Shown here: positions 1 through 64,000 of the stretch, piece after piece
Numbering within the stretch: position 1 is the first letter of the stretch
Layout of the letters: each line of letters starts with the position of its first letter
Assembly: GCA_965231075.1 (NCBI GenBank)
Contig: OZ246412.1
Span: forward strand, 170,019 to 234,018
Source of the DNA: an uncultured Candidatus Saccharibacteria bacterium
GTDB taxonomy: Bacteria; Patescibacteriota; Minisyncoccia; RBG-13-40-8-A
Direction: 5' to 3'
DNA length: 64,000 bases
The notes under the pieces: generated by a model
What the model saw: the letters and a program-made list of their open reading frames with translations, nothing else
What the model was told of the DNA's origin: nothing
Databases searched by the model: none
Program-made: the position numbers and the translations under genes

Positions 1-1
1 A

Positions 2-1099
2 AAAGATGCCGCTGAAAAAGCCAAGCACGAACTATCTTCGGCCGTGGAAACGGAAGTAAATATTCCATTTATTACCAGTGGTTCAGACGGACCAAAGCAT
101 TTAAACGTAAAATTTACACGTGCCAAATTAGAAGATTTGGTTGGTGAAAATATTGATAAGGCCATTAAAATTACCAAGCAGGTTGTTGATGATTCAGGAT
201 TTAAGATTTCTGATATTGATGAAGTGGTTTTGGTCGGTGGTCAAACCAGAATGCCATTAATGCAACAAAAAGTTAAAGAATTGTTTAATAAAGAACCACA
301 CAAAGATATTAATCCTGACGAAGTAGTTGCTTTGGGTGCCGCTGTTCAAGGTGGCATATTTCAGGGAGATGTTAAAGACGTTTTGTTGTTAGATGTTACA
401 CCATTATCTTTAGGAATAGAAACATTGGGCGGAGTAATGACCAGATTAGTGGAAAAGAACACAACCATTCCGGCCGCAAAAAGCCAAGTGTTTTCTACTG
501 CCGCCGATAACCAGCCGTCAGTGGAAATTCATGTGCTTCAAGGAGAAAGACCGATGGCCAGCGACAACAAAACTTTGGGTAGATTTATTTTAGATGGTAT
601 TCCGCCAGCACCAAAAGGAATTCCGCAAGTTGAAGTTACTTTTGATTTGGATGCCAATGGCGTGTTGAATGTTTCGGCACTAGACAAGGCCACTAACAAA
701 AAGCAATCGATTAGAATTGAGGCATCATCGGGCTTGTCAAAAGAAGACATTGAAAAGATGAAAAAAGATGCTGAACTTCATGCCGAAGAAGACAAAAAGA
801 AAAAAGAAGTTGTTGATGTTAGGAATGCTGCCGATACTTTAGTTTTTACCACAGAGAGGACAATGAAAGAATTTGGTGGTAAAATAAAAGAAGAGAATAA
901 AAAAGAAATCGAAGAAAAAATTGAAGCACTAAAAAAGATCAAAGACAGCGACGATATTGAGGCAATTAAAAAATCGTCAGAAGAATTATCGCAAGCTATT
1001 CAAAAAGTTGGCTCAGAATTATATAAAGCGCAACAAGATGCGCAAAAGAAAGACGATAAAAATCCCGATATTCAGGAAGGAGAAACAGAGAAAAAATAA
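2..1099 (+). CDS. dnaK: Molecular chaperone DnaK (Hsp70), C-terminal ~365 aa; the 5-prime end lies upstream of the window
   Basis: The translation shows Hsp70 ATPase subdomain IIB, the substrate-binding domain ([29 protein letters not shown]-like [13 protein letters not shown]) and a lid rich in EEDKKKKE. The reading frame is open from base 2. Confidence 0.95.
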
Positions 1100-1115
1100 A
1101 CATTAATAATAATTT

Positions 1116-1988
1116 ATGCAAACAAAACAAAAAGAATTGGTTTTGACCAGTGTTTTAATTTTGTTATCTTTTTTTAGTTGGTGGATATTAAGATCAGTGT
1201 TTTATGTCAATAATTATTTTATCAGTCATTGGGTGTTGGTAATCGGAGTGTTTGTCTTGTTTGGCATTGCCAATTGTTTGGCAATGCTTTTGGTTAAAGA
1301 TAAAAAAATTCTTTTAAGTGGATTTGCCATCAGTTTATTATTGTTTTTTATTTTCTTTAACGCCGAACCATTATATTATGTAATTGTTTTAGGATTATTA
1401 TTTTTAGCATTTATGTCCGCCTCTAGAAAGATCAAAAAAGAAGAAGAGGTGCAAGTCGATCTAGATTTTTTTCGAATTTTCAAGAGAGGATTGCCGGTGT
1501 TTATGACTGCGTTGATTCTGGTCATCTCAATAGTATATTATTTTTCGCCAGAATTAACCAAAAAAAGTACAACCAAGATCAATATTCCCGAAAAAACCAT
1601 AAACACAATACTAAGACCACTAGAAGGACTAATTGAAGAAAAACTTCCACTAGGAATTAATCTAGACTCTGATGCCGATGACATTCTCCAAGTGTCCCAA
1701 AAACAGGAACTAGAAAACAAATTTGGAATTAGGGTAGATCAAAATGACACCGGGAGAATGGTTTTATACAAGATTATCGATTATCAATTAAACAACATGA
1801 CTGGTGCTTATCAGTATTTGGTTCCTCTTGGCTTGGCAGTGGGTTTGTTTATCACTTTAAAAATTGCCAGTATATTGTATGTTGGGATAGTTATAATGTT
1901 AAGTTGGGGGGCAATTAAATTATTAACGAGGTTGAATTTTGTTAAATTTGAAAAAGTTCAAAAACAAGTAGAGACAGTTACGCTATAG
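1116..1988 (+). CDS. Hypothetical polytopic membrane protein (290 aa)
   Basis: Several hydrophobic helices and no recognisable catalytic motif. It sits between dnaK and dnaJ, where grpE is often found, but it does not look like GrpE. Confidence 0.5.
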   Translation: MQTKQKELVLTSVLILLSFFSWWILRSVFYVNNYFISHWVLVIGVFVLFGIANCLAMLLVKDKKILLSGFAISLLLFFIFFNAEPLYYVIVLGLLFLAFMSASRKIKKEEEVQVDLDFFRIFKRGLPVFMTALILVISIVYYFSPELTKKSTTKINIPEKTINTILRPLEGLIEEKLPLGINLDSDADDILQVSQKQELENKFGIRVDQNDTGRMVLYKIIDYQLNNMTGAYQYLVPLGLAVGLFITLKIASILYVGIVIMLSWGAIKLLTRLNFVKFEKVQKQVETVTL

Positions 1989-1991
1989 TTT

Positions 1992-3113
1992 ATGTCAAAA
2001 GATTACTACAAAACACTAGGCGTAGATAAAAATGCCTCAAAAGACGAGATAAAGCAAGCGTTTAGAAAGCTTGCCCATCAACATCATCCTGATAAGGGTG
2101 GAGACGAAAAGAAATTCAAAGAAATTAATGAGGCCTACTCAATTTTATCTAACGATGAAAAGCGTCAACAGTATGATCGCTTTGGTTCGGATTTTGCTGG
2201 TTTTGGTGGTGGTCAAGGTGGGGGGATGAGTTGGGAAGATATTTTTAGAAATTATCAATCACAGGGTCAAAATGTAGAATTCGACTTGGGTGATATTTTT
2301 GGCGGAGGCGGTGGTGGATTCTCGGACATTTTTAGTCAATTCTTTGGCGGAGGCCAATCGAGTGGCGGGCGTAGAGCCAGAAAAGAGAAGGGTAAGGACA
2401 TTGTTGTTGACTTAGAAATTAATTTAGAGGAGGCGTTTGCTGGAATTTCTAAAGAAATTAATTTAAAAAAATACAATGTTTGCAAACATTGTAAGGGCAC
2501 GGGTGGCGAACTGGGGAGTGGAAAGAAAAAGTGCGCAGAATGTGATGGCCATGGTCAAATTCAACAAACCAGAAGAACAATGTTTGGGACTTTTTCTCAA
2601 GTGATTACCTGTCCGAAATGTTTGGGAGAAGGAGAGCTTAACGAAAAAGAATGTAAAGAATGTAAGGGATCGGGAAGGACTCACGAAATTGAAAATATTA
2701 AAATTGATTTACCGGCTGGTGTAGATAACGAACAAACCATAAAAATTCCCGGAAAAGGAGAAGCGGCTAAAAAAGGTGGGATCTCTGGAGATTTATATGT
2801 GCGTGTGCATTTAGAACCCCACGAATATTTTCAGCGAAAGCACGACGACATTTATTCAGACGCAGAAATAAAGTATAGTCAGGCAATTTTAGGAGATAAA
2901 ATTAATATTTTAACACTAGAAGGGGATTTACAATTAAAAATTCCCGCCGGAACCGAAGCCGGGAAAATGTTTCGTTTGTCGGGCAAAGGAATGCCACGTC
3001 TCAATGCTTATGGTCGTGGAGATCAGTACGTAAAAATCCACATTAAAGTTCCGCACAAATTATCACGAAAACAAGAGGAATTAATTGAAGAATTAAAAAA
3101 GGAGGGATTATGA
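1992..3113 (+). CDS. dnaJ: Chaperone DnaJ
   Basis: J-domain with HPD (YYKTLGV...HHPDKGG), a G/F-rich linker, and four CxxCxGxG zinc-finger repeats ([32 protein letters not shown]). Confidence 0.95.
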
Positions 3114-3616
3114 CACAATTGGCGAGTGTTAGTTTGAATATTACGAGTTGGGAGGTGATTGTTTTTTTGTTTTTATTCGCGGGGGGAGTTTTGTTAGGAT
3201 TAATGCTTGGTAAAGACAAGCTTTTTTTAATGTTGATAGGTGGTTATATTTCATCAATAATCTCGATATTAAGCATCCCTCAATTTAAAAAAATAATTCC
3301 CGGTTTTTTTAGAGTAGAAGAAAATTTTGTAGTGGTGATTGTTTTGTTTGTATTAATAATTGGCATTGTTTATCTTTTATTTTCAAAATCAATATTAAGG
3401 GGCAAGAAAAAAACAAGTCGGGGAATTTTTCAAACGTTTTTTTATGGAATATTTTTAGTGGGAATTGTAGTGAGTATGATTTTTTCTTTTTTGCCCGTTG
3501 ATTTAATTTCTCAATTTAGTGGTTTGCCATTAGAAATTTTTAACACAAATCTTGCACGCATAATCTGGTTCGTTATACCGTTGATTTTTGTTGGAATTTT
3601 TAAGAGTAAAAAATAA
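3110..3616 (+). CDS. Hypothetical small membrane protein (168 aa)
   Basis: 4-5 predicted TM helices. Its start overlaps the dnaJ stop (ATGA overlap). Confidence 0.45.
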
Positions 3617-3618
3617 TC

Positions 3619-4599
3619 ATGAAAAAGGCAATTGTTGCAATGAGTGGTGGGGTGGATAGTTCTGTTGTCGCTGCCTTACTAAAGAACCAAGGATATGATG
3701 TCGTTGGTATTTTTATGCGTATGCATAAAAATAGTGACCCCAAAGACGCCAGAATTGTTGCTTCGAAATTAAAAATTCCATTTTATGTTTTAGATGTACA
3801 AAAAGAATTCAAGAAAAAAGTTGTCGATTATTTTGTAAACGAATACGAAAATGGTAATACACCCAATCCATGTGTAGTTTGTAATAAAAATATTAAATTT
3901 AAGTTTTTAATCGATAAGGCAATAGAGCTTGGCGCAGATTATGTGGCCACTGGTCATTATGTTCGCATCCAAAACAACAAACTACTCATTGCTAAAAACA
4001 CAAAAAAAGATCAAAGTTATTTTCTTTGGCAATTAAATCAAAAACAATTAAATAAAGTTTTATTCCCACTGGGCGATTATACCAAAGAACAAGTTAGAGA
4101 AATGGCCAAAAAATTTAAATTGCCAGTTTATAAAAAACCCGATAGTCAGGAGATTTGTTTTGTGAACGATTTGAATAATTTTTTAGCACAAAACATTAAA
4201 ACAAAAACGGGAGACATTATTACTATAAGTGGTAAAAAAGTAGGTGAGCACAAAGGACTAATTTTTTATACCATTGGGCAACGCAAAGGGATAGAGATTG
4301 GCGGGATCGGCCCATTCTATGTTATAAAAAAAGATTTTAGGAAAAATATCTTAATTGTTTCCGGCAATGAAAAAGATTTAATGCAAAAAGAGTTAATCGT
4401 AAAAAACTCAAATTTTTTATCAGGCAAGCCGTATAATGGAAAATGTAAAGTAAAAATCCGTTCTACGGCAAAAGCACAAGATGCAACCATCAAAGGAAAT
4501 AAGGTTATTTTTGATCAACCACAACGTGCAATTACCTCCGGACAAAGTGCGGTATTTTATCTAAAAGATGAATTAATCGGTGGAGGAATTATTAAATAA
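3619..4599 (+). CDS. mnmA: tRNA-specific 2-thiouridylase MnmA
   Basis: N-terminal PP-loop SGGVDSS, catalytic Cys regions (NPCVVCN, EICF) and the MnmA family pattern. Confidence 0.9.
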   Translation: MKKAIVAMSGGVDSSVVAALLKNQGYDVVGIFMRMHKNSDPKDARIVASKLKIPFYVLDVQKEFKKKVVDYFVNEYENGNTPNPCVVCNKNIKFKFLIDKAIELGADYVATGHYVRIQNNKLLIAKNTKKDQSYFLWQLNQKQLNKVLFPLGDYTKEQVREMAKKFKLPVYKKPDSQEICFVNDLNNFLAQNIKTKTGDIITISGKKVGEHKGLIFYTIGQRKGIEIGGIGPFYVIKKDFRKNILIVSGNEKDLMQKELIVKNSNFLSGKPYNGKCKVKIRSTAKAQDATIKGNKVIFDQPQRAITSGQSAVFYLKDELIGGGIIK

Positions 4600-4623
4600 A
4601 AAAAAGAGGCGCCCGTGCGCCTC
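4597..4623 (-). terminator. Rho-independent terminator (GAGGCGC-CCGT-GCGCCTC hairpin) for the minus-strand gene 4626..5006. On the plus strand it also sits at the mnmA 3-prime end.
   Basis: GC-rich 7-bp stem at 4606-4623. The A-run at 4597-4605 on plus becomes a U-run after the hairpin on the minus strand. Confidence 0.7.
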
Positions 4624-4625
4624 GG

Positions 4626-5006
4626 TCAATACTTGTCCCAAATCACCAGTCTTATGAAAAATATGGCTATTGCAATACACACAACTTGCAGCGCTCCGGC
4701 CAGAAGATCCATTCCGCTCAACAAAGACTTGAAAGTTATTTTGGTTTGATCGATCAAATGCCAGAAGATATCAAACCAAATTACAAAACAAAAGATCAAG
4801 AAAATTATGATTGATTGAATTACTTTTGTGGTCGTAATTGAAATTTTCTTGATGCCATATTTTTCGAGTAAGAGCACAAAAAATATGGAAACCCATATCA
4901 ATCCAAACGAAAATAAATCAATGCTTTGTTTGGGTTCGGGATTTAGGTTGTGGTTTGTCTGAAAAAAGACCAATAAAGAACACAACGAAAAAAATATTTT
5001 TTTCAC
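4626..5006 (-). CDS. Hypothetical small membrane protein (126 aa)
   Basis: 3 TM helices and no recognisable motifs. Confidence 0.45.
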   Translation of the reverse strand: MKKIFFSLCSLLVFFQTNHNLNPEPKQSIDLFSFGLIWVSIFFVLLLEKYGIKKISITTTKVIQSIIIFLIFCFVIWFDIFWHLIDQTKITFKSLLSGMDLLAGALQVVCIAIAIFFIRLVIWDKY

Positions 5007-5070
5007 AACATCCTCCTTTTTAGAATATCTACAATTTACCTTGAAACTAAAGATTGGTCAAGAAAATTAA

Positions 5071-5099
5071 TTGATAATTCTTTTTATCTAGCCTATAAT
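5071..5099 (+). promoter_or_regulatory. Sigma70-like promoter TTGATA-17-TATAAT. The alaS ATG starts 7 nt after the -10, which implies a leaderless mRNA.
   Basis: TTGATA at 5071-5076, a 17-nt spacer, TATAAT at 5094-5099, ATG at 5106. There is no room for a Shine-Dalgarno sequence. Confidence 0.6.
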
Positions 5100-5105
5100 T
5101 AGATT

Positions 5106-6776
5106 ATGACAACCAGAGAGTTGAAAGAAAAATATTTGAAATTTTTCGAGGAGAGGGGACATAAAATTATTCCTTCGGCTTCTTTGATTCCGGAAAACGA
5201 TCCGGGAGCCCTATTTATTTCCGCTGGCATGCATCCATTGGTGCCATATTTGTTGGGCGAAAAACATCCTATGGGTGATAAATTAGTTAATGTGCAAAAA
5301 TGCATAAGAACAGGAGACATCGATGATGTTGGCGATGATTGGCATTTAACGTTTTTTGAAATGTTGGGGAATTGGGGGCTTGGTAGTTATTGGAAAGAAG
5401 AATCAATTAAGATGAGTTTCGATTTTTTAACCAAAGAATTAAATTTACCAATTGAAAAGCTGTCGGTTACCTGTTTTCAGGGTGACGACAATGCCTCAAA
5501 AGATGAAATTTCGGCAAAAACCTGGGAATTGTTAGGAATTCCCAAAGATAAAATTAAATTTTTAGGAAAAGAAGACAATTGGTGGGGGCAATCAGCTGGT
5601 GGGCCTTGCGGTCCAGACACAGAGATTTTTTATGAAGGAGTGGAAATCTGGAATAATGTTTTTATGGAGTTTAATAAAACTGCCGACGGAAAACTCGAGT
5701 CACTTAAACAAAAAAATGTTGATACGGGGATGGGATTAGAAAGAACCACGGCAATTTTAAATAATGCAAAAAGCGTTTATGACATTGAACCGTTGAAGTC
5801 AATTATTGAAGCAATTAAAAAAATAGCGATTAATTACGACGAACGCTCGGCACGAATCATCGCTGATCATTTACGTGCGAGCGTTTTTATAGTTTCGGAT
5901 GGCATTATCCCGTCAAACGTTGAGCAGGGTTATGTTGTGCGACGTTTAATTAGAAGAGCGGTTAGATACGGAAAGAAAATTGGAATTAAAGATGTTTTTG
6001 TAAATGAAATCGGAAAACTGATAATTGAATTAATGGGCGATGAATGGCCAGAATTAAAGAAGAATGAAAAATTTATTTCGGAACAATTAAATCAAGAAGA
6101 AGAAAAATTTCTAAAAACCCTTAATAGGGGATTGAAAGAGTTTGAAAAAGGAACAGATCCATTTATTTTGTTTACCACCTACGGATTTCCTATTGAGATT
6201 ACCGAAGAGTTAGCTAAAGAAAAAGGAATAAAAATCGATAAAGAAAAATTTCAAAAAGAATTTCAACAACACCAAGAACTTTCCCGCACAGCAACTGCCG
6301 GAAAATTTAAATCAGGACTAGCAGATAATTCGGAGCAGGTTGTGAAATATCACACCGCCACACACTTATTATTGGCAGCGCTCCGAAAAATTTTAGGAGA
6401 TCATGTTTTTCAGAAGGGTTCTAATATTACTGCCGAAAGGTTACGTTTAGATTTTTCACATTCAGAAAAAATGACCGCGGATCAATTGAAACAGGCTGAA
6501 GATGCGGTTAACGAAGTAATTAAAAATAATTTGCCGGTCAATTGCGTAGAAGTGTCGTTGGAGAAAGCCAAAGAAATTGGCGCAATGGGAGTTTTCGAAT
6601 CGAAATACGGAGACAGAGTTAAGGTTTATTCCGTGGGAACCCCCGATTGTCCATATTCTTGCGAGATTTGTTCTGGCCCACACGTGCAAAAAACAAGTGA
6701 CTTGGGACATTTTAAAATTTTAAAAGAAGAAGCGTCTTCTTCCGGCGTTCGTCGCATTAAAGCAATTTTAAAATAA
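5106..6776 (+). CDS. alaS: Alanine--tRNA ligase, minimal form (556 aa). It has the aminoacylation domain and the editing domain but no C-Ala domain.
   Basis: N-terminus FFEERGHKIIPSASLIPENDPGALFISAGMHP, plus WHLTFFEMLGNW, GPCGPDTEIF, DTGMGLERT. Editing-site metal motifs HTATHLL and CSGPHV. It ends ~30 aa after the editing core. Confidence 0.85.
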   Translation: MTTRELKEKYLKFFEERGHKIIPSASLIPENDPGALFISAGMHPLVPYLLGEKHPMGDKLVNVQKCIRTGDIDDVGDDWHLTFFEMLGNWGLGSYWKEESIKMSFDFLTKELNLPIEKLSVTCFQGDDNASKDEISAKTWELLGIPKDKIKFLGKEDNWWGQSAGGPCGPDTEIFYEGVEIWNNVFMEFNKTADGKLESLKQKNVDTGMGLERTTAILNNAKSVYDIEPLKSIIEAIKKIAINYDERSARIIADHLRASVFIVSDGIIPSNVEQGYVVRRLIRRAVRYGKKIGIKDVFVNEIGKLIIELMGDEWPELKKNEKFISEQLNQEEEKFLKTLNRGLKEFEKGTDPFILFTTYGFPIEITEELAKEKGIKIDKEKFQKEFQQHQELSRTATAGKFKSGLADNSEQVVKYHTATHLLLAALRKILGDHVFQKGSNITAERLRLDFSHSEKMTADQLKQAEDAVNEVIKNNLPVNCVEVSLEKAKEIGAMGVFESKYGDRVKVYSVGTPDCPYSCEICSGPHVQKTSDLGHFKILKEEASSSGVRRIKAILK

Positions 6777-6799
6777 AAACATTTTATGATATAATATAG

Positions 6800-7897
6800 T
6801 TGATGAGAAATGTTATTGTTTTAGATATTGGAACACAATATGTGAAAGCCAAACTTTCAGATGTGTTCGTGAGAGAAAATTGCTCGGAGGACATTTTTTC
6901 ATCTTGCAAGAAAGCAGTTAAAAAAATTTTAAAAGAATCAAAAATAAAATCAGAAGATATTCTTTTGGGTGTCAATAATAACATTTTAAAAGGTAAAACC
7001 ACGACCCTTTGTTTGAAGAGAGAAAACTCACACAACAAAATTGATACAGCAGAATTAAAGTATTTAATCCAGAAACTAGAATGGAAGGCGCTAGACAACA
7101 TCCGCAAGGAATTTAGAGACGAGACAGAGTGTAAAGACACAGAAATTAAAATTATTGATGCATTCATTACGGACATTAAAATTGACAATAAGACAGTTGA
7201 AGATCCAATCGGTGAGCCAGGACAAAATATTTGTTTGAGTGTTTATAATATATACGCACCCATGCAAGTATTAGAAGGTTTGGAAAAATTAGTTGACGAC
7301 TTAAAAATGAATTTATTAGGTATTATTCCTAACGCTTATGCACTATATCGTTATTTAAGTTCAGATAAATTACAAAAAAGTGGAGCATTGATTATTGATA
7401 TCGGGGGAAAGTTAACAGAAATTACGTTAATCAAAAGTAACGGCGAAATAATTGATACGAAAAATTTTCACCTGGGAGGGCAAATTGTTAGTCAGGCCTT
7501 GGCCAACTTTCTTAATTTAAAATCAGAAGACATCGAAGACATTAAGGCGCAATACAGAAACGGAATCAGCACCGAAACCAAAAAGAAAATGGACAAGTTA
7601 TTTATACCTAGTACGTCTTTTTGGTTTAAGGGATTCAAAATTATCCTGAAAGATTTTTCAGAAAAATACGATTCTTTGCCGAATAAAATTTTCTTGTGTG
7701 GCGGTGGATCAAAAATGCCATTTATCGAATCCAATCTCAAAAAAGAAAAAAGTTTAAAAATTTTAAATATTGAAGAATCGGATGATAACAAAAACTTATC
7801 CTGTATCGCACTGGATCAATTAAGTTCTAATTTATTGGAAGAGAAAAATATATTTTCTCCAATTTTAAAAAGAGTAATAAAATTAATTCAAACTTAA
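6800..7897 (+). CDS. ftsA: Actin-fold ATPase, FtsA-like (possibly PilM-like), 365 aa
   Basis: VLDIGTQYVKAKL phosphate-1 motif, ALIIDIGGKLTEITLI phosphate-2/adenosine region and IFLCGGGSKMP, all typical of the FtsA/PilM family. There is no ftsZ downstream. Confidence 0.6.
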   Translation: MMRNVIVLDIGTQYVKAKLSDVFVRENCSEDIFSSCKKAVKKILKESKIKSEDILLGVNNNILKGKTTTLCLKRENSHNKIDTAELKYLIQKLEWKALDNIRKEFRDETECKDTEIKIIDAFITDIKIDNKTVEDPIGEPGQNICLSVYNIYAPMQVLEGLEKLVDDLKMNLLGIIPNAYALYRYLSSDKLQKSGALIIDIGGKLTEITLIKSNGEIIDTKNFHLGGQIVSQALANFLNLKSEDIEDIKAQYRNGISTETKKKMDKLFIPSTSFWFKGFKIILKDFSEKYDSLPNKIFLCGGGSKMPFIESNLKKEKSLKILNIEESDDNKNLSCIALDQLSSNLLEEKNIFSPILKRVIKLIQT

Positions 7898-7902
7898 TAA
7901 AT

Positions 7903-9609
7903 ATGGAAAGGTTTTACTTAAAACCAAACGAAGAATTTTTTTCAATAATCGATAACATCAAATTAAGCAAAGATCTTAATTTTGTTTTAATTATTCCATC
8001 GGGAACAATGGCACTAAGGAGTATTATTAATTTAAGAATTCTTAAAGAAGAATCGGTGTTTTTGGGAAAGAAAGTTTATATTTCTACCTCCGATGGACTC
8101 ATCAAGAAACTGGCGATGCAAGCAGGAATTGATATTCTTGATATACAAGACGCTGGACAACCACAGCCCAAAAAGACAGACAAGATCATGGGTAGAATAG
8201 TAGATCTGAGAACTATGGCCGACGTGGTTAATTCTAATAAGGCCGAAAATGTAGTTGAAGAGACCAAAGAAATCAAAGAAACCCAAACCAAGCCAGACAA
8301 CGACTTAATAACAGAGCCGAAATTACAATTTGAACCATCAACGGAAACACAACCAGAAAACGACTTTTTTTATAAAGAAAGGTTTTCCGATGAAAAGATA
8401 TTTGCCGAACCACTTCCAGACAAAACCCTCAAAATAAAAAAGATAAGAAAAATAAAAATTTCTCCGAAGAAAACATTAATTGGTCTTGGCACGATGATTG
8501 TTTTGTTGGGATTAGCATATGTGGTTTATTTCATTTTACCCCACGCTCAAATTACAATTAATCCTCGAAAAGAAAGTGTAAAATTCGAGACGGACATAAT
8601 AGTAAATAAAAACATTGATACCATAGACGTTGATCAGGCAATGGTTCCTGGACAACTTTTTGAGGTAGAGAAAATTGAAAGTCGAGAATTTCCCAGTACA
8701 GGCGAACGAGATGTTTTAGAAAAAGCCAAGGGAAAGATTGTAGTTTATAATCAATACAGCTCCAGTCCCCAAACCTTAGTTAAAACAACTCGATTAAAAT
8801 CGACCGATGGCAAAATTTTTAGATTAACGGCTACAGTTACAATTCCTGGAGCGATTATAGATGAAGGGAAAATTGTTGCCAGTAGCAAAGAAGTAGACGT
8901 TGAAGCCGATGAAGCGGGTGCAGATTTCAACATTGGTCCGACTGATTTTAGAATTCCGGGCTTTGAAGGAACGCCAAAATATAATGCGTTTTATGGTAAA
9001 TCTACTCAGCCAATGACCGGGGGGGCAAAGGGCAAAATGAAGGTTGCAACCCAAGACGACATCACTGGAGCAATAAACATTGTTGCTGTTGGACTTAAAG
9101 ACACAGCGTCAAAAGAATTCCAAGGAATCATTCCTAATGATTTAAAATTATTAACTGATAGTCAATCTCTGGAAATTATGGAATCGTCTTCAACGGTTAA
9201 GGCAAATATGCCGGGAGATAAATTTACGGTTACGGTTAAGGTAAGGGCCGTTGGTCTAGCATTTAAAGAGCAGGATATTTTAAATCTTTTAGAAAAAAAT
9301 GTTGCTGATAAAATTTCCGAGAACAGAACTATGCTTTTTTCAACAATTAAAATTAACTATAAGACATCTAAATTTGATTCTCAAAAAGGAACTTCAAGCT
9401 TGAACTGTAATATTGAAGCCGATTCAGTTTGGAATTTTGACGCCAATCAGATTAAAAAAGACCTAATAGGGAAAACAGAAGAAGAGGCGAAAACATATCT
9501 TGGCACTCTTGCAGAAATTGAAACAGCCAAACTTGTATTATGGCCATTTTGGGTGAAACAGGTTCCCAGCAAAGAAAACAGGATTAAAGTATTAATTAAA
9601 ATAAATTAA
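7903..9609 (+). CDS. Hypothetical protein (568 aa) with one central TM helix (aa ~195-215). Likely co-transcribed partner of the FtsA-like ATPase.
   Basis: Starts 6 nt after the ftsA-like stop. Single hydrophobic segment TLIGLGTMIVLLGLAYVVYFIL. No known motifs. Confidence 0.45.
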   Translation: MERFYLKPNEEFFSIIDNIKLSKDLNFVLIIPSGTMALRSIINLRILKEESVFLGKKVYISTSDGLIKKLAMQAGIDILDIQDAGQPQPKKTDKIMGRIVDLRTMADVVNSNKAENVVEETKEIKETQTKPDNDLITEPKLQFEPSTETQPENDFFYKERFSDEKIFAEPLPDKTLKIKKIRKIKISPKKTLIGLGTMIVLLGLAYVVYFILPHAQITINPRKESVKFETDIIVNKNIDTIDVDQAMVPGQLFEVEKIESREFPSTGERDVLEKAKGKIVVYNQYSSSPQTLVKTTRLKSTDGKIFRLTATVTIPGAIIDEGKIVASSKEVDVEADEAGADFNIGPTDFRIPGFEGTPKYNAFYGKSTQPMTGGAKGKMKVATQDDITGAINIVAVGLKDTASKEFQGIIPNDLKLLTDSQSLEIMESSSTVKANMPGDKFTVTVKVRAVGLAFKEQDILNLLEKNVADKISENRTMLFSTIKINYKTSKFDSQKGTSSLNCNIEADSVWNFDANQIKKDLIGKTEEEAKTYLGTLAEIETAKLVLWPFWVKQVPSKENRIKVLIKIN

Positions 9610-9632
9610 AATAGACAAATATTAGTAAAGGG

Positions 9633-9661
9633 TTGACACACAAATATATTTTGTATATACT
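9633..9661 (+). promoter_or_regulatory. Consensus sigma70 promoter (TTGACA-17-TATACT) for the infA-rpmJ-rpsM-rpsK-rpsD-rpoA-rplQ-rplM-rpsI operon
   Basis: TTGACA at 9633-9638, a 17-nt spacer, TATACT at 9656-9661, 17 nt upstream of the infA ATG. Confidence 0.7.
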
Positions 9662-9678
9662 CAAAATACTCAAAGAAA

Positions 9679-9894
9679 ATGAAACAAGAAGGAACAAAGA
9701 AAGACGGAATTATTATAGAAGGATTGCCAAATGCAAACTTTAGAGTTAAGCTTGATGATGGATCAGAGGTTTTGGCACATGTTTCCGGTAAAATGAGAAT
9801 TCATTTTATTAAGATTTTGGCCGGAGATAGGGTAAAGATTGAACTGAGTCCTTATGACAGCACAAGAGGAAGAATCGTATATCGCGAAAAATAA
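9679..9894 (+). CDS. infA: Translation initiation factor IF-1
   Basis: 71 aa S1-like fold with [14 protein letters not shown]...[10 protein letters not shown]...[12 protein letters not shown]. Confidence 0.95.
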
Positions 9895-9963
9895 ATTAGC
9901 AAAGCTAATCTTATAGCGAATATAAATCTCTTGCAAAGATTGGTTTTTTATTAATAGAAGAGT

Positions 9964-10077
9964 ATGAAAGTTAGAACATCAGTCAAAAAGATATGTAGTA
10001 AATGTAAAATTGTAAGACGTAATCGTCGAGTTTACGTTATTTGTTCTAATCCTAAACACAAACAAAGACAAGGATAA
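9964..10077 (+). CDS. rpmJ: 50S ribosomal protein L36 (37 aa). It is absent from the supplied ORF track because it is below the length cutoff.
   Basis: [37 protein letters not shown] with the C-x2-C...C-x4-H zinc ribbon. It is in the canonical position between infA and rpsM. Confidence 0.9.
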
Positions 10078-10085
10078 TTTTAATT

Positions 10086-10481
10086 ATGCTAAGAATTGCC
10101 GGGATTATCGTCCCAGACAACAAGAGAATAGAAGTTGCTTTAACTTATATCTACGGAATAGGTCCGGTTTTGAGTAAAGAAATTTTAACTAAAGCAGGGA
10201 TAAATTTTGACACTAGAACAAAAGATTTAAATGAAAATCAGGCCACAAAATTAAGAGAAATTATTGAGGGCAGTGGCAAATATAAAATCGAAGGAGATTT
10301 GCGCAGAGAAAAAATGATGAACATAAAGCGTTTAAAAGAAATTAGTTGTTACCGTGGTCTCCGACATATCAAAGGATTGCCAGTAAGAGGACAAAACACC
10401 AAAACCAACAATCGAACAGTGAGGGGAAACAAAAGACAAACCATGGGAAGCGGCAGAAAGAAATCTGCAGAAAAAACATAA
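10086..10481 (+). CDS. rpsM: 30S ribosomal protein S13
   Basis: [26 protein letters not shown]...[19 protein letters not shown]. Confidence 0.95.
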
Positions 10482-10508
10482 AATTTTCCGCTAAAGCGGG
10501 ACAAGTAT

Positions 10509-10961
10509 ATGGGAAAGAAAAAAGTTATAAAAGAAACAACAGAAGAAGCTTTAAAAGCGGGTGAAGCAACTGATGCCAAAATAAAAGGCAAAAAAGAGGC
10601 CAAAGGTGGTCGTCATTTAGAACAGGCAAAGGTTTATATTCAGGCAACATACAACAATACAATTATTACAATGACCGACACAAACGGAAATGTTATTGCC
10701 AGTGAAAGTGCGGGCGCAGTTGGATTTAAGGGACCCAAAAAAGCTACTCCATTCGCTGCTTCAAGAGTTGTGGAGTCATTAATGAATAAAGTTAATAAAA
10801 CTGGGGTTAGAGAGGTGTTTGTTTTTGTAAAGGGCGTAGGTTCTGGTCGAGAAGGAGCAATCCGAGCGATTGCTGGAGCAGGGCTAGATATTCAGGCAAT
10901 TAAAGACATTACTCCAATTCCACATAACGGCTGTAGACCACCAAAACCTAGAAGAGTATAA
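10509..10961 (+). CDS. rpsK: 30S ribosomal protein S11
   Basis: YIQATYNNTIITMTDTNGNVIASESAG...ATPFAA...GAIRA core with a Lys-rich N-terminal extension. Confidence 0.9.
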   Translation: MGKKKVIKETTEEALKAGEATDAKIKGKKEAKGGRHLEQAKVYIQATYNNTIITMTDTNGNVIASESAGAVGFKGPKKATPFAASRVVESLMNKVNKTGVREVFVFVKGVGSGREGAIRAIAGAGLDIQAIKDITPIPHNGCRPPKPRRV

Positions 10962-10966
10962 AATAT

Positions 10967-11599
10967 ATGTTAAGAGGACCAGTTTGTAAAAAATGTAGAC
11001 GTTCAGGACAAAAACTCTTTTTACGAGAAGAGCGATGTTTTAGCGTAAAATGCGCAATGGTCAAAAAGCCATATGCTCCAGGAATGAAAGCAAAAAAACA
11101 CAAATCTGCCCTATCAGAATATGGTGCCCAGTTGGCCGAAAAACAAAAAATTAAGAAAATCTACGGTGTGACTGAAAGACAGTTCAGAAAATACTTTGAA
11201 GAAGCATCGAGAGTAAAGGGTACTGTTCCAGATATTTTAATTACGAAATTAGAAACCAGATTAGACAATGTTGTTTTTAGATTAGGGATTGCCAATTCTC
11301 GATCTAAAGCCAGACAAATAGTGGGTCATGGTCATATTTTATTAAATAATCACAGAGTTGATATTCCATCAATTCATGTTAAAAAAGGAGATATTGTCGC
11401 AATTAGACCAGAAAGTCTAAAAAAAGTTATTTTCAAGGATCTAGAAGAGAAAATCAAAAAACAAACCATCCCATCTTGGTTATCAATTGAAAACCAAACC
11501 GGAGGAGCGTTAAGGGCAACTGTTTCAGGATTCCCGGAAAGATCACAAGTTGATATCCCTGTTGATTTAGCAATGATTATTGAATTTTATTCAAGATAA
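10967..11599 (+). CDS. rpsD: 30S ribosomal protein S4
   Basis: N-terminal Cys cluster (CKKCRR...C...C), the S4 domain (RLDNVVFRLG...SRSKARQIVGHGHI) and its operon position. Confidence 0.95.
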   Translation: MLRGPVCKKCRRSGQKLFLREERCFSVKCAMVKKPYAPGMKAKKHKSALSEYGAQLAEKQKIKKIYGVTERQFRKYFEEASRVKGTVPDILITKLETRLDNVVFRLGIANSRSKARQIVGHGHILLNNHRVDIPSIHVKKGDIVAIRPESLKKVIFKDLEEKIKKQTIPSWLSIENQTGGALRATVSGFPERSQVDIPVDLAMIIEFYSR

Positions 11600-11640
11600 C
11601 AAATTAATTTATTCGCCGACGAGGCGGATTATATATAAAT

Positions 11641-12408
11641 ATGGAACACAAAATATCTCTGCCGATGAAACCGAAAGTTATTAAAAAAAGCGACAATCGT
11701 GCAATTTTTGAGATAGATAATTGTTATCCGGGCTATGGCATAACCATTGGCAATGCTTTTCGTAGAGTAATTTTGTCGTCTTTGCCAGGTGCGGCCATCA
11801 CTTCGGTAAAAATAAAAGGAGTGAGTCACGAATTTTCTACAATTCCTAATGTCTTAGAAGACGTAATTCAAATAATTTTAAATTTAAAACAAATAAGATT
11901 TAAGGTAAATGCGGACATTTCTTCATTGCAGATTGAATTAAAGGTTAACGGAGAAAAAGAAGTTAAAGCGAAAGATATTAAAACAACAGCAGAAATAGAG
12001 GTTGTTAACAAAGACGCACACATCGCAACACTCACTAGTCCTAAAGCGAAATTGGAAATGGAGTTGGAAATTGGAACGGGACTAGGATATGTGCCGGTTG
12101 AACAAAGGAAAAAAGACAAACTTGAAATTGGCGCAATCGCATTGGATGCAATCTATACTCCCGTAAAGAGGGTTAATTACGAAGTAGAAAACATGCGTGT
12201 TGGAGATAGAACCGACTTTAATCGAGTTAAAATCGACATCGAAACCGACGGAAGCGTTGAACCAGAATATGCCTTTAATCGAGCTGCGGAAATATTGCTT
12301 GAACAATTTGGCGTATTTACGCCCGAAACAGGAACGTTTAAAGAAGAAACAGAAATTAAATCCGAAAAGAAACAAATCAAAAAACAAACAAAAAAGAATA
12401 AAAAATAA
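11641..12408 (+). CDS. rpoA: DNA-directed RNA polymerase alpha subunit, N-terminal (dimerisation/assembly) domain only, 255 aa. There is no alpha-CTD.
   Basis: The alpha-NTD is present (ITIGNAFRRVILSSLPGAAITSVKIKGVSHEFSTI...). The protein ends in a Lys-rich tail and rplQ starts at the next base, so there is no coding space for a CTD. Confidence 0.85.
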   Translation: MEHKISLPMKPKVIKKSDNRAIFEIDNCYPGYGITIGNAFRRVILSSLPGAAITSVKIKGVSHEFSTIPNVLEDVIQIILNLKQIRFKVNADISSLQIELKVNGEKEVKAKDIKTTAEIEVVNKDAHIATLTSPKAKLEMELEIGTGLGYVPVEQRKKDKLEIGAIALDAIYTPVKRVNYEVENMRVGDRTDFNRVKIDIETDGSVEPEYAFNRAAEILLEQFGVFTPETGTFKEETEIKSEKKQIKKQTKKNKK

Positions 12409-12762
12409 ATGAGACATCGCAAAAAGAAACAAAAATTAGGTAGTTCGCCTCATCAACGCAAAGCGATTTTGTGTTCTTTGGCGACGGCGTTGATTTTGAA
12501 AGGAAGAATTTCTACAACCGAAGGTAAGGCGAAAAAAGTTAAACCATTTATTGAAAAAGCAATTACCAGGGCTAAAAAAAACACGCTTGCAGACAGAAGG
12601 TTGCTATTAATGGATTTTAAACCCAGAACAGTTGATAAGTTAATGAAAGATATTGCGCCCAAATATATTAATCAGGCCGGTGGTTATACAAGAATCATTA
12701 AAATTGGCCAAAGAAAAAACGATTCTGCGCCAATGGCTTTTATCGAGTTAATAAGTAAATAA
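12409..12762 (+). CDS. rplQ: 50S ribosomal protein L17
   Basis: MRHRKKKQKLGSSPHQRKAIL...TTEGKAKKVKPFIEK, a typical L17. Confidence 0.95.
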   Translation: MRHRKKKQKLGSSPHQRKAILCSLATALILKGRISTTEGKAKKVKPFIEKAITRAKKNTLADRRLLLMDFKPRTVDKLMKDIAPKYINQAGGYTRIIKIGQRKNDSAPMAFIELISK

Positions 12763-12766
12763 TTTC

Positions 12767-13126
12767 ATGGCAAAAGAATATACAATTGATGCTTCGGGAA
12801 AAAAATTAGGCAAATTGGCAACTGAAATTGCAGTTCTTTTGCGTGGCAAGAATAATACAGATTTTAAGGCCTATAAAGTTAGTGACAACAAGGTTGTTGT
12901 TTTTAACACAGAAAAAATTATATATACAGGGAACAAATTAGAAAATAAAATTTACCGACATCACTCTGGATATCCGGGGGGCGTTAGAGAAATAGCGCTG
13001 AAAGATTTAATTAAAAAGGATCCCAGCGCACCATTAAAGACGGCGGTAAGAGACATGCTTCCCAAAAACACACTAAGAGATAAAACAATTAAAAATTTAA
13101 AACTATATGCCGGAGAAATCAAATAA
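12767..13126 (+). CDS. rplM: 50S ribosomal protein L13
   Basis: IDASGKKLGKLATEIAVLLRGK...HHSGYPGG, typical of the L13 family. Confidence 0.95.
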   Translation: MAKEYTIDASGKKLGKLATEIAVLLRGKNNTDFKAYKVSDNKVVVFNTEKIIYTGNKLENKIYRHHSGYPGGVREIALKDLIKKDPSAPLKTAVRDMLPKNTLRDKTIKNLKLYAGEIK

Positions 13127-13634
13127 AACCAAGTCAATCAGAAAACCCAAGGTGCCTGATCAAGACAATGCTTCAACAGAATCATCTGATTTAGTTGATG
13201 TTTCAACAGAGAGAAAGCTTAAAAAATCAGAGTACATTGAAGCAATTGGCAGAAGAAAGAGGGCAGTGGCTCGCGTTCGACTTTTCACTGTTAGTCCATC
13301 AGAATCGATGGAAGCAGGAAATCTTATAGTTAACGATAAAAACTATAAACAATATTTCCCAACTCAAATTTTGCAACAGACAGTCGAATCTCCGTTTACA
13401 AAATTAAAATCAGCAAATCGATTTTCGGGGACAGTAAAAGTTAATGGTGGTGGAGTTTCTGGACAGGCCGAGGCGGTAAGGCATGGTATTTCTAGGGCAT
13501 TAATTATTTTTGATATTAATTTTAGAAAAAAATTAAAGAAAGCCGGCTTCTTGAAAAGAGATCCTCGAGAAAAAGAACGTCGCAAGTTTGGTCTCAAGAA
13601 AGCCCGCAAAGCCCCACAGTGGTCAAAACGTTAA
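13107..13634 (+). CDS. rpsI: 30S ribosomal protein S9 with a ~40 aa N-terminal extension
   Basis: GRRKRAVARVRL...GGGVSGQAEAVRHGISRAL...KARKAPQWSKR C-terminus. It overlaps rplM by 20 nt. Confidence 0.9.
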   Translation: MPEKSNKTKSIRKPKVPDQDNASTESSDLVDVSTERKLKKSEYIEAIGRRKRAVARVRLFTVSPSESMEAGNLIVNDKNYKQYFPTQILQQTVESPFTKLKSANRFSGTVKVNGGGVSGQAEAVRHGISRALIIFDINFRKKLKKAGFLKRDPREKERRKFGLKKARKAPQWSKR

Positions 13635-13671
13635 CAGAAAACTCAGATTTGTTTTATATGTCGACACATGT

Positions 13672-13701
13672 CAGCCCCGCCAATGCGGGGCTGTTTTGTT
13701 G
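13672..13701 (+). terminator. Rho-independent terminator ending the ribosomal operon
   Basis: CAGCCCCGC-CAAT-GCGGGGCTG hairpin followed by TTTTGTTG. Confidence 0.85.
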
Positions 13702-13750
13702 TCCCTGCCTGCCGGCAGGCAGGTCAGTATACAATAAATCTTCGTTAAGG

Positions 13751-13780
13751 ATTGACAGAGAATACAGTGTTGTGGTATAA
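13751..13780 (+). promoter_or_regulatory. Sigma70-like promoter with an extended -10 (TTGACA-18-TGgTATAAT) for the CAP-sortase-surface protein operon
   Basis: TTGACA at 13751-13756 and TGGTATAAT at 13772-13780. The first plausible ATG (13789) is 8 nt downstream, so the mRNA is leaderless or nearly so. Confidence 0.6.
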
Positions 13781-13788
13781 TGATATAT

Positions 13789-14745
13789 ATGATAAATATT
13801 GTCAAATGGTTTAATAGGATGTTTATTCCCAGCCAAAGAAACGGTTGGAAGCCACAGATTTTTAGACCCAAGAATTTATTTAGGTTAGCTGTGGTTTTGT
13901 TAATTTTAAAATTCATTGCTTTCTCTTGGTTGGCATATTTCCCAAAAACTAGCAATTTCGCTGTTGTCACCGGATCTGAATTAATTGAATTAACGAATCA
14001 AGAGAGAATTGCTAACGGGCTTGAACCTTTGACCATAAACACCAAACTAATTGATGCTGCTACCAAGAAAGCAACCGATATGATAAATCAAGGATATTTT
14101 TCTCATACCAGCCCAAAAGGACTTAGTCCCTGGTATTGGTTTACAAAAGCAGGATATAAATATTTAGCGGCGGGAGAAAACTTGGCTAGAGGATTTAGTG
14201 AAAGTGAGTATGTTCATCAAGCATGGATGAATTCTCCCACACACAAAGCAAACATTTTGAGCAGCAATTATAAAGATATCGGTATCGCCGTAATAAAAGG
14301 AACCGTTAATGGCAAAGAAACGACCATTGCTGTTCAGCTTTTTGGCAAAACAACAACTCAGCAAGTTGCAATAAACACTGTAAAGCCGACCAAAACAAAT
14401 CCGGAACCGATTATATCTCCAGATGCGAACAAAACAGAAACCCCTGCGGTTATTGATATTCCCGTAACCAAGCCGATTGTTCAGGGAGAAGAAGTAGAAC
14501 TATTAAAAGGTCCGGAAGTTTTTAAACAAAGAAGCGTTTTATTTAAATCAGATTTCTGGACGAACACTGTTTTTGTGATTGTTTTAAGCGTTGTAAGCTT
14601 AATTTTAATGCTTAGCTTCTTTATTAATATAAAAATTCAATATCCGAAAATGATTTTAATGGTATTAATTTTTATCGTTCTTTTAGCTGCCATAGCATTA
14701 TTTAATGGGGGAGCATTATTAAACAGTAAAATAGACATTATTTAA
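13789..14745 (+). CDS. Membrane-anchored CAP/SCP/PR-1 superfamily protein (YkwD-like). The start is uncertain; 13780, 13789 and 13819 are all possible.
   Basis: CAP domain motifs (GYFSHTSP, GENLARGF, HQAWMNSPTHKANIL, IGIAV) with an N-terminal signal anchor and a C-terminal pair of TM helices. Confidence 0.7.
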   Translation: MINIVKWFNRMFIPSQRNGWKPQIFRPKNLFRLAVVLLILKFIAFSWLAYFPKTSNFAVVTGSELIELTNQERIANGLEPLTINTKLIDAATKKATDMINQGYFSHTSPKGLSPWYWFTKAGYKYLAAGENLARGFSESEYVHQAWMNSPTHKANILSSNYKDIGIAVIKGTVNGKETTIAVQLFGKTTTQQVAINTVKPTKTNPEPIISPDANKTETPAVIDIPVTKPIVQGEEVELLKGPEVFKQRSVLFKSDFWTNTVFVIVLSVVSLILMLSFFINIKIQYPKMILMVLIFIVLLAAIALFNGGALLNSKIDII

Positions 14746-14746
14746 A

Positions 14747-15364
14747 ATGAAAGAGCTTTTAATTTTTATTTTAATTTTCGCGGCTGTTCTGGGTGTTGCA
14801 ATGCTTGTTTTTAATGGCAGATTTATTTATGCACAAATAAAATACTCTTTTATTGGTCCACCACCAGTTTCTTCTGCTCAACTAAGCTTGCGAGAAACCA
14901 TTGAGTCGATGTTTTCCGATAAAGAATATCTATTTCCTGACAGACTTTTAATTCCTTCTTTAAACATAGAAGCACCAGTAGTTTTGTCGCAAAATCCGGA
15001 AGAAAAAAGCTTGCAAACAGACCTTGAAAACGGAGTAATTTTCCTTCCGGGGTCAACCGCAATAAATGAAAATGGAACCATGGTTATTATGGGACACAGT
15101 TCCGCCTATCCCTGGTACAAAGGGCAATACGGATCCATTTTTGCGCTATTAAATAAACTTAACGTTGGAGACGAAATTATTGTTTTCTCTAAACAAAAAA
15201 GCTTTACTTATACGGTAGAAGGCAAAGAGATTAAGGCACCAAAAGATTTAATTTTTCAAAAAGATAAAAATAATTCGGTTTTGTATTTAGTTAGCTGTTG
15301 GCCGGTAAATACCGCCTGGAAAAGGATTGTCGTAAAAACTGTTAAGGTCCTTGACAAGAATTAG
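14747..15364 (+). CDS. Sortase-family transpeptidase (205 aa, N-terminal membrane anchor)
   Basis: Catalytic triad in context: His in VIMGHSS, Cys in LYLVSCWP (the TLxTC position) and Arg in WKRIVV. There is an N-terminal TM helix. Confidence 0.7.
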   Translation: MKELLIFILIFAAVLGVAMLVFNGRFIYAQIKYSFIGPPPVSSAQLSLRETIESMFSDKEYLFPDRLLIPSLNIEAPVVLSQNPEEKSLQTDLENGVIFLPGSTAINENGTMVIMGHSSAYPWYKGQYGSIFALLNKLNVGDEIIVFSKQKSFTYTVEGKEIKAPKDLIFQKDKNNSVLYLVSCWPVNTAWKRIVVKTVKVLDKN

Positions 15365-15409
15365 TTATTGTGATATACTTAACGCATAATCGTTAAATTA
15401 TTTAAATAT

Positions 15410-17890
15410 ATGAAAAATCTAACATTTAATGAAAATGTAAAGTTTTCAACAACAGCAATGGTTGTTTTAACCAGTGTCTGTGTTTTAATTTCTGTTTTTG
15501 CTGTAATTGGAACTGTTAGTGCGGGCAGTTTGCCTAACGGCTCAAGTTGTTCAATAAATTCTGATTGTTCATCAAATGATTGTGTTTTCGGCACTTGTTT
15601 GGCCCAGCCATATTCGAGTTGTGATTCAACAATTGATTGTACGGGAACAACAGATAATAGCATAATGGGTTGTTATAGTGGACAATGCAAGGGTAGACAT
15701 TTTTATCCATGCGGAGATTATAGAGAAGATCCAGTTTGTGGTTCGGACTTTCATTGTGATATCAGCGGGACCTTGGGATACAATTATTGTGAACAAAACC
15801 ATCCCAAAACTCCAGTTCCTACCTGTTCAATTTCAGCAAATCCAACAAGTATTATTAATGGCAATTCTTCACTTTTAACTTGGACATCAACTAATGCTAC
15901 TTCTTGTACAGCTTCTAATGCTTGGTCGGGATCTAAATCAATCTCAGGAAACCAATCAGTTTCCCCAGGTTCTAATTCAACCTATGCATTAACTTGTACT
16001 GGTGCTGGTGGAACAGTGAATTGTTCTGCTCATGTTACAGTGACAACAGTCGACCAAACCCTTTCTTGTTCCGTAGCCGCCAACCCAAACAATGGAACAG
16101 AGCCATTATATGGTGTTGATTTAACGGCCGATGTTTTTGGTACGGCAACTGGCACAATTAATTATAAATTTGATTGTACTAACAACGGAACATGGGATCA
16201 TGTTTTTGATAATATTTCTAATGATCCTAAAACGGTCACTGATGCCTGTAATTATTCTTCAGCGGGGACATATACAGCAAGAGTAATGGTTGAAAGGGGA
16301 AGTGCGTCTGCAGCCTATTGTCAAACCACGATTAATGTTCAGGAGTCTCATAATCCAGATCCTACATGTTCAATTTATGCAAGCCCAAGTTCAATCACTA
16401 ATGGTAATTACTCAAATTTAAATTGGAGCTCAACCAATGCCAGTTATTGTACAGCTTCTAATGCTTGGTCGGGATCTAAATCAACCTCAGGAAACCAATC
16501 AGTTTCTCCAGGTTCCAACTCAACCTATACATTAACTTGTTATGGTTATAACGGTGGATCAGATACTTGCTCTACAACAGTATATGTTAATAACGACAAC
16601 AATGTTGATTGTTCAATTTATGCAAGCCCAAGTTCAATCACTAATGGTAATTACTCAAATTTAAATTGGAGCTCAACCAATGCCAGTTATTGTACAGCTT
16701 CTAATGCTTGGTCGGGATCTAAATCAACCTCAGGAAACCAATCAGTTTCTCCAGGTTCCAACTCAACCTATACATTAACTTGTTATGGTTATAACGGTGG
16801 ATCAGATACTTGCTCTACAACAGTATATGTTAATAATGTTTATAATAACCCAAACTTAAGAATTGAAAAATTAGTGAGAAATGTAAGCAATAATAACTCC
16901 AGCTTCTTTGACAGCGTTAGCGCTGAGCCGGGAGATGAAATAGAATTTTTGATCAGAGTCACCTCAATTGGAACAAGCAATGCCATTGACGTTAGAGTTA
17001 AAGACGAATTGCCATCGGGATTAAATTATATTAGTGGAACTACGACCATTGACGGTTCTTATTATGGTGATGGAGTGGTTAATGGATGGATTTCGTTGGG
17101 AACCATTTCTCAAAACAATACCCGAGAAATTAAATTCAAAACAAAGGTTAGTTCTTCAATTGGTGGGACTTCAGCCAACTCTTTAATTATTAATGTTGAA
17201 AGTCAAAACACTCAATTATCGAACAATGTTTCACTAAACAAATCAGCAAGAAATGTCACTCGTGGAAATGGAGAATGGGCCAATTCGGTGTCGACTTATT
17301 ATGGCGATGTTGTGGAGTTTTCAATGAAGATTGCCAACAACACCAATAATTCGATTACTAATGTTAAAGTTCAAGAAACAATTCCCGCAAAACTTTCTTA
17401 TGTTGCCAATAGCACAACCGTAGATGGAGCTTATTGGGGTGGAGACGTTATTGGTGCAGGATTAAATTTGGGGACTCTAAGTCCAGGACAAAGCAAAACA
17501 ATAAAATTCAGAGTGGTTGTGACCGAAAAAACTTCTGGGGCGGTTGGTTTGGCGGGACCGGCGACCTTGATTAATACTGCTTACGTGATTGCCAATGGAA
17601 TTTCTCAATTATATGACACGGCAGTAGTTAATGTTAGCGGTGAATCGGGAGACGTTTTGGGTGCTTCAACTGTGATTACGGGTGCTGGTACGTTTGGTTT
17701 GGTCTTGTTGATATGGATGAGCATGCTTGTTGCGTTATGGTTTTATTGTAAGACCAGAGAAACTAAATTATCAGAATATCTTGCTAGAGAAAACGGTAAC
17801 AAACTATTAAAAACAATCATTGGCTTATATTTCAAATTAAGTTTGAGATTGAAGCTTATGACATTGAGATTTAAACAGGTTTATTTGTAA
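15410..17890 (+). CDS. Large secreted or cell-surface protein (826 aa). It has an N-terminal signal/TM, a Cys-rich module, three ~80-aa Ser/Thr/Asn-rich repeats (two near-identical), two DUF11-type conserved-repeat domains, and a C-terminal hydrophobic helix with a basic tail.
   Basis: Repeats are PTCSIYASPSSITNGNYSNLNWSSTNASYCTASNAWSGSKSTSGNQSVSPGSNSTYTLTCYGYNGGSDTCSTTVYVNN x2 plus one diverged copy. DUF11-like segments (EPGDEIEF...VRVKDELPSGLNYISGTTTIDG; YGDVVEFSMKI...ETIPAKLSYVANSTTVDG). C-terminus GAGTFGLVLLIWMSMLVALWFYCKTRE. Confidence 0.75.
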   Translation: MKNLTFNENVKFSTTAMVVLTSVCVLISVFAVIGTVSAGSLPNGSSCSINSDCSSNDCVFGTCLAQPYSSCDSTIDCTGTTDNSIMGCYSGQCKGRHFYPCGDYREDPVCGSDFHCDISGTLGYNYCEQNHPKTPVPTCSISANPTSIINGNSSLLTWTSTNATSCTASNAWSGSKSISGNQSVSPGSNSTYALTCTGAGGTVNCSAHVTVTTVDQTLSCSVAANPNNGTEPLYGVDLTADVFGTATGTINYKFDCTNNGTWDHVFDNISNDPKTVTDACNYSSAGTYTARVMVERGSASAAYCQTTINVQESHNPDPTCSIYASPSSITNGNYSNLNWSSTNASYCTASNAWSGSKSTSGNQSVSPGSNSTYTLTCYGYNGGSDTCSTTVYVNNDNNVDCSIYASPSSITNGNYSNLNWSSTNASYCTASNAWSGSKSTSGNQSVSPGSNSTYTLTCYGYNGGSDTCSTTVYVNNVYNNPNLRIEKLVRNVSNNNSSFFDSVSAEPGDEIEFLIRVTSIGTSNAIDVRVKDELPSGLNYISGTTTIDGSYYGDGVVNGWISLGTISQNNTREIKFKTKVSSSIGGTSANSLIINVESQNTQLSNNVSLNKSARNVTRGNGEWANSVSTYYGDVVEFSMKIANNTNNSITNVKVQETIPAKLSYVANSTTVDGAYWGGDVIGAGLNLGTLSPGQSKTIKFRVVVTEKTSGAVGLAGPATLINTAYVIANGISQLYDTAVVNVSGESGDVLGASTVITGAGTFGLVLLIWMSMLVALWFYCKTRETKLSEYLARENGNKLLKTIIGLYFKLSLRLKLMTLRFKQVYL
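16362..16847 (+). repeat. Two tandem, nearly identical 243-bp in-frame repeats inside the surface-protein gene. A third, diverged copy lies at ~15823-16060.
   Basis: Sequence from 16367 onward recurs with offset 243 (tgttcaatttatgcaagcccaagttcaatcactaatgg...), with only a handful of differences over ~230 bp. Confidence 0.9.
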
Positions 17891-17914
17891 AAGTTAATTT
17901 CTATTCTCGAAATA

Positions 17915-17947
17915 TAAAAAACCGGAGACCTGATCTCCGGTTTTTTA
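17915..17947. terminator. Bidirectional rho-independent terminator between the surface-protein gene (+) and the HTH gene (-)
   Basis: CCGGAGACC-TGA-TCTCCGG hairpin at 17922-17940, flanked by an A-run (17915-17921) and a T-run (17941-17947). Confidence 0.85.
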
Positions 17948-17964
17948 TATTAGCAATAAAACTA

Positions 17965-18180
17965 TTAATAAATATCAATCTTACGATTGCGATTTCTTTC
18001 TTTGCTGATTTCCATTTTTCTTAAGAACATTTCTAGTTGTTCAGTTTTATATACGCGGTAATTATTCAAAGGATGGCGGTATGCTTTTAATTTGCCGTTT
18101 TTATCCCAGTTTCGCAGAGTTAAAGGGGTAACACTCAGAATTTTGGCCGCCTGTTTAATATTGTAATATTTTTGTTGCAT
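17965..18180 (-). CDS. Small MerR/excisionase-family helix-turn-helix DNA-binding protein (71 aa)
   Basis: IKQAAKILSVTPLTLRNWDKNGKLKAYR matches the excisionase/MerR-type HTH. It is a monocistronic unit between a terminator and a divergent promoter region. Confidence 0.65.
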   Translation of the reverse strand: MQQKYYNIKQAAKILSVTPLTLRNWDKNGKLKAYRHPLNNYRVYKTEQLEMFLRKMEISKERNRNRKIDIY

Positions 18181-18298
18181 TTTAATTTTATGTTATAATT
18201 AAAAATAGTTATTAACAGACACTCAATATTACCAAATCGATTTTGTGTTATAATAATATATTATAAGTGATAATTAATTAATTAACAATAATAAATTT

Positions 18299-20695
18299 AT
18301 GATTACATCTTTCTTTGCAAAGATTAATATTTTTAAGTCAATGACTGGCAAGAATGTATTAGATGAAGCAATCAAAAAAATCGTTTACATTTTAGTAGTT
18401 TTAATTCCAATATGGTTTTTGCCGACAACTATAAATGTCTTAGAGTTAAATAAACAATTTTTAATTGTAGTTTTAAGCATAATTGCTTTGATTTTGTGGC
18501 TTGTTAAGATATTGAATACGGGAGAATTAAGAATCAAAAACAATATTATTAATTTTACATTAGCTGCCTTTCTTCTGGTTGCAATTCTGTCTACAATTTT
18601 TTCTGTGCAGGCCTACGGTAGTTTGATTGGATCAGAAAACAATCTTAATTTTAGTCTAATTAGTATTTTCTCTTTTATTGCTCTGGCGTTCTTGATAGTC
18701 AATAATTTTAAAGATATAAAAGAAAAATTTGGATTATTGTTTGCCTTTTTGATTTCTGCGGCGATTGCCTGTGTTTATGGATTTTTACAACTATGGGGTG
18801 GATTCATCTTCTCCTGGGAATTTGCTAAAAATGCTGCTTTTAACACTGTTGGGTCGGTAAATTCATTTGGCATATTTTCTGTGATTACTCTTATAATTGT
18901 TTCAGCGTTACTCTTTGTTGTGAAAAATAAGGGAATTAAAATATTTTTTAGTTTATTGGCGTTATTAAACTTAATTACGATTATTAGTATTAATTTTTTA
19001 ACACTTTGGATTATTTTAGCGGCAGGCATATTCGTCTTGCTCTTATTGGCGTTGGGTCACATAATCTATCTTGGTAGAAGCGTAAGCTGGATAGCCCTAC
19101 CAATGATTTTACTGGGACTATCTTTAATCTTTATATTTTTTAGGCCAAACTTATCTCTTGGTCCACAACTTTCAACCGAAGTGGGACTGAGTCACAAAGG
19201 AAGCTTCTCGGTTGTTCTAAACACAATTAAACAAAAACCAATTTTAGGAAGCGGTCCAGAAACATTCGCCTTTAATTATGCAAAATATAAACCAGAGATA
19301 ATTAATCAAACTGCTTTCTGGAATGTTAGTTTTTCTAATCCTGCTGGTGAAATTTATGCGATGATTTCTGATTTCGGCATACTAGGAACAATATCATTCG
19401 TGGCAATTTTGATTGTTTTTGTGATGGGTGTAATTAAAAATATTATTAACGGCAAAGAAGACGATGTTTTCAAAAAATTCTTAAATGTAGGAATTTTGTC
19501 TGGGTGGTTCGCAATTTTAGTTGGGTGGTTTCTTTACCCACAAAGCATCGTATTAACGTTTGTGTTTTGGTTGTTATTGGCAATTTATCTAATTGACAAC
19601 AACATCAAAGAAGAGAGGATTTATAATTTAAGAAAAAACCAAAAGACATTATTAATTTCAAGTTTATGCTTTGTTGTTGTGATTGTTTTGGTTATTGGTC
19701 TGCTTTATGTGTCGGGCACAAGATATATTGCGGATATTATTTATGGTAGGGGCATAAACTTAGTGCAAGTCGACGGAGATCTTAACAATGGAATCAATAA
19801 GATTGTAAAGGCAACAGTGGTTAATCCATATCAAGATAATAATTATCGAGCTCTGTCTCAGTTATTTACCATTAAATTACAACAAGATGCCTTAAACGAA
19901 GATTTAACACAAGAAGAGAAATCAAGTTTAATACAAGAAGATGCAATAAATGCGATAAATGCGGCAACCAGGACAACCACACTATCTCCTCGCAATGCTT
20001 CGAATTGGTTATTAAGAGGTCAGGTATATCGCAACTTGGCTGGCATTGTTGATGGTGCCACCGATTGGGCAAAAACTTCGTATGAAGAAGCGATTAAATT
20101 AGAACCACTAAATCCATTTATTTATCTGGAATTGGGTAGATTATACATCAATCAAGCAGATTTGATTGCTGAACAAGCAAAAAAAGATCAGGGCGCACAA
20201 AAAACATGGGAAGAATATATGTCAAAGGCCATCAAAAACACGGATAAAGCAATTGAATTAAAAGCGAATTATTCTGATGCCTACTATACTCAGGCACAGA
20301 TTTATGATCGACAAGGAAAAATTACGGAAGCAATTCGTAAATTGGAAATAAATAAACAATTATTACCAAATGATAAAAATGTAGCATTTCAATTGGCTGT
20401 GTTATATTATCGTGCGGAATTATTTAAAAAAGCAAAAGCTGAATTTATCAGGGCAATTGTTTTGGATGATAATTTTTCAAACGCTAGATATTTCTTGGGA
20501 CTACTATATGATTGGGAGGGGAGCAAAGAAGATGCAATCGATCAATTTGAGAGAATTGCTCAACTAAACCCAGATAACGAACAAGTACAAGACATTTTAG
20601 CCAACATTAGAACAGGTAAGCCAGCGCTTGGTAAGGCCATAAGCGCAAAAAGTCCGGCAGATCTATTAATTGAAGAACAACCAATTAATCAATAA
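18299..20695 (+). CDS. O-antigen ligase/polymerase-like (Wzy_C family) polytopic membrane protein fused to C-terminal TPR repeats (798 aa)
   Basis: ~12 TM helices with a Wzy_C-like periplasmic loop. The C-terminal third has TPR-like repeats (AIKLEPLNPFIYLELGRLY..., ELKANYSDAYYTQAQIY..., LDDNFSNARYFLGLLYDWEG). Confidence 0.65.
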   Translation: MITSFFAKINIFKSMTGKNVLDEAIKKIVYILVVLIPIWFLPTTINVLELNKQFLIVVLSIIALILWLVKILNTGELRIKNNIINFTLAAFLLVAILSTIFSVQAYGSLIGSENNLNFSLISIFSFIALAFLIVNNFKDIKEKFGLLFAFLISAAIACVYGFLQLWGGFIFSWEFAKNAAFNTVGSVNSFGIFSVITLIIVSALLFVVKNKGIKIFFSLLALLNLITIISINFLTLWIILAAGIFVLLLLALGHIIYLGRSVSWIALPMILLGLSLIFIFFRPNLSLGPQLSTEVGLSHKGSFSVVLNTIKQKPILGSGPETFAFNYAKYKPEIINQTAFWNVSFSNPAGEIYAMISDFGILGTISFVAILIVFVMGVIKNIINGKEDDVFKKFLNVGILSGWFAILVGWFLYPQSIVLTFVFWLLLAIYLIDNNIKEERIYNLRKNQKTLLISSLCFVVVIVLVIGLLYVSGTRYIADIIYGRGINLVQVDGDLNNGINKIVKATVVNPYQDNNYRALSQLFTIKLQQDALNEDLTQEEKSSLIQEDAINAINAATRTTTLSPRNASNWLLRGQVYRNLAGIVDGATDWAKTSYEEAIKLEPLNPFIYLELGRLYINQADLIAEQAKKDQGAQKTWEEYMSKAIKNTDKAIELKANYSDAYYTQAQIYDRQGKITEAIRKLEINKQLLPNDKNVAFQLAVLYYRAELFKKAKAEFIRAIVLDDNFSNARYFLGLLYDWEGSKEDAIDQFERIAQLNPDNEQVQDILANIRTGKPALGKAISAKSPADLLIEEQPINQ

Positions 20696-20705
20696 AATCA
20701 AGTTA

Positions 20706-20921
20706 ATGTGCTTGAGTGTTCCGGTTAAAATATTAGAAATAAAAAACAAAAAAGCCGTTGTTGAAATAAGTGGCAATAAGCAGGAAGTGGGGATTGACTT
20801 AATTCCCGAAATAAGAGAGAATGATTATTGTCTGATTAGCAACGGTTTTGTTGTTAAAAAAATATCAGTCGAAGAGGCCGAAAAGATCTTTAATATATTA
20901 AAACTCGACAGCATTAATTAA
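20706..20921 (+). CDS. hypC: [NiFe]-hydrogenase maturation chaperone HypC/HupF (71 aa). I prefer the internal start at MCLSVP over the track start at 20670.
   Basis: MCLSVPVKILEI... with the essential Cys2, followed by the HypC beta-barrel pattern and C-terminal EEAEKIFNIL. Using 20706 removes the overlap with the preceding gene. Confidence 0.8.
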   Translation: MCLSVPVKILEIKNKKAVVEISGNKQEVGIDLIPEIRENDYCLISNGFVVKKISVEEAEKIFNILKLDSIN

Positions 20922-20948
20922 TACCAAAAGAAATCTTAAGGAGGAAAT

Positions 20949-21335
20949 ATGAACAAAACAAATATCAACAGTGACGCACTAGAGCTAACCAACAAGTTCA
21001 CGAAAGGTGCACCGTGTCCTATCAACAAGAACATGGAAGAAACAATGTTTTGGCCATTTTACGAAAAAATTGCCAAAGACAGTGGATTCGACGAGATTAC
21101 TGTTGAGGTTGTGAAAGAATACTGGTTCACGGTACACAACCGACTTGTTGTAAAAAGATTTCATGCTGGTCATCTTGATCGGGAAAAAGCAATCAACTGT
21201 ATGGTACGCGCCATTAAAATTGAAAATAGTCAACTGGCGTGTATTCACGGTGGATTCATCGTCTGCGACATTAGTGAAGATGAATTCAGAAACCTAATCG
21301 AAAAAAACAGGCCCTTGATTGACGAGATCGGTTAG
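20949..21335 (+). CDS. Hypothetical 128-aa Cys/His-containing protein within the hydrogenase locus
   Basis: A strong AAGGAGG Shine-Dalgarno sits 5 nt upstream. Cys at APCPIN, NCMVRA, LACIHGGFIVCDIS. No known family recognised. Confidence 0.45.
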   Translation: MNKTNINSDALELTNKFTKGAPCPINKNMEETMFWPFYEKIAKDSGFDEITVEVVKEYWFTVHNRLVVKRFHAGHLDREKAINCMVRAIKIENSQLACIHGGFIVCDISEDEFRNLIEKNRPLIDEIG

Positions 21336-21366
21336 GGCGTGCGTTAATTTGCGCGCCCTATTTTTA
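21334..21366 (+). terminator. Rho-independent terminator after the hypC/hypothetical pair
   Basis: AGGGCGTGCG-TTAATTT-GCGCGCCCT hairpin followed by TTTTT. Confidence 0.7.
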
Positions 21367-21370
21367 TTTA

Positions 21371-21379
21371 TGTTATAAT
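21371..21379 (+). promoter_or_regulatory. Extended -10 element TGtTATAAT. The hydrogenase small-subunit ATG is 7 nt downstream, so the mRNA is leaderless.
   Basis: TGTTATAAT at 21371-21379, ATG at 21386. There is no obvious -35. Confidence 0.5.
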
Positions 21380-21385
21380 TTATTC

Positions 21386-22153
21386 ATGGTTAAAATCAAA
21401 CGAAAACCAGTAATTGCAATTTTGTCATTAACTTGTTGTGAAGGATGTCAAGTTGCGATTTTTGATTTAGGGGAAAGGTTTTTGGAATTTTTAACCAAAG
21501 TAAATATCGGTGATTTCCAATTAGCAGAAGAACTTCCTGATGTAAAAAAATATGATATTGCCATTGTTGAAGGTACAGCAATTACGAAAGCACAAATTAG
21601 AAGATTAAAGGAAGTTAGAAAGAAATCTAAAATATTAATCGCCATTGGTGCTTGTGCATTACTTGGAGGGCCACAAGAATTAAAAGATTATCGTGGCGAT
21701 AAAAACAAACTTATTAGACAAATTTATCCCAATGTTCGGGGGATTGATAATCCTAATGTAAAATCGGTCAAAGAAATGGTCAAAGTGGATTATGAAATTC
21801 CAGGTTGTCCAATAAACAAAGAAGAATTTTTTACAATCATCAATAAAATTTTAGAAAACAAAAAACCAAAAATTGAACAAAAACCAGTTTGTGAAGAATG
21901 CGTTAGAAAAAATAAGATGTGTTTATTGTTGTTAGGCAAACCATGTTTAGGGGCGATAACCCTGGCTGGTTGTGGCGCACCGTGTCCCAGAAGTGGTTTT
22001 ATGTGTGATGGATGTAGAGGACCGAAACAAAAAATTAATTTAAACGCAATGAAAAAAGCACTGAGAATTAAGGCACGATTAACTGACAACGAAATCGATA
22101 TGATTTTAGAAAGGTTCGGTAAGTGTAATGAATTAAAAAAAGCAAATTTATGA
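21386..22153 (+). CDS. [NiFe]-hydrogenase small (Fe-S) subunit, group 3/F420-nonreducing-like (255 aa)
   Basis: N-terminal proximal-cluster region (AILSLTCCEGCQ) and a C-terminal Cys-rich region (CEECVRKNKMC...CLGAITLAGCGAPCPRSGFMCDGCRGP). NuoB/hydrogenase-small fold. Confidence 0.8.
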   Translation: MVKIKRKPVIAILSLTCCEGCQVAIFDLGERFLEFLTKVNIGDFQLAEELPDVKKYDIAIVEGTAITKAQIRRLKEVRKKSKILIAIGACALLGGPQELKDYRGDKNKLIRQIYPNVRGIDNPNVKSVKEMVKVDYEIPGCPINKEEFFTIINKILENKKPKIEQKPVCEECVRKNKMCLLLLGKPCLGAITLAGCGAPCPRSGFMCDGCRGPKQKINLNAMKKALRIKARLTDNEIDMILERFGKCNELKKANL

Positions 22154-23406
22154 AATTAAGAATAGATCATATTGCGAAAATTGAAGGACATGCGAGTTTT
22201 ACCGCTGACATTGTTGACGGTGATGTTAGAGCGGCAAAAATTAAAATTGAAGAAGGAGCGAGATTATTTGAGGGTATTATGCAAGGCAGAAAGGACGAAG
22301 AAATCGCCGAGATTGGCTCAAGGATTTGTGGGGTGTGCCCAGTTGCTCATGTTTTTGCGGGTTTCAAAGCAATTGAAAACGCATATAAAATAGAGGTTAC
22401 TGAACCGGTATTGTCATTGAGAAAATTGATGTCTTTGGGGCAATTAATTAATAGTCACGCATTGCATTTATTTTTCTTTTCTTTGTCTGATTTTTTTGGA
22501 TTCAAAAGCGATTTAGAATTAGTGAATGCGTATCCTGAAAAAACTCACGATGCCGTGAAAATCAGAGACATTGGTAATAGATTAGTAGAAATTATTGGCG
22601 GAAGATCAATTCACCCCCTAACTCCTTGTATCGGCGGAATGAGAAAATCACCAGACACAAGCGAATTAAAGCAACTTTTAATTGATTGTCAGAATAATTT
22701 AGAATTAACTATAAAATTAGGTGAATTATTTATTAATCTAAAATATCCCGATTTTCATCGTCAAACAACTTTTGTTTCTCTTTACAATCCCAACGAATAT
22801 GCGATCTACGACGGACAAATTAAAGTTGATAAAATCGTGATGAAACCAGAAAATTTTATATCTTTACTTAAAGAAGTTCAAAAGGGTAATGATGTTGCTA
22901 AAAGAACGTCCTTTGCGGGTAAAAGTTATATGGTTGGAGCATTGGCAAGAATAAACAATCATCGAGAACAACTAAACCCACATGCCAAAGAATTATTAGA
23001 AAAATCTAAATTAAAATTTCCTTGTTATAATCCGTTTTACAATATTATGTGTCAAGCGATTGAATTAGTGCACTGTTTTGAGGAGGCAATCAAAATTTTG
23101 AATAAATTAATCAATCAAAAAATCGTTGTTTCGGAACCAAGGATAGAAAACACAAGTGGAACAGGAATTGGAATTGTCGAGGCGCCCAGAGGCATATTAT
23201 TTTATGGCACAGAAATAAAAGATAAAATTGTTAAGGGTATGGAAATTGTTTCGCCAACTTGTCAAAACCTTACCAACTTAGAGGCAGATTTAGAAGAATT
23301 TGAAAGATTGGGAGGATTTAAGAATTTAGATAAAAAAGAAAAAGAAGATAAGATTAAAATGTTAATTCGCGCATATGATCCTTGCGTAACTTGCGCAGTA
23401 CACTAA
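22150..23406 (+). CDS. [NiFe]-hydrogenase large (catalytic) subunit, 418 aa. It ends exactly at the C-terminal metal-binding motif with no cleavable extension.
   Basis: L1 motif RICGVCPVAH near the N-terminus and L2 motif DPCVTCAVH as the last 9 residues before the stop. Confidence 0.85.
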   Translation: MKLRIDHIAKIEGHASFTADIVDGDVRAAKIKIEEGARLFEGIMQGRKDEEIAEIGSRICGVCPVAHVFAGFKAIENAYKIEVTEPVLSLRKLMSLGQLINSHALHLFFFSLSDFFGFKSDLELVNAYPEKTHDAVKIRDIGNRLVEIIGGRSIHPLTPCIGGMRKSPDTSELKQLLIDCQNNLELTIKLGELFINLKYPDFHRQTTFVSLYNPNEYAIYDGQIKVDKIVMKPENFISLLKEVQKGNDVAKRTSFAGKSYMVGALARINNHREQLNPHAKELLEKSKLKFPCYNPFYNIMCQAIELVHCFEEAIKILNKLINQKIVVSEPRIENTSGTGIGIVEAPRGILFYGTEIKDKIVKGMEIVSPTCQNLTNLEADLEEFERLGGFKNLDKKEKEDKIKMLIRAYDPCVTCAVH

Positions 23407-23410
23407 TTTT

Positions 23411-24196
23411 ATGATTACAGATAGCCATACACATATTTACGACGAAGAAAAATATAAAAGTTATTTAAAAAGAGCGAAAGGGATGATATCAAAAATTATA
23501 GTTATGCATTGGCCAAAGTTTGATTTAGAAAAATTACTAAATTTTACGACCGCAAAAAACAATTTATATGTTGTAGGCAGCATAGACACCGAAAAGGAAA
23601 TAAAGGAACAACTAGAAGTACACGAAAGATTGTTTAAAGAAAAAAGAATATTTGGGATTAAAATTTATCCTGGTTATCAATATTTTTATCCATCAGACGA
23701 AAAAGTGTATGCAATTGCGGAATTGTGTCAAAAATACAACAAACCACTAATAATCCATTCTGGGGATGTTTATAATCCAGACAAAACAGCACTATTAAAA
23801 TACTCCCATCCGCTTTACATAGACGAATTAGCAGGAAAATTTCCTAATTGCAAAATCATTATTTCGCATTTCGGCTTTCCTTATTATATGGAAACAGCCA
23901 ACATTGTTTCAAAAAATAAAAACGTTTACACAGACATATCTGGGACAATAGACAAACAAAATACCAAAAAAAAAGAAAAAGCGATATTTAATCAATATAT
24001 GCGAGACATAGAAAGGGTGTTTGCATATTTCCCAAGCATTAAAGAAAAGATAATGTTCGGTACTGATTATGGCGGAGAAGATACGCCATTGTGTGAAGTT
24101 AGTCCATATATAAAGATTGTTAATGCCGTTTTTTCAAGAAAGGATCAAGATGTGGTTTTACATAAACTTGTAGAAAAATTATTTTTTACTGATTAA
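23411..24196 (+). CDS. Amidohydrolase-2 / TIM-barrel metal-dependent hydrolase family protein (261 aa)
   Basis: DSHTHI N-terminal metal ligands, IIHSG, SHFG and GTDYG motifs. It sits between the hydrogenase large subunit and the hypA-like gene. Confidence 0.6.
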   Translation: MITDSHTHIYDEEKYKSYLKRAKGMISKIIVMHWPKFDLEKLLNFTTAKNNLYVVGSIDTEKEIKEQLEVHERLFKEKRIFGIKIYPGYQYFYPSDEKVYAIAELCQKYNKPLIIHSGDVYNPDKTALLKYSHPLYIDELAGKFPNCKIIISHFGFPYYMETANIVSKNKNVYTDISGTIDKQNTKKKEKAIFNQYMRDIERVFAYFPSIKEKIMFGTDYGGEDTPLCEVSPYIKIVNAVFSRKDQDVVLHKLVEKLFFTD

Positions 24197-24199
24197 TTT

Positions 24200-24451
24200 A
24201 TGCACGACATGCATCTTGCGCAACAAATCATTAAAACCGTTCTCGAATACGCAGATAAGAATGGTTTTAAAAAAATTAAAAAAATCGAACTGGAATTAGG
24301 TTCGATTTTGGAGCATGACGAAGTAATTTCTCCAGAAAATTTAATTTTTAATTTTAATTTACTTTCCAAAAACACTATCGCCGAAAATGCAGAACTAAAC
24401 ATCAAACAAATAGCAGGGGATAATTGGAAATTAGTGGCTATTGAAGAGTAG
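24200..24451 (+). CDS. hypA: HypA-like nickel-insertion protein, N-terminal domain only (83 aa). The CxxC...CxxC zinc finger is absent.
   Basis: MHDMHLAQQIIKTVLEYADKNGFKKIKKIELELGSI...AENAELNIKQIAG follows the HypA N-terminal pattern (MHE motif for Ni) and stops where the zinc-finger domain normally begins. There are no Cys residues. Confidence 0.55.
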   Translation: MHDMHLAQQIIKTVLEYADKNGFKKIKKIELELGSILEHDEVISPENLIFNFNLLSKNTIAENAELNIKQIAGDNWKLVAIEE

Positions 24452-25406
24452 TTCCGATTATCTCTTTGTGGCCGTTTAAAAATTCTTTTGCCGACACCGG
24501 TTTTTTACCCTCCAGTTGTAGGGTTTTTAAAGTTAAAATTCTATCTCTAGTCTGAACACATAAATTTTTATCTTCATCCAGAAACGCTTCACCAACTTTA
24601 CGGTTGGTATTTTTGTTTAAAATTTCCGCATCAACAATCTTTAAGTTTTTAAATTTGTTATTTGAAATTTGAAATTGAGCATAGCTGGTTGGCCATTCTT
24701 GATAAGCTCTAATTTGTGCGTCAATTTCTTTTGCCGATTTATTCCAATCAATTTTTCCGTCTTCCTTTTTAATCAATTTGCAAAAAGTTGCCTGCGAATG
24801 ATCTTGTTCCTCTGGTGTGATTTTTCCTTCGATGTAATTAAATAAATTTTTAATTAATAATTCTGCGCCGGCATCAGTTAATTGATCGGATAATTCACTA
24901 TAAGTAATTTTATTTGAAATTGGAAATTTAAAACTTGAAATTATTTGACCATGATCAAGTTCTGCGTCCATGATCATCAAACAAATCCCGGTTTCGGTTT
25001 CGTTATTCAAAATAATCGACTGAATAGGGGATGCGCCTCGATATTTAGGCAAAAGCGATGGATGAATATTGAGAGCTTTATACTTGGGAATATCGAGTAT
25101 CTCCTGGGGTATAATTTGACCAAAAGCGGCAAGGATAATCAGGTCTGGTTTTAGCTCTTTTATTTTAGTCACCCATTCCGGCTTACGTACTTTATCTGGC
25201 TGTAAAACGTCAAAATTGGCCTCTAGGGCCCATTTTTTGACTGGGGAGGGGATAAGTACCTGTTTTCTGTCAACAGGCTTGTCTGGGGCGGTTATCACGG
25301 CAATGATTTCCAGTCCCTTATCTGTGAGTTGGGGAATGGCTTTGCGGAAAATTTTTTCCGCGAATTCTGGCGTTCCCATTAAAATTGTTCGGATCTTATT
25401 TAACAT
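24438..25406 (-). CDS. fmt: Methionyl-tRNA formyltransferase
   Basis: ILMGTPEFA N-terminus and the formyltransferase core (HPSLLPKYRGASPIQ). Confidence 0.9.
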   Translation of the reverse strand: MLNKIRTILMGTPEFAEKIFRKAIPQLTDKGLEIIAVITAPDKPVDRKQVLIPSPVKKWALEANFDVLQPDKVRKPEWVTKIKELKPDLIILAAFGQIIPQEILDIPKYKALNIHPSLLPKYRGASPIQSIILNNETETGICLMIMDAELDHGQIISSFKFPISNKITYSELSDQLTDAGAELLIKNLFNYIEGKITPEEQDHSQATFCKLIKKEDGKIDWNKSAKEIDAQIRAYQEWPTSYAQFQISNNKFKNLKIVDAEILNKNTNRKVGEAFLDEDKNLCVQTRDRILTLKTLQLEGKKPVSAKEFLNGHKEIIGTTLQ

Positions 25407-25872
25407 TGTCGCAAATTAATATTCCGTTTAAGTGATCGGTTTCGTGTTGAATGGCACGCGCTAAAATTCCTTTGGCTTTAATTTTAAATTCTTTACCTTT
25501 TTCGTCTTTGGCTTTTATTTTTAGGGATTTTGCACGCTCTATTTTAACAAACGAGTTTGGTAAACTTAAACATCCTTCTTCAATTAATTCTGTTTTTTTG
25601 GACATTTTGATTATTTCTGGATTGATAAAGACACATTTTTGAGAATAATTCTTATCGATTATAAAAATACGCAAATTTTTTCCCACCTGGCAAGCAGATA
25701 AACCGATACCGTTTTCTTTAATGATGGTTTCTTGCATGTTCTTAATAAAATCTAAAATTTCTTCGTTTATTTCTTTAACGAAATCAGATTTTGTGCGCAA
25801 CGTTGGATTGTTTTTTCCAGTTCGTAATTTAAGTATCATAATATGTTTTCGGGGCTTATCTCTGTTTCCCAA
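25396..25872 (-). CDS. def: Peptide deformylase
   Basis: GIGLSACQVG, EGCLSLP and HETDHLNG metal-binding motifs. Confidence 0.95.
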   Translation of the reverse strand: MGNRDKPRKHIMILKLRTGKNNPTLRTKSDFVKEINEEILDFIKNMQETIIKENGIGLSACQVGKNLRIFIIDKNYSQKCVFINPEIIKMSKKTELIEEGCLSLPNSFVKIERAKSLKIKAKDEKGKEFKIKAKGILARAIQHETDHLNGILICDNVK

Positions 25873-27512
25873 GTTGGTGGGACAATAATTAATATTTCGT
25901 TTCTTTGCTCTGTCATTAGGCGTGATTTAATAATTATATTCCACTTATATATTCCTCTTTCTTTTGAGACAAAAGCCGGGCTTGGTCCAAATAAATTAAT
26001 TTTCAATTTCCAATTTTCAATTTTCAATTGCGCTTTGATTTGTTGCTCTAGTTTATTTTTTAAAATCAATGCATCATTTTTTGCCTTGATAAAATCTTTG
26101 TGTGAATATGATAATTTAATGATCTCAGAAAATGGGGGATAGTCGTATTTTTCCCTTGCCTCAATTTCCTCATTATAGAACGTATTAAAGTTATTTTCAA
26201 TGGCTAATTTTATGGTTTTATTGTCAGAATTATAGGTCTGAACAAGGAACTCGTTTTGAGCCATATTCATTAATTGGTTTATGATTTGAAAAACTCTTTC
26301 CGAACTTTTAAAATCAGGTAAATTCAGAATTGTATCAATAGAAATAATTGCCACTAAATCCGCATGTAATTCTTTGTCCAGAATCATTTGTGAGCCGACT
26401 AGGACTGTATTTTTGCTATTTTTAAATTCGGCAATAATTTTTTGTTGTTCGGCAGGTTTTTCAGAAATATCGCCATCAAGACGAAATACTTTCTTGTTGG
26501 GCCCGCCTGCCGGCGAGGCGGGGAAGAGCTTTTTGATTTCTGATTCTATTTTTTGCGTTCCGGCGCCAAGATATTTTATTTTGACGCTTTTACAGCTTGG
26601 ACAAAGCACTGGTGCAATATCGTCTTTTCCGCAGTGATGGCAAATCAGGCGTCGAGACGGTTTTTCTTCATGGTAAATCATAGGAACCTCGCAAGAGCGA
26701 CATTTAGCAATATATCCACATTCCCGACAAAGAACAATTGTTGACGTACCTTTTCTGGCAATAAATAAAATTGACTTATCAGCGACTTTTATTTTGTCTT
26801 GGAGTTCTTTGCTGATTACAGAAAAATTTCCGCCTTTCATCTCTTCGCGCATATCGATAATAAAATTTTCAATTTTCAATTTTCGATTTTCAATTAATAG
26901 TTTGTGTTTTTTTTGCTCTGCCCAATAATAATCTTCAACCGTTGGTGTGTTGGTTTTTAAGATTAATTTTGCATTATGAATTTTTGCCAATTGGATTGCA
27001 ATGTCTTTGACATTATAATACGGTCTTCGCCCCCACGATTGATATAGATCGCTTTCCGAATCTTCAACGGTAATTGATTTAAGATTTTTAAACGGTGCAA
27101 ATACTAGCCCCTTGGTTTTTGGCGTTAGGGTCAGGTTTTGTATCTTGTATCTTGTATCTTGTATCTTAAAATTTTTAGAAAGAAATATCCTTGCAAAAAG
27201 TCCGATTGGCGCGAAATAATATTCAGAAAGCCAGGTCAATAGTTCTATTTGCTTTTCATTTAGAATTTGTTCTGATTTTTTAATTTTCTCGATCGGTCTA
27301 ATTTCAAAATCAGCATATTTTTTAAGTCGTAATTTTTCTTGATCCATTGATTTACACTCTAATACGACGGCATCAATTTTTTTACTGCGTAGAGGAACCT
27401 TAATTAAAAAACCAGGGTTGATTTTAGAAACTGAAAAATAGCTCAAAATCTGTGAATTTGGCCTGGGAATTTTAATTAACGGAACAACATTAAGAATATA
27501 CATCAATTCCAT
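25836..27512 (-). CDS. priA: Primosomal protein N-prime (PriA)-like, 558 aa. It has the N-terminal 3-prime-DNA-binding domain and the Cys-rich zinc region, but Walker A and DExH helicase motifs are not recognisable.
   Basis: N-terminus ILNVVPLIKIPRP...LSYFSV. CRR: CRECGYIAKCRSC...CHHCGKDD...CPSCKS. No GxGKT or DEAH found. The gene contains 4x heptanucleotide tandem repeats. Confidence 0.6.
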   Translation of the reverse strand: MELMYILNVVPLIKIPRPNSQILSYFSVSKINPGFLIKVPLRSKKIDAVVLECKSMDQEKLRLKKYADFEIRPIEKIKKSEQILNEKQIELLTWLSEYYFAPIGLFARIFLSKNFKIQDTRYKIQNLTLTPKTKGLVFAPFKNLKSITVEDSESDLYQSWGRRPYYNVKDIAIQLAKIHNAKLILKTNTPTVEDYYWAEQKKHKLLIENRKLKIENFIIDMREEMKGGNFSVISKELQDKIKVADKSILFIARKGTSTIVLCRECGYIAKCRSCEVPMIYHEEKPSRRLICHHCGKDDIAPVLCPSCKSVKIKYLGAGTQKIESEIKKLFPASPAGGPNKKVFRLDGDISEKPAEQQKIIAEFKNSKNTVLVGSQMILDKELHADLVAIISIDTILNLPDFKSSERVFQIINQLMNMAQNEFLVQTYNSDNKTIKLAIENNFNTFYNEEIEAREKYDYPPFSEIIKLSYSHKDFIKAKNDALILKNKLEQQIKAQLKIENWKLKINLFGPSPAFVSKERGIYKWNIIIKSRLMTEQRNEILIIVPPTWETEISPENIL

Positions 27513-27527
27513 TTTATCATTTTAAGA

Positions 27528-27536
27528 TGTTATAAT
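27528..27536 (+). promoter_or_regulatory. Extended -10 TGtTATAAT. The thpR ATG is 7 nt downstream, so the mRNA is leaderless.
   Basis: TGTTATAAT at 27528-27536, ATG at 27543. Confidence 0.5.
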
Positions 27537-27542
27537 AAAGAC

Positions 27543-28133
27543 ATGAACAAAAAAAGATTATTTGTGGCGATTAATTTGCCAGAAGCGATCAAAAATAAAC
27601 TTTTTGATTGGGAATTGAAGTTAGAAAAAGAATACGAGCTTGGTGAATTTCGTGGCAAAAACATTAATTGGGTAATTAAAAAAAACTTACACATTACTCT
27701 GGTTTTTATTGGCTACGCCACCGATGACGAAACTTATGAAATCGCCAAAATCATAAAAACCATTGCCAAGAATCATCAACAATTTTTTGTTAATTTAGAA
27801 AGAATTATTTTGGGGCCACCAGACGGAAGCGCAAGAATGTTTTGGGCAGAGGGAGAAAAAAGCCAGGAATTGGCGGAATTACAATTTGATTTAGAAAAAT
27901 CGCTAGACATTGGCGATAATCCACAAAAGCAAGCTCGCGCCTTTAGGCCACATGTTACTTTGGCAAGATTAAAGTCAAGTGTTAGTGAGATAATTAAAAA
28001 GAAGGGGATAATCGAGAAGAAAATAAATTATCAAATTCCGGTTGAAAGCATTGAATTAATGCAATCTACTCTTGGTCGTTCTGGACCAGAATACACAACA
28101 TTAGAATTAGTAGAATTGGGAAATGAAGAATAG
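27543..28133 (+). CDS. thpR: RNA 2-prime,3-prime-cyclic phosphodiesterase / 2-prime-5-prime RNA ligase (2H phosphoesterase, LigT/ThpR)
   Basis: Two H-x-T/S-x motifs (HITLVF, HVTLAR) at the expected spacing. Confidence 0.8.
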   Translation: MNKKRLFVAINLPEAIKNKLFDWELKLEKEYELGEFRGKNINWVIKKNLHITLVFIGYATDDETYEIAKIIKTIAKNHQQFFVNLERIILGPPDGSARMFWAEGEKSQELAELQFDLEKSLDIGDNPQKQARAFRPHVTLARLKSSVSEIIKKKGIIEKKINYQIPVESIELMQSTLGRSGPEYTTLELVELGNEE

Positions 28134-29148
28134 TTATGATGTTATTATTATTGGTGCGGGGATTGCGGGACTAGAATGTGCCAAGCATTTAGCGGGTTCT
28201 GGTCTGAGTATTTTGATAGTTGAAAAAAACAATAGTCCTGGATCTAAGGTTTGTGCCGAGGGGGTTGTATTACAGGACCTGAAATACGTTTCAAAAGAAG
28301 ATTTGAATTTTGATTTTCAAAAATTAATTTTTCACTACAAAAATAAAACCAAAGCATTTCCAGATAATGACGGCATTATATCGACAATAAATAGAAAAAC
28401 ACACATTAAACGAAAAATAGATCAACTTAAAAAAATTGATAATATAGAGTTTTTAATTGGTAATAGTGTTGCCAAAATTGTTGCGGGAAACTCTCTAGAA
28501 TTGAGCAGTGGTGAAATTATCAGATTTAAATATTTGGTTGGTGCAGATGGCTCAATTTCGGTTGTCAGAAAATATTTAAATTTACCATCAGAAAAAATTG
28601 AAATTGCGATGCAATATATTTTGCCTAAAAAATTCAATGATTTTGAAATTTATCTGGATAGCAAAAATTTAGGGACTGGATATTTGTGGATTTTTCCGAA
28701 CAAGGATTACGATTCAATCGGGTGTGGTGGAGATTTAAGATACATGAATGTCCAAAAAATGAAAGCATATTTTGAGCTTTGGTTAAAAGAAAAAAATATT
28801 AACTTTTCAAAAGAAAACCTACAAGCAGCTCTTATTAATTATGATTATAGGGGGTATAAATTTAATAATATATTTTTAGCCGGCGATGCTGCAGGGTTGG
28901 CCTCGGGAATATTGGGAAAAGGGATATATTCTGCATTTTTATCTGGAGAGCAAATAGCAAACGAAATTCTAAATAAGCCCGCTAACTATAATCTAATAGA
29001 AAGGTGGTTGAAGAAAAAAAGAAAACAAGAATTTTTTATGGTTTTTATGAAAAATAAAATCATAAGAAATTTGGCGTTTAATTGGGGAATAAAATCAATG
29101 CGTTTTCAAAAAATACAAAAATTGATAATGAGGGGCTTCATAAGATGA
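28123..29148 (+). CDS. FAD-dependent oxidoreductase of the geranylgeranyl reductase family (341 aa)
   Basis: YDVIIIGAGIAGLECA Rossmann motif and GSKVCAEGV (the GGR PxxCGEG-like motif). The stop overlaps the start of the next glycosyltransferase (ATGA). Confidence 0.7.
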   Translation: MKNSYDVIIIGAGIAGLECAKHLAGSGLSILIVEKNNSPGSKVCAEGVVLQDLKYVSKEDLNFDFQKLIFHYKNKTKAFPDNDGIISTINRKTHIKRKIDQLKKIDNIEFLIGNSVAKIVAGNSLELSSGEIIRFKYLVGADGSISVVRKYLNLPSEKIEIAMQYILPKKFNDFEIYLDSKNLGTGYLWIFPNKDYDSIGCGGDLRYMNVQKMKAYFELWLKEKNINFSKENLQAALINYDYRGYKFNNIFLAGDAAGLASGILGKGIYSAFLSGEQIANEILNKPANYNLIERWLKKKRKQEFFMVFMKNKIIRNLAFNWGIKSMRFQKIQKLIMRGFIR

Positions 29149-29855
29149 AAATTGATTTATTTGGAATACAATTTGATAATTTAACGATGAATGAGGCGGT
29201 GGAACAGGCGAAAGGATTTGTGGTTTTGGCGTATTCAGAGTTTGTGGTTAGAGCGCAAAAAGACGAAGAATACAAAAACATTTTAAACAAGGCAGATTTT
29301 TGTTTTTGTGAAAGCAGAGGATTATATTTGATGGCGAGGCTAATGGGTCGGAAACTTAAAGAACCCATTAATGGAATAGAAATAATTTATAAATTAAGTC
29401 AAAAGTCAAAAGTCAAAAGTCAAAAGTTATTTTTATTTGGCGGGACAGATGAGGTTGTGAGAAAAACAGCGAAAAGGTTGGGGGACGGTGTCATCGGTTT
29501 TGAAAACGGATATCAGGATTACAATTTAGTGATTCAAAAAATAAACAAGATTAAGCCGGATATTTTATTTGTGGCGCTGGGCGGAAGTGGCAAACAAGAA
29601 AAATGGATTTATGAAAATTTATCTAAAATGCCAAGTGTTAAATTGGCAATTGGCGTTGGAGGAGCATTTGATTTTATTTCAGGAACAATCAAGCGTGCAC
29701 CCATCTTTTTTCAAAAAACAGGAACAGAATGGTTGTGGCGTTTAATCTTGCAACCCAAAAGATTCAAAAGAATTTTTATAGGAGTGGGCGGTTTAATTTG
29801 CTTGACTCTTAAAAATATGTTACATTTAAAAAAGGAGAAACAAAAAGGTCGTTAG
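29145..29855 (+). CDS. WecB/TagA/CpsF-family glycosyltransferase (N-acetylmannosaminyltransferase-like). I use the internal start at 29145.
   Basis: MKIDLFGIQFDNLTMNEAVE N-terminus plus FVALGGSGKQEKW and GVGGAFDFISG, typical of the family. The ATG overlaps the upstream stop. It contains the agtcaaa x4 heptamer repeat. Confidence 0.75.
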   Translation: MKIDLFGIQFDNLTMNEAVEQAKGFVVLAYSEFVVRAQKDEEYKNILNKADFCFCESRGLYLMARLMGRKLKEPINGIEIIYKLSQKSKVKSQKLFLFGGTDEVVRKTAKRLGDGVIGFENGYQDYNLVIQKINKIKPDILFVALGGSGKQEKWIYENLSKMPSVKLAIGVGGAFDFISGTIKRAPIFFQKTGTEWLWRLILQPKRFKRIFIGVGGLICLTLKNMLHLKKEKQKGR

Positions 29856-29896
29856 GAATTGAAAATTGAAAATTAAAAATTAAAAATTTAAATAAT

Positions 29897-30034
29897 ATGT
29901 GGTATATTATTGGAATAATTGTCGTTGTAATCATTGCTTTGTTGCTTATTACAAAAAAGAAATCTCCAAAAGTCGAAGATAAACCAGAAGAAAATAAGCC
30001 CGAAGAACCAGTTACTACCGAAGAAAATAAATAA
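29897..30034 (+). CDS. Possible small membrane protein (45 aa) not in the ORF track
   Basis: MWYIIGIIVVVIIALLLITKKK... is a single TM helix followed by an acidic tail. It is followed by a terminator. Low confidence. Confidence 0.3.
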   Translation: MWYIIGIIVVVIIALLLITKKKSPKVEDKPEENKPEEPVTTEENK

Positions 30035-30054
30035 TTTGGGATTTTTAAACACAA

Positions 30055-30087
30055 AAACCAACCTCTTATTGAGTGTTGGTTTTTTTG
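30055..30087 (+). terminator. Rho-independent terminator
   Basis: AACCAAC...GTTGGTT hairpin followed by TTTTTT. Confidence 0.6.
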
Positions 30088-30119
30088 ACCTTTGAGCGTA
30101 TTTTTGATAAGATTAGATT

Positions 30120-31235
30120 ATGAAAATAGGCATTGAGGCACATACGATTGAAAAGCAAGAAAAATTAGGTGCCGGAGGAAATTATCTATCGCAGATACTT
30201 AAAGAGTGGAGTAAATTAAATCCTGATGAACATCAGTTCGTTTTATATTTTAAGGACAGAATTCCTGAAGATGAATTTTTAAAATCAAAAGTTTTTATTA
30301 AAAAATTAATTAAAACGCCGATTAAAAGTACGGCTCTTTTTTATAATTTTTTTATGCCGATGGCAGCCAAAAAAGACAAGGTTGATGTTTTATTTTTGCC
30401 GTTTTATATGAGACCCTTATTTTGTTGTGTGCCAACAATTACGGCAATTCACGACGTTTCTTACAAGGTTCATCCCGAATGGTTTAAGTGGAACTATAAA
30501 TTACCGTTCAGACTGTTAACTTGGTTGGCAGTTAAAAAGTCCGAAGGCATCTTAGTTTGTTCAGAGTATACCAAGCAAGAAATTGTTAAAAACTATAAAA
30601 CCTCTCCAGAAAAAATAAAAGTTATCTATTTGGGAGCTAACGAAAATTTTAATCAGCAAAAAAACGAACAAGAAATTCAGAAATCGAAACAAAAATACAA
30701 TATTAATAAAAAATATTTATTTTTTACAGGAAGTATTTTTAATCGTAGACATGTTTTAGAATCAATAAAAGCGTTTCAAATGGTTTTAGAAAAGTTGCCC
30801 GATTATCAGTTTTTGGTCAGCGGAAGGAACTTAACCAACCCATTTCAGGAATATATTGATTGTTTGTCCCGCGGGATTAAACGTTTCCAATATATTAACA
30901 ACGAAGATTTAAAAAACATTTATCAGGGCGCAGAATTATTCGTTTGGCTTTCTGATTACGAAGGGTTTGGTCTGCCACCATTAGAGGCAATGGCCTGTGG
31001 AACTCCGGTTTTAACCACGAAAATGACTTCTCTAGGAGAAGTTTTGGGGGATTATCCGATCGCAATTGATAATCCAGGCAATATTAACGAAATAGAAGAA
31101 AAAATGATTAAAATATTAACCGATCAAAGATTAAGACAGGAAATGGTCGAAAAAGGATTAGAACGTGTTAAATCTTTTTCTTGGCAAAAAACAGCGGAAC
31201 AAACATATGAAGTGTTGCAAAGATCCGGAAAATAA
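30120..31235 (+). CDS. Glycosyltransferase family 4 (GT-B, retaining)
   Basis: C-terminal EGFGLPPLEAMACGTPVLTT motif. Confidence 0.8.
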   Translation: MKIGIEAHTIEKQEKLGAGGNYLSQILKEWSKLNPDEHQFVLYFKDRIPEDEFLKSKVFIKKLIKTPIKSTALFYNFFMPMAAKKDKVDVLFLPFYMRPLFCCVPTITAIHDVSYKVHPEWFKWNYKLPFRLLTWLAVKKSEGILVCSEYTKQEIVKNYKTSPEKIKVIYLGANENFNQQKNEQEIQKSKQKYNINKKYLFFTGSIFNRRHVLESIKAFQMVLEKLPDYQFLVSGRNLTNPFQEYIDCLSRGIKRFQYINNEDLKNIYQGAELFVWLSDYEGFGLPPLEAMACGTPVLTTKMTSLGEVLGDYPIAIDNPGNINEIEEKMIKILTDQRLRQEMVEKGLERVKSFSWQKTAEQTYEVLQRSGK

Positions 31236-32757
31236 GGATTGTATTGTGTTTAAACTTTTACTAGGGATTGAAATTGTCTCGTTGTTTTTAGTTTGTTTGG
31301 GCGTTGTTCCCCGAGAATTAATTTTGGTTTCTAGTGCTCTAGTTTTGTTTTATCTTGTTGTAAGTCCTGTCGAAGATGGATTAATGTTTTTTATTGCCTC
31401 AATTCCGATTTTTGTTGCTTTGCCAATATTAGAAGGATTTGATTCGTTAAGCGCTGGAAGATTATTTGTTTTAATTTTATTTTTAAAATGGTTGTGGCAG
31501 AAGAAAACTCTAATTTTGCCAAAATTGAAAACTTTATCATTTAGAGAAATTTTTAAAAGCCACAGATTCGAATTGTTTTCTCTAGCGTTGTTAATGATTA
31601 TGGGAGTTTCGTTAATCAATGCAGTTGATCTCGGTTCAGGAATTAAGAGGTTTATCTATTTAATTAACTTAGTGGTTGTATTTATAATGATTAAGGACGT
31701 AATTAAGGATAGAGAATATTTTAAGAGAACCATTAAAGCGATTTTGATTTCCCTCGGCATCGTTTGCCTAATTGGTCTAGTGCAGTTAATTAGCGTTTAT
31801 TTTTTCACAATTGGTGGTTTTTGGGATTGGTGGGCCGATCATGTTTCCTTGAGTTTTTATGGAGAGAATTTACGGCAAATTGTTAAAACCAATAATGCTT
31901 GGTTTATCGCTTCTCCCAGCGGGTCATCGGTGATTAGGCTGTTTGGGTCTTTTACTGATCCGCATAGCTTCGCTTTATATATATTATTGGCATTACCATT
32001 TGTAATTTCAATATCTGTTTTTGCATTTAAACAAAAATTTAATAAAAAATGGTTTTGGTGGGTTTTGTGTTTATTTTTTATAATTTTGTCTGGCACAAGG
32101 GGGATTTGGTTTGGAATTATTGCTGCGTTTTTGGCGGGAATTTATCTTTTAATTAAAAAAATGAATCAAAATCGTGTTGTTTCGAGTATCGTGGTTGTAT
32201 TAATTATTTTTGTCGCATTAGTGCCGATTGTTTCTGTGTTTACAACCATTCCTCAATTCAACGAACATGGAACTCAAGACTCATCACTAATTCTTAAAAG
32301 ATTAATTTCGGTCTTAAATTTAGATGAAACCTCTAACCAGGGAAGAATTTATATCTGGAAAAAATCATTAGAAAGCTTTAAACAATATCCGTTTTTGGGC
32401 GTGGGCACAGGGAATTTCCCGATTATATTAGAGCAAGATATTGCGTTAGCCAAAGCGGGATCGTCGGCACATAATTTGTATTTAAATTTCTTGGCCGAAA
32501 ATGGAATTTTCGCTCTAATTTTAATTGGTTTAATCTTCTGGGAATCGTTAATCGCTTTGATTGTAATATTGAAATCAAATTTATCTTGGCAAAATAGACT
32601 TTTGTTTAGCGGATTGTTTATGTTTCTGTTTTGGACTTTTGCTTATTGTTTTTTTGATATTGCATTATTGGACGAAAGGGTATTTTTACTATTCTTAACT
32701 GTTTTGGGATTAATTTTCGCGGTGAAAAAAAATCCTCGAATTTTAGAAAATGAATAA
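31207..32757 (+). CDS. O-antigen ligase/polymerase-like (Wzy_C) polytopic membrane protein. The start is uncertain (ATG 31207 or GTG 31246).
   Basis: ~12 TM helices. Wzy_C signature loop (SAHNLYLNFLAENGIFALILIGL). Confidence 0.65.
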   Translation: MKCCKDPENKDCIVFKLLLGIEIVSLFLVCLGVVPRELILVSSALVLFYLVVSPVEDGLMFFIASIPIFVALPILEGFDSLSAGRLFVLILFLKWLWQKKTLILPKLKTLSFREIFKSHRFELFSLALLMIMGVSLINAVDLGSGIKRFIYLINLVVVFIMIKDVIKDREYFKRTIKAILISLGIVCLIGLVQLISVYFFTIGGFWDWWADHVSLSFYGENLRQIVKTNNAWFIASPSGSSVIRLFGSFTDPHSFALYILLALPFVISISVFAFKQKFNKKWFWWVLCLFFIILSGTRGIWFGIIAAFLAGIYLLIKKMNQNRVVSSIVVVLIIFVALVPIVSVFTTIPQFNEHGTQDSSLILKRLISVLNLDETSNQGRIYIWKKSLESFKQYPFLGVGTGNFPIILEQDIALAKAGSSAHNLYLNFLAENGIFALILIGLIFWESLIALIVILKSNLSWQNRLLFSGLFMFLFWTFAYCFFDIALLDERVFLLFLTVLGLIFAVKKNPRILENE

Positions 32758-33727
32758 ATTGGTTTCAATTATCGTATTAACCTATAATTCCGAAAAATAT
32801 ATCGAAGATTGTCTAGGGTCGATTTTTTCGCAAACATATAAAGATATCGAAATTATAGTAATTGATAATGACTCAAAAGACAATAGTGTTAAATTCTCGA
32901 GAGAAAGATTAAAAGATTATAAGGGAAGCCAACGAATAATCATAAATAAAAAAAACTCTGGTTATGTTGGTGGAAACAATATCGGAATTAAAGAAAGTAG
33001 GGGAGAGTATATTGTTATCGTTAATCCGGACGTTATTCTAAAAGATAATTACGTTGAAGAGGTTGTGAGTGAATTTGAACAAAGTTCTCAAATCGGATCG
33101 GTCCAAGGGAAATATTACCAATTGAACAACGGAATTAAAACAAAAACTATAGATACTGTTGGATTTAAATTCTTTGAATCGGGAAGATTAATAGACGAAG
33201 GACAAGGAGACGAAGACGTTGGTCAGTACGAAGAAAAAAGAGAGGTTTTTGGCGTGAATGGTAACGCCGCTGCTTATAGACGGAAGACTTTAAATGATAT
33301 AAAATATAATGAGGAATACTTTGATGAAAATTTTTTCTGTTACGCAGAGGATTTTGATTTGGCATGGAGAGCAAAAACAAGAGGATGGAAATGTATTTAT
33401 GCTCCACAAGCGATTCTTTGGCACGATAGAACGAGTTCTAAAACAATCAGTGGGGGATGGAAAACATTCAGAGCAATCAGAAAGTCTCAACCGTTTTGGA
33501 TTCGTAAAATTAGTTGGCGCAATACCTGGCTTACGTTTATAAAGAACTTGCCATTAAAATCATTTTTTCATCCGCAATTTCTTAAATATCAAATTAAATT
33601 CGGTTTTTACTTACTATTCTTTGAGCCAAGAGTTTTATTGGCAAAGTTTGAAATCATAAAATTGTTACCAAAAATGTTAAAAAAAAGAAAATATGCTCGA
33701 CTCAATAACACCACCCAAGGGGTTTAA
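32750..33727 (+). CDS. Glycosyltransferase family 2
   Basis: SIIVLTYNSEKYIEDCLGSIFSQTYKDIEIIVIDNDSKD, a GT-A DxD fold. Confidence 0.85.
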   Translation: MNKLVSIIVLTYNSEKYIEDCLGSIFSQTYKDIEIIVIDNDSKDNSVKFSRERLKDYKGSQRIIINKKNSGYVGGNNIGIKESRGEYIVIVNPDVILKDNYVEEVVSEFEQSSQIGSVQGKYYQLNNGIKTKTIDTVGFKFFESGRLIDEGQGDEDVGQYEEKREVFGVNGNAAAYRRKTLNDIKYNEEYFDENFFCYAEDFDLAWRAKTRGWKCIYAPQAILWHDRTSSKTISGGWKTFRAIRKSQPFWIRKISWRNTWLTFIKNLPLKSFFHPQFLKYQIKFGFYLLFFEPRVLLAKFEIIKLLPKMLKKRKYARLNNTTQGV

Positions 33728-34784
33728 AAAAATATTTAGAAGGCACAATCAAGAACAAGAAAACAATATAGAAAAAGAAGTGCCAAAAAAATTCAACAAA
33801 AAGAAGTTGATTATTTGGAGCATAATCATAATTATATTGTTGGTTCCAACTTTTTATGTTTTTAAAACTGGTGCAGCATTTTCTAAGATTATCACAATCA
33901 AAAATATTGCTTGGGAGAAAATTTTTGGCAAGCTCCCAACCGCAGAATATGCTCCGCCCAAAGATGAAAACAGAATGAATTTTTTGCTTCTAGGGATTAG
34001 GGGCGAAGCTGAAACTGGTGTCGGCGGTTGGCTCACAGATGCAATCATGATTGTAAGCCTAGAAAAAGATACAGGAAAAGTTGCGTTAATTTCTGTTCCT
34101 CGGGACCTATACTTGCAAATGCCGGGAGAAGTAACCTATGAAAAAATTAATACAGTTTATGCGATTGGCAACAAGAAATACGAAAACGGTCTAGATTATG
34201 CCAAAAAAACTTTGGCTTATGTAACCGGACTTTATATTGATCAAGCGGTAGAAATTAATTTTGATGCATTTAAAGACATTATCGAAATTTTGGGTGGAGT
34301 GACGATAACCCTAGAGAAACCATTCACAGAGGATAAACAATGGGGCTGTGACGCAATGGGTAAAAATTGTATACCGTTCACATTGAGCGCAGGAGAGCAG
34401 ACATTGAATGGTGATGCGGCGTTGCTTTACGTGCGTTCGAGATTTTCCAGTAGTGATTTCGATAGAGTGCGAAGGCAACAACAAGTATTGGTGGCGGTTA
34501 AAGACAAGGTTTTGTCCTTAGGAATATTAACTGATCCCTTAAAAGTTAGTGGAATAATCGATATTTTATCCAAAAATATTAAAACCGACGTAAGTCCGTG
34601 GCAAATTCCCGACTTATTGAAGTTGGCCCAGAGAGCTACAACCGATAAAATTATCAGAAAAGTATTTGAAAATTCTCCAGAAGGAATGCTTTACGAAAGT
34701 AAAATTAATGGTATTTATGTTCTTTTACCAACAGCAAGTAATTTTGATAAAATTAGGGAAGCCTGTCAGAATATTTTTAAATAA
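33693..34784 (+). CDS. LytR-CpsA-Psr (LCP) family cell-envelope polymer transferase
   Basis: N-terminal TM followed by LLLGIRGEAETGVGGWLTDAIMIVSLEKDTGKVALISVPRDLY (the LCP core). Confidence 0.8.
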   Translation: MLDSITPPKGFKKIFRRHNQEQENNIEKEVPKKFNKKKLIIWSIIIIILLVPTFYVFKTGAAFSKIITIKNIAWEKIFGKLPTAEYAPPKDENRMNFLLLGIRGEAETGVGGWLTDAIMIVSLEKDTGKVALISVPRDLYLQMPGEVTYEKINTVYAIGNKKYENGLDYAKKTLAYVTGLYIDQAVEINFDAFKDIIEILGGVTITLEKPFTEDKQWGCDAMGKNCIPFTLSAGEQTLNGDAALLYVRSRFSSSDFDRVRRQQQVLVAVKDKVLSLGILTDPLKVSGIIDILSKNIKTDVSPWQIPDLLKLAQRATTDKIIRKVFENSPEGMLYESKINGIYVLLPTASNFDKIREACQNIFK

Positions 34785-35572
34785 TGAAGCTTTCAATAAT
34801 TATTACTCATCATAATACTTTAGAATTGTTGGATCTTTGTATTGAATCAATCAAAGACACTGTTAAGAACCCGGATTATGAAATTATTGTTGCTGACAGC
34901 GAGGCCAAAGAGGAGAATAAAGAATTTTTAAAAAACAAACATTCAGAAATAATTTACTTGGGTTTTAAAAAAAATCTCGGTTATTCCAAGATAGTAAACG
35001 AGGGGATTAAAAAAGCACACGGAGAATACGTTTTAATTTTAAATGCAGATATTATTGTTTTGGAAAACACAATTCTCGAGATGGTAAACTATCTAAACCA
35101 ACACAAAGAAGTTGGTATCGTTGGTCCACAATTATTAGATTTTACGAACAATATTCAAGCATCATGTTTCAACAACCCCAACCCCAAATCAATTTTAGCC
35201 AGAAGAACATTTTTAGGCAAAACTAAGTGGGGAAAAGAAATTTTAAAAAAGTTTACCTTGGCTGACACGAAAACCGATTCAGCGCGAGAAGTTGACTGGG
35301 TTCAGGGCTCAGCAATGATGTTCAAAAAAAGTGCAGTCGATAAAGTGGGGCTATGGGATGAAAACTTTTTTATGTATTTCGAAGATGCCGACTGGTGCAG
35401 GAGATTTTGGAAAAACGATTTAAAGGTAGTTTACTTGACCAGCGCAAAAATGGTACACTATTATCATCGTAGTAGTAAAAAATTTGGTATAATTATCGAT
35501 GTAATATTTAATAAATACACAAGAACGCACATTATTAGTGCATTAAAGTATTTTAAGAAATATGGTTTCTAG
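34784..35572 (+). CDS. Glycosyltransferase family 2
   Basis: MKLSIIITHHNTLELLDLCIESI...ADSEAKEEN...LNADIIV, a GT-A fold. Confidence 0.8.
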   Translation: MKLSIIITHHNTLELLDLCIESIKDTVKNPDYEIIVADSEAKEENKEFLKNKHSEIIYLGFKKNLGYSKIVNEGIKKAHGEYVLILNADIIVLENTILEMVNYLNQHKEVGIVGPQLLDFTNNIQASCFNNPNPKSILARRTFLGKTKWGKEILKKFTLADTKTDSAREVDWVQGSAMMFKKSAVDKVGLWDENFFMYFEDADWCRRFWKNDLKVVYLTSAKMVHYYHRSSKKFGIIIDVIFNKYTRTHIISALKYFKKYGF

Positions 35573-36776
35573 AAAAAAACAGATAAAAATCGTAGTTACC
35601 ATTATTGTTATGGCGATATTGTTCGTCGGAGGTTTTTTTGTCGGAAAGCAATCCTCAAGCAATTTATCAACTTCCAGTCAGATATTTTTTAATCGAGAAC
35701 TGGGCAAGCCAGAACCAATGGACTTTAGTCCGTTTTGGCAAGCATTGAAAGTACTAGAAGATAAATACGTTAATAGTGAAAAAATTAATTACCAAAATCT
35801 ATTATATGGTGCAATCGAAGGAATGACCAATTCGCTTGGCGATGATTATACCGTATTTATGAAACCAGAAAAAACAGAATCATTTATGCAAAGCGTTGAT
35901 GGTAAGGATAGTTTTGAGGGGGTGGGAATGGAACTTGGTTTAAAAGAAAAGATTTTGACGGTCGTAGCACCTATCGAGGGAACTCCGGCATTTAGGGCAG
36001 GGATTAAGGCTGGTGATAAAATCTTAAAAATTGATGACAAATCCACAGAAGGGATGCAGACCGAAGAGGCAGTAAGTTTAATTCGTGGCAAAAAGGGGAC
36101 TACAGTTGTATTGTCAATTATTAGAAGCGGATTCCGAGAACCAAAAGAATTTTCTTTGGTTCGTGATAACATCGAGGTTCCGGTGATGCGATGGGAAATG
36201 CTTGCCAATGACATTGCCTACATTAAGATTTATCAATTTACTTCTAATCTTCCTGACAAATTTGAAAACGCGGTATCGGAGCTGTTAAAAAATAATGCTA
36301 AAAAAATTATTATTGATTTGAGAAATAATCCCGGCGGATATCTAGAAACTGCTGTCGATATTGTGAGCTGGTTTAATCCTAAGGGATCAATAGTTTTAAA
36401 AGAAGAATTCAAGAACGGAGAAGGAGATGAATATATAAGTCGCGGATATTCAACAATCGCTAATTTTCCGGTCGTGGTTTTAGTTAATCAGGGTTCGGCA
36501 TCGGCGTCAGAAATTATGGCCGGCGCGCTTAGAGATATAAGAGGGGTTAAATTGGTAGGCAATACCACTTTTGGTAAGGGCTCGGTTCAAACAGTGGAAA
36601 CATTTAAAGATGGATCATCCTTAAAGATAACAGTTGCCAAGTGGTTAACTCCTTCGGGTGTTTCGATTAATGAAGAGGGACTAGAGCCGGATTTCGAAAT
36701 TGAATACACCGACGAAGACTATGCCGATGGCAAGGATCCACAGCTAGATAAAGCAATTGAGTTACTAGGTAAATAA
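35562..36776 (+). CDS. ctpA: Carboxyl-terminal processing protease (S41 family) with a PDZ domain
   Basis: PDZ (GIKAGDKILKIDDKSTEGM) and the S41 catalytic region (VLVNQGSASASEIMAGALRD, K further on). Confidence 0.85.
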   Translation: MVSRKKQIKIVVTIIVMAILFVGGFFVGKQSSSNLSTSSQIFFNRELGKPEPMDFSPFWQALKVLEDKYVNSEKINYQNLLYGAIEGMTNSLGDDYTVFMKPEKTESFMQSVDGKDSFEGVGMELGLKEKILTVVAPIEGTPAFRAGIKAGDKILKIDDKSTEGMQTEEAVSLIRGKKGTTVVLSIIRSGFREPKEFSLVRDNIEVPVMRWEMLANDIAYIKIYQFTSNLPDKFENAVSELLKNNAKKIIIDLRNNPGGYLETAVDIVSWFNPKGSIVLKEEFKNGEGDEYISRGYSTIANFPVVVLVNQGSASASEIMAGALRDIRGVKLVGNTTFGKGSVQTVETFKDGSSLKITVAKWLTPSGVSINEEGLEPDFEIEYTDEDYADGKDPQLDKAIELLGK

Positions 36777-36786
36777 AATTATTAAA

Positions 36787-37260
36787 ATGAAAGTCATTTT
36801 ATTAAAAGATATTCAGGGATTGGGGAAAAAAGGAGAAATTAAAAATGCCTCAGATGGGCATGTAAGAAATTTTCTTGTGCCAAAAAAATTAGTTAAGATT
36901 GCTACAGATAAGGCAATTAAAGAGTGGGAACAAGAAAAAGCTATGGAGGCGCAAAAAGCGGAACAAGAATTACAACACGTCGAAGAAGTTGTTTCACAGA
37001 TAGACGGTTTAGAAATAGAGGTTCCAACCAAAATGGACGAATCGGGCAAACTCTATGGTTCAATCAATGATCAAAAAATAAGTCAATTATTTAAAGATAG
37101 AGGATTTGATATTAGAAAAAATCAAATTAAAATTCCCCAACCGATTAAAACGATTGGAGAATATCCAATAACAATTAGCTTTGATCACGGACTAGAAGCA
37201 GAAATCAAACTGATAATCGTTGACGAAGCCCTACTGAAGACTAAATCAGAAGAGAATTAA
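36787..37260 (+). CDS. rplI: 50S ribosomal protein L9
   Basis: [35 protein letters not shown]. Confidence 0.9.
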
Positions 37261-37529
37261 ACAACATCAACGACCTTAAAAGTTTTTTTGTTGCCATCAA
37301 ATCCAGTTTTAGAGGTTGTTCTAAACTTAACAGTTCCCGATTTTACAGCATACAAAGTATCGTCTTTGCCTTTTCGAACGTTCTTACCGGCAATAAATCT
37401 TGTGCCTCTTTGGCGAATTATAATACTACCAATTTGAGCTTTTTGCCCCTGGTATAATTTTACGCCTAGATATTTTGGTTGCGAGTCTCGTCCTAGTTTA
37501 GTCGATCCCGCGGATTTAGTTGTTGACAT
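37257..37529 (-). CDS. rpmA: 50S ribosomal protein L27
   Basis: [29 protein letters not shown]...[10 protein letters not shown]. Confidence 0.95.
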
Positions 37530-37643
37530 AGAATTTTATGTTATCACATTTAAAAGAATATTTCAAGCACAATAGCCATGACATGTTTATTGTCGTGGTT
37601 ATTATTTTAATCGCCCTAATTTTCTTTGGTCTGGGCCGTCTAT

Positions 37644-38741
37644 CTACGCCCTCTTTGTGCTTGCCTTAATTATTGTGTATTTTTTGTTTTCTTTTTTCGC
37701 TTCCGAAAGTTGATCTTGGATTGGTTGGGGGAGGGTTCTGATTATTTTCTCCAGTTTCTCAATATCATAACCACCAACCCTTAATTGTGTTAAACGTGTG
37801 ATAAAACCAGAATCCCCAAATACTCTTTCAATTTTTTCTCGGTCTAAATAATTTTCAATGATATCTTTTAATTCATTGATTTTTTTATTGTTTTGAGTGT
37901 TGTTGTTTTTCAGGTCCAAAAACTGATTAATAACTTTTTTAATTTGTTCGTCATCAATGGTTGTTTCTTTATATAAATGCTTCCACATTGGGCAGATTTT
38001 TTTGTATCCACACCAATCACAAAGCACTGATGGCATTGGTTCAAATTCACTTTTTTCAATCTTCTTTAATTCTTGCCAAACATGTTTTTGCACCTCATTT
38101 AGCTGTTCTTTGGTTCGATGGGTGGAAATTGTCTCTTGGTGCTTTAAATAGTACAGAGTCAATTTAATGTTTTCAATGCCGTTTTCTATAAATTGCGGCC
38201 AGCGATTCATTATTCCTAGGCAATACAAAGACATTTGCATGCTTTTGTGAATATCTTCTTGAGAAGGTAATTTTTTTGTAGTTTTGTAGTCAATAATTTC
38301 AATTCCGGTTTTAGTTTTATCGATTCGATCGATGATCCCCGTTAAAAGACATTTTTCTTCTTTGTTTTCGGGATTTTCCAGTAAAACTTCAAATCTAGTT
38401 TCGGTGCCAAGTACAGAGAAATTATCTTTAATTTTTAAATAATTTTCGTAATAGTTTTTAAGGATTTTTATGGCTTCGGAAAAATAAATCATATCTTCGT
38501 CTCCCTGAAAAACCGTGCTATCCCAAATGGTTTTAAAATGGTTTAGCAACTCGTCCAAAGTAGGGGAGACGGGATTTTGTTTATGGAACCACTCTAATGC
38601 TTCGTGAAGTTTTCCACCAAAAACCGCCTCTTTTGTTTTAGGGGCCTTTATTTTATCGATAACTTGAAATTTATACTTAAGTGGACACTGTTTAAACGTG
38701 TCTAACGCAGAGTATGAAATTCTCAATGTTTTTCGTTCCAT
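37644..38741 (-). CDS. Cas4-like / RecB-family PD-(D/E)XK nuclease with a 4Fe-4S Cys cluster (365 aa), carrying a ~110-aa C-terminal extension
   Basis: N-terminal Cys (FKQCPLKY), GIIDRID...IEIIDYKT (the PD-(D/E)XK motifs) and C-terminal CDWCGYKKIC (C-x2-C-x5-C). Confidence 0.7.
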   Translation of the reverse strand: MERKTLRISYSALDTFKQCPLKYKFQVIDKIKAPKTKEAVFGGKLHEALEWFHKQNPVSPTLDELLNHFKTIWDSTVFQGDEDMIYFSEAIKILKNYYENYLKIKDNFSVLGTETRFEVLLENPENKEEKCLLTGIIDRIDKTKTGIEIIDYKTTKKLPSQEDIHKSMQMSLYCLGIMNRWPQFIENGIENIKLTLYYLKHQETISTHRTKEQLNEVQKHVWQELKKIEKSEFEPMPSVLCDWCGYKKICPMWKHLYKETTIDDEQIKKVINQFLDLKNNNTQNNKKINELKDIIENYLDREKIERVFGDSGFITRLTQLRVGGYDIEKLEKIIRTLPQPIQDQLSEAKKENKKYTIIKASTKRA

Positions 38742-38742
38742 G

Positions 38743-39591
38743 TTATTTTTCTAAAAATTCGATTGCTTTTTTTGCGTCTTTATAGCCAAGATCAAAAGTA
38801 TCGCTAAGATGTTTTTGGTTTGTGTCTAATAAAAAGGTTATAGGGATTTTTTTGGACGGCGTTAAAAGCATGATATTTTTATGTCTTAATGCTTCTTTTT
38901 TGACGAATTCAATTTTTTTAAAATAATCACGCATCAAATTTTCAATATTTTTGGGCAATGCGCGCGAAGCTTGTTCGAATAAAAATTTTACCACACTTCT
39001 TTCCTGATATTTATTTTCTTTATTGTGAACAATTAAAATTTTGTCAAATTTTTTAATAAAACTTGTTTTAAATGGCAATGGTTCGGCGAGTCCACCATCA
39101 AGGTATTTTATGCCATTTATTTTGACCATTGGATATAGTGGAAAAATTGCGGAGGAGGCATTCATTGCTTTAAACAAATTTTTTTCTGTAGGTTTTATAT
39201 ATTTAGCTTTTCCGGTTTTGAAATCGGTTAAAACATATTGTAAATCAACTTTTGAATTAGCTATCTCTCTCGGTTTCGGCTTACAGGTTTTTTTTATGGC
39301 AACGGTTAAATAGTCTAAATCTAAAACATGTCCTTTTTGATAAACATTTTTGAAATCAACTAATTTGTCAGAATCAATATATTGCTTCCAAAGTTTTTCT
39401 AGTCCGTCTGTGGAATTAGAAATAAAAGCGGTTGAATTATAAGCACCCGCAGAAGAACCGATAATTTTATCGAAATAATTGGGTCCAAATTTTTTACAAA
39501 GTCGATGTAAAACCCCAGCACTATAGGCACCTCGTAATCCGCCCGAACCAACAATTAATAATTTTTTTTGTTTTTTTAAATTTTTTCTCAT
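38743..39591 (-). CDS. Patatin-like phospholipase (~282 aa from the internal start MRKNLKK; the track ORF extends to 39684)
   Basis: Oxyanion hole GSGGLRG, nucleophile elbow GSSAG and the catalytic DGG (YLDGGL). A start at 39591 gives an ATGA overlap with the upstream membrane-protein gene. Confidence 0.75.
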   Translation of the reverse strand: MRKNLKKQKKLLIVGSGGLRGAYSAGVLHRLCKKFGPNYFDKIIGSSAGAYNSTAFISNSTDGLEKLWKQYIDSDKLVDFKNVYQKGHVLDLDYLTVAIKKTCKPKPREIANSKVDLQYVLTDFKTGKAKYIKPTEKNLFKAMNASSAIFPLYPMVKINGIKYLDGGLAEPLPFKTSFIKKFDKILIVHNKENKYQERSVVKFLFEQASRALPKNIENLMRDYFKKIEFVKKEALRHKNIMLLTPSKKIPITFLLDTNQKHLSDTFDLGYKDAKKAIEFLEK

Positions 39592-39989
39592 AGAGCCAAG
39601 AATAAAATGTTTAATAATATAATTATTATGTCTACTAATAAGTAAATACGATTTGTTTTGTGTGGTTGTCTTTGGGTGTGCCAAAGACCAATTTTAGAAT
39701 TTCTGAATTTTTTTATTAAAACCAAGGAAGTGTCTACAATCAACCCTCCAACTGCTCCTAATATAGTGCCGAAAGAATATTGGTAATAACAAAGCAAAAT
39801 TAATATTATGGTTGATATTGTCGCGTCTAAAAATATTATTCTGTCTTGACTTTTTTTGTTATTTGGCCAATAATGAGGAACTTTATCAAATATAAAATGC
39901 AATAAAATCCCCGTCAAAAAAGCGATTATTGGGTTTCCGATAATCTTACCAGCGCTTGCGCCAATTAAGGTGTGATTTATGCTTAACAT
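39588..39989 (-). CDS. Hypothetical small membrane protein (133 aa), first gene of the membrane protein-patatin-nuclease operon
   Basis: 3-4 TM helices. It is tightly coupled to the patatin gene. Confidence 0.45.
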   Translation of the reverse strand: MLSINHTLIGASAGKIIGNPIIAFLTGILLHFIFDKVPHYWPNNKKSQDRIIFLDATISTIILILLCYYQYSFGTILGAVGGLIVDTSLVLIKKFRNSKIGLWHTQRQPHKTNRIYLLVDIIIILLNILFLAL

Positions 39990-40020
39990 GTTCTAATTAT
40001 AAATCATTTTTAAATTATAA

Positions 40021-40052
40021 AAAAGCAGGGGAGAGGAGGTCTCTCGCCCTGC
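40021..40052 (-). terminator. Rho-independent terminator (minus strand), paralogous to the one at 40325-40362
   Basis: On the minus strand it reads GCAGGGCGAGAGACCTCCTCTCCCCTGC followed by TTTTTT. Confidence 0.65.
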
Positions 40053-40060
40053 GGGGGTAC

Positions 40061-40258
40061 TCAAATATTCCTTACGACGAGAATGATGGTGTCCGTGAAC
40101 AGCAAGAACTCCGTACAGCCCATCAGAAAAAGTGCACCAGAGATGGCCCTTGTTTTATCGGGCGCGGTGAGTGGGTTAGTGTTTAGCGCTCTGGCACTAG
40201 AGACCATAAACACAACAAACCAAATCCACCAATACCTAAGGATAAATTCCCAAAACAT
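40061..40258 (-). CDS. Possible small hydrophobic protein (65 aa) bracketed by two similar terminators
   Basis: The ORF has two TM-like segments. No homology recognised. Low confidence. Confidence 0.25.
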   Translation of the reverse strand: MFWEFILRYWWIWFVVFMVSSARALNTNPLTAPDKTRAISGALFLMGCTEFLLFTDTIILVVRNI

Positions 40259-40324
40259 ATTATCCTCCTTGAATTAAAAGATAAATTTATCTTAACGCGC
40301 CTAATTGTTTGCGTCAAGGAGAAT

Positions 40325-40362
40325 AAAAAAGCAGGGGAAAGGAAAACCTCTACCCTGCGGGA
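40325..40362 (-). terminator. Rho-independent terminator after xerD (minus strand)
   Basis: AAAAAGCAGGGGAAAGGAAAACCTCTACCCTGCGGG on plus. On minus it is a hairpin followed by TTTTT. Confidence 0.65.
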
Positions 40363-40390
40363 AGATTCAGAATCTGCGTTGTTTATTATT

Positions 40391-41362
40391 TTATTCCTTT
40401 AGTTTTTTTCCACTATGAAATTGGCGGTGGATGTCGCGGAGGTGTTTGTTGGTGACGTGAGTGTAGATTTGAGTTGTGGCGACGCTTTGATGACCAAGAA
40501 TCTCTTGAACTGTTCTTAGATCTGCTCCTTGGTTTAGTAAATCGGTCGCTAATGTATGACGTAAAACGTGTGGAGTAACTTTTATTGGCAATCCCGCAAG
40601 ATGCGAATATTTTTCTACCATTCTTTCAATCGAACGCACAGTAAGTCGAGAAGGGGAGAGATCGCTCTCTTTCTTGGGTCGATAATTAATAAATAGTGCT
40701 TTGTCGTCATCATTTCTTGTATCTAAATAATGTTTTAACCACCGCACAGCTCTTTCGGAAAAATAAACCGTTCTAACATGTCCGCCTTTTCCCGTGATGC
40801 TTAATTCCACATCTTTGGTGTCAGGTTTTATTTTAAATTGATTTCTATTTAAAGCAACTAACTCGGCAATACGCAATCCAGTAGAGAAGAGGATTTCCAA
40901 AATTGCTCGATCTCGCATCCCGATATTGTGCGACGTATCGGGGGTTAGCAACAATTTCTCAACTTGGTCTAATGTTAAGAACTTTACAGTTTGTTCGCTT
41001 TTTTCTCGTTTGGCTAATTTAATTTTATCAACTGGTAATGATTGAATGTCTCGATCAGTAAAAAAAGTTAATAAATTTCTTAAGGCAATTAAGTAATAAT
41101 TTTGTGTCTTCTTGGTTAGAGTTTTAGGAGAAGTGTCTGAAATAGGTGAGCGGGCCAAAAAGATTCGATACTGCCAGATATGTTCGGACGTCAGTTCGTG
41201 GGGCTTTAAATCTTCATTTTTGGTTGTTTTTAACCAATTGGTAAACTTGTGTAAGTACCGGGCGTAGTTTTCTTGAGTTTTTGATGCCGCACCACGTTCA
41301 ATTTCTAAATACTCAAGAAAATCAGATATATGTTTTATTATGGGAATATTAGATGTCTTCAT
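40391..41362 (-). CDS. xerD: Tyrosine site-specific recombinase, XerC/XerD-like
   Basis: N-terminal SAM-like domain and the C-terminal catalytic region HVLRHTLATDLLNQGADLRTVQEILGHQSVATTQIYTHV, which contains R, HxxR and the Y nucleophile. Confidence 0.85.
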   Translation of the reverse strand: MKTSNIPIIKHISDFLEYLEIERGAASKTQENYARYLHKFTNWLKTTKNEDLKPHELTSEHIWQYRIFLARSPISDTSPKTLTKKTQNYYLIALRNLLTFFTDRDIQSLPVDKIKLAKREKSEQTVKFLTLDQVEKLLLTPDTSHNIGMRDRAILEILFSTGLRIAELVALNRNQFKIKPDTKDVELSITGKGGHVRTVYFSERAVRWLKHYLDTRNDDDKALFINYRPKKESDLSPSRLTVRSIERMVEKYSHLAGLPIKVTPHVLRHTLATDLLNQGADLRTVQEILGHQSVATTQIYTHVTNKHLRDIHRQFHSGKKLKE

Positions 41363-41515
41363 AATCTTTAAAAAATAGTTATAGGGGAGAAGTGCTCGGA
41401 TAAAACCCCCTCTATATAGTCGCTTAACTATGATTGTGCGTCGTTATACTTATATATAACAATGCCCTTTGGCACTCTCTCCTCTTCTATGATTATATAA
41501 TATCTTTAATTAAAA

Positions 41516-42739
41516 TTATTGTAAATATTTTTGTGGATCTAGGTGTGCACCAATTGGCACTGTACCATACCATGTTTTTTGTATTTGAACTGACTCGGAC
41601 GTGTAAACCCCAAAATGCACGTGTGCCCCGGTCGAATATCCCGTGCTCCCCTCATATCCAATAATATCGCCTCTTTTAACCTCGTCTCCGGCCTTAAAGC
41701 TGCCATATCCGGACATGTGGCCATATAAAGTGGTTAGTTTGTTGTCATGTTCTACCATTATCCATTTGCCGTAAGCATACTTGCCACAGTTCCCTATCGC
41801 CAAAATTTTTCCATCACGAGCCGACTTGATTGGCGTTCCATACTTGGTAGATATATCTATGCCATTATGGAACCCGCTTTTATACATTCTCTTGCTAAAG
41901 GCGGTATAACCATATCCTTGAGTTAAAACCCCTTCCATGGGCCAACTAAGGGCCCCAGGACGTGCTTCTACAGAGTTTGGATCAATGGTGGCCTGTATTT
42001 TGTCTTCTAGGTCGAAAATCTGTTGCTCTACCTCTTGTTGTTTTCGAAGGGTGTCATTTAGTAGTGTTTGATATTGCTTTTCTTGTCCTTTGGTTTGAGT
42101 CAAAAGATAATTCTTTTCTTGTTTCTCGCTGTCAATGATTGACTTTTGGTTAGAAAGTTGATTTCTTAATGATGCTAATTGATTTTTTTGAATCTCGGCA
42201 CTAGTTTTTTGTGTTTCCATCTCTCTTTTAATATTTTGAAGGTTGGTGATATTATTCTGGATGCTTTTTTGGATTGATTCCATGTAATGTATTTGGTTTA
42301 CAAAATCAGAAAGATTGTCCTGAGTTAAAACAATTTCCATTAACGATTCCTTATCGTATTCGGCCATGACCTGCAGCAAATCAGAAATTTCTTTTCTTTT
42401 CTTATCAATTTCATCTTGTTTAAGGTCAATGTCTAATGCTAAGGATTCAATTCTTAATGATGTTGCAGAAATTTTACTAGTGGTTACCGAAATATCCCCT
42501 TGAAGCGCTTTAATTCTACTGGCAATAATTGCTAACTGATTATTAAGCGTGTTTTTTTGCGACTGCGTACTTGTTAATTCTTTTTGATATTCGGCTGCTT
42601 GTGCTTCAAGTTGTTTAATTTCTGCCTCTTTTTGATTGATTTGGGCCTGTAAATCGTCAACAAGGCTAGCCGAAGATGGGCTTGGTAATAACCAGCAACC
42701 AAGAAATAAGATACAAATTATAAGTATTGTTTTTCTCAT
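41516..42739 (-). CDS. M23-family metallopeptidase with a long N-terminal coiled coil (EnvC/NlpD-like murein hydrolase or activator)
   Basis: Signal peptide, a ~250-aa heptad-rich coiled coil, and a C-terminal LytM domain (HNGIDIS...HVHFGVY). Confidence 0.8.
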   Translation of the reverse strand: MRKTILIICILFLGCWLLPSPSSASLVDDLQAQINQKEAEIKQLEAQAAEYQKELTSTQSQKNTLNNQLAIIASRIKALQGDISVTTSKISATSLRIESLALDIDLKQDEIDKKRKEISDLLQVMAEYDKESLMEIVLTQDNLSDFVNQIHYMESIQKSIQNNITNLQNIKREMETQKTSAEIQKNQLASLRNQLSNQKSIIDSEKQEKNYLLTQTKGQEKQYQTLLNDTLRKQQEVEQQIFDLEDKIQATIDPNSVEARPGALSWPMEGVLTQGYGYTAFSKRMYKSGFHNGIDISTKYGTPIKSARDGKILAIGNCGKYAYGKWIMVEHDNKLTTLYGHMSGYGSFKAGDEVKRGDIIGYEGSTGYSTGAHVHFGVYTSESVQIQKTWYGTVPIGAHLDPQKYLQ

Positions 42740-44217
42740 TTAAGTAATTCGATTGCCTTTTGAATACGTTTTAATGTCTCGGACTTCCCTAGGATTTCAG
42801 CGATTTCAAATGGACCTGGCGATTTTTCTTTTCCGCTTAATGCAGCACGCAACGGCCACAACAGTTGTCCGCGATCTATTTTCCCGTCAGAATTTATAAA
42901 TTTTTCTGCTTCCGGCAAAAGGATTTGTTTTAACTTTTCGGCTTCAAAATCATCATCTTTAACGTCGCACAATATTGTATATGCTTTATTCAACGAATCT
43001 AGTGTTTTTTGCTTAGGTGCGTCTTTCCCTCCGGGCTTTTGGCCCTGTAGGGCTGGAGGCCATGTTAGCATGTTTGAATTATACTCTGATTCCTCGAAAA
43101 AGAAAGCACTCGACTCCCCTATGTCAGATAGCTTGGTCATTCTTTCTTGTTCGAGTTTAATTATTTTTTCAATCGTTTTTTTATCTAAATTAGAATCCTT
43201 CGGTAAATACGGTAAACATAATTCAGTTAATTCTTTTATGGGCATTTGTTTGATGTATTGGCCATTAATCCAATCCAATTTATCGGTGTTGAATATTGCC
43301 GGATTTCTGTGAACCTTATCCCAATCAAACATTTCAATTAATTCTTTCAAACTTAAAATTTCTTTTTCTCCATCTTTGACACTAAGAATTATAAGTCCAA
43401 TAAAATTAATCAATGCTTCGGGTAAATATCCTTTTTCAATAAAATCCTCTACTGCCACATCTCCTTTCCTTTTACTAAGCTTTCCGCCGTCTTTACTAAG
43501 CATTAGCGAAGGATGAACAAAGACTGGTGGCTCCCAGTTAAAATATTTATACAATAAAATATGTTTTGGCGCAGAAGGAAGCCACTCCTCTCCCCTAATC
43601 ACGTGAGAAATTTCCATTAAATGATCGTCAACGGTGCTAGCGAAATGATAGGTTGGAAATCCGTCTGATTTAATTAAAACCTGGTCATCGATTAAATCGG
43701 ATTTAAATTCAATTTCACCGTGAAGTAAATCTTTAAATTTTATCGTCTCCCCTTCCGGAACCATCATTCTAATGGTGTATGGCGTATTGTTCTTTAAATT
43801 TTCATCAATTATTTGTTGGTCTAAATAGCGACAATGTTTGTCATACATTGGTGCTTGTTTTTTGGCGATCTGTTCTTCGCGCATTTCACCTAATCTTTTT
43901 TCGGTACAAAAACAATAATATGCTTTTTTCTCTTTGAGTAATTGATCGGCATATTTTTTATAGATATCTAATCTTTGAGATTGGAAAAACGGACCCTCGT
44001 CAAATTTGATGCCAAACAAATTGAGTGTTTTGAGTAAAGATTCAATTGCTCCCTCAACAAACCTTTCTTGATCTGTATCTTCGATGCGTAAAATAAAAAC
44101 ACCCTTTTCTTTTCGAGCAAAAAGGTAATTTAAAAGCACCATTCGCAAGCTGCCAATATGCAAAAAGCCCGTCGGCGATGGCGCAAACCGTACCCTAATT
44201 TTATTCTTCTTGGGCAT
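42736..44217 (-). CDS. gltX: Glutamate--tRNA ligase (start taken at MPKKNK; the track ORF extends to 44247)
   Basis: RFAPSPTGFLHIGSLR (the HIGH region) and KLSKRKG (KMSKS). Confidence 0.9.
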   Translation of the reverse strand: MPKKNKIRVRFAPSPTGFLHIGSLRMVLLNYLFARKEKGVFILRIEDTDQERFVEGAIESLLKTLNLFGIKFDEGPFFQSQRLDIYKKYADQLLKEKKAYYCFCTEKRLGEMREEQIAKKQAPMYDKHCRYLDQQIIDENLKNNTPYTIRMMVPEGETIKFKDLLHGEIEFKSDLIDDQVLIKSDGFPTYHFASTVDDHLMEISHVIRGEEWLPSAPKHILLYKYFNWEPPVFVHPSLMLSKDGGKLSKRKGDVAVEDFIEKGYLPEALINFIGLIILSVKDGEKEILSLKELIEMFDWDKVHRNPAIFNTDKLDWINGQYIKQMPIKELTELCLPYLPKDSNLDKKTIEKIIKLEQERMTKLSDIGESSAFFFEESEYNSNMLTWPPALQGQKPGGKDAPKQKTLDSLNKAYTILCDVKDDDFEAEKLKQILLPEAEKFINSDGKIDRGQLLWPLRAALSGKEKSPGPFEIAEILGKSETLKRIQKAIELLK

Positions 44218-44253
44218 ATTCACATTATAGCAAAATAAAAAGGTCAAGGGAAT

Positions 44254-44283
44254 AAAAAAAGAGGAGCTTTCGGGCGTGCTCCC
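44254..44283 (-). terminator. Possible weak intrinsic terminator after murG (minus strand)
   Basis: GGAGC...GCTCC 5-bp stem followed on the minus strand by a T7 run. Confidence 0.35.
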
Positions 44284-44308
44284 CTTTAACGATTGATTGA
44301 CTTGCCCC

Positions 44309-45385
44309 TTATTTGGCGAATTTTAGGATTTCGTCACGGATTAGTTCGGGGGTTTGGGGATTGTAAAATTGTTTAGCCTTTTGGGACATTTCAGATAATT
44401 TTTGAGGATTAGATAACAAATTAGAGATTTGTTCCAACAACATATTTGGCGTTAGGTTTTCTTGTTCTAAAATAATTGCTCCACTGACTGCGCTAAACTC
44501 ATAAGCATTCTCTCGTTGATGATTTTGTGCTGAATTTGGCAACGGGATCAGAATTGATGGCTTCCCCAGTGCAGCGATTTCAAAAATTCCTCCTGCCCCT
44601 GCGCGATTCACGATTAAATCAGCTAAAGCATAGGCATGTTTCTCTTGTTCTGTGTTTAAAAACGGATATAAATGATATTCTGGCGATTGAATTGCTTCTT
44701 TTTCTAATGTTTTGTAATTATTTGTGCCGCAGGCATGAATTATTTCTGCCACCTCAATTAATTTTGGTAAATTATTAACCACTGTTTCATTTATTTTCTG
44801 TGCCCCTTGTGATCCACCAAGAATTAAAACGATTGGTTTGTTTGAAGAAATTTTAAACACTGCCTTTCCAGTATTTTTATCGCCAGTTAACAAGTCTTTT
44901 CTAATGGGATTGCCGATAACAATAATTTTTTCCTGTTCTTTGGGCTTAAAATACTTTTTACTTGTCTCAAAAGATAAAATAATTTTTTTGGCGAATTTAG
45001 CTGATTTTTTAGTTACTAGCCCGGGTATAGCATCTGAGTCGTGGATGATAACGGGAATACGATATAAACGCGCAGCAATCAATACAGGACAACTTCCGTA
45101 TCCACCCTTAGAAAACACTACGTCAGGAATCCATATAAACAAATTAAAAAGTGATTGAATAATTCCAATAAAAGATTTAAATATTTCTATAATTATCATG
45201 GGACTAAAATATCTATGTAATTTTCCGGCCATGATAAATTTTGCTTTGATGTTGCCCAAGTTTTCTTTTGCAAAGCCGTCTGGCCCGAGATATCTAGCCT
45301 CACAATCAGCGGTAAGTGCTTCCTTGATTGCGATTATGGGAAAAACATGCCCCCCCGTTCCGCCTCCCGTAAATAAAATTCTCAT
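44309..45385 (-). CDS. murG: UDP-GlcNAc:undecaprenyl-PP-MurNAc-pentapeptide GlcNAc transferase
   Basis: MRILFTGGGTGGHVFP N-terminus and the GT28 C-terminal domain. Confidence 0.9.
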   Translation of the reverse strand: MRILFTGGGTGGHVFPIIAIKEALTADCEARYLGPDGFAKENLGNIKAKFIMAGKLHRYFSPMIIIEIFKSFIGIIQSLFNLFIWIPDVVFSKGGYGSCPVLIAARLYRIPVIIHDSDAIPGLVTKKSAKFAKKIILSFETSKKYFKPKEQEKIIVIGNPIRKDLLTGDKNTGKAVFKISSNKPIVLILGGSQGAQKINETVVNNLPKLIEVAEIIHACGTNNYKTLEKEAIQSPEYHLYPFLNTEQEKHAYALADLIVNRAGAGGIFEIAALGKPSILIPLPNSAQNHQRENAYEFSAVSGAIILEQENLTPNMLLEQISNLLSNPQKLSEMSQKAKQFYNPQTPELIRDEILKFAK

Positions 45386-45421
45386 AAATTTTTAGGTTAA
45401 TTAGAAATTAGAATAATTAGA

Positions 45422-46513
45422 TTAATTTTGATGCTTAGATATGTTAACTAATATTCCCGCTCCGACCATGGTGATGATCAGTGCTGAACTACCATAGCTT
45501 ACAAATGGCAAAGGGATTCCCGTTAAAGGAATAATCCCAGAAATGGCACTGATGTTTATCAATGTTTGAAAGCCAATCCAACTAGCGATCCCGCAGGCTA
45601 ACAATTTGCCAAATCCATCATTAACTTTGTGACCGATCTTTAATCCCTTAAAAACAAACATTAAAATTAAAATCAAGAAGATTACACAACCCACAAAACC
45701 GATTTCTTCGGCCATGATTGCAAAAACGGAATCGTTCATTGGCTCAGGAAGATAATTGTACTTTTGGATGCTGTGTCCTGGTCCCCTGCCAAACAATCCT
45801 CCAGACCCGATAGCTAGAAGTGCTTGATTAATTTGATAACTGATTCCCTGGGGATCGGTAGAAGGATTAAGAAAAGTCATGAGACGTTCCATGCGATGTG
45901 GAAAAAATTTAATCAAAGCGAATAGCCCAGCAAGATAAACCAGAATTACTATTACAATTTGTGGTATTTTTGCCCCGCCAAGGAAATACAACACAAATCC
46001 CACAATTACAATTAGTCCCAAAGTTCCGGCATCATTCTGTAGCGCAATCAATCCTCCAACTACGGCGGTAATTGCTAGAAATGGAACCAAAGTATTGGTT
46101 GTCCCGGACTGAACCTCTTTTTTGCTAAAAAATGTGGCCAGGTAAATTATTAAAGCTAATTTTAAAAATTCAGATGGCTGGAAATTAATTGGACCTAAAA
46201 TTAACCATCTTTGAGCTCCTCCGTGCTTCATGCCGAGTTGAGGTACAAACACAAGAACACAAAGAATTAGAGCCAAGAAAAAAATCAATAAAGACAATTT
46301 CTTGTAAATCTTATAATCTATTTTTTGAACAATAAAAAATAAAATTAACCCCCCGACCCCGCCATAAATTAATTGATGAACAAAATAGTGATATGGATTA
46401 TTAGTTTGTTCCTGAGAAACAACAAGCGACGCACTAAGAAGCATTCCCAATCCAATCAACAACAAAAATAAAACAACGATTATTAACCATTTGTCTGGTT
46501 TTTTTCCTCTCAT
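45422..46513 (-). CDS. ftsW: SEDS-family peptidoglycan glycosyltransferase FtsW/RodA
   Basis: 10 TM helices. SEDS conserved loops (PSEFLKLALIIYLA, GSGGLFGRGPG). Confidence 0.85.
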   Translation of the reverse strand: MRGKKPDKWLIIVVLFLLLIGLGMLLSASLVVSQEQTNNPYHYFVHQLIYGGVGGLILFFIVQKIDYKIYKKLSLLIFFLALILCVLVFVPQLGMKHGGAQRWLILGPINFQPSEFLKLALIIYLATFFSKKEVQSGTTNTLVPFLAITAVVGGLIALQNDAGTLGLIVIVGFVLYFLGGAKIPQIVIVILVYLAGLFALIKFFPHRMERLMTFLNPSTDPQGISYQINQALLAIGSGGLFGRGPGHSIQKYNYLPEPMNDSVFAIMAEEIGFVGCVIFLILILMFVFKGLKIGHKVNDGFGKLLACGIASWIGFQTLINISAISGIIPLTGIPLPFVSYGSSALIITMVGAGILVNISKHQN

Positions 46514-48087
46514 GATCTTTTTAAAATCTTTCCCAATCTTTTATTTGTATAATAACCATTTTCTACGGCAATTTCCCCATTGACCAATACGTATTCGATA
46601 CCCTTGGGATATTGATACGGGTTTTGAAAAGTCGACTTATCAATTATAGAAGCAGGATCGATAATTACTAGATCGGCCCAATAATCTTCTTTAATCAATC
46701 CACGATCTTTAAGCCCAAGCTTGGTAGCCGGACCATGAGTTATTTTGTAAATTGCCTCTTCCCAACTTACTAAGTGTTCTTGTTCAACGTATTTTCCCAA
46801 GAATCTCGGAAAGGTTCCGAAGCACCTAGGATGTACCAGATCATTTTTTTTATGATAATAATCAAGATTATAACCAACTCCATCAGAGGCGATAAATCCC
46901 AAAGAATCAGAAATACCTAACCTTATATTTTCTTCATTTAGAGTATCAACAAAAACTGTGATTCTTGCTTCGGAGATTAAAAGCATGTTTATAATTGCTT
47001 CTTCAATGCTTACGTTTTCGGCTCGGGCAATTTCGGCTATATTTTTACCAATAAACGATTTACTAATTGGCGAAACGGCCACAGTAATTTTGTCGTATTC
47101 GTAGGATCTTTTTTCTTGCATTTCTCTAATAATTTTTTCTCTAATCGAAGGATCTTTCAATCTTTTTAAAAGCTGTGTTTTCCCTCCTTCAGCAGCCCAA
47201 TCTGGAAGAAGAATATATAGCACAGATCCGGTTATGGTATAAGGATAAATATCAAAATTAATATTGGTTTTATTAGATTTTTTAATCATCTCTAATGCTT
47301 TTTTCATGTTTGGCCAATGATTTGTTCCCATTGCCTTAAGATGAGATATTTCCGTGTTTACACCGGTTTTTTTTGCTACCTCAATCGTCTCTTCGATTGC
47401 AGGAATTAATTCTTCGGCTTCACCTCTAACATGTGTGGTATAAAGACCATTAAAGCTTTTAACTACTTTGGCTAACTCGATTATTTCTTTGGTTGTAGCA
47501 ATTTTGGCATGACTATAAGCTAATCCCGTAGAGAGTCCAAATGCGCCTTGTTTCATTGCAGTTTTCAACATATCAACCATTATTTTTAATTCTTTCGGTT
47601 TTAATTCTCTAAACTCGTCTCTTAAAAGTCCCCTTCTTAAGGTTGAATGGCCGACTAGGCTTGCAAAGTTTACGCCAATTTTTAATTTTTCTAAAGAAGT
47701 TAAAAATTCCTTATAAGTTAACCAATTTAAATTTATTTCGTTAGTATTGGACCACTTTTGAATAGCCTTTAACCCCTCCTGAGAAACCAGCGGAGCCAAA
47801 GAAGAACCACAATTTCCCCCTAGAATTGTGGTTATGCCTTGGCGTAATAGACTTTCTTGACTAGGGATTGTGAATAAAGTTAAATAAGTATCAGAATGAT
47901 TGTTTAGGTCTATAAAGCCGGGAGTTAGATACATATTTTCAGCATGAATAACTCTTTTGCCTTTTTTGGCATCGATATTTCTTTTGATTCTGTCGATTCG
48001 ACCATTGTAAATTCCTACATCGGCCTTGTATTTGGCGTTTTTGCTTCCGTCGACAATGATTGCGTCTTTAATCAAAATATCATACAT
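46510..48087 (-). CDS. N-acyl-D-amino-acid deacylase (D-aminoacylase)-family amidohydrolase, 525 aa, located where murD normally sits
   Basis: N-terminal beta-sandwich (IKDAIIVDGSKNAKYKADVGIYNGRIDRI) followed by the HAENMYLTPGFIDLNNHSD metal site and a TIM-barrel amidohydrolase core. It does not look like MurD. Confidence 0.7.
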   Translation of the reverse strand: MYDILIKDAIIVDGSKNAKYKADVGIYNGRIDRIKRNIDAKKGKRVIHAENMYLTPGFIDLNNHSDTYLTLFTIPSQESLLRQGITTILGGNCGSSLAPLVSQEGLKAIQKWSNTNEINLNWLTYKEFLTSLEKLKIGVNFASLVGHSTLRRGLLRDEFRELKPKELKIMVDMLKTAMKQGAFGLSTGLAYSHAKIATTKEIIELAKVVKSFNGLYTTHVRGEAEELIPAIEETIEVAKKTGVNTEISHLKAMGTNHWPNMKKALEMIKKSNKTNINFDIYPYTITGSVLYILLPDWAAEGGKTQLLKRLKDPSIREKIIREMQEKRSYEYDKITVAVSPISKSFIGKNIAEIARAENVSIEEAIINMLLISEARITVFVDTLNEENIRLGISDSLGFIASDGVGYNLDYYHKKNDLVHPRCFGTFPRFLGKYVEQEHLVSWEEAIYKITHGPATKLGLKDRGLIKEDYWADLVIIDPASIIDKSTFQNPYQYPKGIEYVLVNGEIAVENGYYTNKRLGKILKRS

Positions 48088-48137
48088 ATGATTTACAAAT
48101 TCAAATTTAAAATTTTGAATTTCAAATTTTGAATTCG

Positions 48138-49217
48138 TTAAAATAAGTTTGAATCAATAAAAAACAAAATAAGTCCAATAACTGTAGTTACTCCAGCAAT
48201 AATCCAAAATCTCATTGTAACCTTAGTCTCTGGCCACCCCTTGGCTTCAAAGTGGTGATGAATTGGTGCTGATAAGAATATTTTTTTGTGACGGATTTTC
48301 TTAGATAATACTTGAATAATTACAGACAAAGATTCGATCAATAAAATAAATCCAATTAATGGTAAAAAAAACAAAGTATTTGTGAGCATAGCAATTACTC
48401 CTAGGGTTATGCCCAGGGCCATAACTCCCGTATCTCCCATAAAAAATCGTGCCGGATGAATATTAAACCAAAGAAACGCTAATAGCGCCCCCACAACCGC
48501 TCCACATAATGTAGCCAGCTCTATTTTGCCTTGGCTGAAGCAAATTACTCCATAAGCAGAAAACGCTGCCAACAACACGCCACCCGATAATCCATCTAGT
48601 CCGTCGGTTTCATTAGCGGAAAACGCCGATGCTACGATTGCAAAAATAAAAATTGGAATATACCACAAACCAATGTTAAAATCTCCAATGAATGGCACAT
48701 GAAGCAAGTCCCAATCAAGCTTAAAATAAAACCAATAAGCAGCAATGCAAGCAATGGCAGTATAGATGATAATTCTTTCTCGCATTCTCAATCCTTTGCC
48801 GGTTTTGCCCATTCTGTTTATGCCCATGAAATCATCAATTAACCCAATTAAAGCGGCAAACAACATGACACCTAGCGGTAATAAGGTTTGTTTTCTGGTT
48901 AAAAAATTATAGTCAGAAAAGATTGTGTCTGGTCCGAATATTTTGGTTAAAATTAGAACCAACACAGCAATAACAATAACCGTTACCCAAATTAAAATTC
49001 CTCCCATGGTTGGAGTTCCTTCTTTCTTTTTGTGTAGAGCTGTAAAAACCGGAGTGGTTCCTTCGTCCCTGATCCCCTTGCCCATTTTATATTTATACAA
49101 AAAATGGGTTAAAATCGGTGTCGAAAATAATGCCACAACAAAAGAAATCGCAGCAATGGTTAAAATTTTTATTACAGGAAATATATTTATTGCCATATCC
49201 ATGCGGTTTGTGTCCAA
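48138..49217 (-). CDS. mraY: Phospho-N-acetylmuramoyl-pentapeptide transferase
   Basis: 10 TM helices with MraY/WecA family loops (GLIDDFMGI, FFMGDTGVMALG, HHHFE). Confidence 0.85.
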   Translation of the reverse strand: MDTNRMDMAINIFPVIKILTIAAISFVVALFSTPILTHFLYKYKMGKGIRDEGTTPVFTALHKKKEGTPTMGGILIWVTVIVIAVLVLILTKIFGPDTIFSDYNFLTRKQTLLPLGVMLFAALIGLIDDFMGINRMGKTGKGLRMRERIIIYTAIACIAAYWFYFKLDWDLLHVPFIGDFNIGLWYIPIFIFAIVASAFSANETDGLDGLSGGVLLAAFSAYGVICFSQGKIELATLCGAVVGALLAFLWFNIHPARFFMGDTGVMALGITLGVIAMLTNTLFFLPLIGFILLIESLSVIIQVLSKKIRHKKIFLSAPIHHHFEAKGWPETKVTMRFWIIAGVTTVIGLILFFIDSNLF

Positions 49218-50137
49218 TCAATGAGTTTTTCGGTATCAATTTCTCGTTGAGTTGAACCCAAAACTACTGTAATTAAATAATTATCATTATAAATTTTTGA
49301 AATTGTCATTAAACATCCTCCTGCTTCATTGGTATAACCAGTTTTACCACCGATTAATTGAGGAATTTTTCCTAAAAGTTTGTTAGTGCTGGTGATTTTA
49401 TGAATTACACTTTTATCAATAGAGTAAATGGTTGTTTCGGGGGTCTTTAAAATCTCCGCAAGCAAAGGAGATTTAAATGCGTATTCGGCCAAGATAGCAA
49501 TTTCTGCAACAGTTGACTGATTATACGAATCAAGTCCAACTGGCTCTACAAAACTCGTGTTTTTCAGTCCCAACTCTTTTGCTTTGTCATTCATTTTTAA
49601 AATAAACTCATCATAGGTCATTTGTGGATTATCTTTTGCCAAAGACATTGCGGCATCGTTTGACGATTCGACAAGCATAATATATAACAGATCTTTTACT
49701 TTTAGTTTTTCATCGTTAATCAGTCCTCCGTTTGTGCCATCGGTTTCAATTGCGTCTTTCGATATAATAATAACGGTTTCCGGATCGTAATTTTCAATTG
49801 CGACGATTGCGGTCATTAGTTTCGTCAGACTAGCGATTGGTAAAACCTGATCGATGTTTTTTTGTAACAGAGTATTATCTTTCCGGTCGTTTCGGAAATT
49901 TAAAACTATTGCTGATTTTGCAAAAATTTCTGGTTCTTCTATGGACCAGTTTCTGATCGGGAAAAATTTATTATCAATATCATTTGAATTTGGTAGTTTA
50001 GATATTGTTTTGTCTCCCTGAGATTGATTGATGTTTGCTTGAATTGGTTTTTCATTATCATTAATTAATAACAAAACCCAGGCAATGCCAATTAATAACA
50101 AAACTATCAATATTTGCAGGAAATATTTCTTTACCAT
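49187..50137 (-). CDS. dacA: D-alanyl-D-alanine carboxypeptidase (S11, PBP5/6-like)
   Basis: N-terminal TM, SxxK motif (PIASLTKLMT), SxN (ESSND) and KTG (GKTGYT). Confidence 0.8.
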   Translation of the reverse strand: MVKKYFLQILIVLLLIGIAWVLLLINDNEKPIQANINQSQGDKTISKLPNSNDIDNKFFPIRNWSIEEPEIFAKSAIVLNFRNDRKDNTLLQKNIDQVLPIASLTKLMTAIVAIENYDPETVIIISKDAIETDGTNGGLINDEKLKVKDLLYIMLVESSNDAAMSLAKDNPQMTYDEFILKMNDKAKELGLKNTSFVEPVGLDSYNQSTVAEIAILAEYAFKSPLLAEILKTPETTIYSIDKSVIHKITSTNKLLGKIPQLIGGKTGYTNEAGGCLMTISKIYNDNYLITVVLGSTQREIDTEKLIDWTQTAWIWQ

Positions 50138-50155
50138 TTGTTTGTATTATAGCAC

Positions 50156-50188
50156 AAAAAAATAATCCACAGTAATCAACTGTGGATT
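50156..50188 (-). terminator. Rho-independent terminator after aspS (minus strand)
   Basis: AATCCACAG-TAATCAA-CTGTGGATT hairpin. On the minus strand it is followed by TTTTTTT. Confidence 0.75.
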
Positions 50189-50203
50189 ATTTAACGTCTA
50201 AGA

Positions 50204-51595
50204 TTATTTTTTTACTTTTTTGTCTGGAACTTTTATTTTTAATTCTTTAAGTTGGGCGTCGTCGATTCTGCCGGGTGCGTTCATCATTAAATCGCGACCA
50301 TCTCCGGCTTTTGGAAACGCCATAACTTCTCGAATATTGGCTTCGTTAGCCAACAACATGATTAAGCGATCAATTCCCCAAGCAATTCCGCCGTGTGACG
50401 GAGCACCAAAGGACAATGCTTCTAACATGTGTCCAAAATTATTGATGATTCTTTGCTCTTCAAATCCCATAATCTCAAAAACCGCTTTTAGGGCTTGTGG
50501 TTGATGATTTCTAATGCTTCCTCCGCCTAATTCATAACCATTTAAAGCGATATCGTATTGGGTGGTTAAAATTTCTCCGATTTTTTCTTTATTTAATAAC
50601 CATTCCATATGTGCAGGAATTGGACCAGAAAATGGATTATGGGTAAATGTCCACGAACCATTGTCCTCTTTTTCAAAAAATGGAAAATCAATAATCCAGC
50701 AAAATGCTAAAAGATTTTTGTTGTCCTTGTCTTTTCTTAAATCTGGTTTATCGGTGCCATATTTTTCCATTGCCTCTTTGCAACTGATTCTTGGAAATGG
50801 AATTTCTTGGATTTCCTTTTCTGGGCAAACATTTTTAATCATATTAATTATCAATTCTTCGTTTACGGCCATAACATCTTCGCGTTCAACAAAACTCATT
50901 TCTAAATCAAGCTGTGTAAATTCGGGTTGTCTGTCCCCTCTGGCATTTTCATCTCTAAAGCATCTGGCAATTTGAAAATACTTTTCAACTCCACCCACCA
51001 TTAACAACTGTTTGTATTGTTGTGGTGATTGTGGAAGGGCATAAAACGTTCCTTCTTGCAGTCTTGATGGTACAACATAATCACGCGCTCCTTCGGGAGT
51101 GGATTTGGTCAATATTGGTGTCTCAATTTCTAAAAATTGTTTATCCGATAAGAAATTGCGAATATATTGTATGATTTGATGTCTCAAGATTAAATTATTC
51201 TTAATTCTTTCTCTGCGGATATCAAGATATCTGTATTTTAAGCGAGATTCTTCATTAATTTCGTAGCCGTCGGTATCAATGGCAAATGGAGTTGTTTCGG
51301 CTTTATTGATAATTTCTAATTTTTCGGCTTGCATTTCAACTGTTCCGGTAGGAACATTTTTATTAATCATTTTTTCTGGTCTCTTGTTGATTGTTCCTTC
51401 GATTGAAATCACCCATTCAGTTCTTACATCTTTGACTATTTCGGCGTCGGTAAAAACAACCTGTAATATTCCAGATCGATCGCGTAAATCAATAAAAACA
51501 ATTTTGCCATGATTTCTGCGGTTATGCACCCATCCCGAAATCTTAACCTTCTCCCCCGCCTTATTAATTGTTTCAATAATATTAGTTCTTTCCAT
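50204..51595 (-). CDS. aspS: Aspartate--tRNA ligase, short archaeal/eukaryal-type (463 aa, no GAD insertion domain)
   Basis: N-terminal OB fold (ISGWVHNRRNHGKIVFIDLRDRSG), class II motif 2 (FQIARCFRDE) and motif 3 (GGGSIRNH...GIDRL). The length matches the non-discriminating type. Confidence 0.9.
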   Translation of the reverse strand: MERTNIIETINKAGEKVKISGWVHNRRNHGKIVFIDLRDRSGILQVVFTDAEIVKDVRTEWVISIEGTINKRPEKMINKNVPTGTVEMQAEKLEIINKAETTPFAIDTDGYEINEESRLKYRYLDIRRERIKNNLILRHQIIQYIRNFLSDKQFLEIETPILTKSTPEGARDYVVPSRLQEGTFYALPQSPQQYKQLLMVGGVEKYFQIARCFRDENARGDRQPEFTQLDLEMSFVEREDVMAVNEELIINMIKNVCPEKEIQEIPFPRISCKEAMEKYGTDKPDLRKDKDNKNLLAFCWIIDFPFFEKEDNGSWTFTHNPFSGPIPAHMEWLLNKEKIGEILTTQYDIALNGYELGGGSIRNHQPQALKAVFEIMGFEEQRIINNFGHMLEALSFGAPSHGGIAWGIDRLIMLLANEANIREVMAFPKAGDGRDLMMNAPGRIDDAQLKELKIKVPDKKVKK

Positions 51596-51635
51596 ATGTT
51601 TTTATATTATCATAAATTGTTAAAAAGTAAAATAA

Positions 51636-51872
51636 AAACCCCTCGACTATGCTCGGGGTAAAAAGCGGGGTCTACAACCGCCTTGTGATGGTTTTGGGCG
51701 ATGAAGCCCGATGCAGCAGACAACTGAAAGGAGTTGTAAATGTTTTTGGCAACGCCGTCCTATGTTGCAAAAACACTTACATTGTTGCGAGAAGGAGGTA
51801 CTCGCGAAAAAGAGCTAAGTTAATCCCGAGAAGGACTACTCCTCTTTGGCGTTGGTTGTAGACCCTGTTGTT
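51636..51872 (-). ncRNA. ~235-nt structured RNA on the minus strand, transcribed from its own promoter and ending in an intrinsic terminator ~40 nt upstream of the aspS ATG. It is either a cis-regulatory leader/attenuator or an independent small RNA; the class was not determined.
   Basis: A perfect 12-bp long-range helix (GGGUCUACAACC at 51869-51858 pairs with GGUUGUAGACCC at 51679-51668 on the minus strand) encloses ~170 nt containing several local hairpins. It is followed by a CCCC...GGGG hairpin and UUUUUAUUUU at ~51640-51660. Confidence 0.5.
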
Positions 51873-51878
51873 AATTCA

Positions 51879-51906
51879 ATACTATCAAATACAATAAAGA
51901 TGTCAA
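51879..51906 (-). promoter_or_regulatory. Sigma70-like promoter on the minus strand (TTGACA-16-TAGTAT) driving the structured RNA/aspS leader
   Basis: The reverse complement of 51901-51906 is TTGACA. The reverse complement of 51879-51884 is TAGTAT. The spacer is 16 nt. Confidence 0.6.
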
Positions 51907-51909
51907 TAG

Positions 51910-51932
51910 AAAAACCCCGCATCTGCGGGGTT
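51910..51932 (-). terminator. Rho-independent terminator after greA (minus strand)
   Basis: CCCCGCAGATGCGGGG hairpin. On the minus strand it is followed by a U-run. Confidence 0.8.
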
Positions 51933-51937
51933 TTGTC

Positions 51938-52387
51938 TTATTCAATATCTAGAATTTTATAACGAATTTTGCCGCCGGGGGTAAGGACAATTACTTCCTC
52001 CCCTTTCTTTTTACCAAAAAATGCCCTGCCCAACGGCGATTCATTGGAAATCATGCCCTTGGTTGGATCGGCTTCTTCTGATCCAACTAAAACGAATTCT
52101 TTTTTAGAGTCACTATTTTTAACGGTAATCTTGCAACCCACATCAACATAATCACATTTATGTTTTTTGTCGACGAGTTTAGCTTCACCTAAAAATTGTT
52201 CCAACTCTTTTATTTTACCTTCATTAAATGCTTGTGCTTCCTTGGCTTCGGTATATTCGGCACTTTCTGAAATATCGCCTCTTTCCTGGGCTTCTTTAAT
52301 TTGTTCCGATATGCTTTTTCGATTTTCCTTTAACTGCGTTAGTGTTTCGCGAAGTTCTTTATATTTTTCTGGGCTAATGTATTTCAT
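51938..52387 (-). CDS. greA: Transcription elongation factor GreA
   Basis: N-terminal coiled coil with acidic tip residues (ERGDISESAEY) and a C-terminal FKBP-like domain. Confidence 0.9.
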   Translation of the reverse strand: MKYISPEKYKELRETLTQLKENRKSISEQIKEAQERGDISESAEYTEAKEAQAFNEGKIKELEQFLGEAKLVDKKHKCDYVDVGCKITVKNSDSKKEFVLVGSEEADPTKGMISNESPLGRAFFGKKKGEEVIVLTPGGKIRYKILDIE

Positions 52388-52392
52388 TTTTT

Positions 52393-52423
52393 AAAAAACT
52401 ACAATGCCGTTACAACGGCATGT
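52393..52423 (-). terminator. Intrinsic terminator hairpin immediately upstream of the greA ATG. It ends the mreBCD-pbp2 operon and lies inside the predicted greA leader.
   Basis: ATGCCGTT-ACA-ACGGCAT hairpin. On the minus strand it is followed by UUUUUU and then AAAAA-AUG. A TTGACA-16-TAATAT promoter (minus strand, 52452-52479) lies just upstream. Confidence 0.65.
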
Positions 52424-52482
52424 AAGATAATTATTTTTTTATTAATATTTAATATTAGCGTAAATAAAATGAATGTCAATAC

Positions 52483-54360
52483 CTATCGCGTAAAGTACGC
52501 CCTAAACGCTTCTTTGGCAACCGCTGCCGATACTCCTCCAACCTCTGCGCCGTTTTCAATTAATACCGTAATAACTATTTCTGGATTTTCGTATGGAGCA
52601 AACCCCGTAAACCAGGCGTGTGCGTAGGCCTTTCCTTTGTAGGTTTCAGCGGTTCCGGTTTTGCCGGCAACATGAATCGGGAGATCATTCAGTGATTTTG
52701 CCGACCCAGAAATAATTGTTTCTCTCATTCCTTGTTTTACGACGTCAAAATGTTTTTGTTCCGCAGGGATTTCTCTGATTAATTCGGGCTCAGAGTCTAA
52801 AATTAATTGTGGTTTGAATAGTTTTCCGTTATTGGCCACAGCAGCAATCGCCGATGTTAATTGCAATGGACTAATGGTTATATCCCCCTGCCCAATTGAT
52901 GTGTTGTAAGTATCGCCAATATACCACTGCTCATTCTTGGTTTGTTGCTTCCAGTTTTCATCTGGCACAAGTCCGATTTTTTCTCCCGGTAAATCAATAT
53001 TCGTTTTTTCTCCCCAGCCGAACAGTTGTAAATATTGTTTTATTTTTTCAATGCCCAACCCTGATTGATTGCCATATCCTCCACCGATGCTATAAAAATA
53101 AACATCACAAGATTCGGCAATGGCCTTAATCAAATTTACTGTGCCATGTGTGTCCCAATCCTTAAATGTCCAATAAACACCACCCGAACTATTGTAAAGA
53201 TTAATGTACCCTGGACAATTTAACGTTTTTTCGGGAGTGATTATTTTCTCTTGAAGTGCAGCAATTGCTAGCATTGGTTTAATTGTTGAACCAGATGGAT
53301 ATCCTCCAGAAATAGCGCGGTTGATCAATGGGAAATCTTTGTTTTGAAATAATTTATTAATATAGTTTGAGTCCCCTTTGATAAATTCATTGTTATCAAA
53401 ACTAGGAAAATTGACCATCGCTAGAATCTTTCCATTTCTTGGATCCATGGCTACGGCCGAAGCGCGTGATGTAGATAAAGTACTCAACTTTTCTTTAAGA
53501 GAGTTATAAAGAACCGTTTGCAGTTCTGCATCAATAGACAAGATTAAATCTTTTCCGGAAATGGAATTTTTGGTTGCGAGAATCTTTTGGGTTTTGCCTA
53601 AATTATCAATTTCTGTTAATTCTTCGCCATGAGTTCCTTTAATTATGTTTTCGTAAATTTGTTCCAGACCAGTTCTACCGATATAATCATCTAACAAATA
53701 ATTGTTATTTTTAACCTCTTCGGGGGTAACTTTTCCTAAATAGCCTAAAACATGCGCAAACATTGAACCATTTTCATATTGTCTTCGATTGTTTTTCTGT
53801 ATTTTTATTTCCGGGACACCAGAGAATTCTGATTCCAGAATAATCGCTTGGTCCTTGTTAATGTCTTCAATAAGGATAATGGGATAGGTGTAATCGGCAT
53901 TTTTTAATATCTTTTCGCTGATAATTTCTCTGGATATCAACAAAATTTCTGATATTTTATTAATAATTTGTTCTGAATTAGGATTTTTTTTAAAATCGAT
54001 AGGCACAATTGTTAGATCTAATTTTGGCACATTGATTGCTAAAGGAGTCCCGTTGCGATCATAAATTATTCCCCTTAAGGATTCAATGGGATAAGAACGA
54101 ATTCGATTGTCTTCGGCTAGACCCCTCCAATAATTTCCTTTTATAATTTGTAATAAAAAAGCCTTGAAAAACAACACAACCAAAACAACGGCCACAAATA
54201 AAAAAAATAACCTTAACATATTTTCCTTGATTGGTTTTTCGAGCTTTTCTTTTTCACTTTCGGGAGATTCTTTTAATCGTTTTGAGTCCATTAAAATTTC
54301 TTCTGTGTCGATATCCTGAAATTTGTGTTTAATTTTGTATTTATTTGATTTTATCCACAT
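52483..54360 (-). CDS. mrdA: Penicillin-binding protein 2 / class B transpeptidase (elongasome PBP)
   Basis: SxxK (GSTIKP), SxN-like (SIGQGD region) and KTG (AGKTGTAE). It is immediately downstream of mreBCD. Confidence 0.85.
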   Translation of the reverse strand: MWIKSNKYKIKHKFQDIDTEEILMDSKRLKESPESEKEKLEKPIKENMLRLFFLFVAVVLVVLFFKAFLLQIIKGNYWRGLAEDNRIRSYPIESLRGIIYDRNGTPLAINVPKLDLTIVPIDFKKNPNSEQIINKISEILLISREIISEKILKNADYTYPIILIEDINKDQAIILESEFSGVPEIKIQKNNRRQYENGSMFAHVLGYLGKVTPEEVKNNNYLLDDYIGRTGLEQIYENIIKGTHGEELTEIDNLGKTQKILATKNSISGKDLILSIDAELQTVLYNSLKEKLSTLSTSRASAVAMDPRNGKILAMVNFPSFDNNEFIKGDSNYINKLFQNKDFPLINRAISGGYPSGSTIKPMLAIAALQEKIITPEKTLNCPGYINLYNSSGGVYWTFKDWDTHGTVNLIKAIAESCDVYFYSIGGGYGNQSGLGIEKIKQYLQLFGWGEKTNIDLPGEKIGLVPDENWKQQTKNEQWYIGDTYNTSIGQGDITISPLQLTSAIAAVANNGKLFKPQLILDSEPELIREIPAEQKHFDVVKQGMRETIISGSAKSLNDLPIHVAGKTGTAETYKGKAYAHAWFTGFAPYENPEIVITVLIENGAEVGGVSAAVAKEAFRAYFTR

Positions 54361-54838
54361 ATTTGATCTTGCTTGTGTACCATTTAATTAAATAAAACAT
54401 GGGTAAGACAAAAATTAGTCCATATATCGTTTCCATTATAAATTCCAACCAATAAAAACTAAATCCTAAATGAAATAATTTTGAAAATACGATTAATAGA
54501 ATCTCGTTAAAAATTAAAGAAATAACAAAAATCAAAATTAATGATAATTTGTTTTCTTTTTTAAAATATCTTCGATTTAAAAGCTCAACAACAACACAAC
54601 TCAACAACAAAATAACGATTGATATTCCGATAATATTGTTTAGAGAATAAAAATCAAAAAACAATCCCACACCAATAATCCAGCCTAAGTTTTGTTTCCA
54701 TCCTCTTAAAATCGTTAATGCAATCAACGCCAAAAAAATTAAATTAGGATAGGTGTTGAGAATTTTAAAATTTGGCAAAATGCCAATTTGTAAAAACAAT
54801 AACAGAATAATAAATAATAAAACGATAAAATATCTCAC
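54341..54838 (-). CDS. mreD: Rod shape-determining protein MreD-like membrane protein
   Basis: 165 aa with 5 TM helices. It lies between mreC and pbp2 and overlaps the pbp2 start. Confidence 0.6.
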   Translation of the reverse strand: MRYFIVLLFIILLLFLQIGILPNFKILNTYPNLIFLALIALTILRGWKQNLGWIIGVGLFFDFYSLNNIIGISIVILLLSCVVVELLNRRYFKKENKLSLILIFVISLIFNEILLIVFSKLFHLGFSFYWLEFIMETIYGLIFVLPMFYLIKWYTSKIKYVDKIK

Positions 54839-54920
54839 GAATTTCTAACTAACCTAATTATTCTAATCAAATCCCAATTGCCAATTCCCATTTAGACTAA
54901 TTAGAAATTAGGTCAATTTG

Positions 54921-55730
54921 TCATTTAATGATTATTACGTTTTCTAATTTAGAAAAATCAATCATTGGAGAGATTATAACCTTTTGGAAAATCTGATTAT
55001 CTGACGGATCAATACTTTTAATTGTACCAATAATAATGCCCCTGGAATATAAATTGTCCATGCCGGAAGTAATCACTTTTTCATTTAATTCGACTTCTTC
55101 TGTGTTGGGAATAAAATCCATAAACAATCCTCCTTTCTCACTTCTCTTTACCAGCCCCTCGGCCCGGCTATTTTCGAGTATTGCTGAAATGGTAGAATCT
55201 TTATGAGAAACAAGCATTACCTTAGAAAAACCCTCTGAAACCTCAAAAATTCTGCCTATAAGCGCTTTTTCTGGCGAAACAACCACCATCCCCTCTCCAA
55301 CCTTGTTATTGCTTCCCTTGTCGATTAAAATCCAATCCCGAGTACCTTGAATGTCTTTGCCGACAATCGTGGCTACTTCTTCAATTGAATATTCCGTTTT
55401 ATCGATTTCGAGTGTTTGTCTTAAAAAATCATTTTCTCTTCTGACTTCTTTGAGTTGAGCGATTTCGGTCTCCAGTGTTAAGTTTTTTTGTCGGAGTTCA
55501 ATGTTTTCTTTGTTTAAATTGCCAATAGAAATTAACATTTGGAAAAAATTAGCAATTCCCCTACCAATATTTGAAAATAATTTTGTGATTGGTGAAAATA
55601 TTTTATAAACAAAATTCCCAAGTCCTTTATTGAGACCGGGGATTAAGTTTATGATAACCAAAACGATGATTAGAATGAAAAGTATTAAAAATATCTTTTT
55701 CATTTTATTTGGGAACCTCGCCGTAATCAC
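54921..55730 (-). CDS. mreC: Rod shape-determining protein MreC
   Basis: N-terminal TM, a coiled coil (NKENIELRQKNLTLETEIAQLKE) and a C-terminal beta domain. It is downstream of mreB. Confidence 0.8.
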   Translation of the reverse strand: MITARFPNKMKKIFLILFILIIVLVIINLIPGLNKGLGNFVYKIFSPITKLFSNIGRGIANFFQMLISIGNLNKENIELRQKNLTLETEIAQLKEVRRENDFLRQTLEIDKTEYSIEEVATIVGKDIQGTRDWILIDKGSNNKVGEGMVVVSPEKALIGRIFEVSEGFSKVMLVSHKDSTISAILENSRAEGLVKRSEKGGLFMDFIPNTEEVELNEKVITSGMDNLYSRGIIIGTIKSIDPSDNQIFQKVIISPMIDFSKLENVIIIK

Positions 55731-56757
55731 TTGCCACTAAGACATCTCTTAATTTATCTAATTCTTCCAAGATGATGCCGGCACCGCGTGCAACTGCAGT
55801 TAATGGATCATCAATAATTTTAACCGGCATTTTTGTTTCTTCGTGAATAAGCTTGTCTAATCCCCGAAGCAAGCTTCCTCCACCGGCCAAAACAATGCCT
55901 CGATTCATTAAATCAGAAATTAATTCTGGCGGAGTTTGTTCAATGGTTTCTTTGATAGCAGTTACAATTGCTTCGTTTGATGCATACAGGGCCTCACGAA
56001 TCTGATCGCTATTAACAACGACTTCTTTAGGTAGGCCAGTAGATAAGTCGCGTCCTCTTACCGGAGCCTCTAGAATTTCATCTAACTCGTAAGCTGAACC
56101 GATGGTAATTTTAAGGTCTTCGGCAGTTTTTTCTCCCAAAACAATCTTTAGTTCGTCGTGAGCATAATTAATAATGTCTTGATTTAGTTTGTCGCCGGCA
56201 ATTTTTAATGTTTGGCTAGCAACAATTCCGCCTAAAGAAATGACAGCAATGTCAGTGGTGCCGCCGCCAATATCAACAATCATATTTCCCACTGCCTCCT
56301 GGACCGGTAATCTTGCACCAATCGCCGCTGCCATCGCCTCTTCAACCAAGTATACCTCTCTCGCTCCGGCACTAAGCGCAGCATCTTTAACTGCCTTTTT
56401 TTCAACTTCGGTGATTCCTGATGGAATACCAATAATAATTCTTGGTCGAGGAAATAAGCTAAAGCTATCTTTATGAATTTTGTGAATAAAATAACGAAGC
56501 ATTTGCTCGGTTACTTCAAAATCAGAAATCACTCCCTCGCGCAATGGTCGGGTTGCAGAAATGTGTGCGGGGGTTCTGCCAACCATTCTCTTGGCCTCAA
56601 CACCAATAGCTAAAACTTGTCCGGTTTTTTGATTCACAGCAACAACTGATGGTTCATTAATTACAATCCCCTTGCCCTTAACATAAACAAGGGTTGTAGC
56701 AGTACCCAAATCAATCCCTACGTCCTTGGAAAATTTTCCCAGTATTTTATTAAACAT
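55705..56757 (-). CDS. mreB: Rod shape-determining protein MreB (actin homologue)
   Basis: GIDLGTATTLVYVKGKGIVINEPSVVAV, DIGGGTTDIAVISLGGIV. Confidence 0.95.
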   Translation of the reverse strand: MFNKILGKFSKDVGIDLGTATTLVYVKGKGIVINEPSVVAVNQKTGQVLAIGVEAKRMVGRTPAHISATRPLREGVISDFEVTEQMLRYFIHKIHKDSFSLFPRPRIIIGIPSGITEVEKKAVKDAALSAGAREVYLVEEAMAAAIGARLPVQEAVGNMIVDIGGGTTDIAVISLGGIVASQTLKIAGDKLNQDIINYAHDELKIVLGEKTAEDLKITIGSAYELDEILEAPVRGRDLSTGLPKEVVVNSDQIREALYASNEAIVTAIKETIEQTPPELISDLMNRGIVLAGGGSLLRGLDKLIHEETKMPVKIIDDPLTAVARGAGIILEELDKLRDVLVASDYGEVPK

Positions 56758-58444
56758 GTTTTAAGACCTCCTTGATTTTAACTAATTTTATTTCTTTTTC
56801 GTTTCTTTTTTTAATTTCCACACTTGCGGTTTTCAATGTCTTTTCACTAATAACTAATCTTGTAGGAATGCCAATAATATCGGCATCGGCAAATTTATTT
56901 CCTGGCGTTAAATCGCGATCATCATATAAAACTTGAAATCCATTTTCGATTAGGTTGTCATATAATTTTTCTGAAGTGTCCTTAACTTTTTTATTGTTTT
57001 CAATTGCAATCAAGTGGATATCAAACGGAGCTGTTCCCTTTGGCCAAACAATCCCCTTTTCGTCAAAATGAGTTTCAATTATTGTCGCCAATGCACGATC
57101 AATGCCAATTCCATACGCGCCCATCCAAATTATTTTTTCTTTTCCATCTTTATCGGTAAAATTAGCATTGTGTGGTTTAGTATAAAATAACTCTTGATTA
57201 AAAATATGGCCAAATTCAATTGCTCTTTTTTCGACAAGTTTTCCTTTGCTGCATTTTCCACAAATATCACCGTTTTGCGCTTCAGCAACATCAATTAATT
57301 TTTCGACTTTAAAATCTCTATCCAAATTACTGTTTTGCCATTCCAGTTCTTCTTTTTCTCGTTTGTAACCACCAGTAAAATTTTTTACAGTTTTCAGAGA
57401 TAGGTCGCCAACAAAATGTACATTTTTTAATCCCTTAACCGGTACCGAGCCATGAATTGTGCCAAGTTTTTTCAAATCTTCATCTGTGGCCGGTGTGACG
57501 GAATCAATTTCCAATTCTCTAGCTAATTTGATTTCATTAATATCTAAATCTCCACGAATAATTACAATATAATATTCATCATTACTGCCCCTATATAGCA
57601 CGTCCTTAATAATTCTATTTTTCGGCACTTTGAAGAAATTAGACATTTCTTCAATTGTATTAATATTTGCTGGTTGATGTACGTCTTCTATTGGTAACAT
57701 TTTATCGCTAGAATTTATGTCTTGTCTAACAAATTCTACTTTTTCTGCGTTGGCAGCATATTTACATTTATCGCAAACAAAAATTTTGTCTTCTCCAAAA
57801 TCAGCCAAAACCATAAACTCGTGACACAATTTTCCACCCAATGCCCCACTATCTGCTTCCACGGCGATTGTTTTTAAGTCCAATCTTTTACAAATATTTT
57901 CATATGCCTTATAAAATTTATCATAAACCTCTAATTGTTCTTTTTCTGATTTACAAAAAGAATATGCATCTTTCATGGTAAATTCTCTTAATCGAATCAA
58001 TCCCCCTCTTGGTCTTTTTTCGTCTCTAAATTTATTGGAAATTTGATGAATAATTATTGGCAAGTCTTTGTAGGTAGGATTCATTTTTTTAATCAATTCC
58101 GTCATTTGTGCTTCAGCTGTTCCGCCAATAGCAAAAGTTGAACCGTGATGATCATCAACAACCATCATTAAATCTCCAAACGCCTTATCGCGATTGGTCG
58201 CTTTCCAAAATTCAATTGGCTGAAGAGTTGGAGTGATTACTCTTTGTGATCCAATCTTTTCCATTTCTTCCTGGATAATATTCAAAATCCTATTAAAAAC
58301 CCTGAAACCTAGTGGTAAATAAGCATATCTGCCCGCGGCAATTTGTCGAATAAATCCGCCCTGATACAAATATTTATTGCTGATATTTTTGATATCCAGA
58401 GGAACTGATTTTGTTGTCTTTCCGAATAATTGTGATTGTTTCAT
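56750..58444 (-). CDS. proS: Proline--tRNA ligase (bacterial type with an editing insertion)
   Basis: N-terminus GGFIRQIAAGRYAYLPLGFRV and the class II motifs. 564 aa. Confidence 0.9.
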   Translation of the reverse strand: MKQSQLFGKTTKSVPLDIKNISNKYLYQGGFIRQIAAGRYAYLPLGFRVFNRILNIIQEEMEKIGSQRVITPTLQPIEFWKATNRDKAFGDLMMVVDDHHGSTFAIGGTAEAQMTELIKKMNPTYKDLPIIIHQISNKFRDEKRPRGGLIRLREFTMKDAYSFCKSEKEQLEVYDKFYKAYENICKRLDLKTIAVEADSGALGGKLCHEFMVLADFGEDKIFVCDKCKYAANAEKVEFVRQDINSSDKMLPIEDVHQPANINTIEEMSNFFKVPKNRIIKDVLYRGSNDEYYIVIIRGDLDINEIKLARELEIDSVTPATDEDLKKLGTIHGSVPVKGLKNVHFVGDLSLKTVKNFTGGYKREKEELEWQNSNLDRDFKVEKLIDVAEAQNGDICGKCSKGKLVEKRAIEFGHIFNQELFYTKPHNANFTDKDGKEKIIWMGAYGIGIDRALATIIETHFDEKGIVWPKGTAPFDIHLIAIENNKKVKDTSEKLYDNLIENGFQVLYDDRDLTPGNKFADADIIGIPTRLVISEKTLKTASVEIKKRNEKEIKLVKIKEVLKHV

Positions 58445-58446
58445 AT

Positions 58447-59535
58447 TTAAAATAATTTAATTACATCTCTCAATGTTACAACAATCATTAGACCGATTAA
58501 AATTGCGAAACCAAGAGTATGGGCAATTCTTTCGGTTTTAACTTTTACGGGTTTGCCTTTAATTTTTTCGATCAACAAAAATAATAATCTTCCGCCATCT
58601 AATGCTGGAAATGGCAAAATGTTTATAATTGCCAGATTAATCGATAAAATTGCCGCAAACTGCAAAACATAAACCCAGCCCAACTGTACTACTTGAGAAG
58701 TTAAAACGGCAATACCAATTGGTCCGGCCACCTCCCCGATCATTTTTCCTTGGAAAAGCAAGGTTTTAACAAGCAACCAAAACATTGTAACCATGGTTAC
58801 AATCAACCTTCCGGTTGCTTCAAATCCTTTTAAAATTGCCGTGTACCATAGATAAGAAATTAATCCGGTTTTAGACATAGCAATACCCAATGCCCCCTCT
58901 TCTTTTGGTGGATCGATTCTGGGAGTTAGTTTTTTAACAATTATTTCATTACCTCTTTTAATTTCCATGGAAATTTCTTGACCAGAATGAAATCCAATAA
59001 ATTTTTGTACTTCTTCAATTTCTTTAATTTCTATTTTTTCAGAACCGTAAGTTAAAGAAATTATTGCGTCTCCCACTTTGATGTTTGCATTTTCGGCTGG
59101 AGAATTTTTGGCCGTTTCCACGATCTGTATTTGAATGTTTTGATAACTTGTTTCTTGCCCCGATTCAACAATTGTTGGTATACCAAGCACGTGAACAATT
59201 GAAAGCAGAATTACGGCTAAAATTAAATTCATTACCACACCCATAACTAAAATAATTGCTCTTTGCCAAATCGGTTTGTTATAAAACGCAAATTTTGAAT
59301 CTGAACGTTTTTCATCTTGTTCCTCGCCGAAGATTTTGACGAATCCTCCTAACGGAATTGCGTTTAAAGAATAAGTTGTATCACCTTTTTTAAAACCAAA
59401 AATCCTTGGCGGAAAGCCAAAGCCAAATTCTTCAACTCTTGCTCCGGCCTTTTTGGCACTAATAAAATGCCCCAACTCGTGAGCAAATATCAATAGTCCC
59501 AATATTAACAAAAAAACAATAATAGTAAGAATCAT
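58447..59535 (-). CDS. rseP: Site-2 protease RseP (M50 zinc metalloprotease) with a PDZ domain
   Basis: HELGHFISAKKAG (HExxH) in TM1, a PDZ domain, and the LDG motif (ALDGGRLL). Confidence 0.85.
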   Translation of the reverse strand: MILTIIVFLLILGLLIFAHELGHFISAKKAGARVEEFGFGFPPRIFGFKKGDTTYSLNAIPLGGFVKIFGEEQDEKRSDSKFAFYNKPIWQRAIILVMGVVMNLILAVILLSIVHVLGIPTIVESGQETSYQNIQIQIVETAKNSPAENANIKVGDAIISLTYGSEKIEIKEIEEVQKFIGFHSGQEISMEIKRGNEIIVKKLTPRIDPPKEEGALGIAMSKTGLISYLWYTAILKGFEATGRLIVTMVTMFWLLVKTLLFQGKMIGEVAGPIGIAVLTSQVVQLGWVYVLQFAAILSINLAIINILPFPALDGGRLLFLLIEKIKGKPVKVKTERIAHTLGFAILIGLMIVVTLRDVIKLF

Positions 59536-59539
59536 AAAT

Positions 59540-60097
59540 TTATACGGTCATTATGTCGGTTTCTTTGGCTTTTTTAAGGTCGTCGATTTTTTTGTTGTAA
59601 TCGTCAACTAATTTTTGTAAATCGTCTTTAGCACGAAATTTGTCATCCTCTCTCATCTCTCCTTTCTTTTCCATTTCCTGAATTTCTTTCCAAACCTTTT
59701 CTCGATGTAGGCGCATCGAAATTTTTGCTTCTTCGGTTTTGTCGGCAACAATTTTTACGTATTCTTTTCTTTGTTCTTCATTTAACGAAGGAATATTAAT
59801 GCGAATAATGTCTCCATCAACAATTGGACTAAATGGTGACTTATTTCTTACTCCCTTTTCAATTTCCGCCATTACGGTCTTGTCCCAGGGTTGGATTGTA
59901 ATTAATTGTGCTTGTGGCGCACTAATTGCTGCTAATTGTTTTAACAAAAACTTTTGATTATTATAACACTCAATTTCAATATCTTCGACCATAGCCGAAT
60001 TGGCGCGACTGGTTTTCACTTTTGCCAATTCCGCCTTTAAGAATGATGCAGTTTTTTCGAATTCTTGTTTTAAGCTGTCTAATAGTTGTTTATACAT
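59540..60097 (-). CDS. frr: Ribosome recycling factor
   Basis: 185 aa, VKTSRANSAMVEDIEIECYN...LNEEQRKEYVK, typical RRF. Confidence 0.9.
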   Translation of the reverse strand: MYKQLLDSLKQEFEKTASFLKAELAKVKTSRANSAMVEDIEIECYNNQKFLLKQLAAISAPQAQLITIQPWDKTVMAEIEKGVRNKSPFSPIVDGDIIRINIPSLNEEQRKEYVKIVADKTEEAKISMRLHREKVWKEIQEMEKKGEMREDDKFRAKDDLQKLVDDYNKKIDDLKKAKETDIMTV

Positions 60098-60801
60098 AAA
60101 ATTAAATTTTCTAGAGCCAATCTCTGGTTCACGTTTGTACCGGAAATTAGATCTTTGGTTTTTTGTATTTCTTTAATTATATTTAAATTTTCTTTAATTT
60201 TGTCTTCTTCGTGAATTAATTTCTCCCTGAACCAGAACAACCAAGAGTTGAGAAGAGAAAAAATTTCATCCAGATTTTTGCTTTCGGATTTGGTGGTTTT
60301 CTCAATGTATTTAAAGATATCGTTTAATGGTTTATTCAATATATTAATATATTCTTCGATGATAAAATCTTTCGCAACCTTGTTTAAAGATTTGGCATCA
60401 AATCTAATTTCTTGTAAGCGGGAAAGAATTGTTTTAGACAATAAATTAAGATTGGATGTAATTAAAATTAAAATTGTATTGCCAAGTGGCTCCTCCAGTG
60501 TTTTTAAAAGTGCGTTTGACGCCTCATTATTCATGGTTTCCGCGTTATCGATAATTACAAATTTATAAAAACTATTACGTGGAGATAGGCTAAGATATTT
60601 TTTAATGTCTTTAATTTGGTCAATAGACGTTTCTTTTTTGCCCTCTTTGGGCACAATGTAAAGAATATCGAATTTGTCGGTTTTGAGAAATTCAGCGAAC
60701 TCAAATGCTGTATTTTTCATTTCTTGATTCGCTCCATTGTAAAACAAATATGCGTGAGCTAATTTTCCATTTTTAGCTGCATTTTTCAAAAACTCTAACA
60801 T
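60079..60801 (-). CDS. holB: DNA polymerase III delta-prime subunit-like clamp-loader protein (240 aa)
   Basis: GKLAHAYLFYNG (degenerate P-loop, as in delta-prime) and ASNALLKTLEEP (the sensor-1/box VII region). Confidence 0.7.
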   Translation of the reverse strand: MLEFLKNAAKNGKLAHAYLFYNGANQEMKNTAFEFAEFLKTDKFDILYIVPKEGKKETSIDQIKDIKKYLSLSPRNSFYKFVIIDNAETMNNEASNALLKTLEEPLGNTILILITSNLNLLSKTILSRLQEIRFDAKSLNKVAKDFIIEEYINILNKPLNDIFKYIEKTTKSESKNLDEIFSLLNSWLFWFREKLIHEEDKIKENLNIIKEIQKTKDLISGTNVNQRLALENLILCINNY

Positions 60802-60819
60802 ACGTTTATGTTATCACAA

Positions 60820-61896
60820 TTAATGTTCATTCGCAAATTGGTTCACAAACTCTAAAATTTCTTTTTTAAATCTATCTTCAGAAAATTGTTGAGCGTGGGA
60901 TTTAATAAAATCGGCACTGTATTTTGTCTGTCTTAGACGTCTGATTCCATCGGCTAAAATTGCCGAGTTTTGATAATCAAAAAATTCTCCAGTTTTTCCT
61001 TCAATTACTGTTTCTAACGCCCCCCCTCTTCGATAAGCCAAGACCGGCTTACCATAACTCATCGCCTCTACTGGTGCGATTCCAAAATCATCATCTGACG
61101 GAAAAATAAATGCGGTGCAATCTTGATAATGTTTTGCCACAATTTCATTGGGCTGAAGTCCCAAAAATTTAACATTCCTCTTTGCAATTCTTTGTAAACT
61201 TTCCTTTTCTGGTCCGTCCCCGATTATTATTAAGTTAAGCCCTAATTTATTAAATGCTTCAACCGCCAAATCAATGCGTTTGTATTTTTGTAACCGAGAG
61301 ACAATTAAATAAAATTCTTTTTGCTCATTCGAATTTTGAGAATTCATTGAAAATTGAGAATTGGAAATTGAAAATTGAACGGGCGGGTATATCACTACCG
61401 ACTTCCGTTTATAGTATTTTTTGATTCTGTTTTGCACTGCCTTTGAACAAGCGATAAAATGATCCACCCGCTCTGATGCTTGTCTGTCCCACATTCTGAA
61501 ATAATGTAATATTATATTTTTTCTCGATTTATCCCACAAATAACGGGTTGGACTGAAACAATAATCAATATGAATTGTTTTTGGTCGAGTAATAATTCCC
61601 TTTACAAAAGAATGGCTTGCGGAAATTACAATATCATAATCACGCAAATCAATTGTTTCTGCGGCAATTGGTAGAAATGGTAACAACAATTGATATCTTT
61701 TTCTAATAAACAGTGGTAATCGTTGCAAAAAAGAAGCATTCATTCTGTGAATTGGAAATAATTCTTTTTTGATTTTGGGGTCATAGAATAAAGAATACAA
61801 TTCAGCATCAGGAAAAATGTCAGACAACGATTTAAACGTTTTCTCTGCTCCGCCATAAGAAGTCAGGTAATCATTTATTATAGCAATTTTAGGCAT
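60820..61896 (-). CDS. Glycosyltransferase family 4
   Basis: C-terminal FIFPSDDDFGIAPVEAMSYGKPVLA GT4 motif. It contains an imperfect gaaaatt-type heptamer array. Confidence 0.8.
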   Translation of the reverse strand: MPKIAIINDYLTSYGGAEKTFKSLSDIFPDAELYSLFYDPKIKKELFPIHRMNASFLQRLPLFIRKRYQLLLPFLPIAAETIDLRDYDIVISASHSFVKGIITRPKTIHIDYCFSPTRYLWDKSRKNIILHYFRMWDRQASERVDHFIACSKAVQNRIKKYYKRKSVVIYPPVQFSISNSQFSMNSQNSNEQKEFYLIVSRLQKYKRIDLAVEAFNKLGLNLIIIGDGPEKESLQRIAKRNVKFLGLQPNEIVAKHYQDCTAFIFPSDDDFGIAPVEAMSYGKPVLAYRRGGALETVIEGKTGEFFDYQNSAILADGIRRLRQTKYSADFIKSHAQQFSEDRFKKEILEFVNQFANEH

Positions 61897-61900
61897 GAGA

Positions 61901-63010
61901 CTAATTAGAAATTAATATTTTAAATGTTTCTTCGGCACATTTTGGCCAAGAAAAACGCTGAACATTTTCGTATCCTCTTTTCACCAATTCGTCACTAAAC
62001 ACTTGATTTCTGATAATTTTATGAATCCCTTCAGCAATTTCTGATGGCTTATAAGGATTAACCAAAATCGCACTGGGTTCATGATTTAGTGGGTTAAAAA
62101 CGATTTCTGGCATACTAGAAATGCTCGAACAAACAACGGGGACTCCAGCTTTTTGCGCTTCCAAAATTGGAATCCCAAATCCTTCATAAAAAGATGGGAA
62201 CACAAACACATCGGCGTTTTTTAATAGATTCCATTTTTCTTCATCTTTAACATATCCCGTACAAATAATATCGTTTTTTAAATCGTTGGGAATTTTGTAA
62301 TTTTTATTCGGTCCAAGCAAAATTAATTTATGCGGGATGTTGTGATCATGTTTCAAAATCTTCAGCGCTTTAATTAACCCATTAATATTCTTTCTTTTAT
62401 CTTTTCTACCGATGTATACAAGATATGGTTTATCTTGAATTTTCAATTTTAAATTTTTAATTTCAATTGGTGGACTCCCCACTCCATGATAAACAACAAA
62501 AACTTTATTTTCATCGACAGAATAATATTTTATTAAATCATTTTTGGTGGAATTCGACGGAACAATAATTTTATCAGACCGAGACGCATTTCTCTTGGTG
62601 ATAAATTTTAATAATAATCTTTTGTGCCAAGAATACATTTTGGGTAATTTTTCGAATTCCAGACCTTGAATTACGGTGATAATGCGTGTTTTGCCAACAA
62701 AAAATGGCATTAGGTGTGCTGGCAAAAATAGAACATCATATTTGTTCTTACAAACATCCCAACTTAAACGAACAATTGTCCAAAATTTTTTAAATGGCCA
62801 ATTTAATTGCCTTAAAACATATTTTTTATTATCAGCTTGTAATCCCTCGGCAACTTCTTTTAGTGTTTCAGTTATTTGCGGGGTTAAGATAAAAAATTGA
62901 TGATTTTCAAAACCATCAACCGATGAAAGATTCCAGAGTAAATGATAAACGTATTCCTCTACTCCGGTTCTATTTTCTAGGGGGATATTAACCGATATAG
63001 CGATTTTCAT
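61901..63010 (-). CDS. Glycosyltransferase family 4
   Basis: VFVFPSFYEGFGIPILEAQKAGVPVVCS GT4 motif. Confidence 0.8.
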   Translation of the reverse strand: MKIAISVNIPLENRTGVEEYVYHLLWNLSSVDGFENHQFFILTPQITETLKEVAEGLQADNKKYVLRQLNWPFKKFWTIVRLSWDVCKNKYDVLFLPAHLMPFFVGKTRIITVIQGLEFEKLPKMYSWHKRLLLKFITKRNASRSDKIIVPSNSTKNDLIKYYSVDENKVFVVYHGVGSPPIEIKNLKLKIQDKPYLVYIGRKDKRKNINGLIKALKILKHDHNIPHKLILLGPNKNYKIPNDLKNDIICTGYVKDEEKWNLLKNADVFVFPSFYEGFGIPILEAQKAGVPVVCSSISSMPEIVFNPLNHEPSAILVNPYKPSEIAEGIHKIIRNQVFSDELVKRGYENVQRFSWPKCAEETFKILISN

Positions 63011-63015
63011 AAATG

Positions 63016-64000
63016 TTACTTTTTGGACATAATACTACGTTTGTATATTTCAAGATTTTCCAATACTGCACCACAACCTTTGGCAACGCAAGTTAATGGA
63101 TCTTCGGTTACATAACATGGCACGCCAGTTGTTTTAGAAATAAGATCATCTAAGTTTGAAAGCAATGCTCCACCACCCGAAATGAACATTCCCCTATCCA
63201 TAACGTCAGCGGCTAGTTCTGGTGGCGTAACTTGTAAAACGCTTTTAATTGCACGAATCATCTCTTTTAGTTCTCCAGAAATGGCCTCAACAACTTCTTT
63301 GTTGGTGATTTCCACAATTTTTGGCAAGCCCTCAATTAAATCTCTCCCCTTTATCTTAATTGTTCCTCTTTCAGAATTAGGAATGGCGCTTCCAATTTGA
63401 ATCTTAATTTCTTCGGCGGTTCTATCACCAATAGCAAGGTTGTGCTTCCTTTTAATATAATCAGTGATTGCTCTATCTAGCTTGTCTCCAGCCACTCTGA
63501 CCGAAGACCAGGCAACAATTCCGCCTAAAGAAATGATTGCCACATCAGTCGTTCCTCCACCAATATCAATAATCATGTTCCCTACGGGAGAATTTATGGG
63601 TATGCCTGCACCAATAGCTGCTAGAACCGGTTGTTTGGCGATATAAGCAGATTTTGCTCCGGATTGGATAGCTGCTTCAATTACTGCCCTTTTTTCTGTA
63701 GAAGTGATCCCCGCCGGAACGGAAACTAAAACTTCGGGTCTAAATATTCTAAATTTGCCACTAGCCTTATTGATGAAATATGAAAGCATTGCCTGAGTGA
63801 TTCGATAATCAGCAATAACCCCATCCTTTAGTGGTTTAGAAGCAATAATTGAGTCAGGGGTTCTGCCAATCATTTCTCGGGCTTCGTTGCCAACTGCCAA
63901 AACTCGATTATCATCAATTGAAATAGCTACGACTGATGGTTCATTAATAACTACCCCCTTTCCAGGAATGTAAACCAATGTATTTGCTGTACCTAAATCA
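63016..64000 (-). CDS. mreB: Second MreB/Mbl-like actin homologue. The 5-prime end runs off the window.
   Basis: VVINEPSVVAI..., DIGGGTTDVAIISLGGIV, GGGALLSNLDDLIS. The reading frame is open to the window edge (DLGTANTLVY continues upstream). Confidence 0.85.
   Translation of the reverse strand, partial: DLGTANTLVYIPGKGVVINEPSVVAISIDDNRVLAVGNEAREMIGRTPDSIIASKPLKDGVIADYRITQAMLSYFINKASGKFRIFRPEVLVSVPAGITSTEKRAVIEAAIQSGAKSAYIAKQPVLAAIGAGIPINSPVGNMIIDIGGGTTDVAIISLGGIVAWSSVRVAGDKLDRAITDYIKRKHNLAIGDRTAEEIKIQIGSAIPNSERGTIKIKGRDLIEGLPKIVEITNKEVVEAISGELKEMIRAIKSVLQVTPPELAADVMDRGMFISGGGALLSNLDDLISKTTGVPCYVTEDPLTCVAKGCGAVLENLEIYKRSIMSKK

What the first reader, a model, noticed from the sequence alone, without database searches (positions are those of the whole stretch)
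11641..12408. RNA polymerase alpha subunit lacks the entire C-terminal domain
rpoA encodes only the ~230-aa N-terminal assembly domain plus a short Lys-rich tail, and rplQ starts at the very next nucleotide. There is therefore no alpha-CTD. The alpha-CTD is the module that reads UP elements and contacts class I activators, so promoter recognition in this organism must rely on sigma and core contacts alone. This is consistent with the strong extended -10 elements seen here. A second, CTD-only alpha-like gene elsewhere cannot be excluded.
Basis: seen in the sequence. Interest (0 to 1): 0.5.

Follow-up and report, generated by a model that had tools for sequence, protein, structure and literature searches.

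The report
RNA polymerase alpha without its C-terminal domain
This ultrasmall (Patescibacteria) bacterium really does encode an RNA polymerase alpha subunit with no C-terminal DNA- and activator-binding domain, a domain that is essential in E. coli and B. subtilis. The same loss occurs throughout its clade and appears to have happened several separate times in related lineages.

Summary
ORF 11641-12408 (255 aa) is a bona fide bacterial rpoA. It has the alpha N-terminal assembly domain (aa 1-~228), then a 27-aa Lys-rich, predicted-disordered tail. rplQ starts at 12409, directly after the TAA stop. No alpha-CTD (PF03118) is detectable in the protein or in any frame of the 64-kb window.

It is not a frameshift. 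The 120 closest homologues (68-100% identity) are all 239-275 aa with no CTD. Synteny is conserved on a relative's 523-kb contig.

Of 79 related Patescibacteria species genomes, 26 lack the CTD and 53 keep it. On a six-protein neighbour-joining (NJ) tree the losses fall in about 6-9 separate groups.

The tail aligns with the long charged interdomain linker of full-length relatives. Its basic charge is conserved in this clade, but its sequence is not.

A different CTD-less group (Komeilibacteria/Falkowbacteria-type) ends in a conserved canonical AT-hook (KKRGRPKK). This suggests that a tethered minimal DNA anchor can replace the CTD.

A CTD encoded elsewhere in the genome is unlikely but not excluded. 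The open-access literature I searched did not describe any of this.

The parts
11641..12408 (+). rpoA: complete ORF of 255 aa including the TAA stop; alpha subunit without a C-terminal domain
   Evidence: TIGR02027 scores 260.6 bits (cut-off 227.8) and NF003519 scores 282 bits (cut-off 277).
11641..12324 (+). alpha N-terminal domain (aa 1-228): RNA_pol_L dimerisation domain with the RNA_pol_A_bac insert domain
   Evidence: Pfam PF01193 aa 30-223 and PF01000 aa 56-173. It aligns to E. coli alpha 1-~235 with the RR motif (E. coli R44/R45) conserved. The AF2 model has the expected secondary-structure elements, including helices 32-47 and 208-223.
12325..12405 (+). 27-aa Lys-rich tail (aa 229-255), the retained interdomain linker; predicted disordered
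   Evidence: pLDDT is below 50 with no secondary structure for aa 228-255. The tail aligns with the K/E-rich linker of full-length relatives L004/L003. All 120 clade members have a basic tail (net +5 to +17), but sequence identity is only 34% in the tail against 76% in the NTD.
12409..12762 (+). rplQ (L17), starting at the nucleotide after the rpoA stop; leaves no room for a CTD
   Evidence: PF01196, 106.5 bits; sequence read directly.
10967..11599 (+). rpsD (S4), immediately upstream of rpoA
   Evidence: PF00163 + PF01479.
9679..10961 (+). infA, rpmJ, rpsM, rpsK: the upstream part of the conserved alpha operon
   Evidence: ORFs and translations. The syntenic Pfam-annotated locus L161 has eIF-1a, S13 and S11.
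12767..13634 (+). rplM and rpsI, downstream of rplQ
   Evidence: ORFs. Syntenic locus L161 has Ribosomal_L13 and Ribosomal_S9.

Best explanation
This is the organism's genuine rpoA, and its alpha-CTD has been deleted in evolution. The organism is a Portnoybacteria-like member of the Parcubacteria/Patescibacteria. The loss is fixed throughout its clade. Shown: the gene encodes an intact alpha-NTD, the module that dimerises and scaffolds beta and beta'. It ends in what was the long, charged interdomain linker, and rplQ abuts it. Shown: close and distant relatives have the same architecture, and related Patescibacteria lineages lost the CTD separately several times. Inferred: RNA polymerase assembles normally on the NTD dimer. 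It cannot read UP elements or be recruited by class I (alpha-CTD-contacting) activators. Promoter recognition therefore rests on sigma, using the -10 and extended -10 elements and sometimes a -35. Many promoters here sit so that transcription would start at the ATG. Inferred, with about 40% probability: the disordered Lys-rich end of the tail makes non-specific electrostatic contacts with DNA upstream of -35. It would be a minimal tethered anchor rather than a sequence reader.
For: Domain content. No CTD in any frame of the window: tblastn with E. coli and B. subtilis CTDs gives a best E of 0.18, and an HMM built from 53 Patescibacteria CTDs, run with filters off, gives a best E of 0.3. Clade-wide: the 120 best homologues (68-100% identity) are all 239-275 aa with PF01000+PF01193 only and 0 of 120 hit the CTD HMM. 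The same gene order occurs on a relative's 522.9-kb contig. Across GTDB species genomes, 26 of 79 complete rpoA genes are 243-275 aa without a CTD and 53 are 308-331 aa with one. The gap from rpoA stop to rplQ start is -35 to +33 nt in the truncated ones, and none has a CTD hit within +-4 kb. Recurrence: an NJ tree of six concatenated proteins gives 8 state changes (6-9 in bootstraps, about 22 for shuffled states). CTD-less L056 and full-length L040 are 77.7% identical in the NTD. Tail equals linker, and its basic composition is conserved. The AT-hook precedent in another CTD-less group supports a DNA-contacting role for tails. Extended -10 enrichment and -10 boxes 6-7 nt from start codons. 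No A/T enrichment at -40 to -60 of 13 putative promoters, AT 0.53-0.66 against 0.65 window-wide.
Against: Only 64 kb of the genome could be searched, so a CTD or a second alpha gene elsewhere is not excluded. Alpha-CTD is reported as essential in E. coli and B. subtilis (PMC4495994), which makes natural loss a priori surprising. A DNA-anchor role for the tail is untested. Tails of other CTD-less clades are neutral or acidic: L047 and L048 have net charges of -6 and -10. Lys-richness could simply reflect AT-biased low-complexity drift in a 35% GC genome. The count of independent losses rests on a distance tree of 896 columns, not a full phylogenomic analysis.
Confidence: 0.85

Rival explanations
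1. The CTD is supplied in trans. Either the gene was split and a standalone CTD (or a CTD fused to another protein) is encoded elsewhere, or a second full-length rpoA paralogue exists, as Francisella has two alpha genes.
For: Only about 64 kb of a probably 0.5-1 Mb genome is visible, so nothing directly excludes it. Alpha-CTD is essential in model bacteria.
Against: There is no CTD in any frame of the window, and tblastn with E. coli and B. subtilis alpha finds only one alpha-like gene. None of the 26 CTD-less loci has a CTD within +-4 kb. A metagenome scan with a Patescibacteria CTD profile found the CTD in the same ORF as an NTD in all 77 assessable loci of the best 80. If the roughly one-third of species without a CTD had a conserved standalone copy, many orphan CTDs would be expected. 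A CTD not tethered to the NTD would have no known way of joining the polymerase (established knowledge). All hits above 68% identity are CTD-less, so no close paralogue is seen.
Confidence: 0.07
2. Artefact: a sequencing frameshift, premature stop, assembly chimera or pseudogene truncates a normal rpoA.
For: A-rich homopolymer runs near the 3' end (12370-12405) are error-prone.
Against: rplQ begins at the next base, so no CTD-coding sequence exists downstream in any frame. The same architecture is seen in 120 independently assembled homologues and in 26 GTDB species genomes. The NTD is highly conserved (76% mean identity), as expected for a functional gene.
Confidence: 0.01
3. It is an archaeal or eukaryotic-type Rpo3/RpoD/Rpb3-like subunit, which naturally lacks a CTD, acquired horizontally or coming from a mis-binned archaeal contig.
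For: Two homologues carry archaeal organism names in NCBI (P0023 Nanoarchaeota, P0109 Thermoplasmata). There is a weak hit to archaeal subunit D models.
Against: Bacterial rpoA equivalogs score 250-282 bits, against 34 bits for archaeal NF001988 (cut-off 153). The gene sits in the bacterial rpsM-rpsK-rpsD-rpoA-rplQ operon. The nearest full-length relatives are Patescibacteria RpoA at 67% identity.
Confidence: 0.01

Closest known systems
Canonical bacterial RpoA (E. coli, B. subtilis, Thermus; TIGR02027 / PRK05182)
   Same: Same family. The NTD is 38-43% identical to E. coli and B. subtilis alpha and has both Pfam NTD domains. Equivalog scores are above cut-off, and the operon position between rpsD and rplQ is the same.
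   Different: It lacks the ~85-aa helix-hairpin-helix alpha-CTD (PF03118), which binds UP elements and activators and is reported as essential in E. coli and B. subtilis (PMC4495994).
Full-length RpoA of neighbouring Patescibacteria (e.g. L004 and L003, 318 and 322 aa)
   Same: 67% identical NTD, the same operon, and the same long K/E-rich segment after the NTD.
   Different: In the neighbours that segment is a linker leading to a conserved CTD (...EGMGEKG[IV]KEIKK...). In the window's clade the protein stops within or after the linker.
Engineered alpha truncations (E. coli alpha 1-235 as in PDB 1BDF; B. subtilis RpoA-del)
   Same: Same domain content: the NTD alone. PDB alpha-NTD constructs of 229-242 aa align over the window's aa 15-227. 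From established knowledge, such truncated alpha assembles active core enzyme that performs basal but not UP- or class I-activated transcription.
   Different: Those are laboratory constructs that cannot support growth. Here the truncation is natural, fixed and evidently viable.
Archaeal Rpo3 (subunit D) / eukaryotic Rpb3-AC40
   Same: Homologous assembly platform that naturally has no alpha-CTD-like domain.
   Different: It is not a member. The archaeal model NF001988 scores 34 bits against a cut-off of 153. Those subunits heterodimerise with Rpo11/Rpb11, and no such partner is evident here.
AT-hook-tailed CTD-less RpoA of Komeilibacteria/Falkowbacteria-type Patescibacteria (found here), and WhiB7, an AT-hook protein tethered to RNA polymerase via sigma
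   Same: A short basic DNA-binding element is tethered to the polymerase by a flexible segment, in place of or alongside a folded DNA-binding domain. WhiB7 contacts promoter DNA through an AT-hook (PMC8786299).
   Different: The window's tail has no RGRP core; 0 of 120 clade members carry one. It is merely Lys-rich. No binding has been demonstrated for any of these alpha tails.

Membership tests
Bacterial RNA polymerase alpha subunit (RpoA; TIGR02027 / PRK05182) | RNA_pol_L dimerisation domain (PF01193) interrupted by the RpoA insert domain (PF01000) | tested here: met
   PF01193 77.7 bits (aa 30-223); PF01000 114.2 bits (aa 56-173).
Bacterial RNA polymerase alpha subunit (RpoA; TIGR02027 / PRK05182) | Whole-protein score above the curated equivalog cut-off | tested here: met
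   TIGR02027 scores 260.6 against 227.8, and NF003519 scores 282 against 277. Six other rpoA equivalogs fall below their cut-offs because the CTD part of the model is unmatched.
Bacterial RNA polymerase alpha subunit (RpoA; TIGR02027 / PRK05182) | C-terminal helix-hairpin-helix domain (alpha-CTD, PF03118) | tested here: not met
   No Pfam hit at E<=1. Model and PDB alignments stop at about residue 250. A clade-specific CTD HMM finds nothing in the window.
Bacterial RNA polymerase alpha subunit (RpoA; TIGR02027 / PRK05182) | Position in the conserved rpsM-rpsK-rpsD-rpoA-rplQ operon | tested here: met
Bacterial RNA polymerase alpha subunit (RpoA; TIGR02027 / PRK05182) | Assembles as a dimer with beta and beta' into active core enzyme | not testable with these tools
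   Only inferred from the conserved NTD (76% identity within the clade; 38-43% to E. coli and B. subtilis alpha).
Archaeal Rpo3 / subunit D (NF001988, NF011548) | Score above the curated cut-off of the archaeal subunit D models | tested here: not met
   34.4 bits against 153; 17.4 bits against 194.
   The motif is absent from the window protein and from all 120 clade homologues. It is present in 120 of 120 hits of the A3 profile.

The most novel reading that the evidence does not exclude
Alpha-CTD, usually treated as a universal feature of bacterial RNA polymerase, is dispensable in ultrasmall Patescibacteria and has been discarded repeatedly. What remains is not inert. The flexible tail after the alpha-NTD has been shaped into a minimal tethered DNA anchor. 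In this clade it is a conserved Lys-rich end, and in the Komeilibacteria/Falkowbacteria-type group it is a canonical AT-hook on an acidic spacer. That anchor would functionally replace the CTD-upstream DNA contact without any activator-docking surface.
Probability: 0.35. Interest if true: 0.8.

Novelty: new variant of a known kind. Interest (0 to 1): 0.62.

Why it matters
Alpha-CTD is the textbook route by which bacterial RNA polymerase reads UP elements and is recruited by class I activators. It is reported as essential in E. coli and B. subtilis. A natural, clade-wide and recurrently evolved polymerase without it gives a minimal bacterial transcription initiation apparatus to study. It predicts that these organisms have no UP-element or class I regulation. 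That fits their tiny regulatory repertoire and their -10-centred, often apparently leaderless, promoters. It also offers a direct test of what the CTD is needed for. The AT-hook variant suggests a simple replacement solution that could be tested biochemically. On the practical side, rpoA length and domain filters used for genome-quality or marker-gene work should not treat these short genes as truncated.

Tried and rejected
1. The frameshift or artefact explanation is rejected.

2. A protein-database search with the 70-aa CTD of the nearest full-length relative returned nothing, because the word index is too insensitive for so short a query. I replaced it with a metagenome DNA scan using a CTD alignment.

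3. I tested whether extended -10 enrichment is linked to CTD loss. Enrichment is the same in CTD-less and CTD-bearing relatives, so it is not usable as support.

4. I looked for UP-like A/T enrichment at -40 to -60 of 13 putative promoters and found none. The sample is small. The result is consistent with no UP elements, but it gives no support for an A/T-specific role of the tail.

5. The AlphaFold model from 37 close homologues reached only a mean pLDDT of 62.9. I used it only for the secondary-structure pattern and tail disorder, and ran no fold search.

6. Rfam and tRNA scans of the window were empty.

7. Nine literature searches found no description of CTD-less or AT-hook RpoA in Patescibacteria/CPR (one search retrieved the CTD-essentiality paper PMC4495994). 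Absence from this open-access library does not prove the finding is new.

8. The archaeal-type subunit D idea is rejected on family scores.

Full report
**1. The observation**

The ORF at 11641-12408 (+) starts with ATG, encodes 255 aa and ends with TAA at 12406-12408. The ATG of the next gene is at 12409.

Pfam finds the two alpha N-terminal modules: RNA_pol_L PF01193 (aa 30-223) and RNA_pol_A_bac PF01000 (aa 56-173). It finds no RNA_pol_A_CTD even at E<=1. The next gene is rplQ (PF01196) and the previous one is rpsD.

NCBIfam rpoA equivalogs match only up to model positions about 232-251 of 298-344. Two of them still pass their curated cut-offs: TIGR02027 at 260.6 against 227.8, and NF003519 at 282 against 277. 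Solved RpoA chains align only through their first ~246 residues or fewer.

A global alignment to E. coli alpha places the last 27 residues (ETGTFKEETEIKSEKKQIKKQTKKNKK) opposite the E. coli interdomain linker. Nothing lies opposite the CTD.

**2. Is a CTD hidden nearby, or is this an error?**

tblastn of the E. coli and B. subtilis CTDs against the window gives nothing better than E = 0.18. The full-length proteins hit only 11641-12318, so there is a single alpha-like gene in the window.

I built an HMM from the CTDs of 53 related Patescibacteria and ran it with all filters off on every stop-to-stop frame of 30 aa or more. The best hit had E = 0.3.

The window is an ordinary Patescibacteria chromosomal stretch. 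It carries dnaK/dnaJ, mnmA, alaS, infA-rpmJ-rpsM-rpsK-rpsD-rpoA-rplQ-rplM-rpsI, a sortase and surface proteins. It also has NiFe-hydrogenase subunits, fmt/def/priA, glycosyltransferases, rplI, xerC-like, murG/ftsW/mraY, greA, mreBCD and aminoacyl-tRNA synthetases. Nothing resembles a CTD carrier.

**3. The architecture is clade-wide**

The 120 best database homologues (68-100% identical) are all 239-275 aa. Their precomputed Pfam content is PF01000+PF01193 only. Where a source names them, they are labelled Patescibacteria or Candidatus Portnoybacteria. None hits the CTD HMM.

A relative with 74% identity (P0059) sits on a 522.9-kb contig. Its gene order matches the window over 20 kb, and rplQ overlaps the end of its 264-aa rpoA. 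An error in this one sequence is therefore excluded.

**4. Distribution among relatives**

A scan of one genome per GTDB species returned 80 Patescibacteria loci. Of the 79 complete rpoA genes:
- 53 are 308-331 aa and have a conserved helix-hairpin-helix CTD (...EGMGEKGIKEIKK...LKQ).
- 26 are 243-275 aa and lack it.

None of the 26 has a CTD within +-4 kb in any frame. In the truncated set, rplQ starts between -35 and +33 nt from the rpoA stop.

I built an NJ tree of concatenated S13, S11, S4, alpha-NTD, L17 and L13 (896 columns). On it the CTD-less genes form several separate groups:
- the window's clade (window, L001, L002), sister to full-length L003/L004;
- a Moraniibacteriota subclade;
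- L047/L048;
- a Nealsonbacteria-like group;
- singletons.

Parsimony needs 8 changes (6-9 over 50 bootstraps), against about 22 when states are shuffled. CTD-less L056 and full-length L040 are 77.7% identical in the NTD. The loss therefore looks recurrent and in places recent. The exact count depends on a simple distance tree.

Among the 150 best representatives of 50%-identity clusters, 89 have a CTD. About 35 of the remainder are complete-looking proteins that end in charged low-complexity tails.

**5. What the tail is**

In alignments, the tails of the CTD-less proteins lie opposite the unusually long (about 35-45 aa) K/E-rich linker of the full-length relatives. The simplest history is deletion of the CTD with retention of the linker.

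Within the window's clade the tail is 12-47 aa (median 29) and always net basic (+5 to +17, median +10). The charge is concentrated in the last 12 residues. Sequence identity is only 34%, against 76% for the NTD. AlphaFold predicts no structure there: pLDDT is below 50 for aa 228-255 in a modest model with a mean of 62.9.

Other CTD-less groups differ. Nealsonbacteria-like tails are strongly basic (+12 to +15). Moraniibacteriota tails are about neutral. L047 and L048 are acidic at -6 and -10.

**6. An unexpected relative: AT-hook alpha**

Four CTD-less cluster representatives (P0151, P0177, P0178, P0263) are only 38-49% identical to one another. All have a 40-70-aa acidic, unconserved spacer that ends in KK(K)RGRPKK, a canonical AT-hook.

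A profile search with these four returned 120 proteins of 265-330 aa, named Komeilibacteria, Falkowbacteria or Parcubacteria/Patescibacteria group. None has a CTD. All 120 carry the motif 2-6 residues from the C-terminus. The motif is absent from all 120 members of the window's clade and from all 53 full-length genes.

One caveat: the query profile contained the motif, so the ranking favours proteins that carry it.

An invariant DNA-binding motif at the end of an otherwise unconstrained tail is good evidence that, in that group at least, the tail contacts DNA. It would do so where the CTD would have. A precedent for an AT-hook tethered to RNA polymerase is WhiB7 (PMC8786299).

**7. Promoters**

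TGNTATAAT occurs 14 times in the window against 4.6 expected; 0 of 100 shuffles reach 14.

The enrichment is similar in relatives with and without a CTD: observed/expected is 1.82 and 2.18 respectively. It therefore says little about the loss.

-10-like hexamers peak sharply 6-7 nt upstream of start codons. This applies to 12 of 61 genes, against a background of about one per position. It suggests leaderless transcripts.

Thirteen putative promoters show no A/T enrichment at -40 to -60: AT is 0.53-0.66 against 0.65 overall. There is no sign of UP elements.

**8. Could the CTD be supplied in trans?**

This cannot be excluded from 64 kb of sequence. Evidence against it comes from a metagenome scan with a Patescibacteria CTD alignment. 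In all 77 assessable loci of the best 80, the CTD lay in the same ORF as an NTD, with no orphan.

If a third of species carried a conserved standalone CTD, orphans should have appeared. A strongly diverged orphan would have been missed. I put this rival at about 7%.

**9. Comparison with what is known**

The protein is a member of the bacterial RpoA family on every tested criterion except the CTD. It is not an archaeal D-type subunit: 34 bits against a cut-off of 153.

Functionally it corresponds to the laboratory alpha(1-235)-type truncations. Those do not support growth of E. coli or B. subtilis, where the CTD is reported as essential (PMC4495994).

Nine full-text searches found no description of CTD-less or AT-hook alpha in Patescibacteria. 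This is weak evidence of novelty, because subscription literature and supplementary tables are not covered.

**10. Verdict**

The finding is real and correctly interpreted. It is a natural, clade-wide variant of bacterial RNA polymerase alpha that lacks the CTD, and it is part of a recurrent pattern in Patescibacteria.

- Shown: the domain content, its conservation, its patchy phylogenetic distribution, that the tail corresponds to the linker, and the AT-hook variant elsewhere.
- Inferred: normal core assembly, absence of UP-element and class I regulation, and sigma-centred promoter recognition.
- Inferred with about 40% confidence: a non-specific DNA-anchoring role for the Lys-rich tail.

Noticed in passing
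Proteins P0151, P0177, P0178, P0263 and P0271-P0386 (not in the window): A large group of Patescibacteria RpoA proteins (labelled Komeilibacteria, Falkowbacteria, Parcubacteria group) has no alpha-CTD. Instead each has an acidic unconserved spacer ending in a conserved canonical AT-hook, KK(K)RGRPKK, 2-6 residues from the C-terminus. This holds for 120 of 120 profile hits.
   Followed up: partly
L001-L080, e.g. L056 vs L040, L022 vs L039, L054 vs L033: Alpha-CTD presence is patchy among related Patescibacteria: 26 of 79 species genomes lack it. On an NJ tree the losses fall in about 6-9 separate groups. Some CTD-less and CTD-bearing pairs are 68-78% identical in the NTD.
   Followed up: partly
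window 5091-5105, 6787-6802, 13773-13788, 21371-21385, 27513-27542, 39990-40004, 50138-50154: -10 and extended -10 boxes end 6-8 nt before start codons, giving a sharp peak at 6-7 nt for 12 of 61 genes. Transcription would then start at the ATG (leaderless mRNAs). Other genes keep GGAGG Shine-Dalgarno sites. Genes 27512(-) and 27543(+) share a 30-bp spacer with back-to-back -10 boxes.
   Followed up: partly
window 12406-12411: rpoA and rplQ are in the same reading frame, separated only by one TAA codon, so stop-codon readthrough would fuse alpha to L17. The spacing is not conserved in relatives (-35 to +33 nt), so this is probably coincidence.
   Followed up: partly
window 11614-11626: A small GC-rich hairpin (CGCC-GACGA-GGCG) lies in the otherwise AT-rich 41-nt rpsD-rpoA spacer. 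It is followed by TATATATAAAT directly before the rpoA ATG. This could be an internal regulatory or processing element, or a promoter.
   Followed up: no
window 5106-6776: The alanyl-tRNA synthetase is only 556 aa: catalytic core plus the tRNA_SAD domain, with no C-terminal C-Ala region. The syntenic gene in L161 is 583 aa. This is another example of domain shedding in this lineage.
   Followed up: no
window 25836-27512 (-): The PriA-like protein (557 aa) gives Pfam hits only to the 3'-DNA-binding, Cys-rich and C-terminal PriA domains. No helicase-core family passes E<=0.001.
   Followed up: no
P0023, P0109: Two bacterial-type CTD-less RpoA proteins are labelled in NCBI as coming from Nanoarchaeota and Thermoplasmata MAGs. 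These are most likely Patescibacteria contigs mis-binned into archaeal genomes.
   Followed up: no
window 21386-23406: NiFe-hydrogenase small (Oxidored_q6) and large (NiFeSe_Hases) subunit genes lie next to the ribosomal/surface-protein region. They are also present in the syntenic locus L161, together with hypC.
   Followed up: no

Follow-up and report, generated by a model that had tools for sequence, protein, structure and literature searches.

A sortase and its putative substrate are encoded side by side in the 64-kb window, the whole stretch of DNA that was analysed, together with a CAP-domain membrane protein. The DNA comes from an ultra-small, uncultured member of the Patescibacteria (CPR). 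The three genes probably represent a sortase/substrate module specific to Patescibacteria. Sortase-anchored adhesins are a known type of surface protein, of which the V-x-T-G motif and the long conserved tail found here constitute a variant. No description of the sortase/V-x-T-G module was found in the literature searched.

Gene order and transcription signals

ORF calling placed three co-oriented genes on the + strand between 13.78 and 17.89 kb (Table 1), and Pfam matches to CAP, Sortase and DUF11 established that the gene set proposed from the sequence alone (CAP membrane protein, sortase, 826-aa surface protein) is real. The start codon of the CAP gene is uncertain (13780, 13789 or 13819; end at 14745), with 13789 fitting both the orthologues and a leaderless transcript. 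One promoter and one terminator had been proposed to bracket the three genes. Both elements were found: the –35 and –10 boxes of P1 are kept in L002 and L004, two orthologous loci, the rpsI terminator lies upstream of it (13672-13693), and the hairpin at the distal end, which is common to a convergent MerR-like gene (17965-18180, – strand), has a dG of –21.6 kcal/mol (z = –7.06; 0 of 200 shuffles equally stable). P1 is, however, not the sole promoter, since the conserved promoter-like element P2 precedes the surface-protein gene. Its –35 box overlaps the final sortase codons (L-D-K), and neither box varies in L002 and L004, where the remainder of the spacer has diverged. Elsewhere in the window, reading of the translations identified peptidoglycan-synthesis-like ORFs (MurG-, FtsW-, MraY- and PBP-like), which count in favour of the sortase/substrate reading.

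Table 1 Features of the locus, in coordinates of the window
Feature	Position	Strand	Basis
Promoter P1 (CAP-sortase genes)	13752..13781	+	TTGACA-18 nt-TGnTATAAT, extended –10, 12/12 consensus match
CAP-domain membrane protein	13789..14745	+	Pfam CAP (PF00188) E=1.3e-17; 321-aa ORF
Sortase, 205 aa	14747..15364	+	PF04203 E=5.7e-21; N-terminal TM helix and catalytic domain
Promoter-like P2 (surface-protein gene)	15351..15379	+	TTGACA-17 nt-TGnTATACT, 11/12 match
Surface protein, 826 aa, putative sortase substrate	15410..17890	+	ORF; DUF11 x2
Signal peptide, Sec-type, aa 1-38	15410..15523	+	Sequence; helix 14-34 in model; predicted cleavage between ...VSA and G
12-Cys tip, aa 39-135	15524..15814	+	Cys count; pLDDT <50
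Ig-like 4-Cys repeat copy 1, aa 138-212	15821..16045	+	Beta-sandwich in model; 71% DNA identity to copies 2 and 3 (over 15824-16050)
PKD-like 4-Cys beta-sandwich domain, aa 218-311	16061..16342	+	Weak PKD match E=0.21; beta-sandwich in model
Ig-like repeats 2 and 3, aa 319-399 and 400-480	16367..16836	+	Exact tandem duplication, period 243 nt (81 aa)
Two DUF11/CLIPPER stalk domains, aa 484-600 and 607-742	16859..17635	+	PF01345, TIGR01451
Candidate sorting motif V755-I-T-G758	17672..17683	+	Family logo x-V-x-T-G-[PA]-[GA]-[DE]
C-terminal TM helix, aa 761-780	17690..17749	+	Sequence; helix from residue 758 in model
46-aa basic cytoplasmic tail (KTRETKLSEYL...GLYFK...LRFKQVYL)	17750..17887	+	Conserved, orthologue comparison
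Intrinsic terminator, bidirectional	17912..17950	.	A-tract, 17-bp stem, U-tract

The sortase and the CAP-domain protein

The middle gene had been read as a sortase-like transpeptidase with His, Cys and Arg in place, an identification that Pfam, an invariant triad and the predicted fold all confirmed. The protein passed the superfamily cut-offs of PF04203 (75 bits vs 26.6) and TIGR01076 (40.9 vs 39.35), the latter a generic model and the only one among the NCBIfam sortase models to pass. His117 (GHSSAYPWYKGxYGS), Cys184 (SCWP) and Arg193 are invariant in 18 homologues, among them the catalytic Cys whose presence in an alignment had been put up for checking, and the triad region aligns with the GH.. 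and ..TC of PDB sortases. The AF2 model (pLDDT 80) exhibited the eight-stranded sortase beta-barrel, and Foldseek yielded 134 PDB matches at E<=1e-3, of which the best 50 were all sortases (E~1e-10). The enzyme resembles sortase A (S. aureus / B. anthracis SrtA, PDB 2kw8) in being a Cys transpeptidase anchored in the membrane, in its His-Cys-Arg triad and in its beta-barrel, but structural alignments gave 16-26% identity and its active-site strand has SCWP in place of TLxTC. The HMM search suggested for assigning a class settled the superfamily but not the class: the class A-F models scored 23-44 bits against cut-offs of 140-166 (D 43.5/165, the best; C 37.2/160; E 30.3/160; F 23.6/166), and neither these nor the GN model (30.9/158) passed. 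Nor do structural neighbours separate the classes, the best matches being class C pilus-assembly sortases (8t28 SrtC2, 3g66, 2xwg) with class A, D and E structures nearly as close (E 1e-10 to 6e-9).

For comparison, 54 Patescibacteria genome loci were retrieved by one sortase peptide pattern, so that these loci form one family by construction. All 54 contain the signature GHSSAYPW...[ST]C[WY]P, and their records carry the names of Patescibacteria lineages or just 'bacterium', save one 2.5-kb contig labelled Lutibacter.

The product of the first gene belongs to the CAP superfamily, as its score of 65 bits exceeds the PF00188 cut-off of 21.1, and falls below the cut-offs of narrower families (YkwD TIGR02909, 129.5 vs 171; DalA NF052539, 51 vs 200). 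A cytoplasmic N-terminus with the motif F-I-P-x3-N-x2-KP-x-I-L-R leads into TM1, followed by an extracytoplasmic CAP domain (aa ~66-188), a Pro/Thr linker and a C-terminal TM hairpin with an IQYP loop; H96, E120 and H142 are among the residues invariant in an alignment of 20 homologues. The protein thus shares the CAP domain and its conserved His/Glu/His with the bacterial CAP/SCP proteins YkwD and DalA, but differs from both in its three TM segments, its conserved cytoplasmic N-terminal motif and its encoding with a sortase. DalA is a divisome lipoprotein that binds peptidoglycan non-covalently (PMC10470522), suggesting a wall-facing role also for the CAP protein described here, which may operate where membrane and wall meet, for instance as a binder of wall material or by holding the machinery in position. 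The three-TM CAP protein, whose gene is transcribed with that of the sortase, often accompanies this enzyme: the CAP gene occurs in 32 of the 54 sortase loci (~60%), 26 times within 150 nt of the sortase and six times elsewhere in the locus, and it is also paired with the sortase type found in locus L061. Our literature search retrieved no paper describing a CAP-sortase pairing. When CAP genes were used as the starting point, only ~17 of 80 metagenome loci had an adjoining sortase. The CAP protein is thus not dedicated to sortase function; genes of this family are not sortase-specific and neighbour surface-protein genes more generally.

The candidate sorting signal

L-P-x-T-G is absent from the surface protein, which reads T-V-I-T-G, with neither Leu nor Pro. 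A non-canonical sorting motif had been anticipated, and comparative data indeed point to V-x-T-G before the TM helix. The C-terminus runs ...GDVLGASTVITGAG, continues with the TM helix (761-780) and K-T-R-E, and closes with 42 further conserved residues; V-I-T-G falls in a disordered linker between the last beta-sandwich and the helix (residues 744-766, pLDDT <50). In its tripartite layout of motif, TM helix and basic residues, this C-terminus resembles a sortase signal. The search for a shared motif upstream of the C-terminal TM helix in other putative substrates, recommended in the sequence-only reading, recovered V-x-T-G in proteins encoded beside related sortases; the C-termini of these proteins comprise x-V-x-T-G-[PA]-[GA]-[DE], a TM helix and a basic conserved tail. 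The T and G of V-x-T-G were fixed by the search pattern and the first motif position is variable, while at the 'Pro' position 60 of 75 non-redundant sortase neighbours carry V and 6 carry I, compared with a background of 8% V before other TG dipeptides. The position of the motif before the TM helix is fixed in 75 different proteins, all adjoining this sortase family, with sortase identity down to 30%. Neither the tail from the window nor three related VxTG tails matched TIGR01167 or PF00746 at E<=10, whereas the LPATG tail of L061, used as a positive control, passed TIGR01167 (19 bits vs 15.9). The same locus represents one case of enzyme/signal co-variation, in which a TLITC-type CPR sortase adjoins the LPATG substrate, while VxTG tails match no anchor model.

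LPXTG wall-anchored proteins likewise combine an N-terminal signal peptide with a C-terminal motif, TM helix and basic residues, and x-x-x-T-G is kept; the signal described here departs from theirs in V-x-T-G with a variable first position, no Pro and a following [PA][GA][DE]. A hydrophobic helix plus basic residues had been taken as the end of the protein. Both are present, but the chain does not end there: in contrast to the few basic residues of classical anchors, a conserved tail continues for 46 residues (13-57 aa across the family, median 27 aa). At least 15 orthologues share its length and its motifs, it is made up of conserved helices, and no family model matches it. The exosortase/PEP-CTERM, archaeosortase/PGF-CTERM and rhombosortase/GlyGly-CTERM systems likewise use a three-part signal built from a short motif, a TM helix and a basic cluster, but their enzymes are polytopic proteins unrelated to sortase; the module contains no gene for an enzyme of these types, and none of their CTERM models matches the tail of the surface protein.

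We propose that Sec exports the 826-aa protein and that its C-terminal helix would hold it in the membrane. The membrane-anchored sortase, with Cys184 as nucleophile assisted by His117 and Arg193, would then recognise V-I-T-G in the flexible linker, immediately outside the membrane, cleave after Thr757 and transfer the protein to a cell-wall amine (lipid II/peptidoglycan) or possibly to another subunit. More tentatively, the GHSSAYPW/[ST]C[WY]P sortases might form a distinct, undescribed class with its own signal, consisting of x-V-x-T-G-[PA]-[GA]-[DE], a TM helix and a long, conserved cytoplasmic tail for docking or retention; the three-TM CAP accessory might couple sorting to the wall, and the module might be the main means by which Parcubacteria-type CPR bacteria display host-attachment adhesins covalently. 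We would put the odds somewhat against this wider proposal.

Instead of, or before, wall anchoring, class C-like polymerisation could build a covalent pilus or fibre in which Thr757 is joined to a lysine of the next subunit. We consider this unlikely, even though class C enzymes (A. oris SrtC2, 8t28; S. pneumoniae SrtC, 3g66) are the best Foldseek matches and class C pilus islands share with the present locus the clustering of enzyme and substrate genes and predicted isopeptide-type Ig domains in the substrates. Isopeptide domains of the DUF11/CLIPPER kind are characteristic of pilins and of the stalks of adhesins (PMC12617251), and related CPR loci (L038, L047, L048) group 3-5 consecutive VxTG substrates with one sortase, resembling Gram-positive pilus islands. 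Structures of classes A, D and E match almost equally well, however, the class C NCBIfam model reached only 37 bits against its cut-off of 160, the stretch from the TM helix to the first strand contains no conserved DP[FWY] lid motif, no pilin motif or pilin-motif lysine was recognised, and the window holds a single substrate. Assignment as a class C-type pilus locus was rejected on the class C model, the lid motif and the substrate number.

Rather less probable still is an unprocessed type I membrane protein, with V-x-T-G and the tail kept for docking or signalling and the sortase acting on substrates elsewhere in the genome. No second candidate substrate is encoded within the 64-kb window, and the occurrence of V-x-T-G-[PA]-[GA]-[DE] at a fixed pre-TM position in 75 proteins all encoded beside this sortase family, in a layout like that of a sortase signal, argues for processing. 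What this reading would account for is the conserved helical tail, which is atypical for sorting signals, the failure to match LPXTG or an anchor model, and the upstream linker motif (E/D/Q)VLGA, also found in CPR proteins with other anchor types. The long tail could serve a separate function, or cleavage of the protein might not take place; sortase-mediated anchoring is nevertheless the reading we prefer.

Architecture and repeats of the surface protein

The surface protein, an exact copy of which is present in NCBI on a 626-kb contig, had been described as giant and Cys-rich. With only 826 aa it is not giant, and Cys richness applies to residues 47-468, which contain every Cys except Cys24 in the signal-peptide helix and Cys780 in the C-terminal TM helix, but not to the Cys-free DUF11 domains. 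The AF2 model showed six beta-sandwich domains on a string, and the protein has four 4-Cys Ig-like domains in total; the 12-Cys tip has no Pfam match. As expected from the earlier assignment, an HMM search found two DUF11 domains above the cut-off (PF01345, 77.1 bits vs 24.6, in two stretches; TIGR01451, 75 bits). In fibrillar adhesins, DUF11 has been validated as an isopeptide domain of the stalk (PMC12617251, Protein Sci 2025). Sequence alignment matched Asp532 to the isopeptide Asp of PDB 9IFR, making it a candidate isopeptide residue; with regard to a Lys-Asp-Asn isopeptide triad, K487, D532 and N722 are nearly invariant, and in the second DUF11 domain the acid position is occupied by Glu. 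The arrangement of two DUF11 domains in the stalk near the sorting end and a presumably adhesive tip at the far end is that of CLIPPER (DUF11) fibrillar adhesins (PMC12617251; PDB 9IFR), but the host here is a CPR bacterium. The sortase-motif patterns of the CLIPPER survey (LP.T[GAND], NP.TG, LP.GA, LA.TG, NPQTN, IP.TG; PMC12617251) would miss V-I-T-G. Once anchored, the protein would project as a stalk, with the two DUF11/CLIPPER domains by the wall, then four disulfide-bonded Ig-like domains, and the 12-Cys tip as the likely binding end.

Two of the three repeats had been reported as almost identical at the DNA level, and the identity is in fact exact: 16367-16593 equals 16610-16836 in 227/227 nt, with the third copy at 71%. 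TRF recorded a period of 243 (81 codons; 1.9 copies, 100% match, score 940), and the exact tandem duplication spans 470 nt. The claim of a recent duplication holds because of this exact identity and because the 79%-identical L002 orthologue from another species has one copy at the duplicated position and is otherwise collinear. In a sister lineage, proteins of 847, 927 and 1007 aa are ~100% identical and differ by exact 80-aa units (2, 3 and 4 copies), although they come from different short-read assemblies and the differences may partly reflect collapse; orthologues overall span 1 to 5 or more units. The idea of an expandable locus, for which a copy-number comparison had been suggested, is hence supported by variation among relatives, and identical in-frame tandem units with differing copy number in close relatives, as in an expandable adhesin, were observed in short-read assemblies, part of the differences being open to explanation by collapse. 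Assembly artefacts behind both the exact 243-nt duplication and the copy differences are very improbable: an independent k-mer assembly of SRR12133403 (100% identical with the window over 11,187 nt) does end at 15933 inside a 38-mer common to the three repeats, and the sister-lineage series has the mixed origin just described, but the flanks of the two copies differ and their 16-nt junction is distinct, the source contig measures 626 kb, the L002 orthologue is genuinely single-copy at the duplicated position and unit number varies among orthologues. Recombination between the identical repeats could change the number of 81-aa Ig-like units and with it the stalk length. At the other end of the protein, the sister lineage carries an unrelated tip in place of the 12-Cys tip.

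The gene unit and its promoters

Three plus-strand open reading frames, situated 3' of a ribosomal-protein/rpoA operon whose strong terminator lies at 13672-13693, encode a CAP-domain membrane protein, a sortase and a large surface protein in a densely packed window of low GC content (32-40%). Matches to the Pfam models CAP, Sortase and DUF11 supported the three-gene unit put forward in the sequence-only reading, and the terminator proposed at its end was recovered as a 17-bp hairpin. The same hairpin is common to a convergent 71-aa gene of the MerR/HTH_17 type (17965-18180, minus strand).

A single promoter had been assumed for all three genes. The promoter scan overall showed no enrichment over shuffled sequences (16 against 18.7), and only the top two sites, P1 and P2, both conserved in orthologous loci, were given weight. 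Since the ATG at 13789 begins 7 nt past the -10 box of P1, with identical spacing in the orthologous locus L004, and CAP orthologues start with MRNIVKWF, the CAP-sortase mRNA may be leaderless with its start at 13789. The promoter-like site P2 precedes the surface-protein gene, and the assumption of one promoter had to be revised: because both boxes of P2 are invariant in L004 and a second orthologous locus, L002, amid a diverging spacer, the unit probably has two promoters. The -35 box of P2 (TTGACA) is coded by the final sortase codons V-L-D-K-N* (15351-15364); since sortase orthologues commonly end with LDK[NQ], a promoter may constrain the C-terminus of the enzyme.

Features of the CAP-sortase-surface protein unit (nucleotide positions in the window, or residues where stated)
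Feature	Position	Strand	Description
P1	13752-13781		TTGACA-18-TGnTATAAT; perfect extended promoter match
CAP protein	13789-14745	+	First ORF; 308-321 aa; Pfam CAP E=1.3e-17
CAP N-terminal motif			Cytoplasmic; F-[IV]-P-x3-N-x2-[KR]P-x-[IL]-L-[RK]
CAP protein onward			TM1, CAP domain with invariant His96, Glu120, His142
CAP C-terminal part			Variable Pro/Thr linker, TM hairpin with IQYP loop
Sortase	14747-15364	+	Second ORF; 205 aa; Pfam Sortase E=5.7e-21
P2 (probable)	15351-15379		TTGACA-17-TGnTATACT; second-best promoter match; immediately 5' of surface gene
Surface protein	15410-17890	+	Third ORF; 826 aa; two DUF11 domains, 77 bits
Signal helix	residues 14-34		Model
12-Cys region	residues 39-135		Poorly predicted in model
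Four beta-sandwiches			4 Cys each; three 81-aa unit copies and PKD-like domain (model)
Two DUF11 domains			Without Cys (model)
Linker, TM helix, second helix	C-terminal end		Model
Terminator hairpin	17912-17950	bidirectional	17-bp stem, A- and U-tracts; dG -21.6 kcal/mol, z -7

The sortase family and its putative sorting signal

The prediction of a sortase-like transpeptidase with His, Cys and Arg in place was substantiated by alignment: the catalytic residues of the window sortase were in register with those of B. anthracis SrtA and a class C sortase, and His117 (GHSSAYPWYKGxYGSxF), Cys184 (SCWP) and Arg193 were invariant in 18 homologues. When sortase class was checked with HMMs, only the generic sortase model reached its cut-off, and the models for classes A-F and GN all scored far below their own. 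In an AlphaFold model (pLDDT 80), a sortase barrel follows an N-terminal TM helix; the best PDB matches of the model were class C enzymes, with classes D, E and A nearly equal in score. As these four classes score almost alike, the structural matches gave no class assignment; with the class models failing as well, the enzyme is placed at the level of the sortase superfamily. Named homologues come from Patescibacteria (Portnoybacteria, Paceibacterota and others), and a 626-kb genome contig at NCBI carries the exact sortase and surface protein.

A scan for the sortase signature, taking one genome per species, yielded 54 loci, whose records named Patescibacteria lineages or plain 'bacterium', save one 2.5-kb contig labelled Lutibacter. 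In 26 of these loci a CAP homologue lay 150 nt or less from the sortase, in a further 6 it lay elsewhere within the ±6-kb locus, and in most of the 54 the sortase was flanked by DUF11-type surface proteins. The gene order was CAP-sortase-substrate or substrate-CAP-sortase, with three to five putative substrates in a row in some loci. The module is conserved across loci of this sortase family.

Proteins neighbouring the sortase share one C-terminal layout. The logo of 75 non-redundant tails reads x-V-x-T-G-[P/A]-[G/A]-[D/E], followed by a TM helix of ~20 residues and a basic tail (median 27 residues, range 13-57). In the underlying search, whose pattern imposed T and G and left V and the downstream residues free, the position of the LPXTG proline was occupied by Val in 60/75 tails and by Ile in 6/75, against 8% for V before other TG dipeptides of the same proteins; the suspected non-canonical sorting motif thus took the form VxTG. 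In the window protein it corresponds to V755-I-T-G758, within an unstructured low-confidence stretch of the model (744-766) that leads from the last beta-sandwich to the TM helix. The C-terminus had been taken to end at a hydrophobic helix plus basic residues; instead, a conserved tail runs on, always 46 residues long in the window's clade (FYC[KR]xRExKL…GLYFK…LRFKQVY[FL]). Yanofskybacteria-type loci have a tail of their own (Y.GYTRT..F.+RE…D..FNF), the tail being conserved within clades. The window tail and three related VxTG tails gave no match to the sorting-signal models of Pfam and NCBIfam; the positive control, the LPATG tail of a substrate in the CPR locus L061, passed TIGR01167. Next to this LPATG substrate lie a CAP gene and a sortase of the TLITC type, which is one instance of co-variation between enzyme and signal. 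Within the 64-kb window, a scan for further proteins with VxTG, TM helix and tail returned the surface protein alone.

A separate motif, (E/D/Q)VLGA, precedes very different C-terminal modules in CPR surface proteins (e.g., in the metagenome loci L090, L096, L113 and L133): domains that by eye resemble peptidoglycan-binding modules, anchors of the LPATG or plain TM type, or the VxTG signal. In the window protein it stands ahead of the VxTG signal (GDVLGASTVITG).

The repeat-variable surface protein

An HMM search for DUF11 (PF01345) identified two such domains in the surface protein. DUF11, since renamed CLIPPER, has been shown to cross-link itself by an intramolecular isopeptide bond in the stalks of adhesins (PMC12617251). 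Candidate residues for such a bond in the window protein are Asp532, which lines up with the isopeptide Asp of 9IFR, and Lys487, both of them nearly invariant. Pfam searches with tip, Ig-like repeats and tail returned noise only: PKD at E=0.21 and zero matches for the 81-aa repeat and the tail. Foldseek with the model of the whole protein retrieved multi-Ig proteins of a generic kind (complement, alpha-2-macroglobulin) at TM 0.1-0.2, a result that would describe the model as a string of beta-sandwiches and no more. The 81-aa unit (units at 15821-16849), a four-Cys Ig-like repeat for which Pfam has no model, recurs in over 100 further large proteins, with up to 12 copies in tandem. Some large proteins with this unit are labelled Proteobacteria.

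The DNA repeats, described as almost identical, proved exact: 16367-16593 equals 16610-16836 over all 227 nt, with a period of 243 nt (81 codons), and the third copy (15824-16050) shows 71% identity. The L002 orthologue, 79% identical and collinear, is short of exactly one unit (739 vs 826 aa), and orthologues with the same 46-aa tail carry from 1 to 5 or more units. Four proteins of a sister lineage (847, 847, 927 and 1007 aa) differ by whole 80-aa units only and are ~100% identical elsewhere. Since the N-terminal tip of this lineage is unrelated to that of the window protein, tips are exchanged while stalk and anchor are conserved. The proposal that the locus expands and contracts was borne out insofar as unit counts differ among relatives, but identical 240-nt repeats are difficult for short-read assemblers, and part of the differences may stem from collapse. 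An exact-protein lookup of the 826-aa protein returned zero contigs on record. The only contig from an independent assembly of this population, found via the sortase, was 100% identical to the window over 11,187 nt and ends inside a 38-mer common to all three repeats, so that it gives no copy count.

The CAP partner and the display of surface proteins

The architecture of the CAP protein is conserved among aligned homologues, and all named ones are CPR. In a sample drawn from CAP genes (80 metagenome loci and four look-ups), a sortase was adjacent in only about 17/80, which ruled out CAP as a dedicated sortase cofactor, and 31 loci had genes for large surface proteins next to CAP. In many of the encoded proteins an (E/Q)VLGA linker leads into a region that by eye resembles a peptidoglycan-binding module, or into an anchor of the LPATG or TM type. 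CAP is thus associated with the display of surface proteins at large and not only with sortase. A wall-facing role is plausible, because DalA, a distant CAP relative, binds peptidoglycan (PMC10470522).

Directly 3' of the CAP gene, 20/80 loci carry an ~85-aa three-TM protein (e.g., L103 1564-1815; also L056 5918-6178), which is absent from the window's module. Woese-/Shapirobacteria (Microgenomates) have a CAP-TM gene without an adjoining sortase, close to TasA/camelysin-like and SipW-like genes (weak Peptidase_M73 and Peptidase_S24 matches; L056 3308-5918, L058 2406-5918); this neighbourhood may represent a different surface-fibre system.

A large part of bacterial diversity belongs to the CPR/Patescibacteria, which apparently live attached to other cells; the way in which they display adhesins is, to our knowledge, little described. 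Publications on CPR surfaces mostly concern type IV pili and the newly described Pam pili; the latter ('novel pilus system in CPR' preprint) use donor-strand exchange, not sortase, and are unrelated. Sortase is recorded as a CPR-enriched family (PMC6744442), and CPR surface proteins are said to carry 'sortase motifs' (PMC6744442, PMC5220378). In the literature searched, we found no description of the VxTG signal, the long tail or the CAP partner. The earlier observation was confirmed and its interpretation largely right, apart from corrections on promoter number, tail length, the assembly caveat for repeat counts and the sortase specificity of CAP. The predicted mechanism, a sortase-anchored, repeat-variable adhesin, is of a known kind; it stands out by a signal undescribed in the papers searched, a sortase clade that passes none of the class models and a CAP gene as recurrent partner. 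Motif, sortase signature and partner gene together would allow the sortase-anchored surface proteome of uncultured CPR to be predicted from sequence; pattern surveys seeking LPXTG-like motifs miss VxTG proteins. The sortase and the motif-region peptide GDVLGASTVITGAGTF form a directly testable enzyme/peptide pair that may offer protein ligation by sortases a new specificity. Candidate host-binding proteins are also indicated, with stalks variable in length via repeat gain and loss.

Elsewhere in the window, a 798-aa protein beside the module (18299-20695), with a long polytopic N-terminal half without Pfam match and a C-terminal TPR array, may be an envelope glycosylation or ligase-type protein. 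Genes for the small (Oxidored_q6) and large (NiFeSe_Hases) subunits of a NiFe-hydrogenase lie at 21386-23406. At ~37000-42000, gene orientation turns from plus to minus, the cumulative GC skew reaches its maximum at about 40-42 kb, and a XerC/D-type tyrosine recombinase is encoded at 40391-41362 (minus strand); this region is probably the replication terminus. Adjacent genes encode a PD-(D/E)XK nuclease and a patatin-like phospholipase.

What the first reader, a model, noticed from the sequence alone, without database searches (positions are those of the whole stretch)
20706..24451. Compact two-subunit [NiFe]-hydrogenase locus with a minimal maturation set in a reduced genome
The locus has hypC (MCLSVP...), an unknown 128-aa Cys/His protein, a small subunit, a large subunit with a perfect RxCGxCxxxH motif, an Amidohydro_2 hydrolase and a HypA N-domain remnant without a zinc finger. 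The large subunit ends exactly at DPCVTCAVH, so no C-terminal peptide needs a HycI/HyaD-type endopeptidase. That is typical of sensory or Ech-type enzymes rather than group 3 enzymes. There is no diaphorase (FAD/NAD) or F420 subunit and no hypB, hypD, hypE or hypF in 64 kb. The 128-aa protein and the amidohydrolase are candidates for new accessory functions.
Basis: partly seen in the sequence, partly recalled or inferred. Interest (0 to 1): 0.65.

Follow-up and report, generated by a model that had tools for sequence, protein, structure and literature searches.

The report
Protease-free two-subunit CPR [NiFe]-hydrogenase locus
This is an intact two-subunit nickel-iron hydrogenase of the kind already known from ultra-small (CPR/Patescibacteria) bacteria; what is new is its helper set: no trimming protease, a nickel chaperone without its zinc finger, and a shrunken member of an unstudied HypC-like helper family.

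Summary
All six ORFs and both motifs are real (20706-24451, + strand). The large and small subunits match group 3b sulfhydrogenase alpha/delta best and belong to the CPR-specific 3b clade of Jaffe et al. 2020 ('hyd1'-like, 255-aa small subunit).

Ending at DPCxxCxxH is a clade rule: 118/118 full-length close homologues and 42 fetched loci lack an extension. None has a HycI protease of its own nearby. Of 82 large subunits with an extension, 69 have HycI nearby.

The 'HypA remnant' is a conserved mini-HypA with only the zinc-finger segment cut out. The 128-aa protein probably derives from DUF6390 (PF19927), an unstudied family with a HypC-like C-terminal domain. DUF6390 sits in [NiFe]-hydrogenase loci next to a HypC that lacks His51, usually with an EamA transporter. 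The amidohydrolase occurs only in this genome and is probably a passenger.

The window and five related loci (L003, L004, L085, L096, L171) lack beta/gamma diaphorase genes nearby. By NJ tree, the first five form one subclade, sister to four-subunit loci.

No hypB/D/E/F, hycI, beta or gamma gene lies in the 64 kb. The rest of the genome could not be searched. This is a new variant of a known kind, of moderate interest.

The parts
20706..20921 (+). HypC-type chaperone (71 aa). It keeps Cys2 (MCLSVP) but lacks the conserved His51; the motif reads CLISNGFVV where canonical HypC has VHVGFA.
   Evidence: PF01455 E 3.7e-19 and TIGR00074 E 6.3e-15. The alignment of 80 HypC sequences shows His51 where HypD is adjacent and loss of His51 in most HypC that sit beside DUF6390.
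20949..21335 (+). 128-aa Cys/His protein, probably a reduced derivative of DUF6390 (PF19927). It has an N-terminal helical part plus a minimal HypC-like beta/helix end. C23, H63, C84 and H100 are invariant.
   Evidence: No Pfam hit. The family is small: 13 hits in 1.8 billion representatives, two of them repeat proteins I set aside as probably spurious. It occupies the DUF6390 slot between hypC and the structural genes. hhalign against DUF6390 gives 89.8%, E 1.8e-6, over the C-terminal 38 columns. The match to HypC is weak (24-40%). The AF2 model has pLDDT 92 and finds no significant solved fold.
21333..21360 (+). GC-rich hairpin followed by a T-run, between the 128-aa gene and the small-subunit gene. 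It looks like a terminator or attenuator.
   Evidence: 11-bp stem with 7 GC pairs, then TTTTTATTTA. RNA fold -22.8 kcal/mol, z -3.4, 0 of 200 shuffles as stable. Function not tested.
21386..22153 (+). [NiFe]-hydrogenase small (delta) subunit, 255 aa, with the cysteines for three FeS clusters.
   Evidence: PF01058 E 5.7e-24; NCBIfam ShyD 3.3e-44 and HydD 2.7e-40. The best solved relative is P. furiosus sulfhydrogenase 1 delta, 9e15_A, E 1.8e-35, with the cluster cysteines aligned.
22150..23406 (+). [NiFe]-hydrogenase large (alpha) subunit, 418 aa. L1 is RICGVCPVAH and L2 is DPCVTCAVH at the exact C-terminus. The KIEGH and EAPRG motifs are present.
   Evidence: NCBIfam HydA 7.5e-76 and ShyA 1.8e-75. 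PDB: 9e1j_B sulfhydrogenase 1 alpha E 9.4e-71 and T. kodakarensis HyhL 5yxy_A 4.9e-65, against the group 3c enzyme Mvh at 2.3e-46. Stop codon TAA. 118/118 full-length close homologues end the same way.
23411..24196 (+). Amidohydro_2 / TatD-like metal hydrolase, 261 aa. It is inserted between the large subunit and hypA and is probably a passenger gene.
   Evidence: PF04909 E 2.7e-21. The only solved relative is 3irs_A, an uncharacterised protein, E 1.6e-7. It is a singleton at 90% identity. It is absent from L003, L004, L085, L171 and every other locus.
24200..24451 (+). Mini-HypA (83 aa): the nickel-binding domain with an MHD start and the C-terminal strand. The roughly 33-aa zinc-finger segment with both CxxC pairs is missing, and there is an extra EH(G/D)E insert.
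   Evidence: PF01155 E 3.2e-13 and TIGR00100 2.1e-13. Best PDB match is T. kodakarensis HypA 3a43, residues 1-68. Alignment A5 against canonical HypA shows the clean excision. HypA from 16 CPR loci has 0 CxxC; 14 of the 15 canonical HypA have 2 and one has 3.

Best explanation
The locus encodes a functional cytoplasmic [NiFe]-hydrogenase catalytic dimer (small/delta plus large/alpha). It belongs to the CPR-specific branch of group 3b and sits in a sublineage that has lost the adjacent beta/gamma diaphorase module.

Proposed maturation, by a streamlined protease-free route:
1. The Fe(CN)2CO unit is handed to the large subunit by the co-encoded HypC variant (Cys2 kept, His51 lost), working with the 128-aa protein.
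2. The 128-aa protein is a shrunken DUF6390. That family has a HypC-like domain that keeps both the Cys and the His, plus further conserved Cys and His residues.
3. Nickel is delivered by a zinc-finger-less HypA.
4. Because the large subunit is made already 'processed', the active site closes without HycI-type cleavage, as it does in regulatory and Ech/CooH hydrogenases.
5. Electrons leave or enter through the three FeS clusters of the small subunit to a partner that is not encoded beside it. This is most likely a soluble ferredoxin-type carrier, or beta/gamma encoded elsewhere, and it would let a fermentative CPR cell dispose of or take up reductant as H2.

The amidohydrolase is a lineage-specific insertion in the operon and not part of the system.

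Shown: gene identities, motif conservation, the clade-wide link between a missing extension and a missing protease, the zinc-less HypA, the linkage of DUF6390 with HypC, EamA and hydrogenase genes, and the absence of other hyp and diaphorase genes from the 64 kb.

Inferred: that the enzyme is active, the roles of the HypC variant and the 128-aa protein, the electron partner, and that HypD/E/F exist elsewhere in the genome.
For: Classification: the best NCBIfam and PDB matches for both subunits are the P. furiosus and T. kodakarensis group 3b alpha/delta subunits. The 120 closest large subunits are 54-92% identical; every one a source named by taxon is Patescibacteria/Portnoybacteria.

Active site: C60, C63, C412, C415, E12, R347 and H418 are invariant across 32 aligned relatives.

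No extension: 118/118 full-length close homologues and 42 large subunits in fetched loci end at the terminal His. 41 of the 42 have no HycI within 9 kb. The exception, L078, is a distant second hydrogenase beside a normal 3b operon. Of 82 large subunits with a 7-28 aa extension, 69 have HycI nearby.

Mini-HypA: it is conserved directly downstream of the large subunit in 16 CPR loci.

DUF6390:
- In 81 loci it sits with EamA (66), HypC (44), the large subunit (42) and the small subunit (41).
- Its C-terminal domain aligns to HypC at 88.7-91% probability, with Cys on Cys2 and His on His51.
- C22, H126, H127, H130, C153 and H211 are 88-100% conserved in 84 full-length sequences.

128-aa protein: same slot as DUF6390, and hhalign gives 89.8%.

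Subclade: window, L085, L004, L003 and L096 form one NJ clade without beta/gamma, sister to four-subunit loci. L171 has the same layout.

CPR hydrogenases of this extension-less type do use Hyp proteins: hypC-hypD-hypE plus a HypF C-domain lie beside them in L006, L007, L009 and L169.
Against: - No HypB/D/E/F, ferredoxin-type CxxCxxCxxxC motif or diaphorase is encoded in 64 kb, and the other roughly 560 kb of the genome could not be searched. Cofactor synthesis and the electron partner are therefore unproven.
- The link between the 128-aa protein and DUF6390 rests on a 38-column profile match, shared motifs and position. The Pfam DUF6390 model and my local DUF6390 HMM do not hit it.
- There are no expression or activity data.
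- The NJ tree is a rough distance tree without support values.
Confidence: 0.65

Rival explanations
1. It is an ordinary four-subunit group 3b NAD(P)-linked (sulf)hydrogenase whose beta/gamma genes, hypDEF and hypB are simply encoded elsewhere in the genome. The locus looks minimal only because the operon is fragmented.
For: The sister clade and many other CPR loci carry beta/gamma directly upstream. The small subunit keeps all three FeS clusters that wire to beta in P. furiosus SH1. Jaffe et al. 2020 attributed missing beta/gamma to genome incompleteness or to lineage-specific loss.
Against: Six syntenic loci of the subclade lack beta/gamma nearby: the window across 64 kb, and L003, L004, L085, L096 and L171 within the flank each contig allows. 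Where present, beta/gamma always sit next to the structural genes. Neither absence nor presence elsewhere could be tested.
Confidence: 0.2
2. This lineage lacks HypD/E/F altogether. Either the hydrogenase is a non-catalytic relic, or its Fe(CN)2CO unit is obtained another way, for example from the host or through a DUF6390-type scaffold that replaces HypD.
For: No hypD/E/F in the window. HypD and HypE were never seen within 8 kb of DUF6390 in 81 loci. The neighbouring HypC has lost His51; I recall from the E. coli literature, not checked here, that this residue matters in the HypC-HypD complex. CPR genomes are reduced and their owners often depend on a host.
Against: All catalytic residues and the accessory genes are conserved across 54-92% identical relatives, which argues against a relic. 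DUF6390 also occurs beside hypF or hypB and hycI in high-GC non-CPR loci (L144, L147, L153), so it is an addition to the Hyp pathway rather than a replacement. DUF6390 shows no profile similarity to HypD (probability 0.6%). Other CPR extension-less hydrogenases sit next to hypCDE.
Confidence: 0.1
3. It is an H2 sensor or an Ech-type enzyme, as the missing C-terminal peptide suggested to the first reader.
For: Known extension-less enzymes are the sensory hydrogenases (groups 2b/2d) and groups 4c/4e/4g (PMC7294309).
Against: Both subunits match group 3b far better than any other group. No histidine kinase, PAS protein or response regulator and no membrane/antiporter subunits are in the locus or in the window.
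Confidence: 0.03

Closest known systems
Group 3b [NiFe]-hydrogenase: P. furiosus sulfhydrogenase I/II and T. kodakarensis Hyh (PDB 9e1j, 9e15, 9nez, 5yxy)
   Same: These are the best sequence matches for both the large and small subunits. They share the L1/L2 cysteines, a cytoplasmic location, a small subunit with the three-cluster cysteine pattern, and a similar length.
   Different: The archaeal precursors are 428 aa and align to the query only up to residue 424, so they carry 4 extra C-terminal residues. Bacterial non-CPR 3b enzymes carry 7-28 extra residues and a HycI protease. Characterised 3b enzymes are alpha-beta-gamma-delta tetramers. Here there is no extension, no protease and no adjacent beta/gamma. 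The L1 motif ends in His here and in Tyr in non-CPR bacterial 3b enzymes.
CPR-specific group 3b clades 'hyd1' and 'hyd2' (Jaffe et al. 2020, PMC7304191); four-subunit Berkelbacteria/Moranbacteria 3b (PMC10811913)
   Same: A Patescibacteria-only clade, a roughly 250-aa small subunit as in hyd1, a HypC-like family in the neighbourhood, and occasional absence of beta/gamma already noted by those authors.
   Different: Term searches of these papers found nothing on maturation or HypA, and DUF6390 occurs in no searchable paper. I did not search them for the EamA gene or for His51. Here the beta/gamma-less state is shown to be a coherent syntenic subclade.
Naturally extension-less [NiFe]-hydrogenases: regulatory RH (groups 2b/2d), CooH (4c), Ech (4e) and group 4g
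   Same: The large subunit is made without a C-terminal peptide and so needs no endopeptidase. Those enzymes still use the Hyp machinery (PMC7294309).
   Different: This enzyme is in a different group (3b-related). The published list in that paper contains no group 3 enzymes.
Hydrogenase-specific HypC paralogues (HybG, HupF, HoxL)
   Same: The stand-alone HypC variant and the HypC-like domain of DUF6390 are extra HypC-fold proteins encoded beside the structural genes. HupF and HoxL likewise act on one specific large subunit (PMC12134894).
   Different: DUF6390 puts the HypC-like domain at the C-terminus of a roughly 150-aa helical domain, so its conserved Cys is internal rather than at residue 2. 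It has an additional CGP Cys and an HHxxH motif. No function has been tested.
Canonical HypA (for example T. kodakarensis 3a43)
   Same: An MH(E/D) amino terminus and the nickel-domain fold elements, matched above the Pfam threshold.
   Different: It lacks the whole zinc-finger domain and gains an EH(G/D)E insert. No hypB is nearby.

Membership tests
[NiFe]-hydrogenase, group 3b | Large subunit with the L1 RxCGxCxxxH and L2 DPCxxCxxH nickel-iron-binding cysteines | tested here: met
   RICGVCPVAH and DPCVTCAVH. The four Cys are invariant in 32 relatives.
[NiFe]-hydrogenase, group 3b | Closest similarity to characterised 3b alpha and delta subunits rather than to 3a, 3c, 3d or groups 1, 2 or 4 | tested here: met
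   HydA/ShyA 7.5e-76 and 1.8e-75, against VhuA 8.4e-42 and FrhA 4.4e-38. PDB SH1 alpha 9.4e-71 against Mvh 2.3e-46. Delta subunit 1.8e-35. HydDB and a maximum-likelihood phylogeny were not available.
[NiFe]-hydrogenase, group 3b | Tetramer with beta (FeS) and gamma (FAD/NAD(P)) diaphorase subunits encoded with the hydrogenase | tested here: not met
   No beta or gamma hit at E <= 10 in the six-frame translation of the 64 kb. Also absent from the fetched parts of L003, L004, L085, L096 and L171. The rest of the genome was not searchable.
[NiFe]-hydrogenase, group 3b | C-terminal extension removed by a HycI/FrxA-type endopeptidase (typical, not strictly defining) | tested here: not met
   The protein ends at His418 followed by TAA. 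No HycI in the window. 41 of 42 extension-less large subunits have no HycI nearby; the exception, L078, is a distant second hydrogenase beside a 3b operon.
CPR 3b-related clade 'hyd1' (Jaffe 2020) | Large subunit in a Patescibacteria-specific clade, with a roughly 250-aa small subunit and a HypC-like neighbour | tested here: met
   The nearest relatives that carry a taxon name are all CPR. It groups inside the extension-less CPR-type clade. The small subunit is 255 aa and hypC is adjacent. Membership in the authors' own tree was not checked.
HypC/HupF (PF01455) | Pfam match above threshold and the N-terminal Met-Cys | tested here: met
   69.1 bits against a 28.5 cutoff; starts MCLSVP.
HypC/HupF (PF01455) | Conserved His51 (VHVGFA motif) | tested here: not met
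   The window has CLISNGFVV. The same loss is seen in most DUF6390-linked HypC, whereas HypC beside HypD keeps the His.
HypA (PF01155) | Nickel domain with the N-terminal MHE motif | tested here: met
   Starts MHD; 50.1 bits against a 28.9 cutoff; aligns to T. kodakarensis HypA residues 1-64.
HypA (PF01155) | Zinc site made of two CxxC pairs | tested here: not met
   0 CxxC. The roughly 33-aa segment is absent in the alignment with canonical HypA.
DUF6390 (PF19927), for the 128-aa protein | Match to the family profile | tested here: inconclusive
   No Pfam hit and no local HMM hit. hhalign gives 89.8%, E 1.8e-6, but only over 38 C-terminal columns. A pairwise BLAST hint covers the VVxxYW motif, E 0.042. 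Longer family members P0124 and P0129 look intermediate.
DUF6390 (PF19927), for the 128-aa protein | Genomic slot between or next to hypC and the hydrogenase structural genes | tested here: met
   DUF6390 occupies this slot in L003, L005, L012, L013, L017, L019, L085 and L171. The 128-aa family occupies it in the window and L004.
Amidohydro_2 (PF04909) | Pfam match above threshold. Metal-ligand motifs read by eye: DSHTH, IHSG, SHFG, GTDY. | tested here: met
   77 bits against a 26.4 cutoff. The motifs are visible in the translation but were not aligned to a structure.
Sensory (2b) or Ech-type (4e) hydrogenase | Sequence affiliation plus partner genes (kinase/regulator, or membrane antiporter-like subunits) | tested here: not met
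   The best matches are 3b. No such partner genes appear in the window annotation.

The most novel reading that the evidence does not exclude
DUF6390, and its 128-aa reduced form here, is an unrecognised [NiFe]-hydrogenase maturation factor. It would be a HypC-like Cys/His scaffold that works with a His51-less HypC and usually an EamA-type transporter. Together with a zinc-less HypA it would define a protease-free maturation route for a whole clade of group 3b enzymes. In the strongest version, the reduced genomes of this subclade build or acquire the Fe(CN)2CO site without HypD/E/F.
Probability: 0.3. Interest if true: 0.75.

Novelty: new variant of a known kind. Interest (0 to 1): 0.5.

Why it matters
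[NiFe]-hydrogenase maturation is usually described as six Hyp proteins plus a protease. The published list of naturally extension-less enzymes (groups 2b/2d, 4c, 4e, 4g) contains no group 3 member.

This locus belongs to a large environmental clade in which three things travel together: a pre-processed large subunit, no protease, and a HypA without its zinc domain. The locus also points to DUF6390, a conserved Cys/His protein with a HypC-like domain. DUF6390 is genetically tied to 3b hydrogenases in CPR and non-CPR bacteria and is not mentioned in any searchable paper.

That gives hydrogenase biochemists a concrete, testable candidate. It also gives people who reconstruct CPR metabolism a reason not to assume an NAD(P)-linked sulfhydrogenase when beta/gamma genes are missing.

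Tried and rejected
1. The first genome-contig scan, using the single large subunit, found nothing usable. It was repeated with alignment A1.
2. To look for hypD on the same genome, I searched the 5.8-billion-protein set with a CPR HypD profile. I then compared the 'longest contig' lengths of those hits with the contig lengths of the hydrogenase hits: 626281, 522900, 552694, 395555 and others. Only 5235 coincided, and that proved to be a different contig. The list is saturated by Moranbacteria-type HypD, so the test is inconclusive.
5. I tested whether DUF6390 could be a cryptic HypD. hhalign gave 0.6% probability, so this was rejected. The comparisons with HypA, HypB, HypE, HypF, HycI, the small subunit, beta and gamma were equally negative and served as controls.
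6. The amidohydrolase as a maturation factor was rejected because it is not conserved.
7. The FAD oxidoreductase at 28123-29148 as a surrogate diaphorase was rejected. It is geranylgeranyl-reductase-like and is absent from the syntenic relatives L003, L004 and L085.
8. Stop-codon recoding as an explanation for the short C-terminus was rejected: the stop is TAA and all three stop codons are in use.
9. Rfam found no RNA family in the window.

Full report
**What is there.** Between 20706 and 24451 the + strand carries six tightly packed intact ORFs:

| Gene | Coordinates | Size | Main evidence |
|---|---|---|---|
| HypC | 20706-20921 | 71 aa | PF01455 E 3.7e-19 |
| Unassigned protein | 20949-21335 | 128 aa | no family hit |
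| Small subunit | 21386-22153 | 255 aa | PF01058 |
| Large subunit | 22150-23406 | 418 aa | PF00374 |
| Amidohydro_2 hydrolase | 23411-24196 | 261 aa | PF04909 E 2.7e-21 |
| HypA-like protein | 24200-24451 | 83 aa | PF01155, profile positions 1-69 of 112 |

The large subunit has RICGVCPVAH, and it ends ...DPCVTCAVH followed directly by TAA. The window uses all three stop codons, so recoding does not explain the short end.

The window comes from a Patescibacteria (CPR) genome. It has about 35% GC, housekeeping neighbours and a closest named relative labelled 'Patescibacteria group bacterium'. The same proteins lie on a 626,281-bp NCBI contig.

**Classification.** Both subunits match the group 3b sulfhydrogenase models best:
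- NCBIfam: HydA 7.5e-76, ShyA 1.8e-75, ShyD 3.3e-44.
- Solved structures, large subunit: P. furiosus SH1 alpha 9e1j_B at 9.4e-71 and T. kodakarensis HyhL 5yxy at 4.9e-65. The group 3c enzyme Mvh scores only 2.3e-46.
- Solved structures, small subunit: SH1 delta 9e15_A at 1.8e-35, with the FeS-cluster cysteines aligned.

The 120 nearest large subunits are 54-92% identical. Every one that a source names by taxon is Patescibacteria or Portnoybacteria.

This is the CPR-specific 3b clade described by Jaffe et al. 2020 (PMC7304191). The roughly 250-aa small subunit and the HypC-like neighbour fit their 'hyd1' type. Those authors already noted that beta/gamma are sometimes not detected. So the enzyme is of a known kind, and it is neither sensory nor Ech-like.

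**The missing C-terminal peptide is a clade rule.**
- All 118 full-length proteins among the 120 closest homologues end at the terminal His.
- In loci fetched from GTDB genomes and JGI metagenomes, 42 large subunits have no extension. 41 of them have no HycI gene within 9 kb. The exception, L078, is a distant second hydrogenase lying beside a normal 3b operon.
- 82 large subunits carry a 7-28 aa extension (typically FLKLKVER...), and 69 of them have a HycI protease gene (PF01750) nearby, usually immediately downstream.
- Non-CPR bacterial 3b enzymes also differ in L1, which reads RICGICPVAY.
- The archaeal precursors are 428 aa and align only up to residue 424, so they carry four extra residues.
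- A review-type passage lists naturally extension-less enzymes as groups 2b/2d, 4c, 4e and 4g. No group 3 enzyme is on that list (PMC7294309).
- A distance tree puts all the extension-less 3b-type sequences in one clade.

**The HypA is not a remnant.**
- In 16 CPR loci the gene just downstream of the large subunit encodes an 80-109 aa ORF of the HypA family.
- It starts MHD and keeps the final GDxWKLxxIE strand. It has no CxxC, and most copies carry an extra EH(G/D)E insert.
- 14 of the 15 canonical HypA from non-CPR loci have two CxxC pairs; one has three.
- The alignment shows a clean excision of the roughly 33-aa zinc-finger segment.
- Zinc-less HypA also occurs beside extension-bearing 3b enzymes in Microbulbifer flavimaris (L082) and in two high-GC metagenome loci. 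It is therefore a wider 3b-associated variant.

**The 128-aa protein and DUF6390.** The 128-aa protein has only about a dozen relatives among 1.8 billion representatives. C23, H63, C84 and H100 are invariant among them.

In related loci the slot between hypC and the structural genes is filled by a 199-260 aa DUF6390 (PF19927) protein. This includes L085, whose large subunit is 92% identical to the window's.

Profile comparison links the two families at 89.8% probability (E 1.8e-6). The match covers only the C-terminal 38 columns. A second shared motif, VV(K/E)(E/A)YW, is visible. Two longer members, P0124 and P0129, look intermediate.

DUF6390 has these properties:
- Its C-terminal roughly 90 residues align to HypC at 88.7-91% probability. 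Its conserved Cys falls on HypC Cys2 and its conserved His on HypC His51. Nine unrelated control families gave 0.1-0.9%.
- In 84 full-length sequences, C22 (CGP), H126, H127 and H130 (HHxxH), C153 and H211 are 88-100% conserved.
- Across 81 loci it sits with an EamA transporter (66), HypC (44), a [NiFe] large subunit (42) and a small subunit (41). HypD and HypE never appeared within 8 kb.
- It also occurs in high-GC non-CPR loci that have hycI, hypF or hypB.
- The HypC next to DUF6390 has usually lost His51, and the window's reads CLISNGFVV. HypC encoded next to HypD keeps His51, including in the Moranbacteria loci.
- The term 'DUF6390' occurs in no searchable paper.

The AF2 model of the 128-aa protein is confident (pLDDT 92). 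It shows four helices, a three-stranded sheet and a C-terminal helix, but it matches no solved fold significantly.

I conclude that the 128-aa protein is probably a reduced DUF6390. I also conclude that DUF6390 with the His-less HypC, often plus EamA, is an uncharacterised accessory module of 3b hydrogenases. Its role is inferred, not shown.

**The amidohydrolase.** It is present only in this genome. It is a singleton at 90% identity and is absent from L003, L004, L085, L171 and all other loci. Its only solved relative is an uncharacterised Amidohydro_2 protein. It looks intact but is best read as a passenger inserted into the operon.

**Two subunits.** The beta subunit (Fer4_22) and gamma subunit (FAD/NAD/2Fe-2S) lie directly upstream in many CPR loci. 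The window, L085, L004, L003 and L096 form one NJ subclade without them, sister to four-subunit loci. L171 has the same layout.

These loci share one gene neighbourhood: a MerR-like gene, a TPR gene, the hydrogenase genes, then fmt, def and priA. This points to a stable, vertically inherited loss.

In the window's 64 kb nothing matches beta, gamma, NuoE/F, [FeFe]-HydA, HycI or HypB/D/E/F at E <= 10. No ferredoxin-type CxxCxxCxxxC motif is present either.

The remaining roughly 560 kb of the genome could not be searched. An attempt to detect hypD on the same contigs through contig-length fingerprints was inconclusive.

Other CPR extension-less, beta/gamma-less loci do carry hypC, hypD, hypE and a HypF C-domain alongside (L006, L007, L009, L169). 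The clade as a whole therefore uses the Hyp pathway.

**Most likely mechanism (inference marked).**
1. A functional delta/alpha hydrogenase receives Fe(CN)2CO through the HypC variant, helped by the DUF6390-derived protein (inferred).
2. It receives nickel from the mini-HypA (inferred from homology).
3. It needs no proteolytic step. This is shown at the sequence and neighbourhood level and has a precedent in RH and Ech enzymes.
4. It exchanges electrons through its three-cluster small subunit with a partner encoded elsewhere, probably ferredoxin or a distant beta/gamma (inferred).

**Rivals.**
- A fragmented but ordinary four-subunit enzyme (0.2).
- A lineage truly without HypDEF (0.1).
- A sensor or Ech-type enzyme (0.03).

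**Verdict.** The hydrogenase type is already known. The protease-free, zinc-less-HypA, DUF6390-linked maturation set and the coherent two-subunit subclade make it a new variant of a known kind, of moderate interest.

Noticed in passing
window 21333-21360 (+): A strong GC-rich hairpin followed by a T-run. It overlaps the stop codon of the 128-aa gene and lies 25 nt upstream of the small-subunit start. RNA fold -22.8 kcal/mol, z -3.4. It may be a terminator or attenuator that separates hypC and the 128-aa gene from the structural genes.
   Followed up: partly
window about 37000-42000: Cumulative GC skew peaks here, and gene orientation switches from mostly + to mostly -. A phage-integrase/XerC-like recombinase gene lies at 40391-41362. 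This looks like the replication terminus region.
   Followed up: no
L009 7839-9050 (-); L169 11994-13151 (-); also L006 and L007: The CPR HypF proteins next to these hydrogenases are only 370-450 aa and match just the Kae1-like C-terminal domains (PF17788, PF22521). No match to the N-terminal part of the roughly 750-aa HypF seen in non-CPR loci was reported.
   Followed up: no
L082 11664-12035 (Microbulbifer flavimaris); L131; L165: Zinc-finger-less HypA-like proteins also occur beside extension-bearing, HycI-linked group 3b hydrogenases outside the CPR, including in a cultured gammaproteobacterium.
   Followed up: partly
L005, L013, L018, L087, L089, L090, L094 (downstream of hypA); L006, L009, L011 (upstream): A NuoF-like gene (Complex1_51K, 300-415 aa) recurs next to CPR 3b loci. 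In Moranbacteria loci it sits with a NuoE-like gene and an [FeFe]-hydrogenase-like gene. None of these is in the window.
   Followed up: no
L003 7741-8331; L171 491-1084: A PF04308 'RNaseH_like' (former DUF458) gene sits directly upstream of hypC in two loci of the window's subclade. It is absent from the window.
   Followed up: no
L007 11283-11657; L011; L015; L169 15851-16225: A desulfoferrodoxin (superoxide reductase) gene is inserted between the large subunit and the mini-hypA in Moranbacteria-type loci. This suggests oxygen protection of the enzyme.
   Followed up: no
window 28123-29148 (+): A 341-aa FAD-dependent oxidoreductase with a weak geranylgeranyl-reductase catalytic-domain match lies 3.7 kb downstream of the hydrogenase. 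It is found only in this genome and not in the syntenic relatives L003, L004 and L085.
   Followed up: partly
P0130 (391 aa) and P0134 (409 aa): Two highly repetitive proteins surfaced as weak hits to the 128-aa protein (tandem units of about 65 and 50 aa). They are probably spurious or unrelated repeat proteins and were left out of the family alignment.
   Followed up: no
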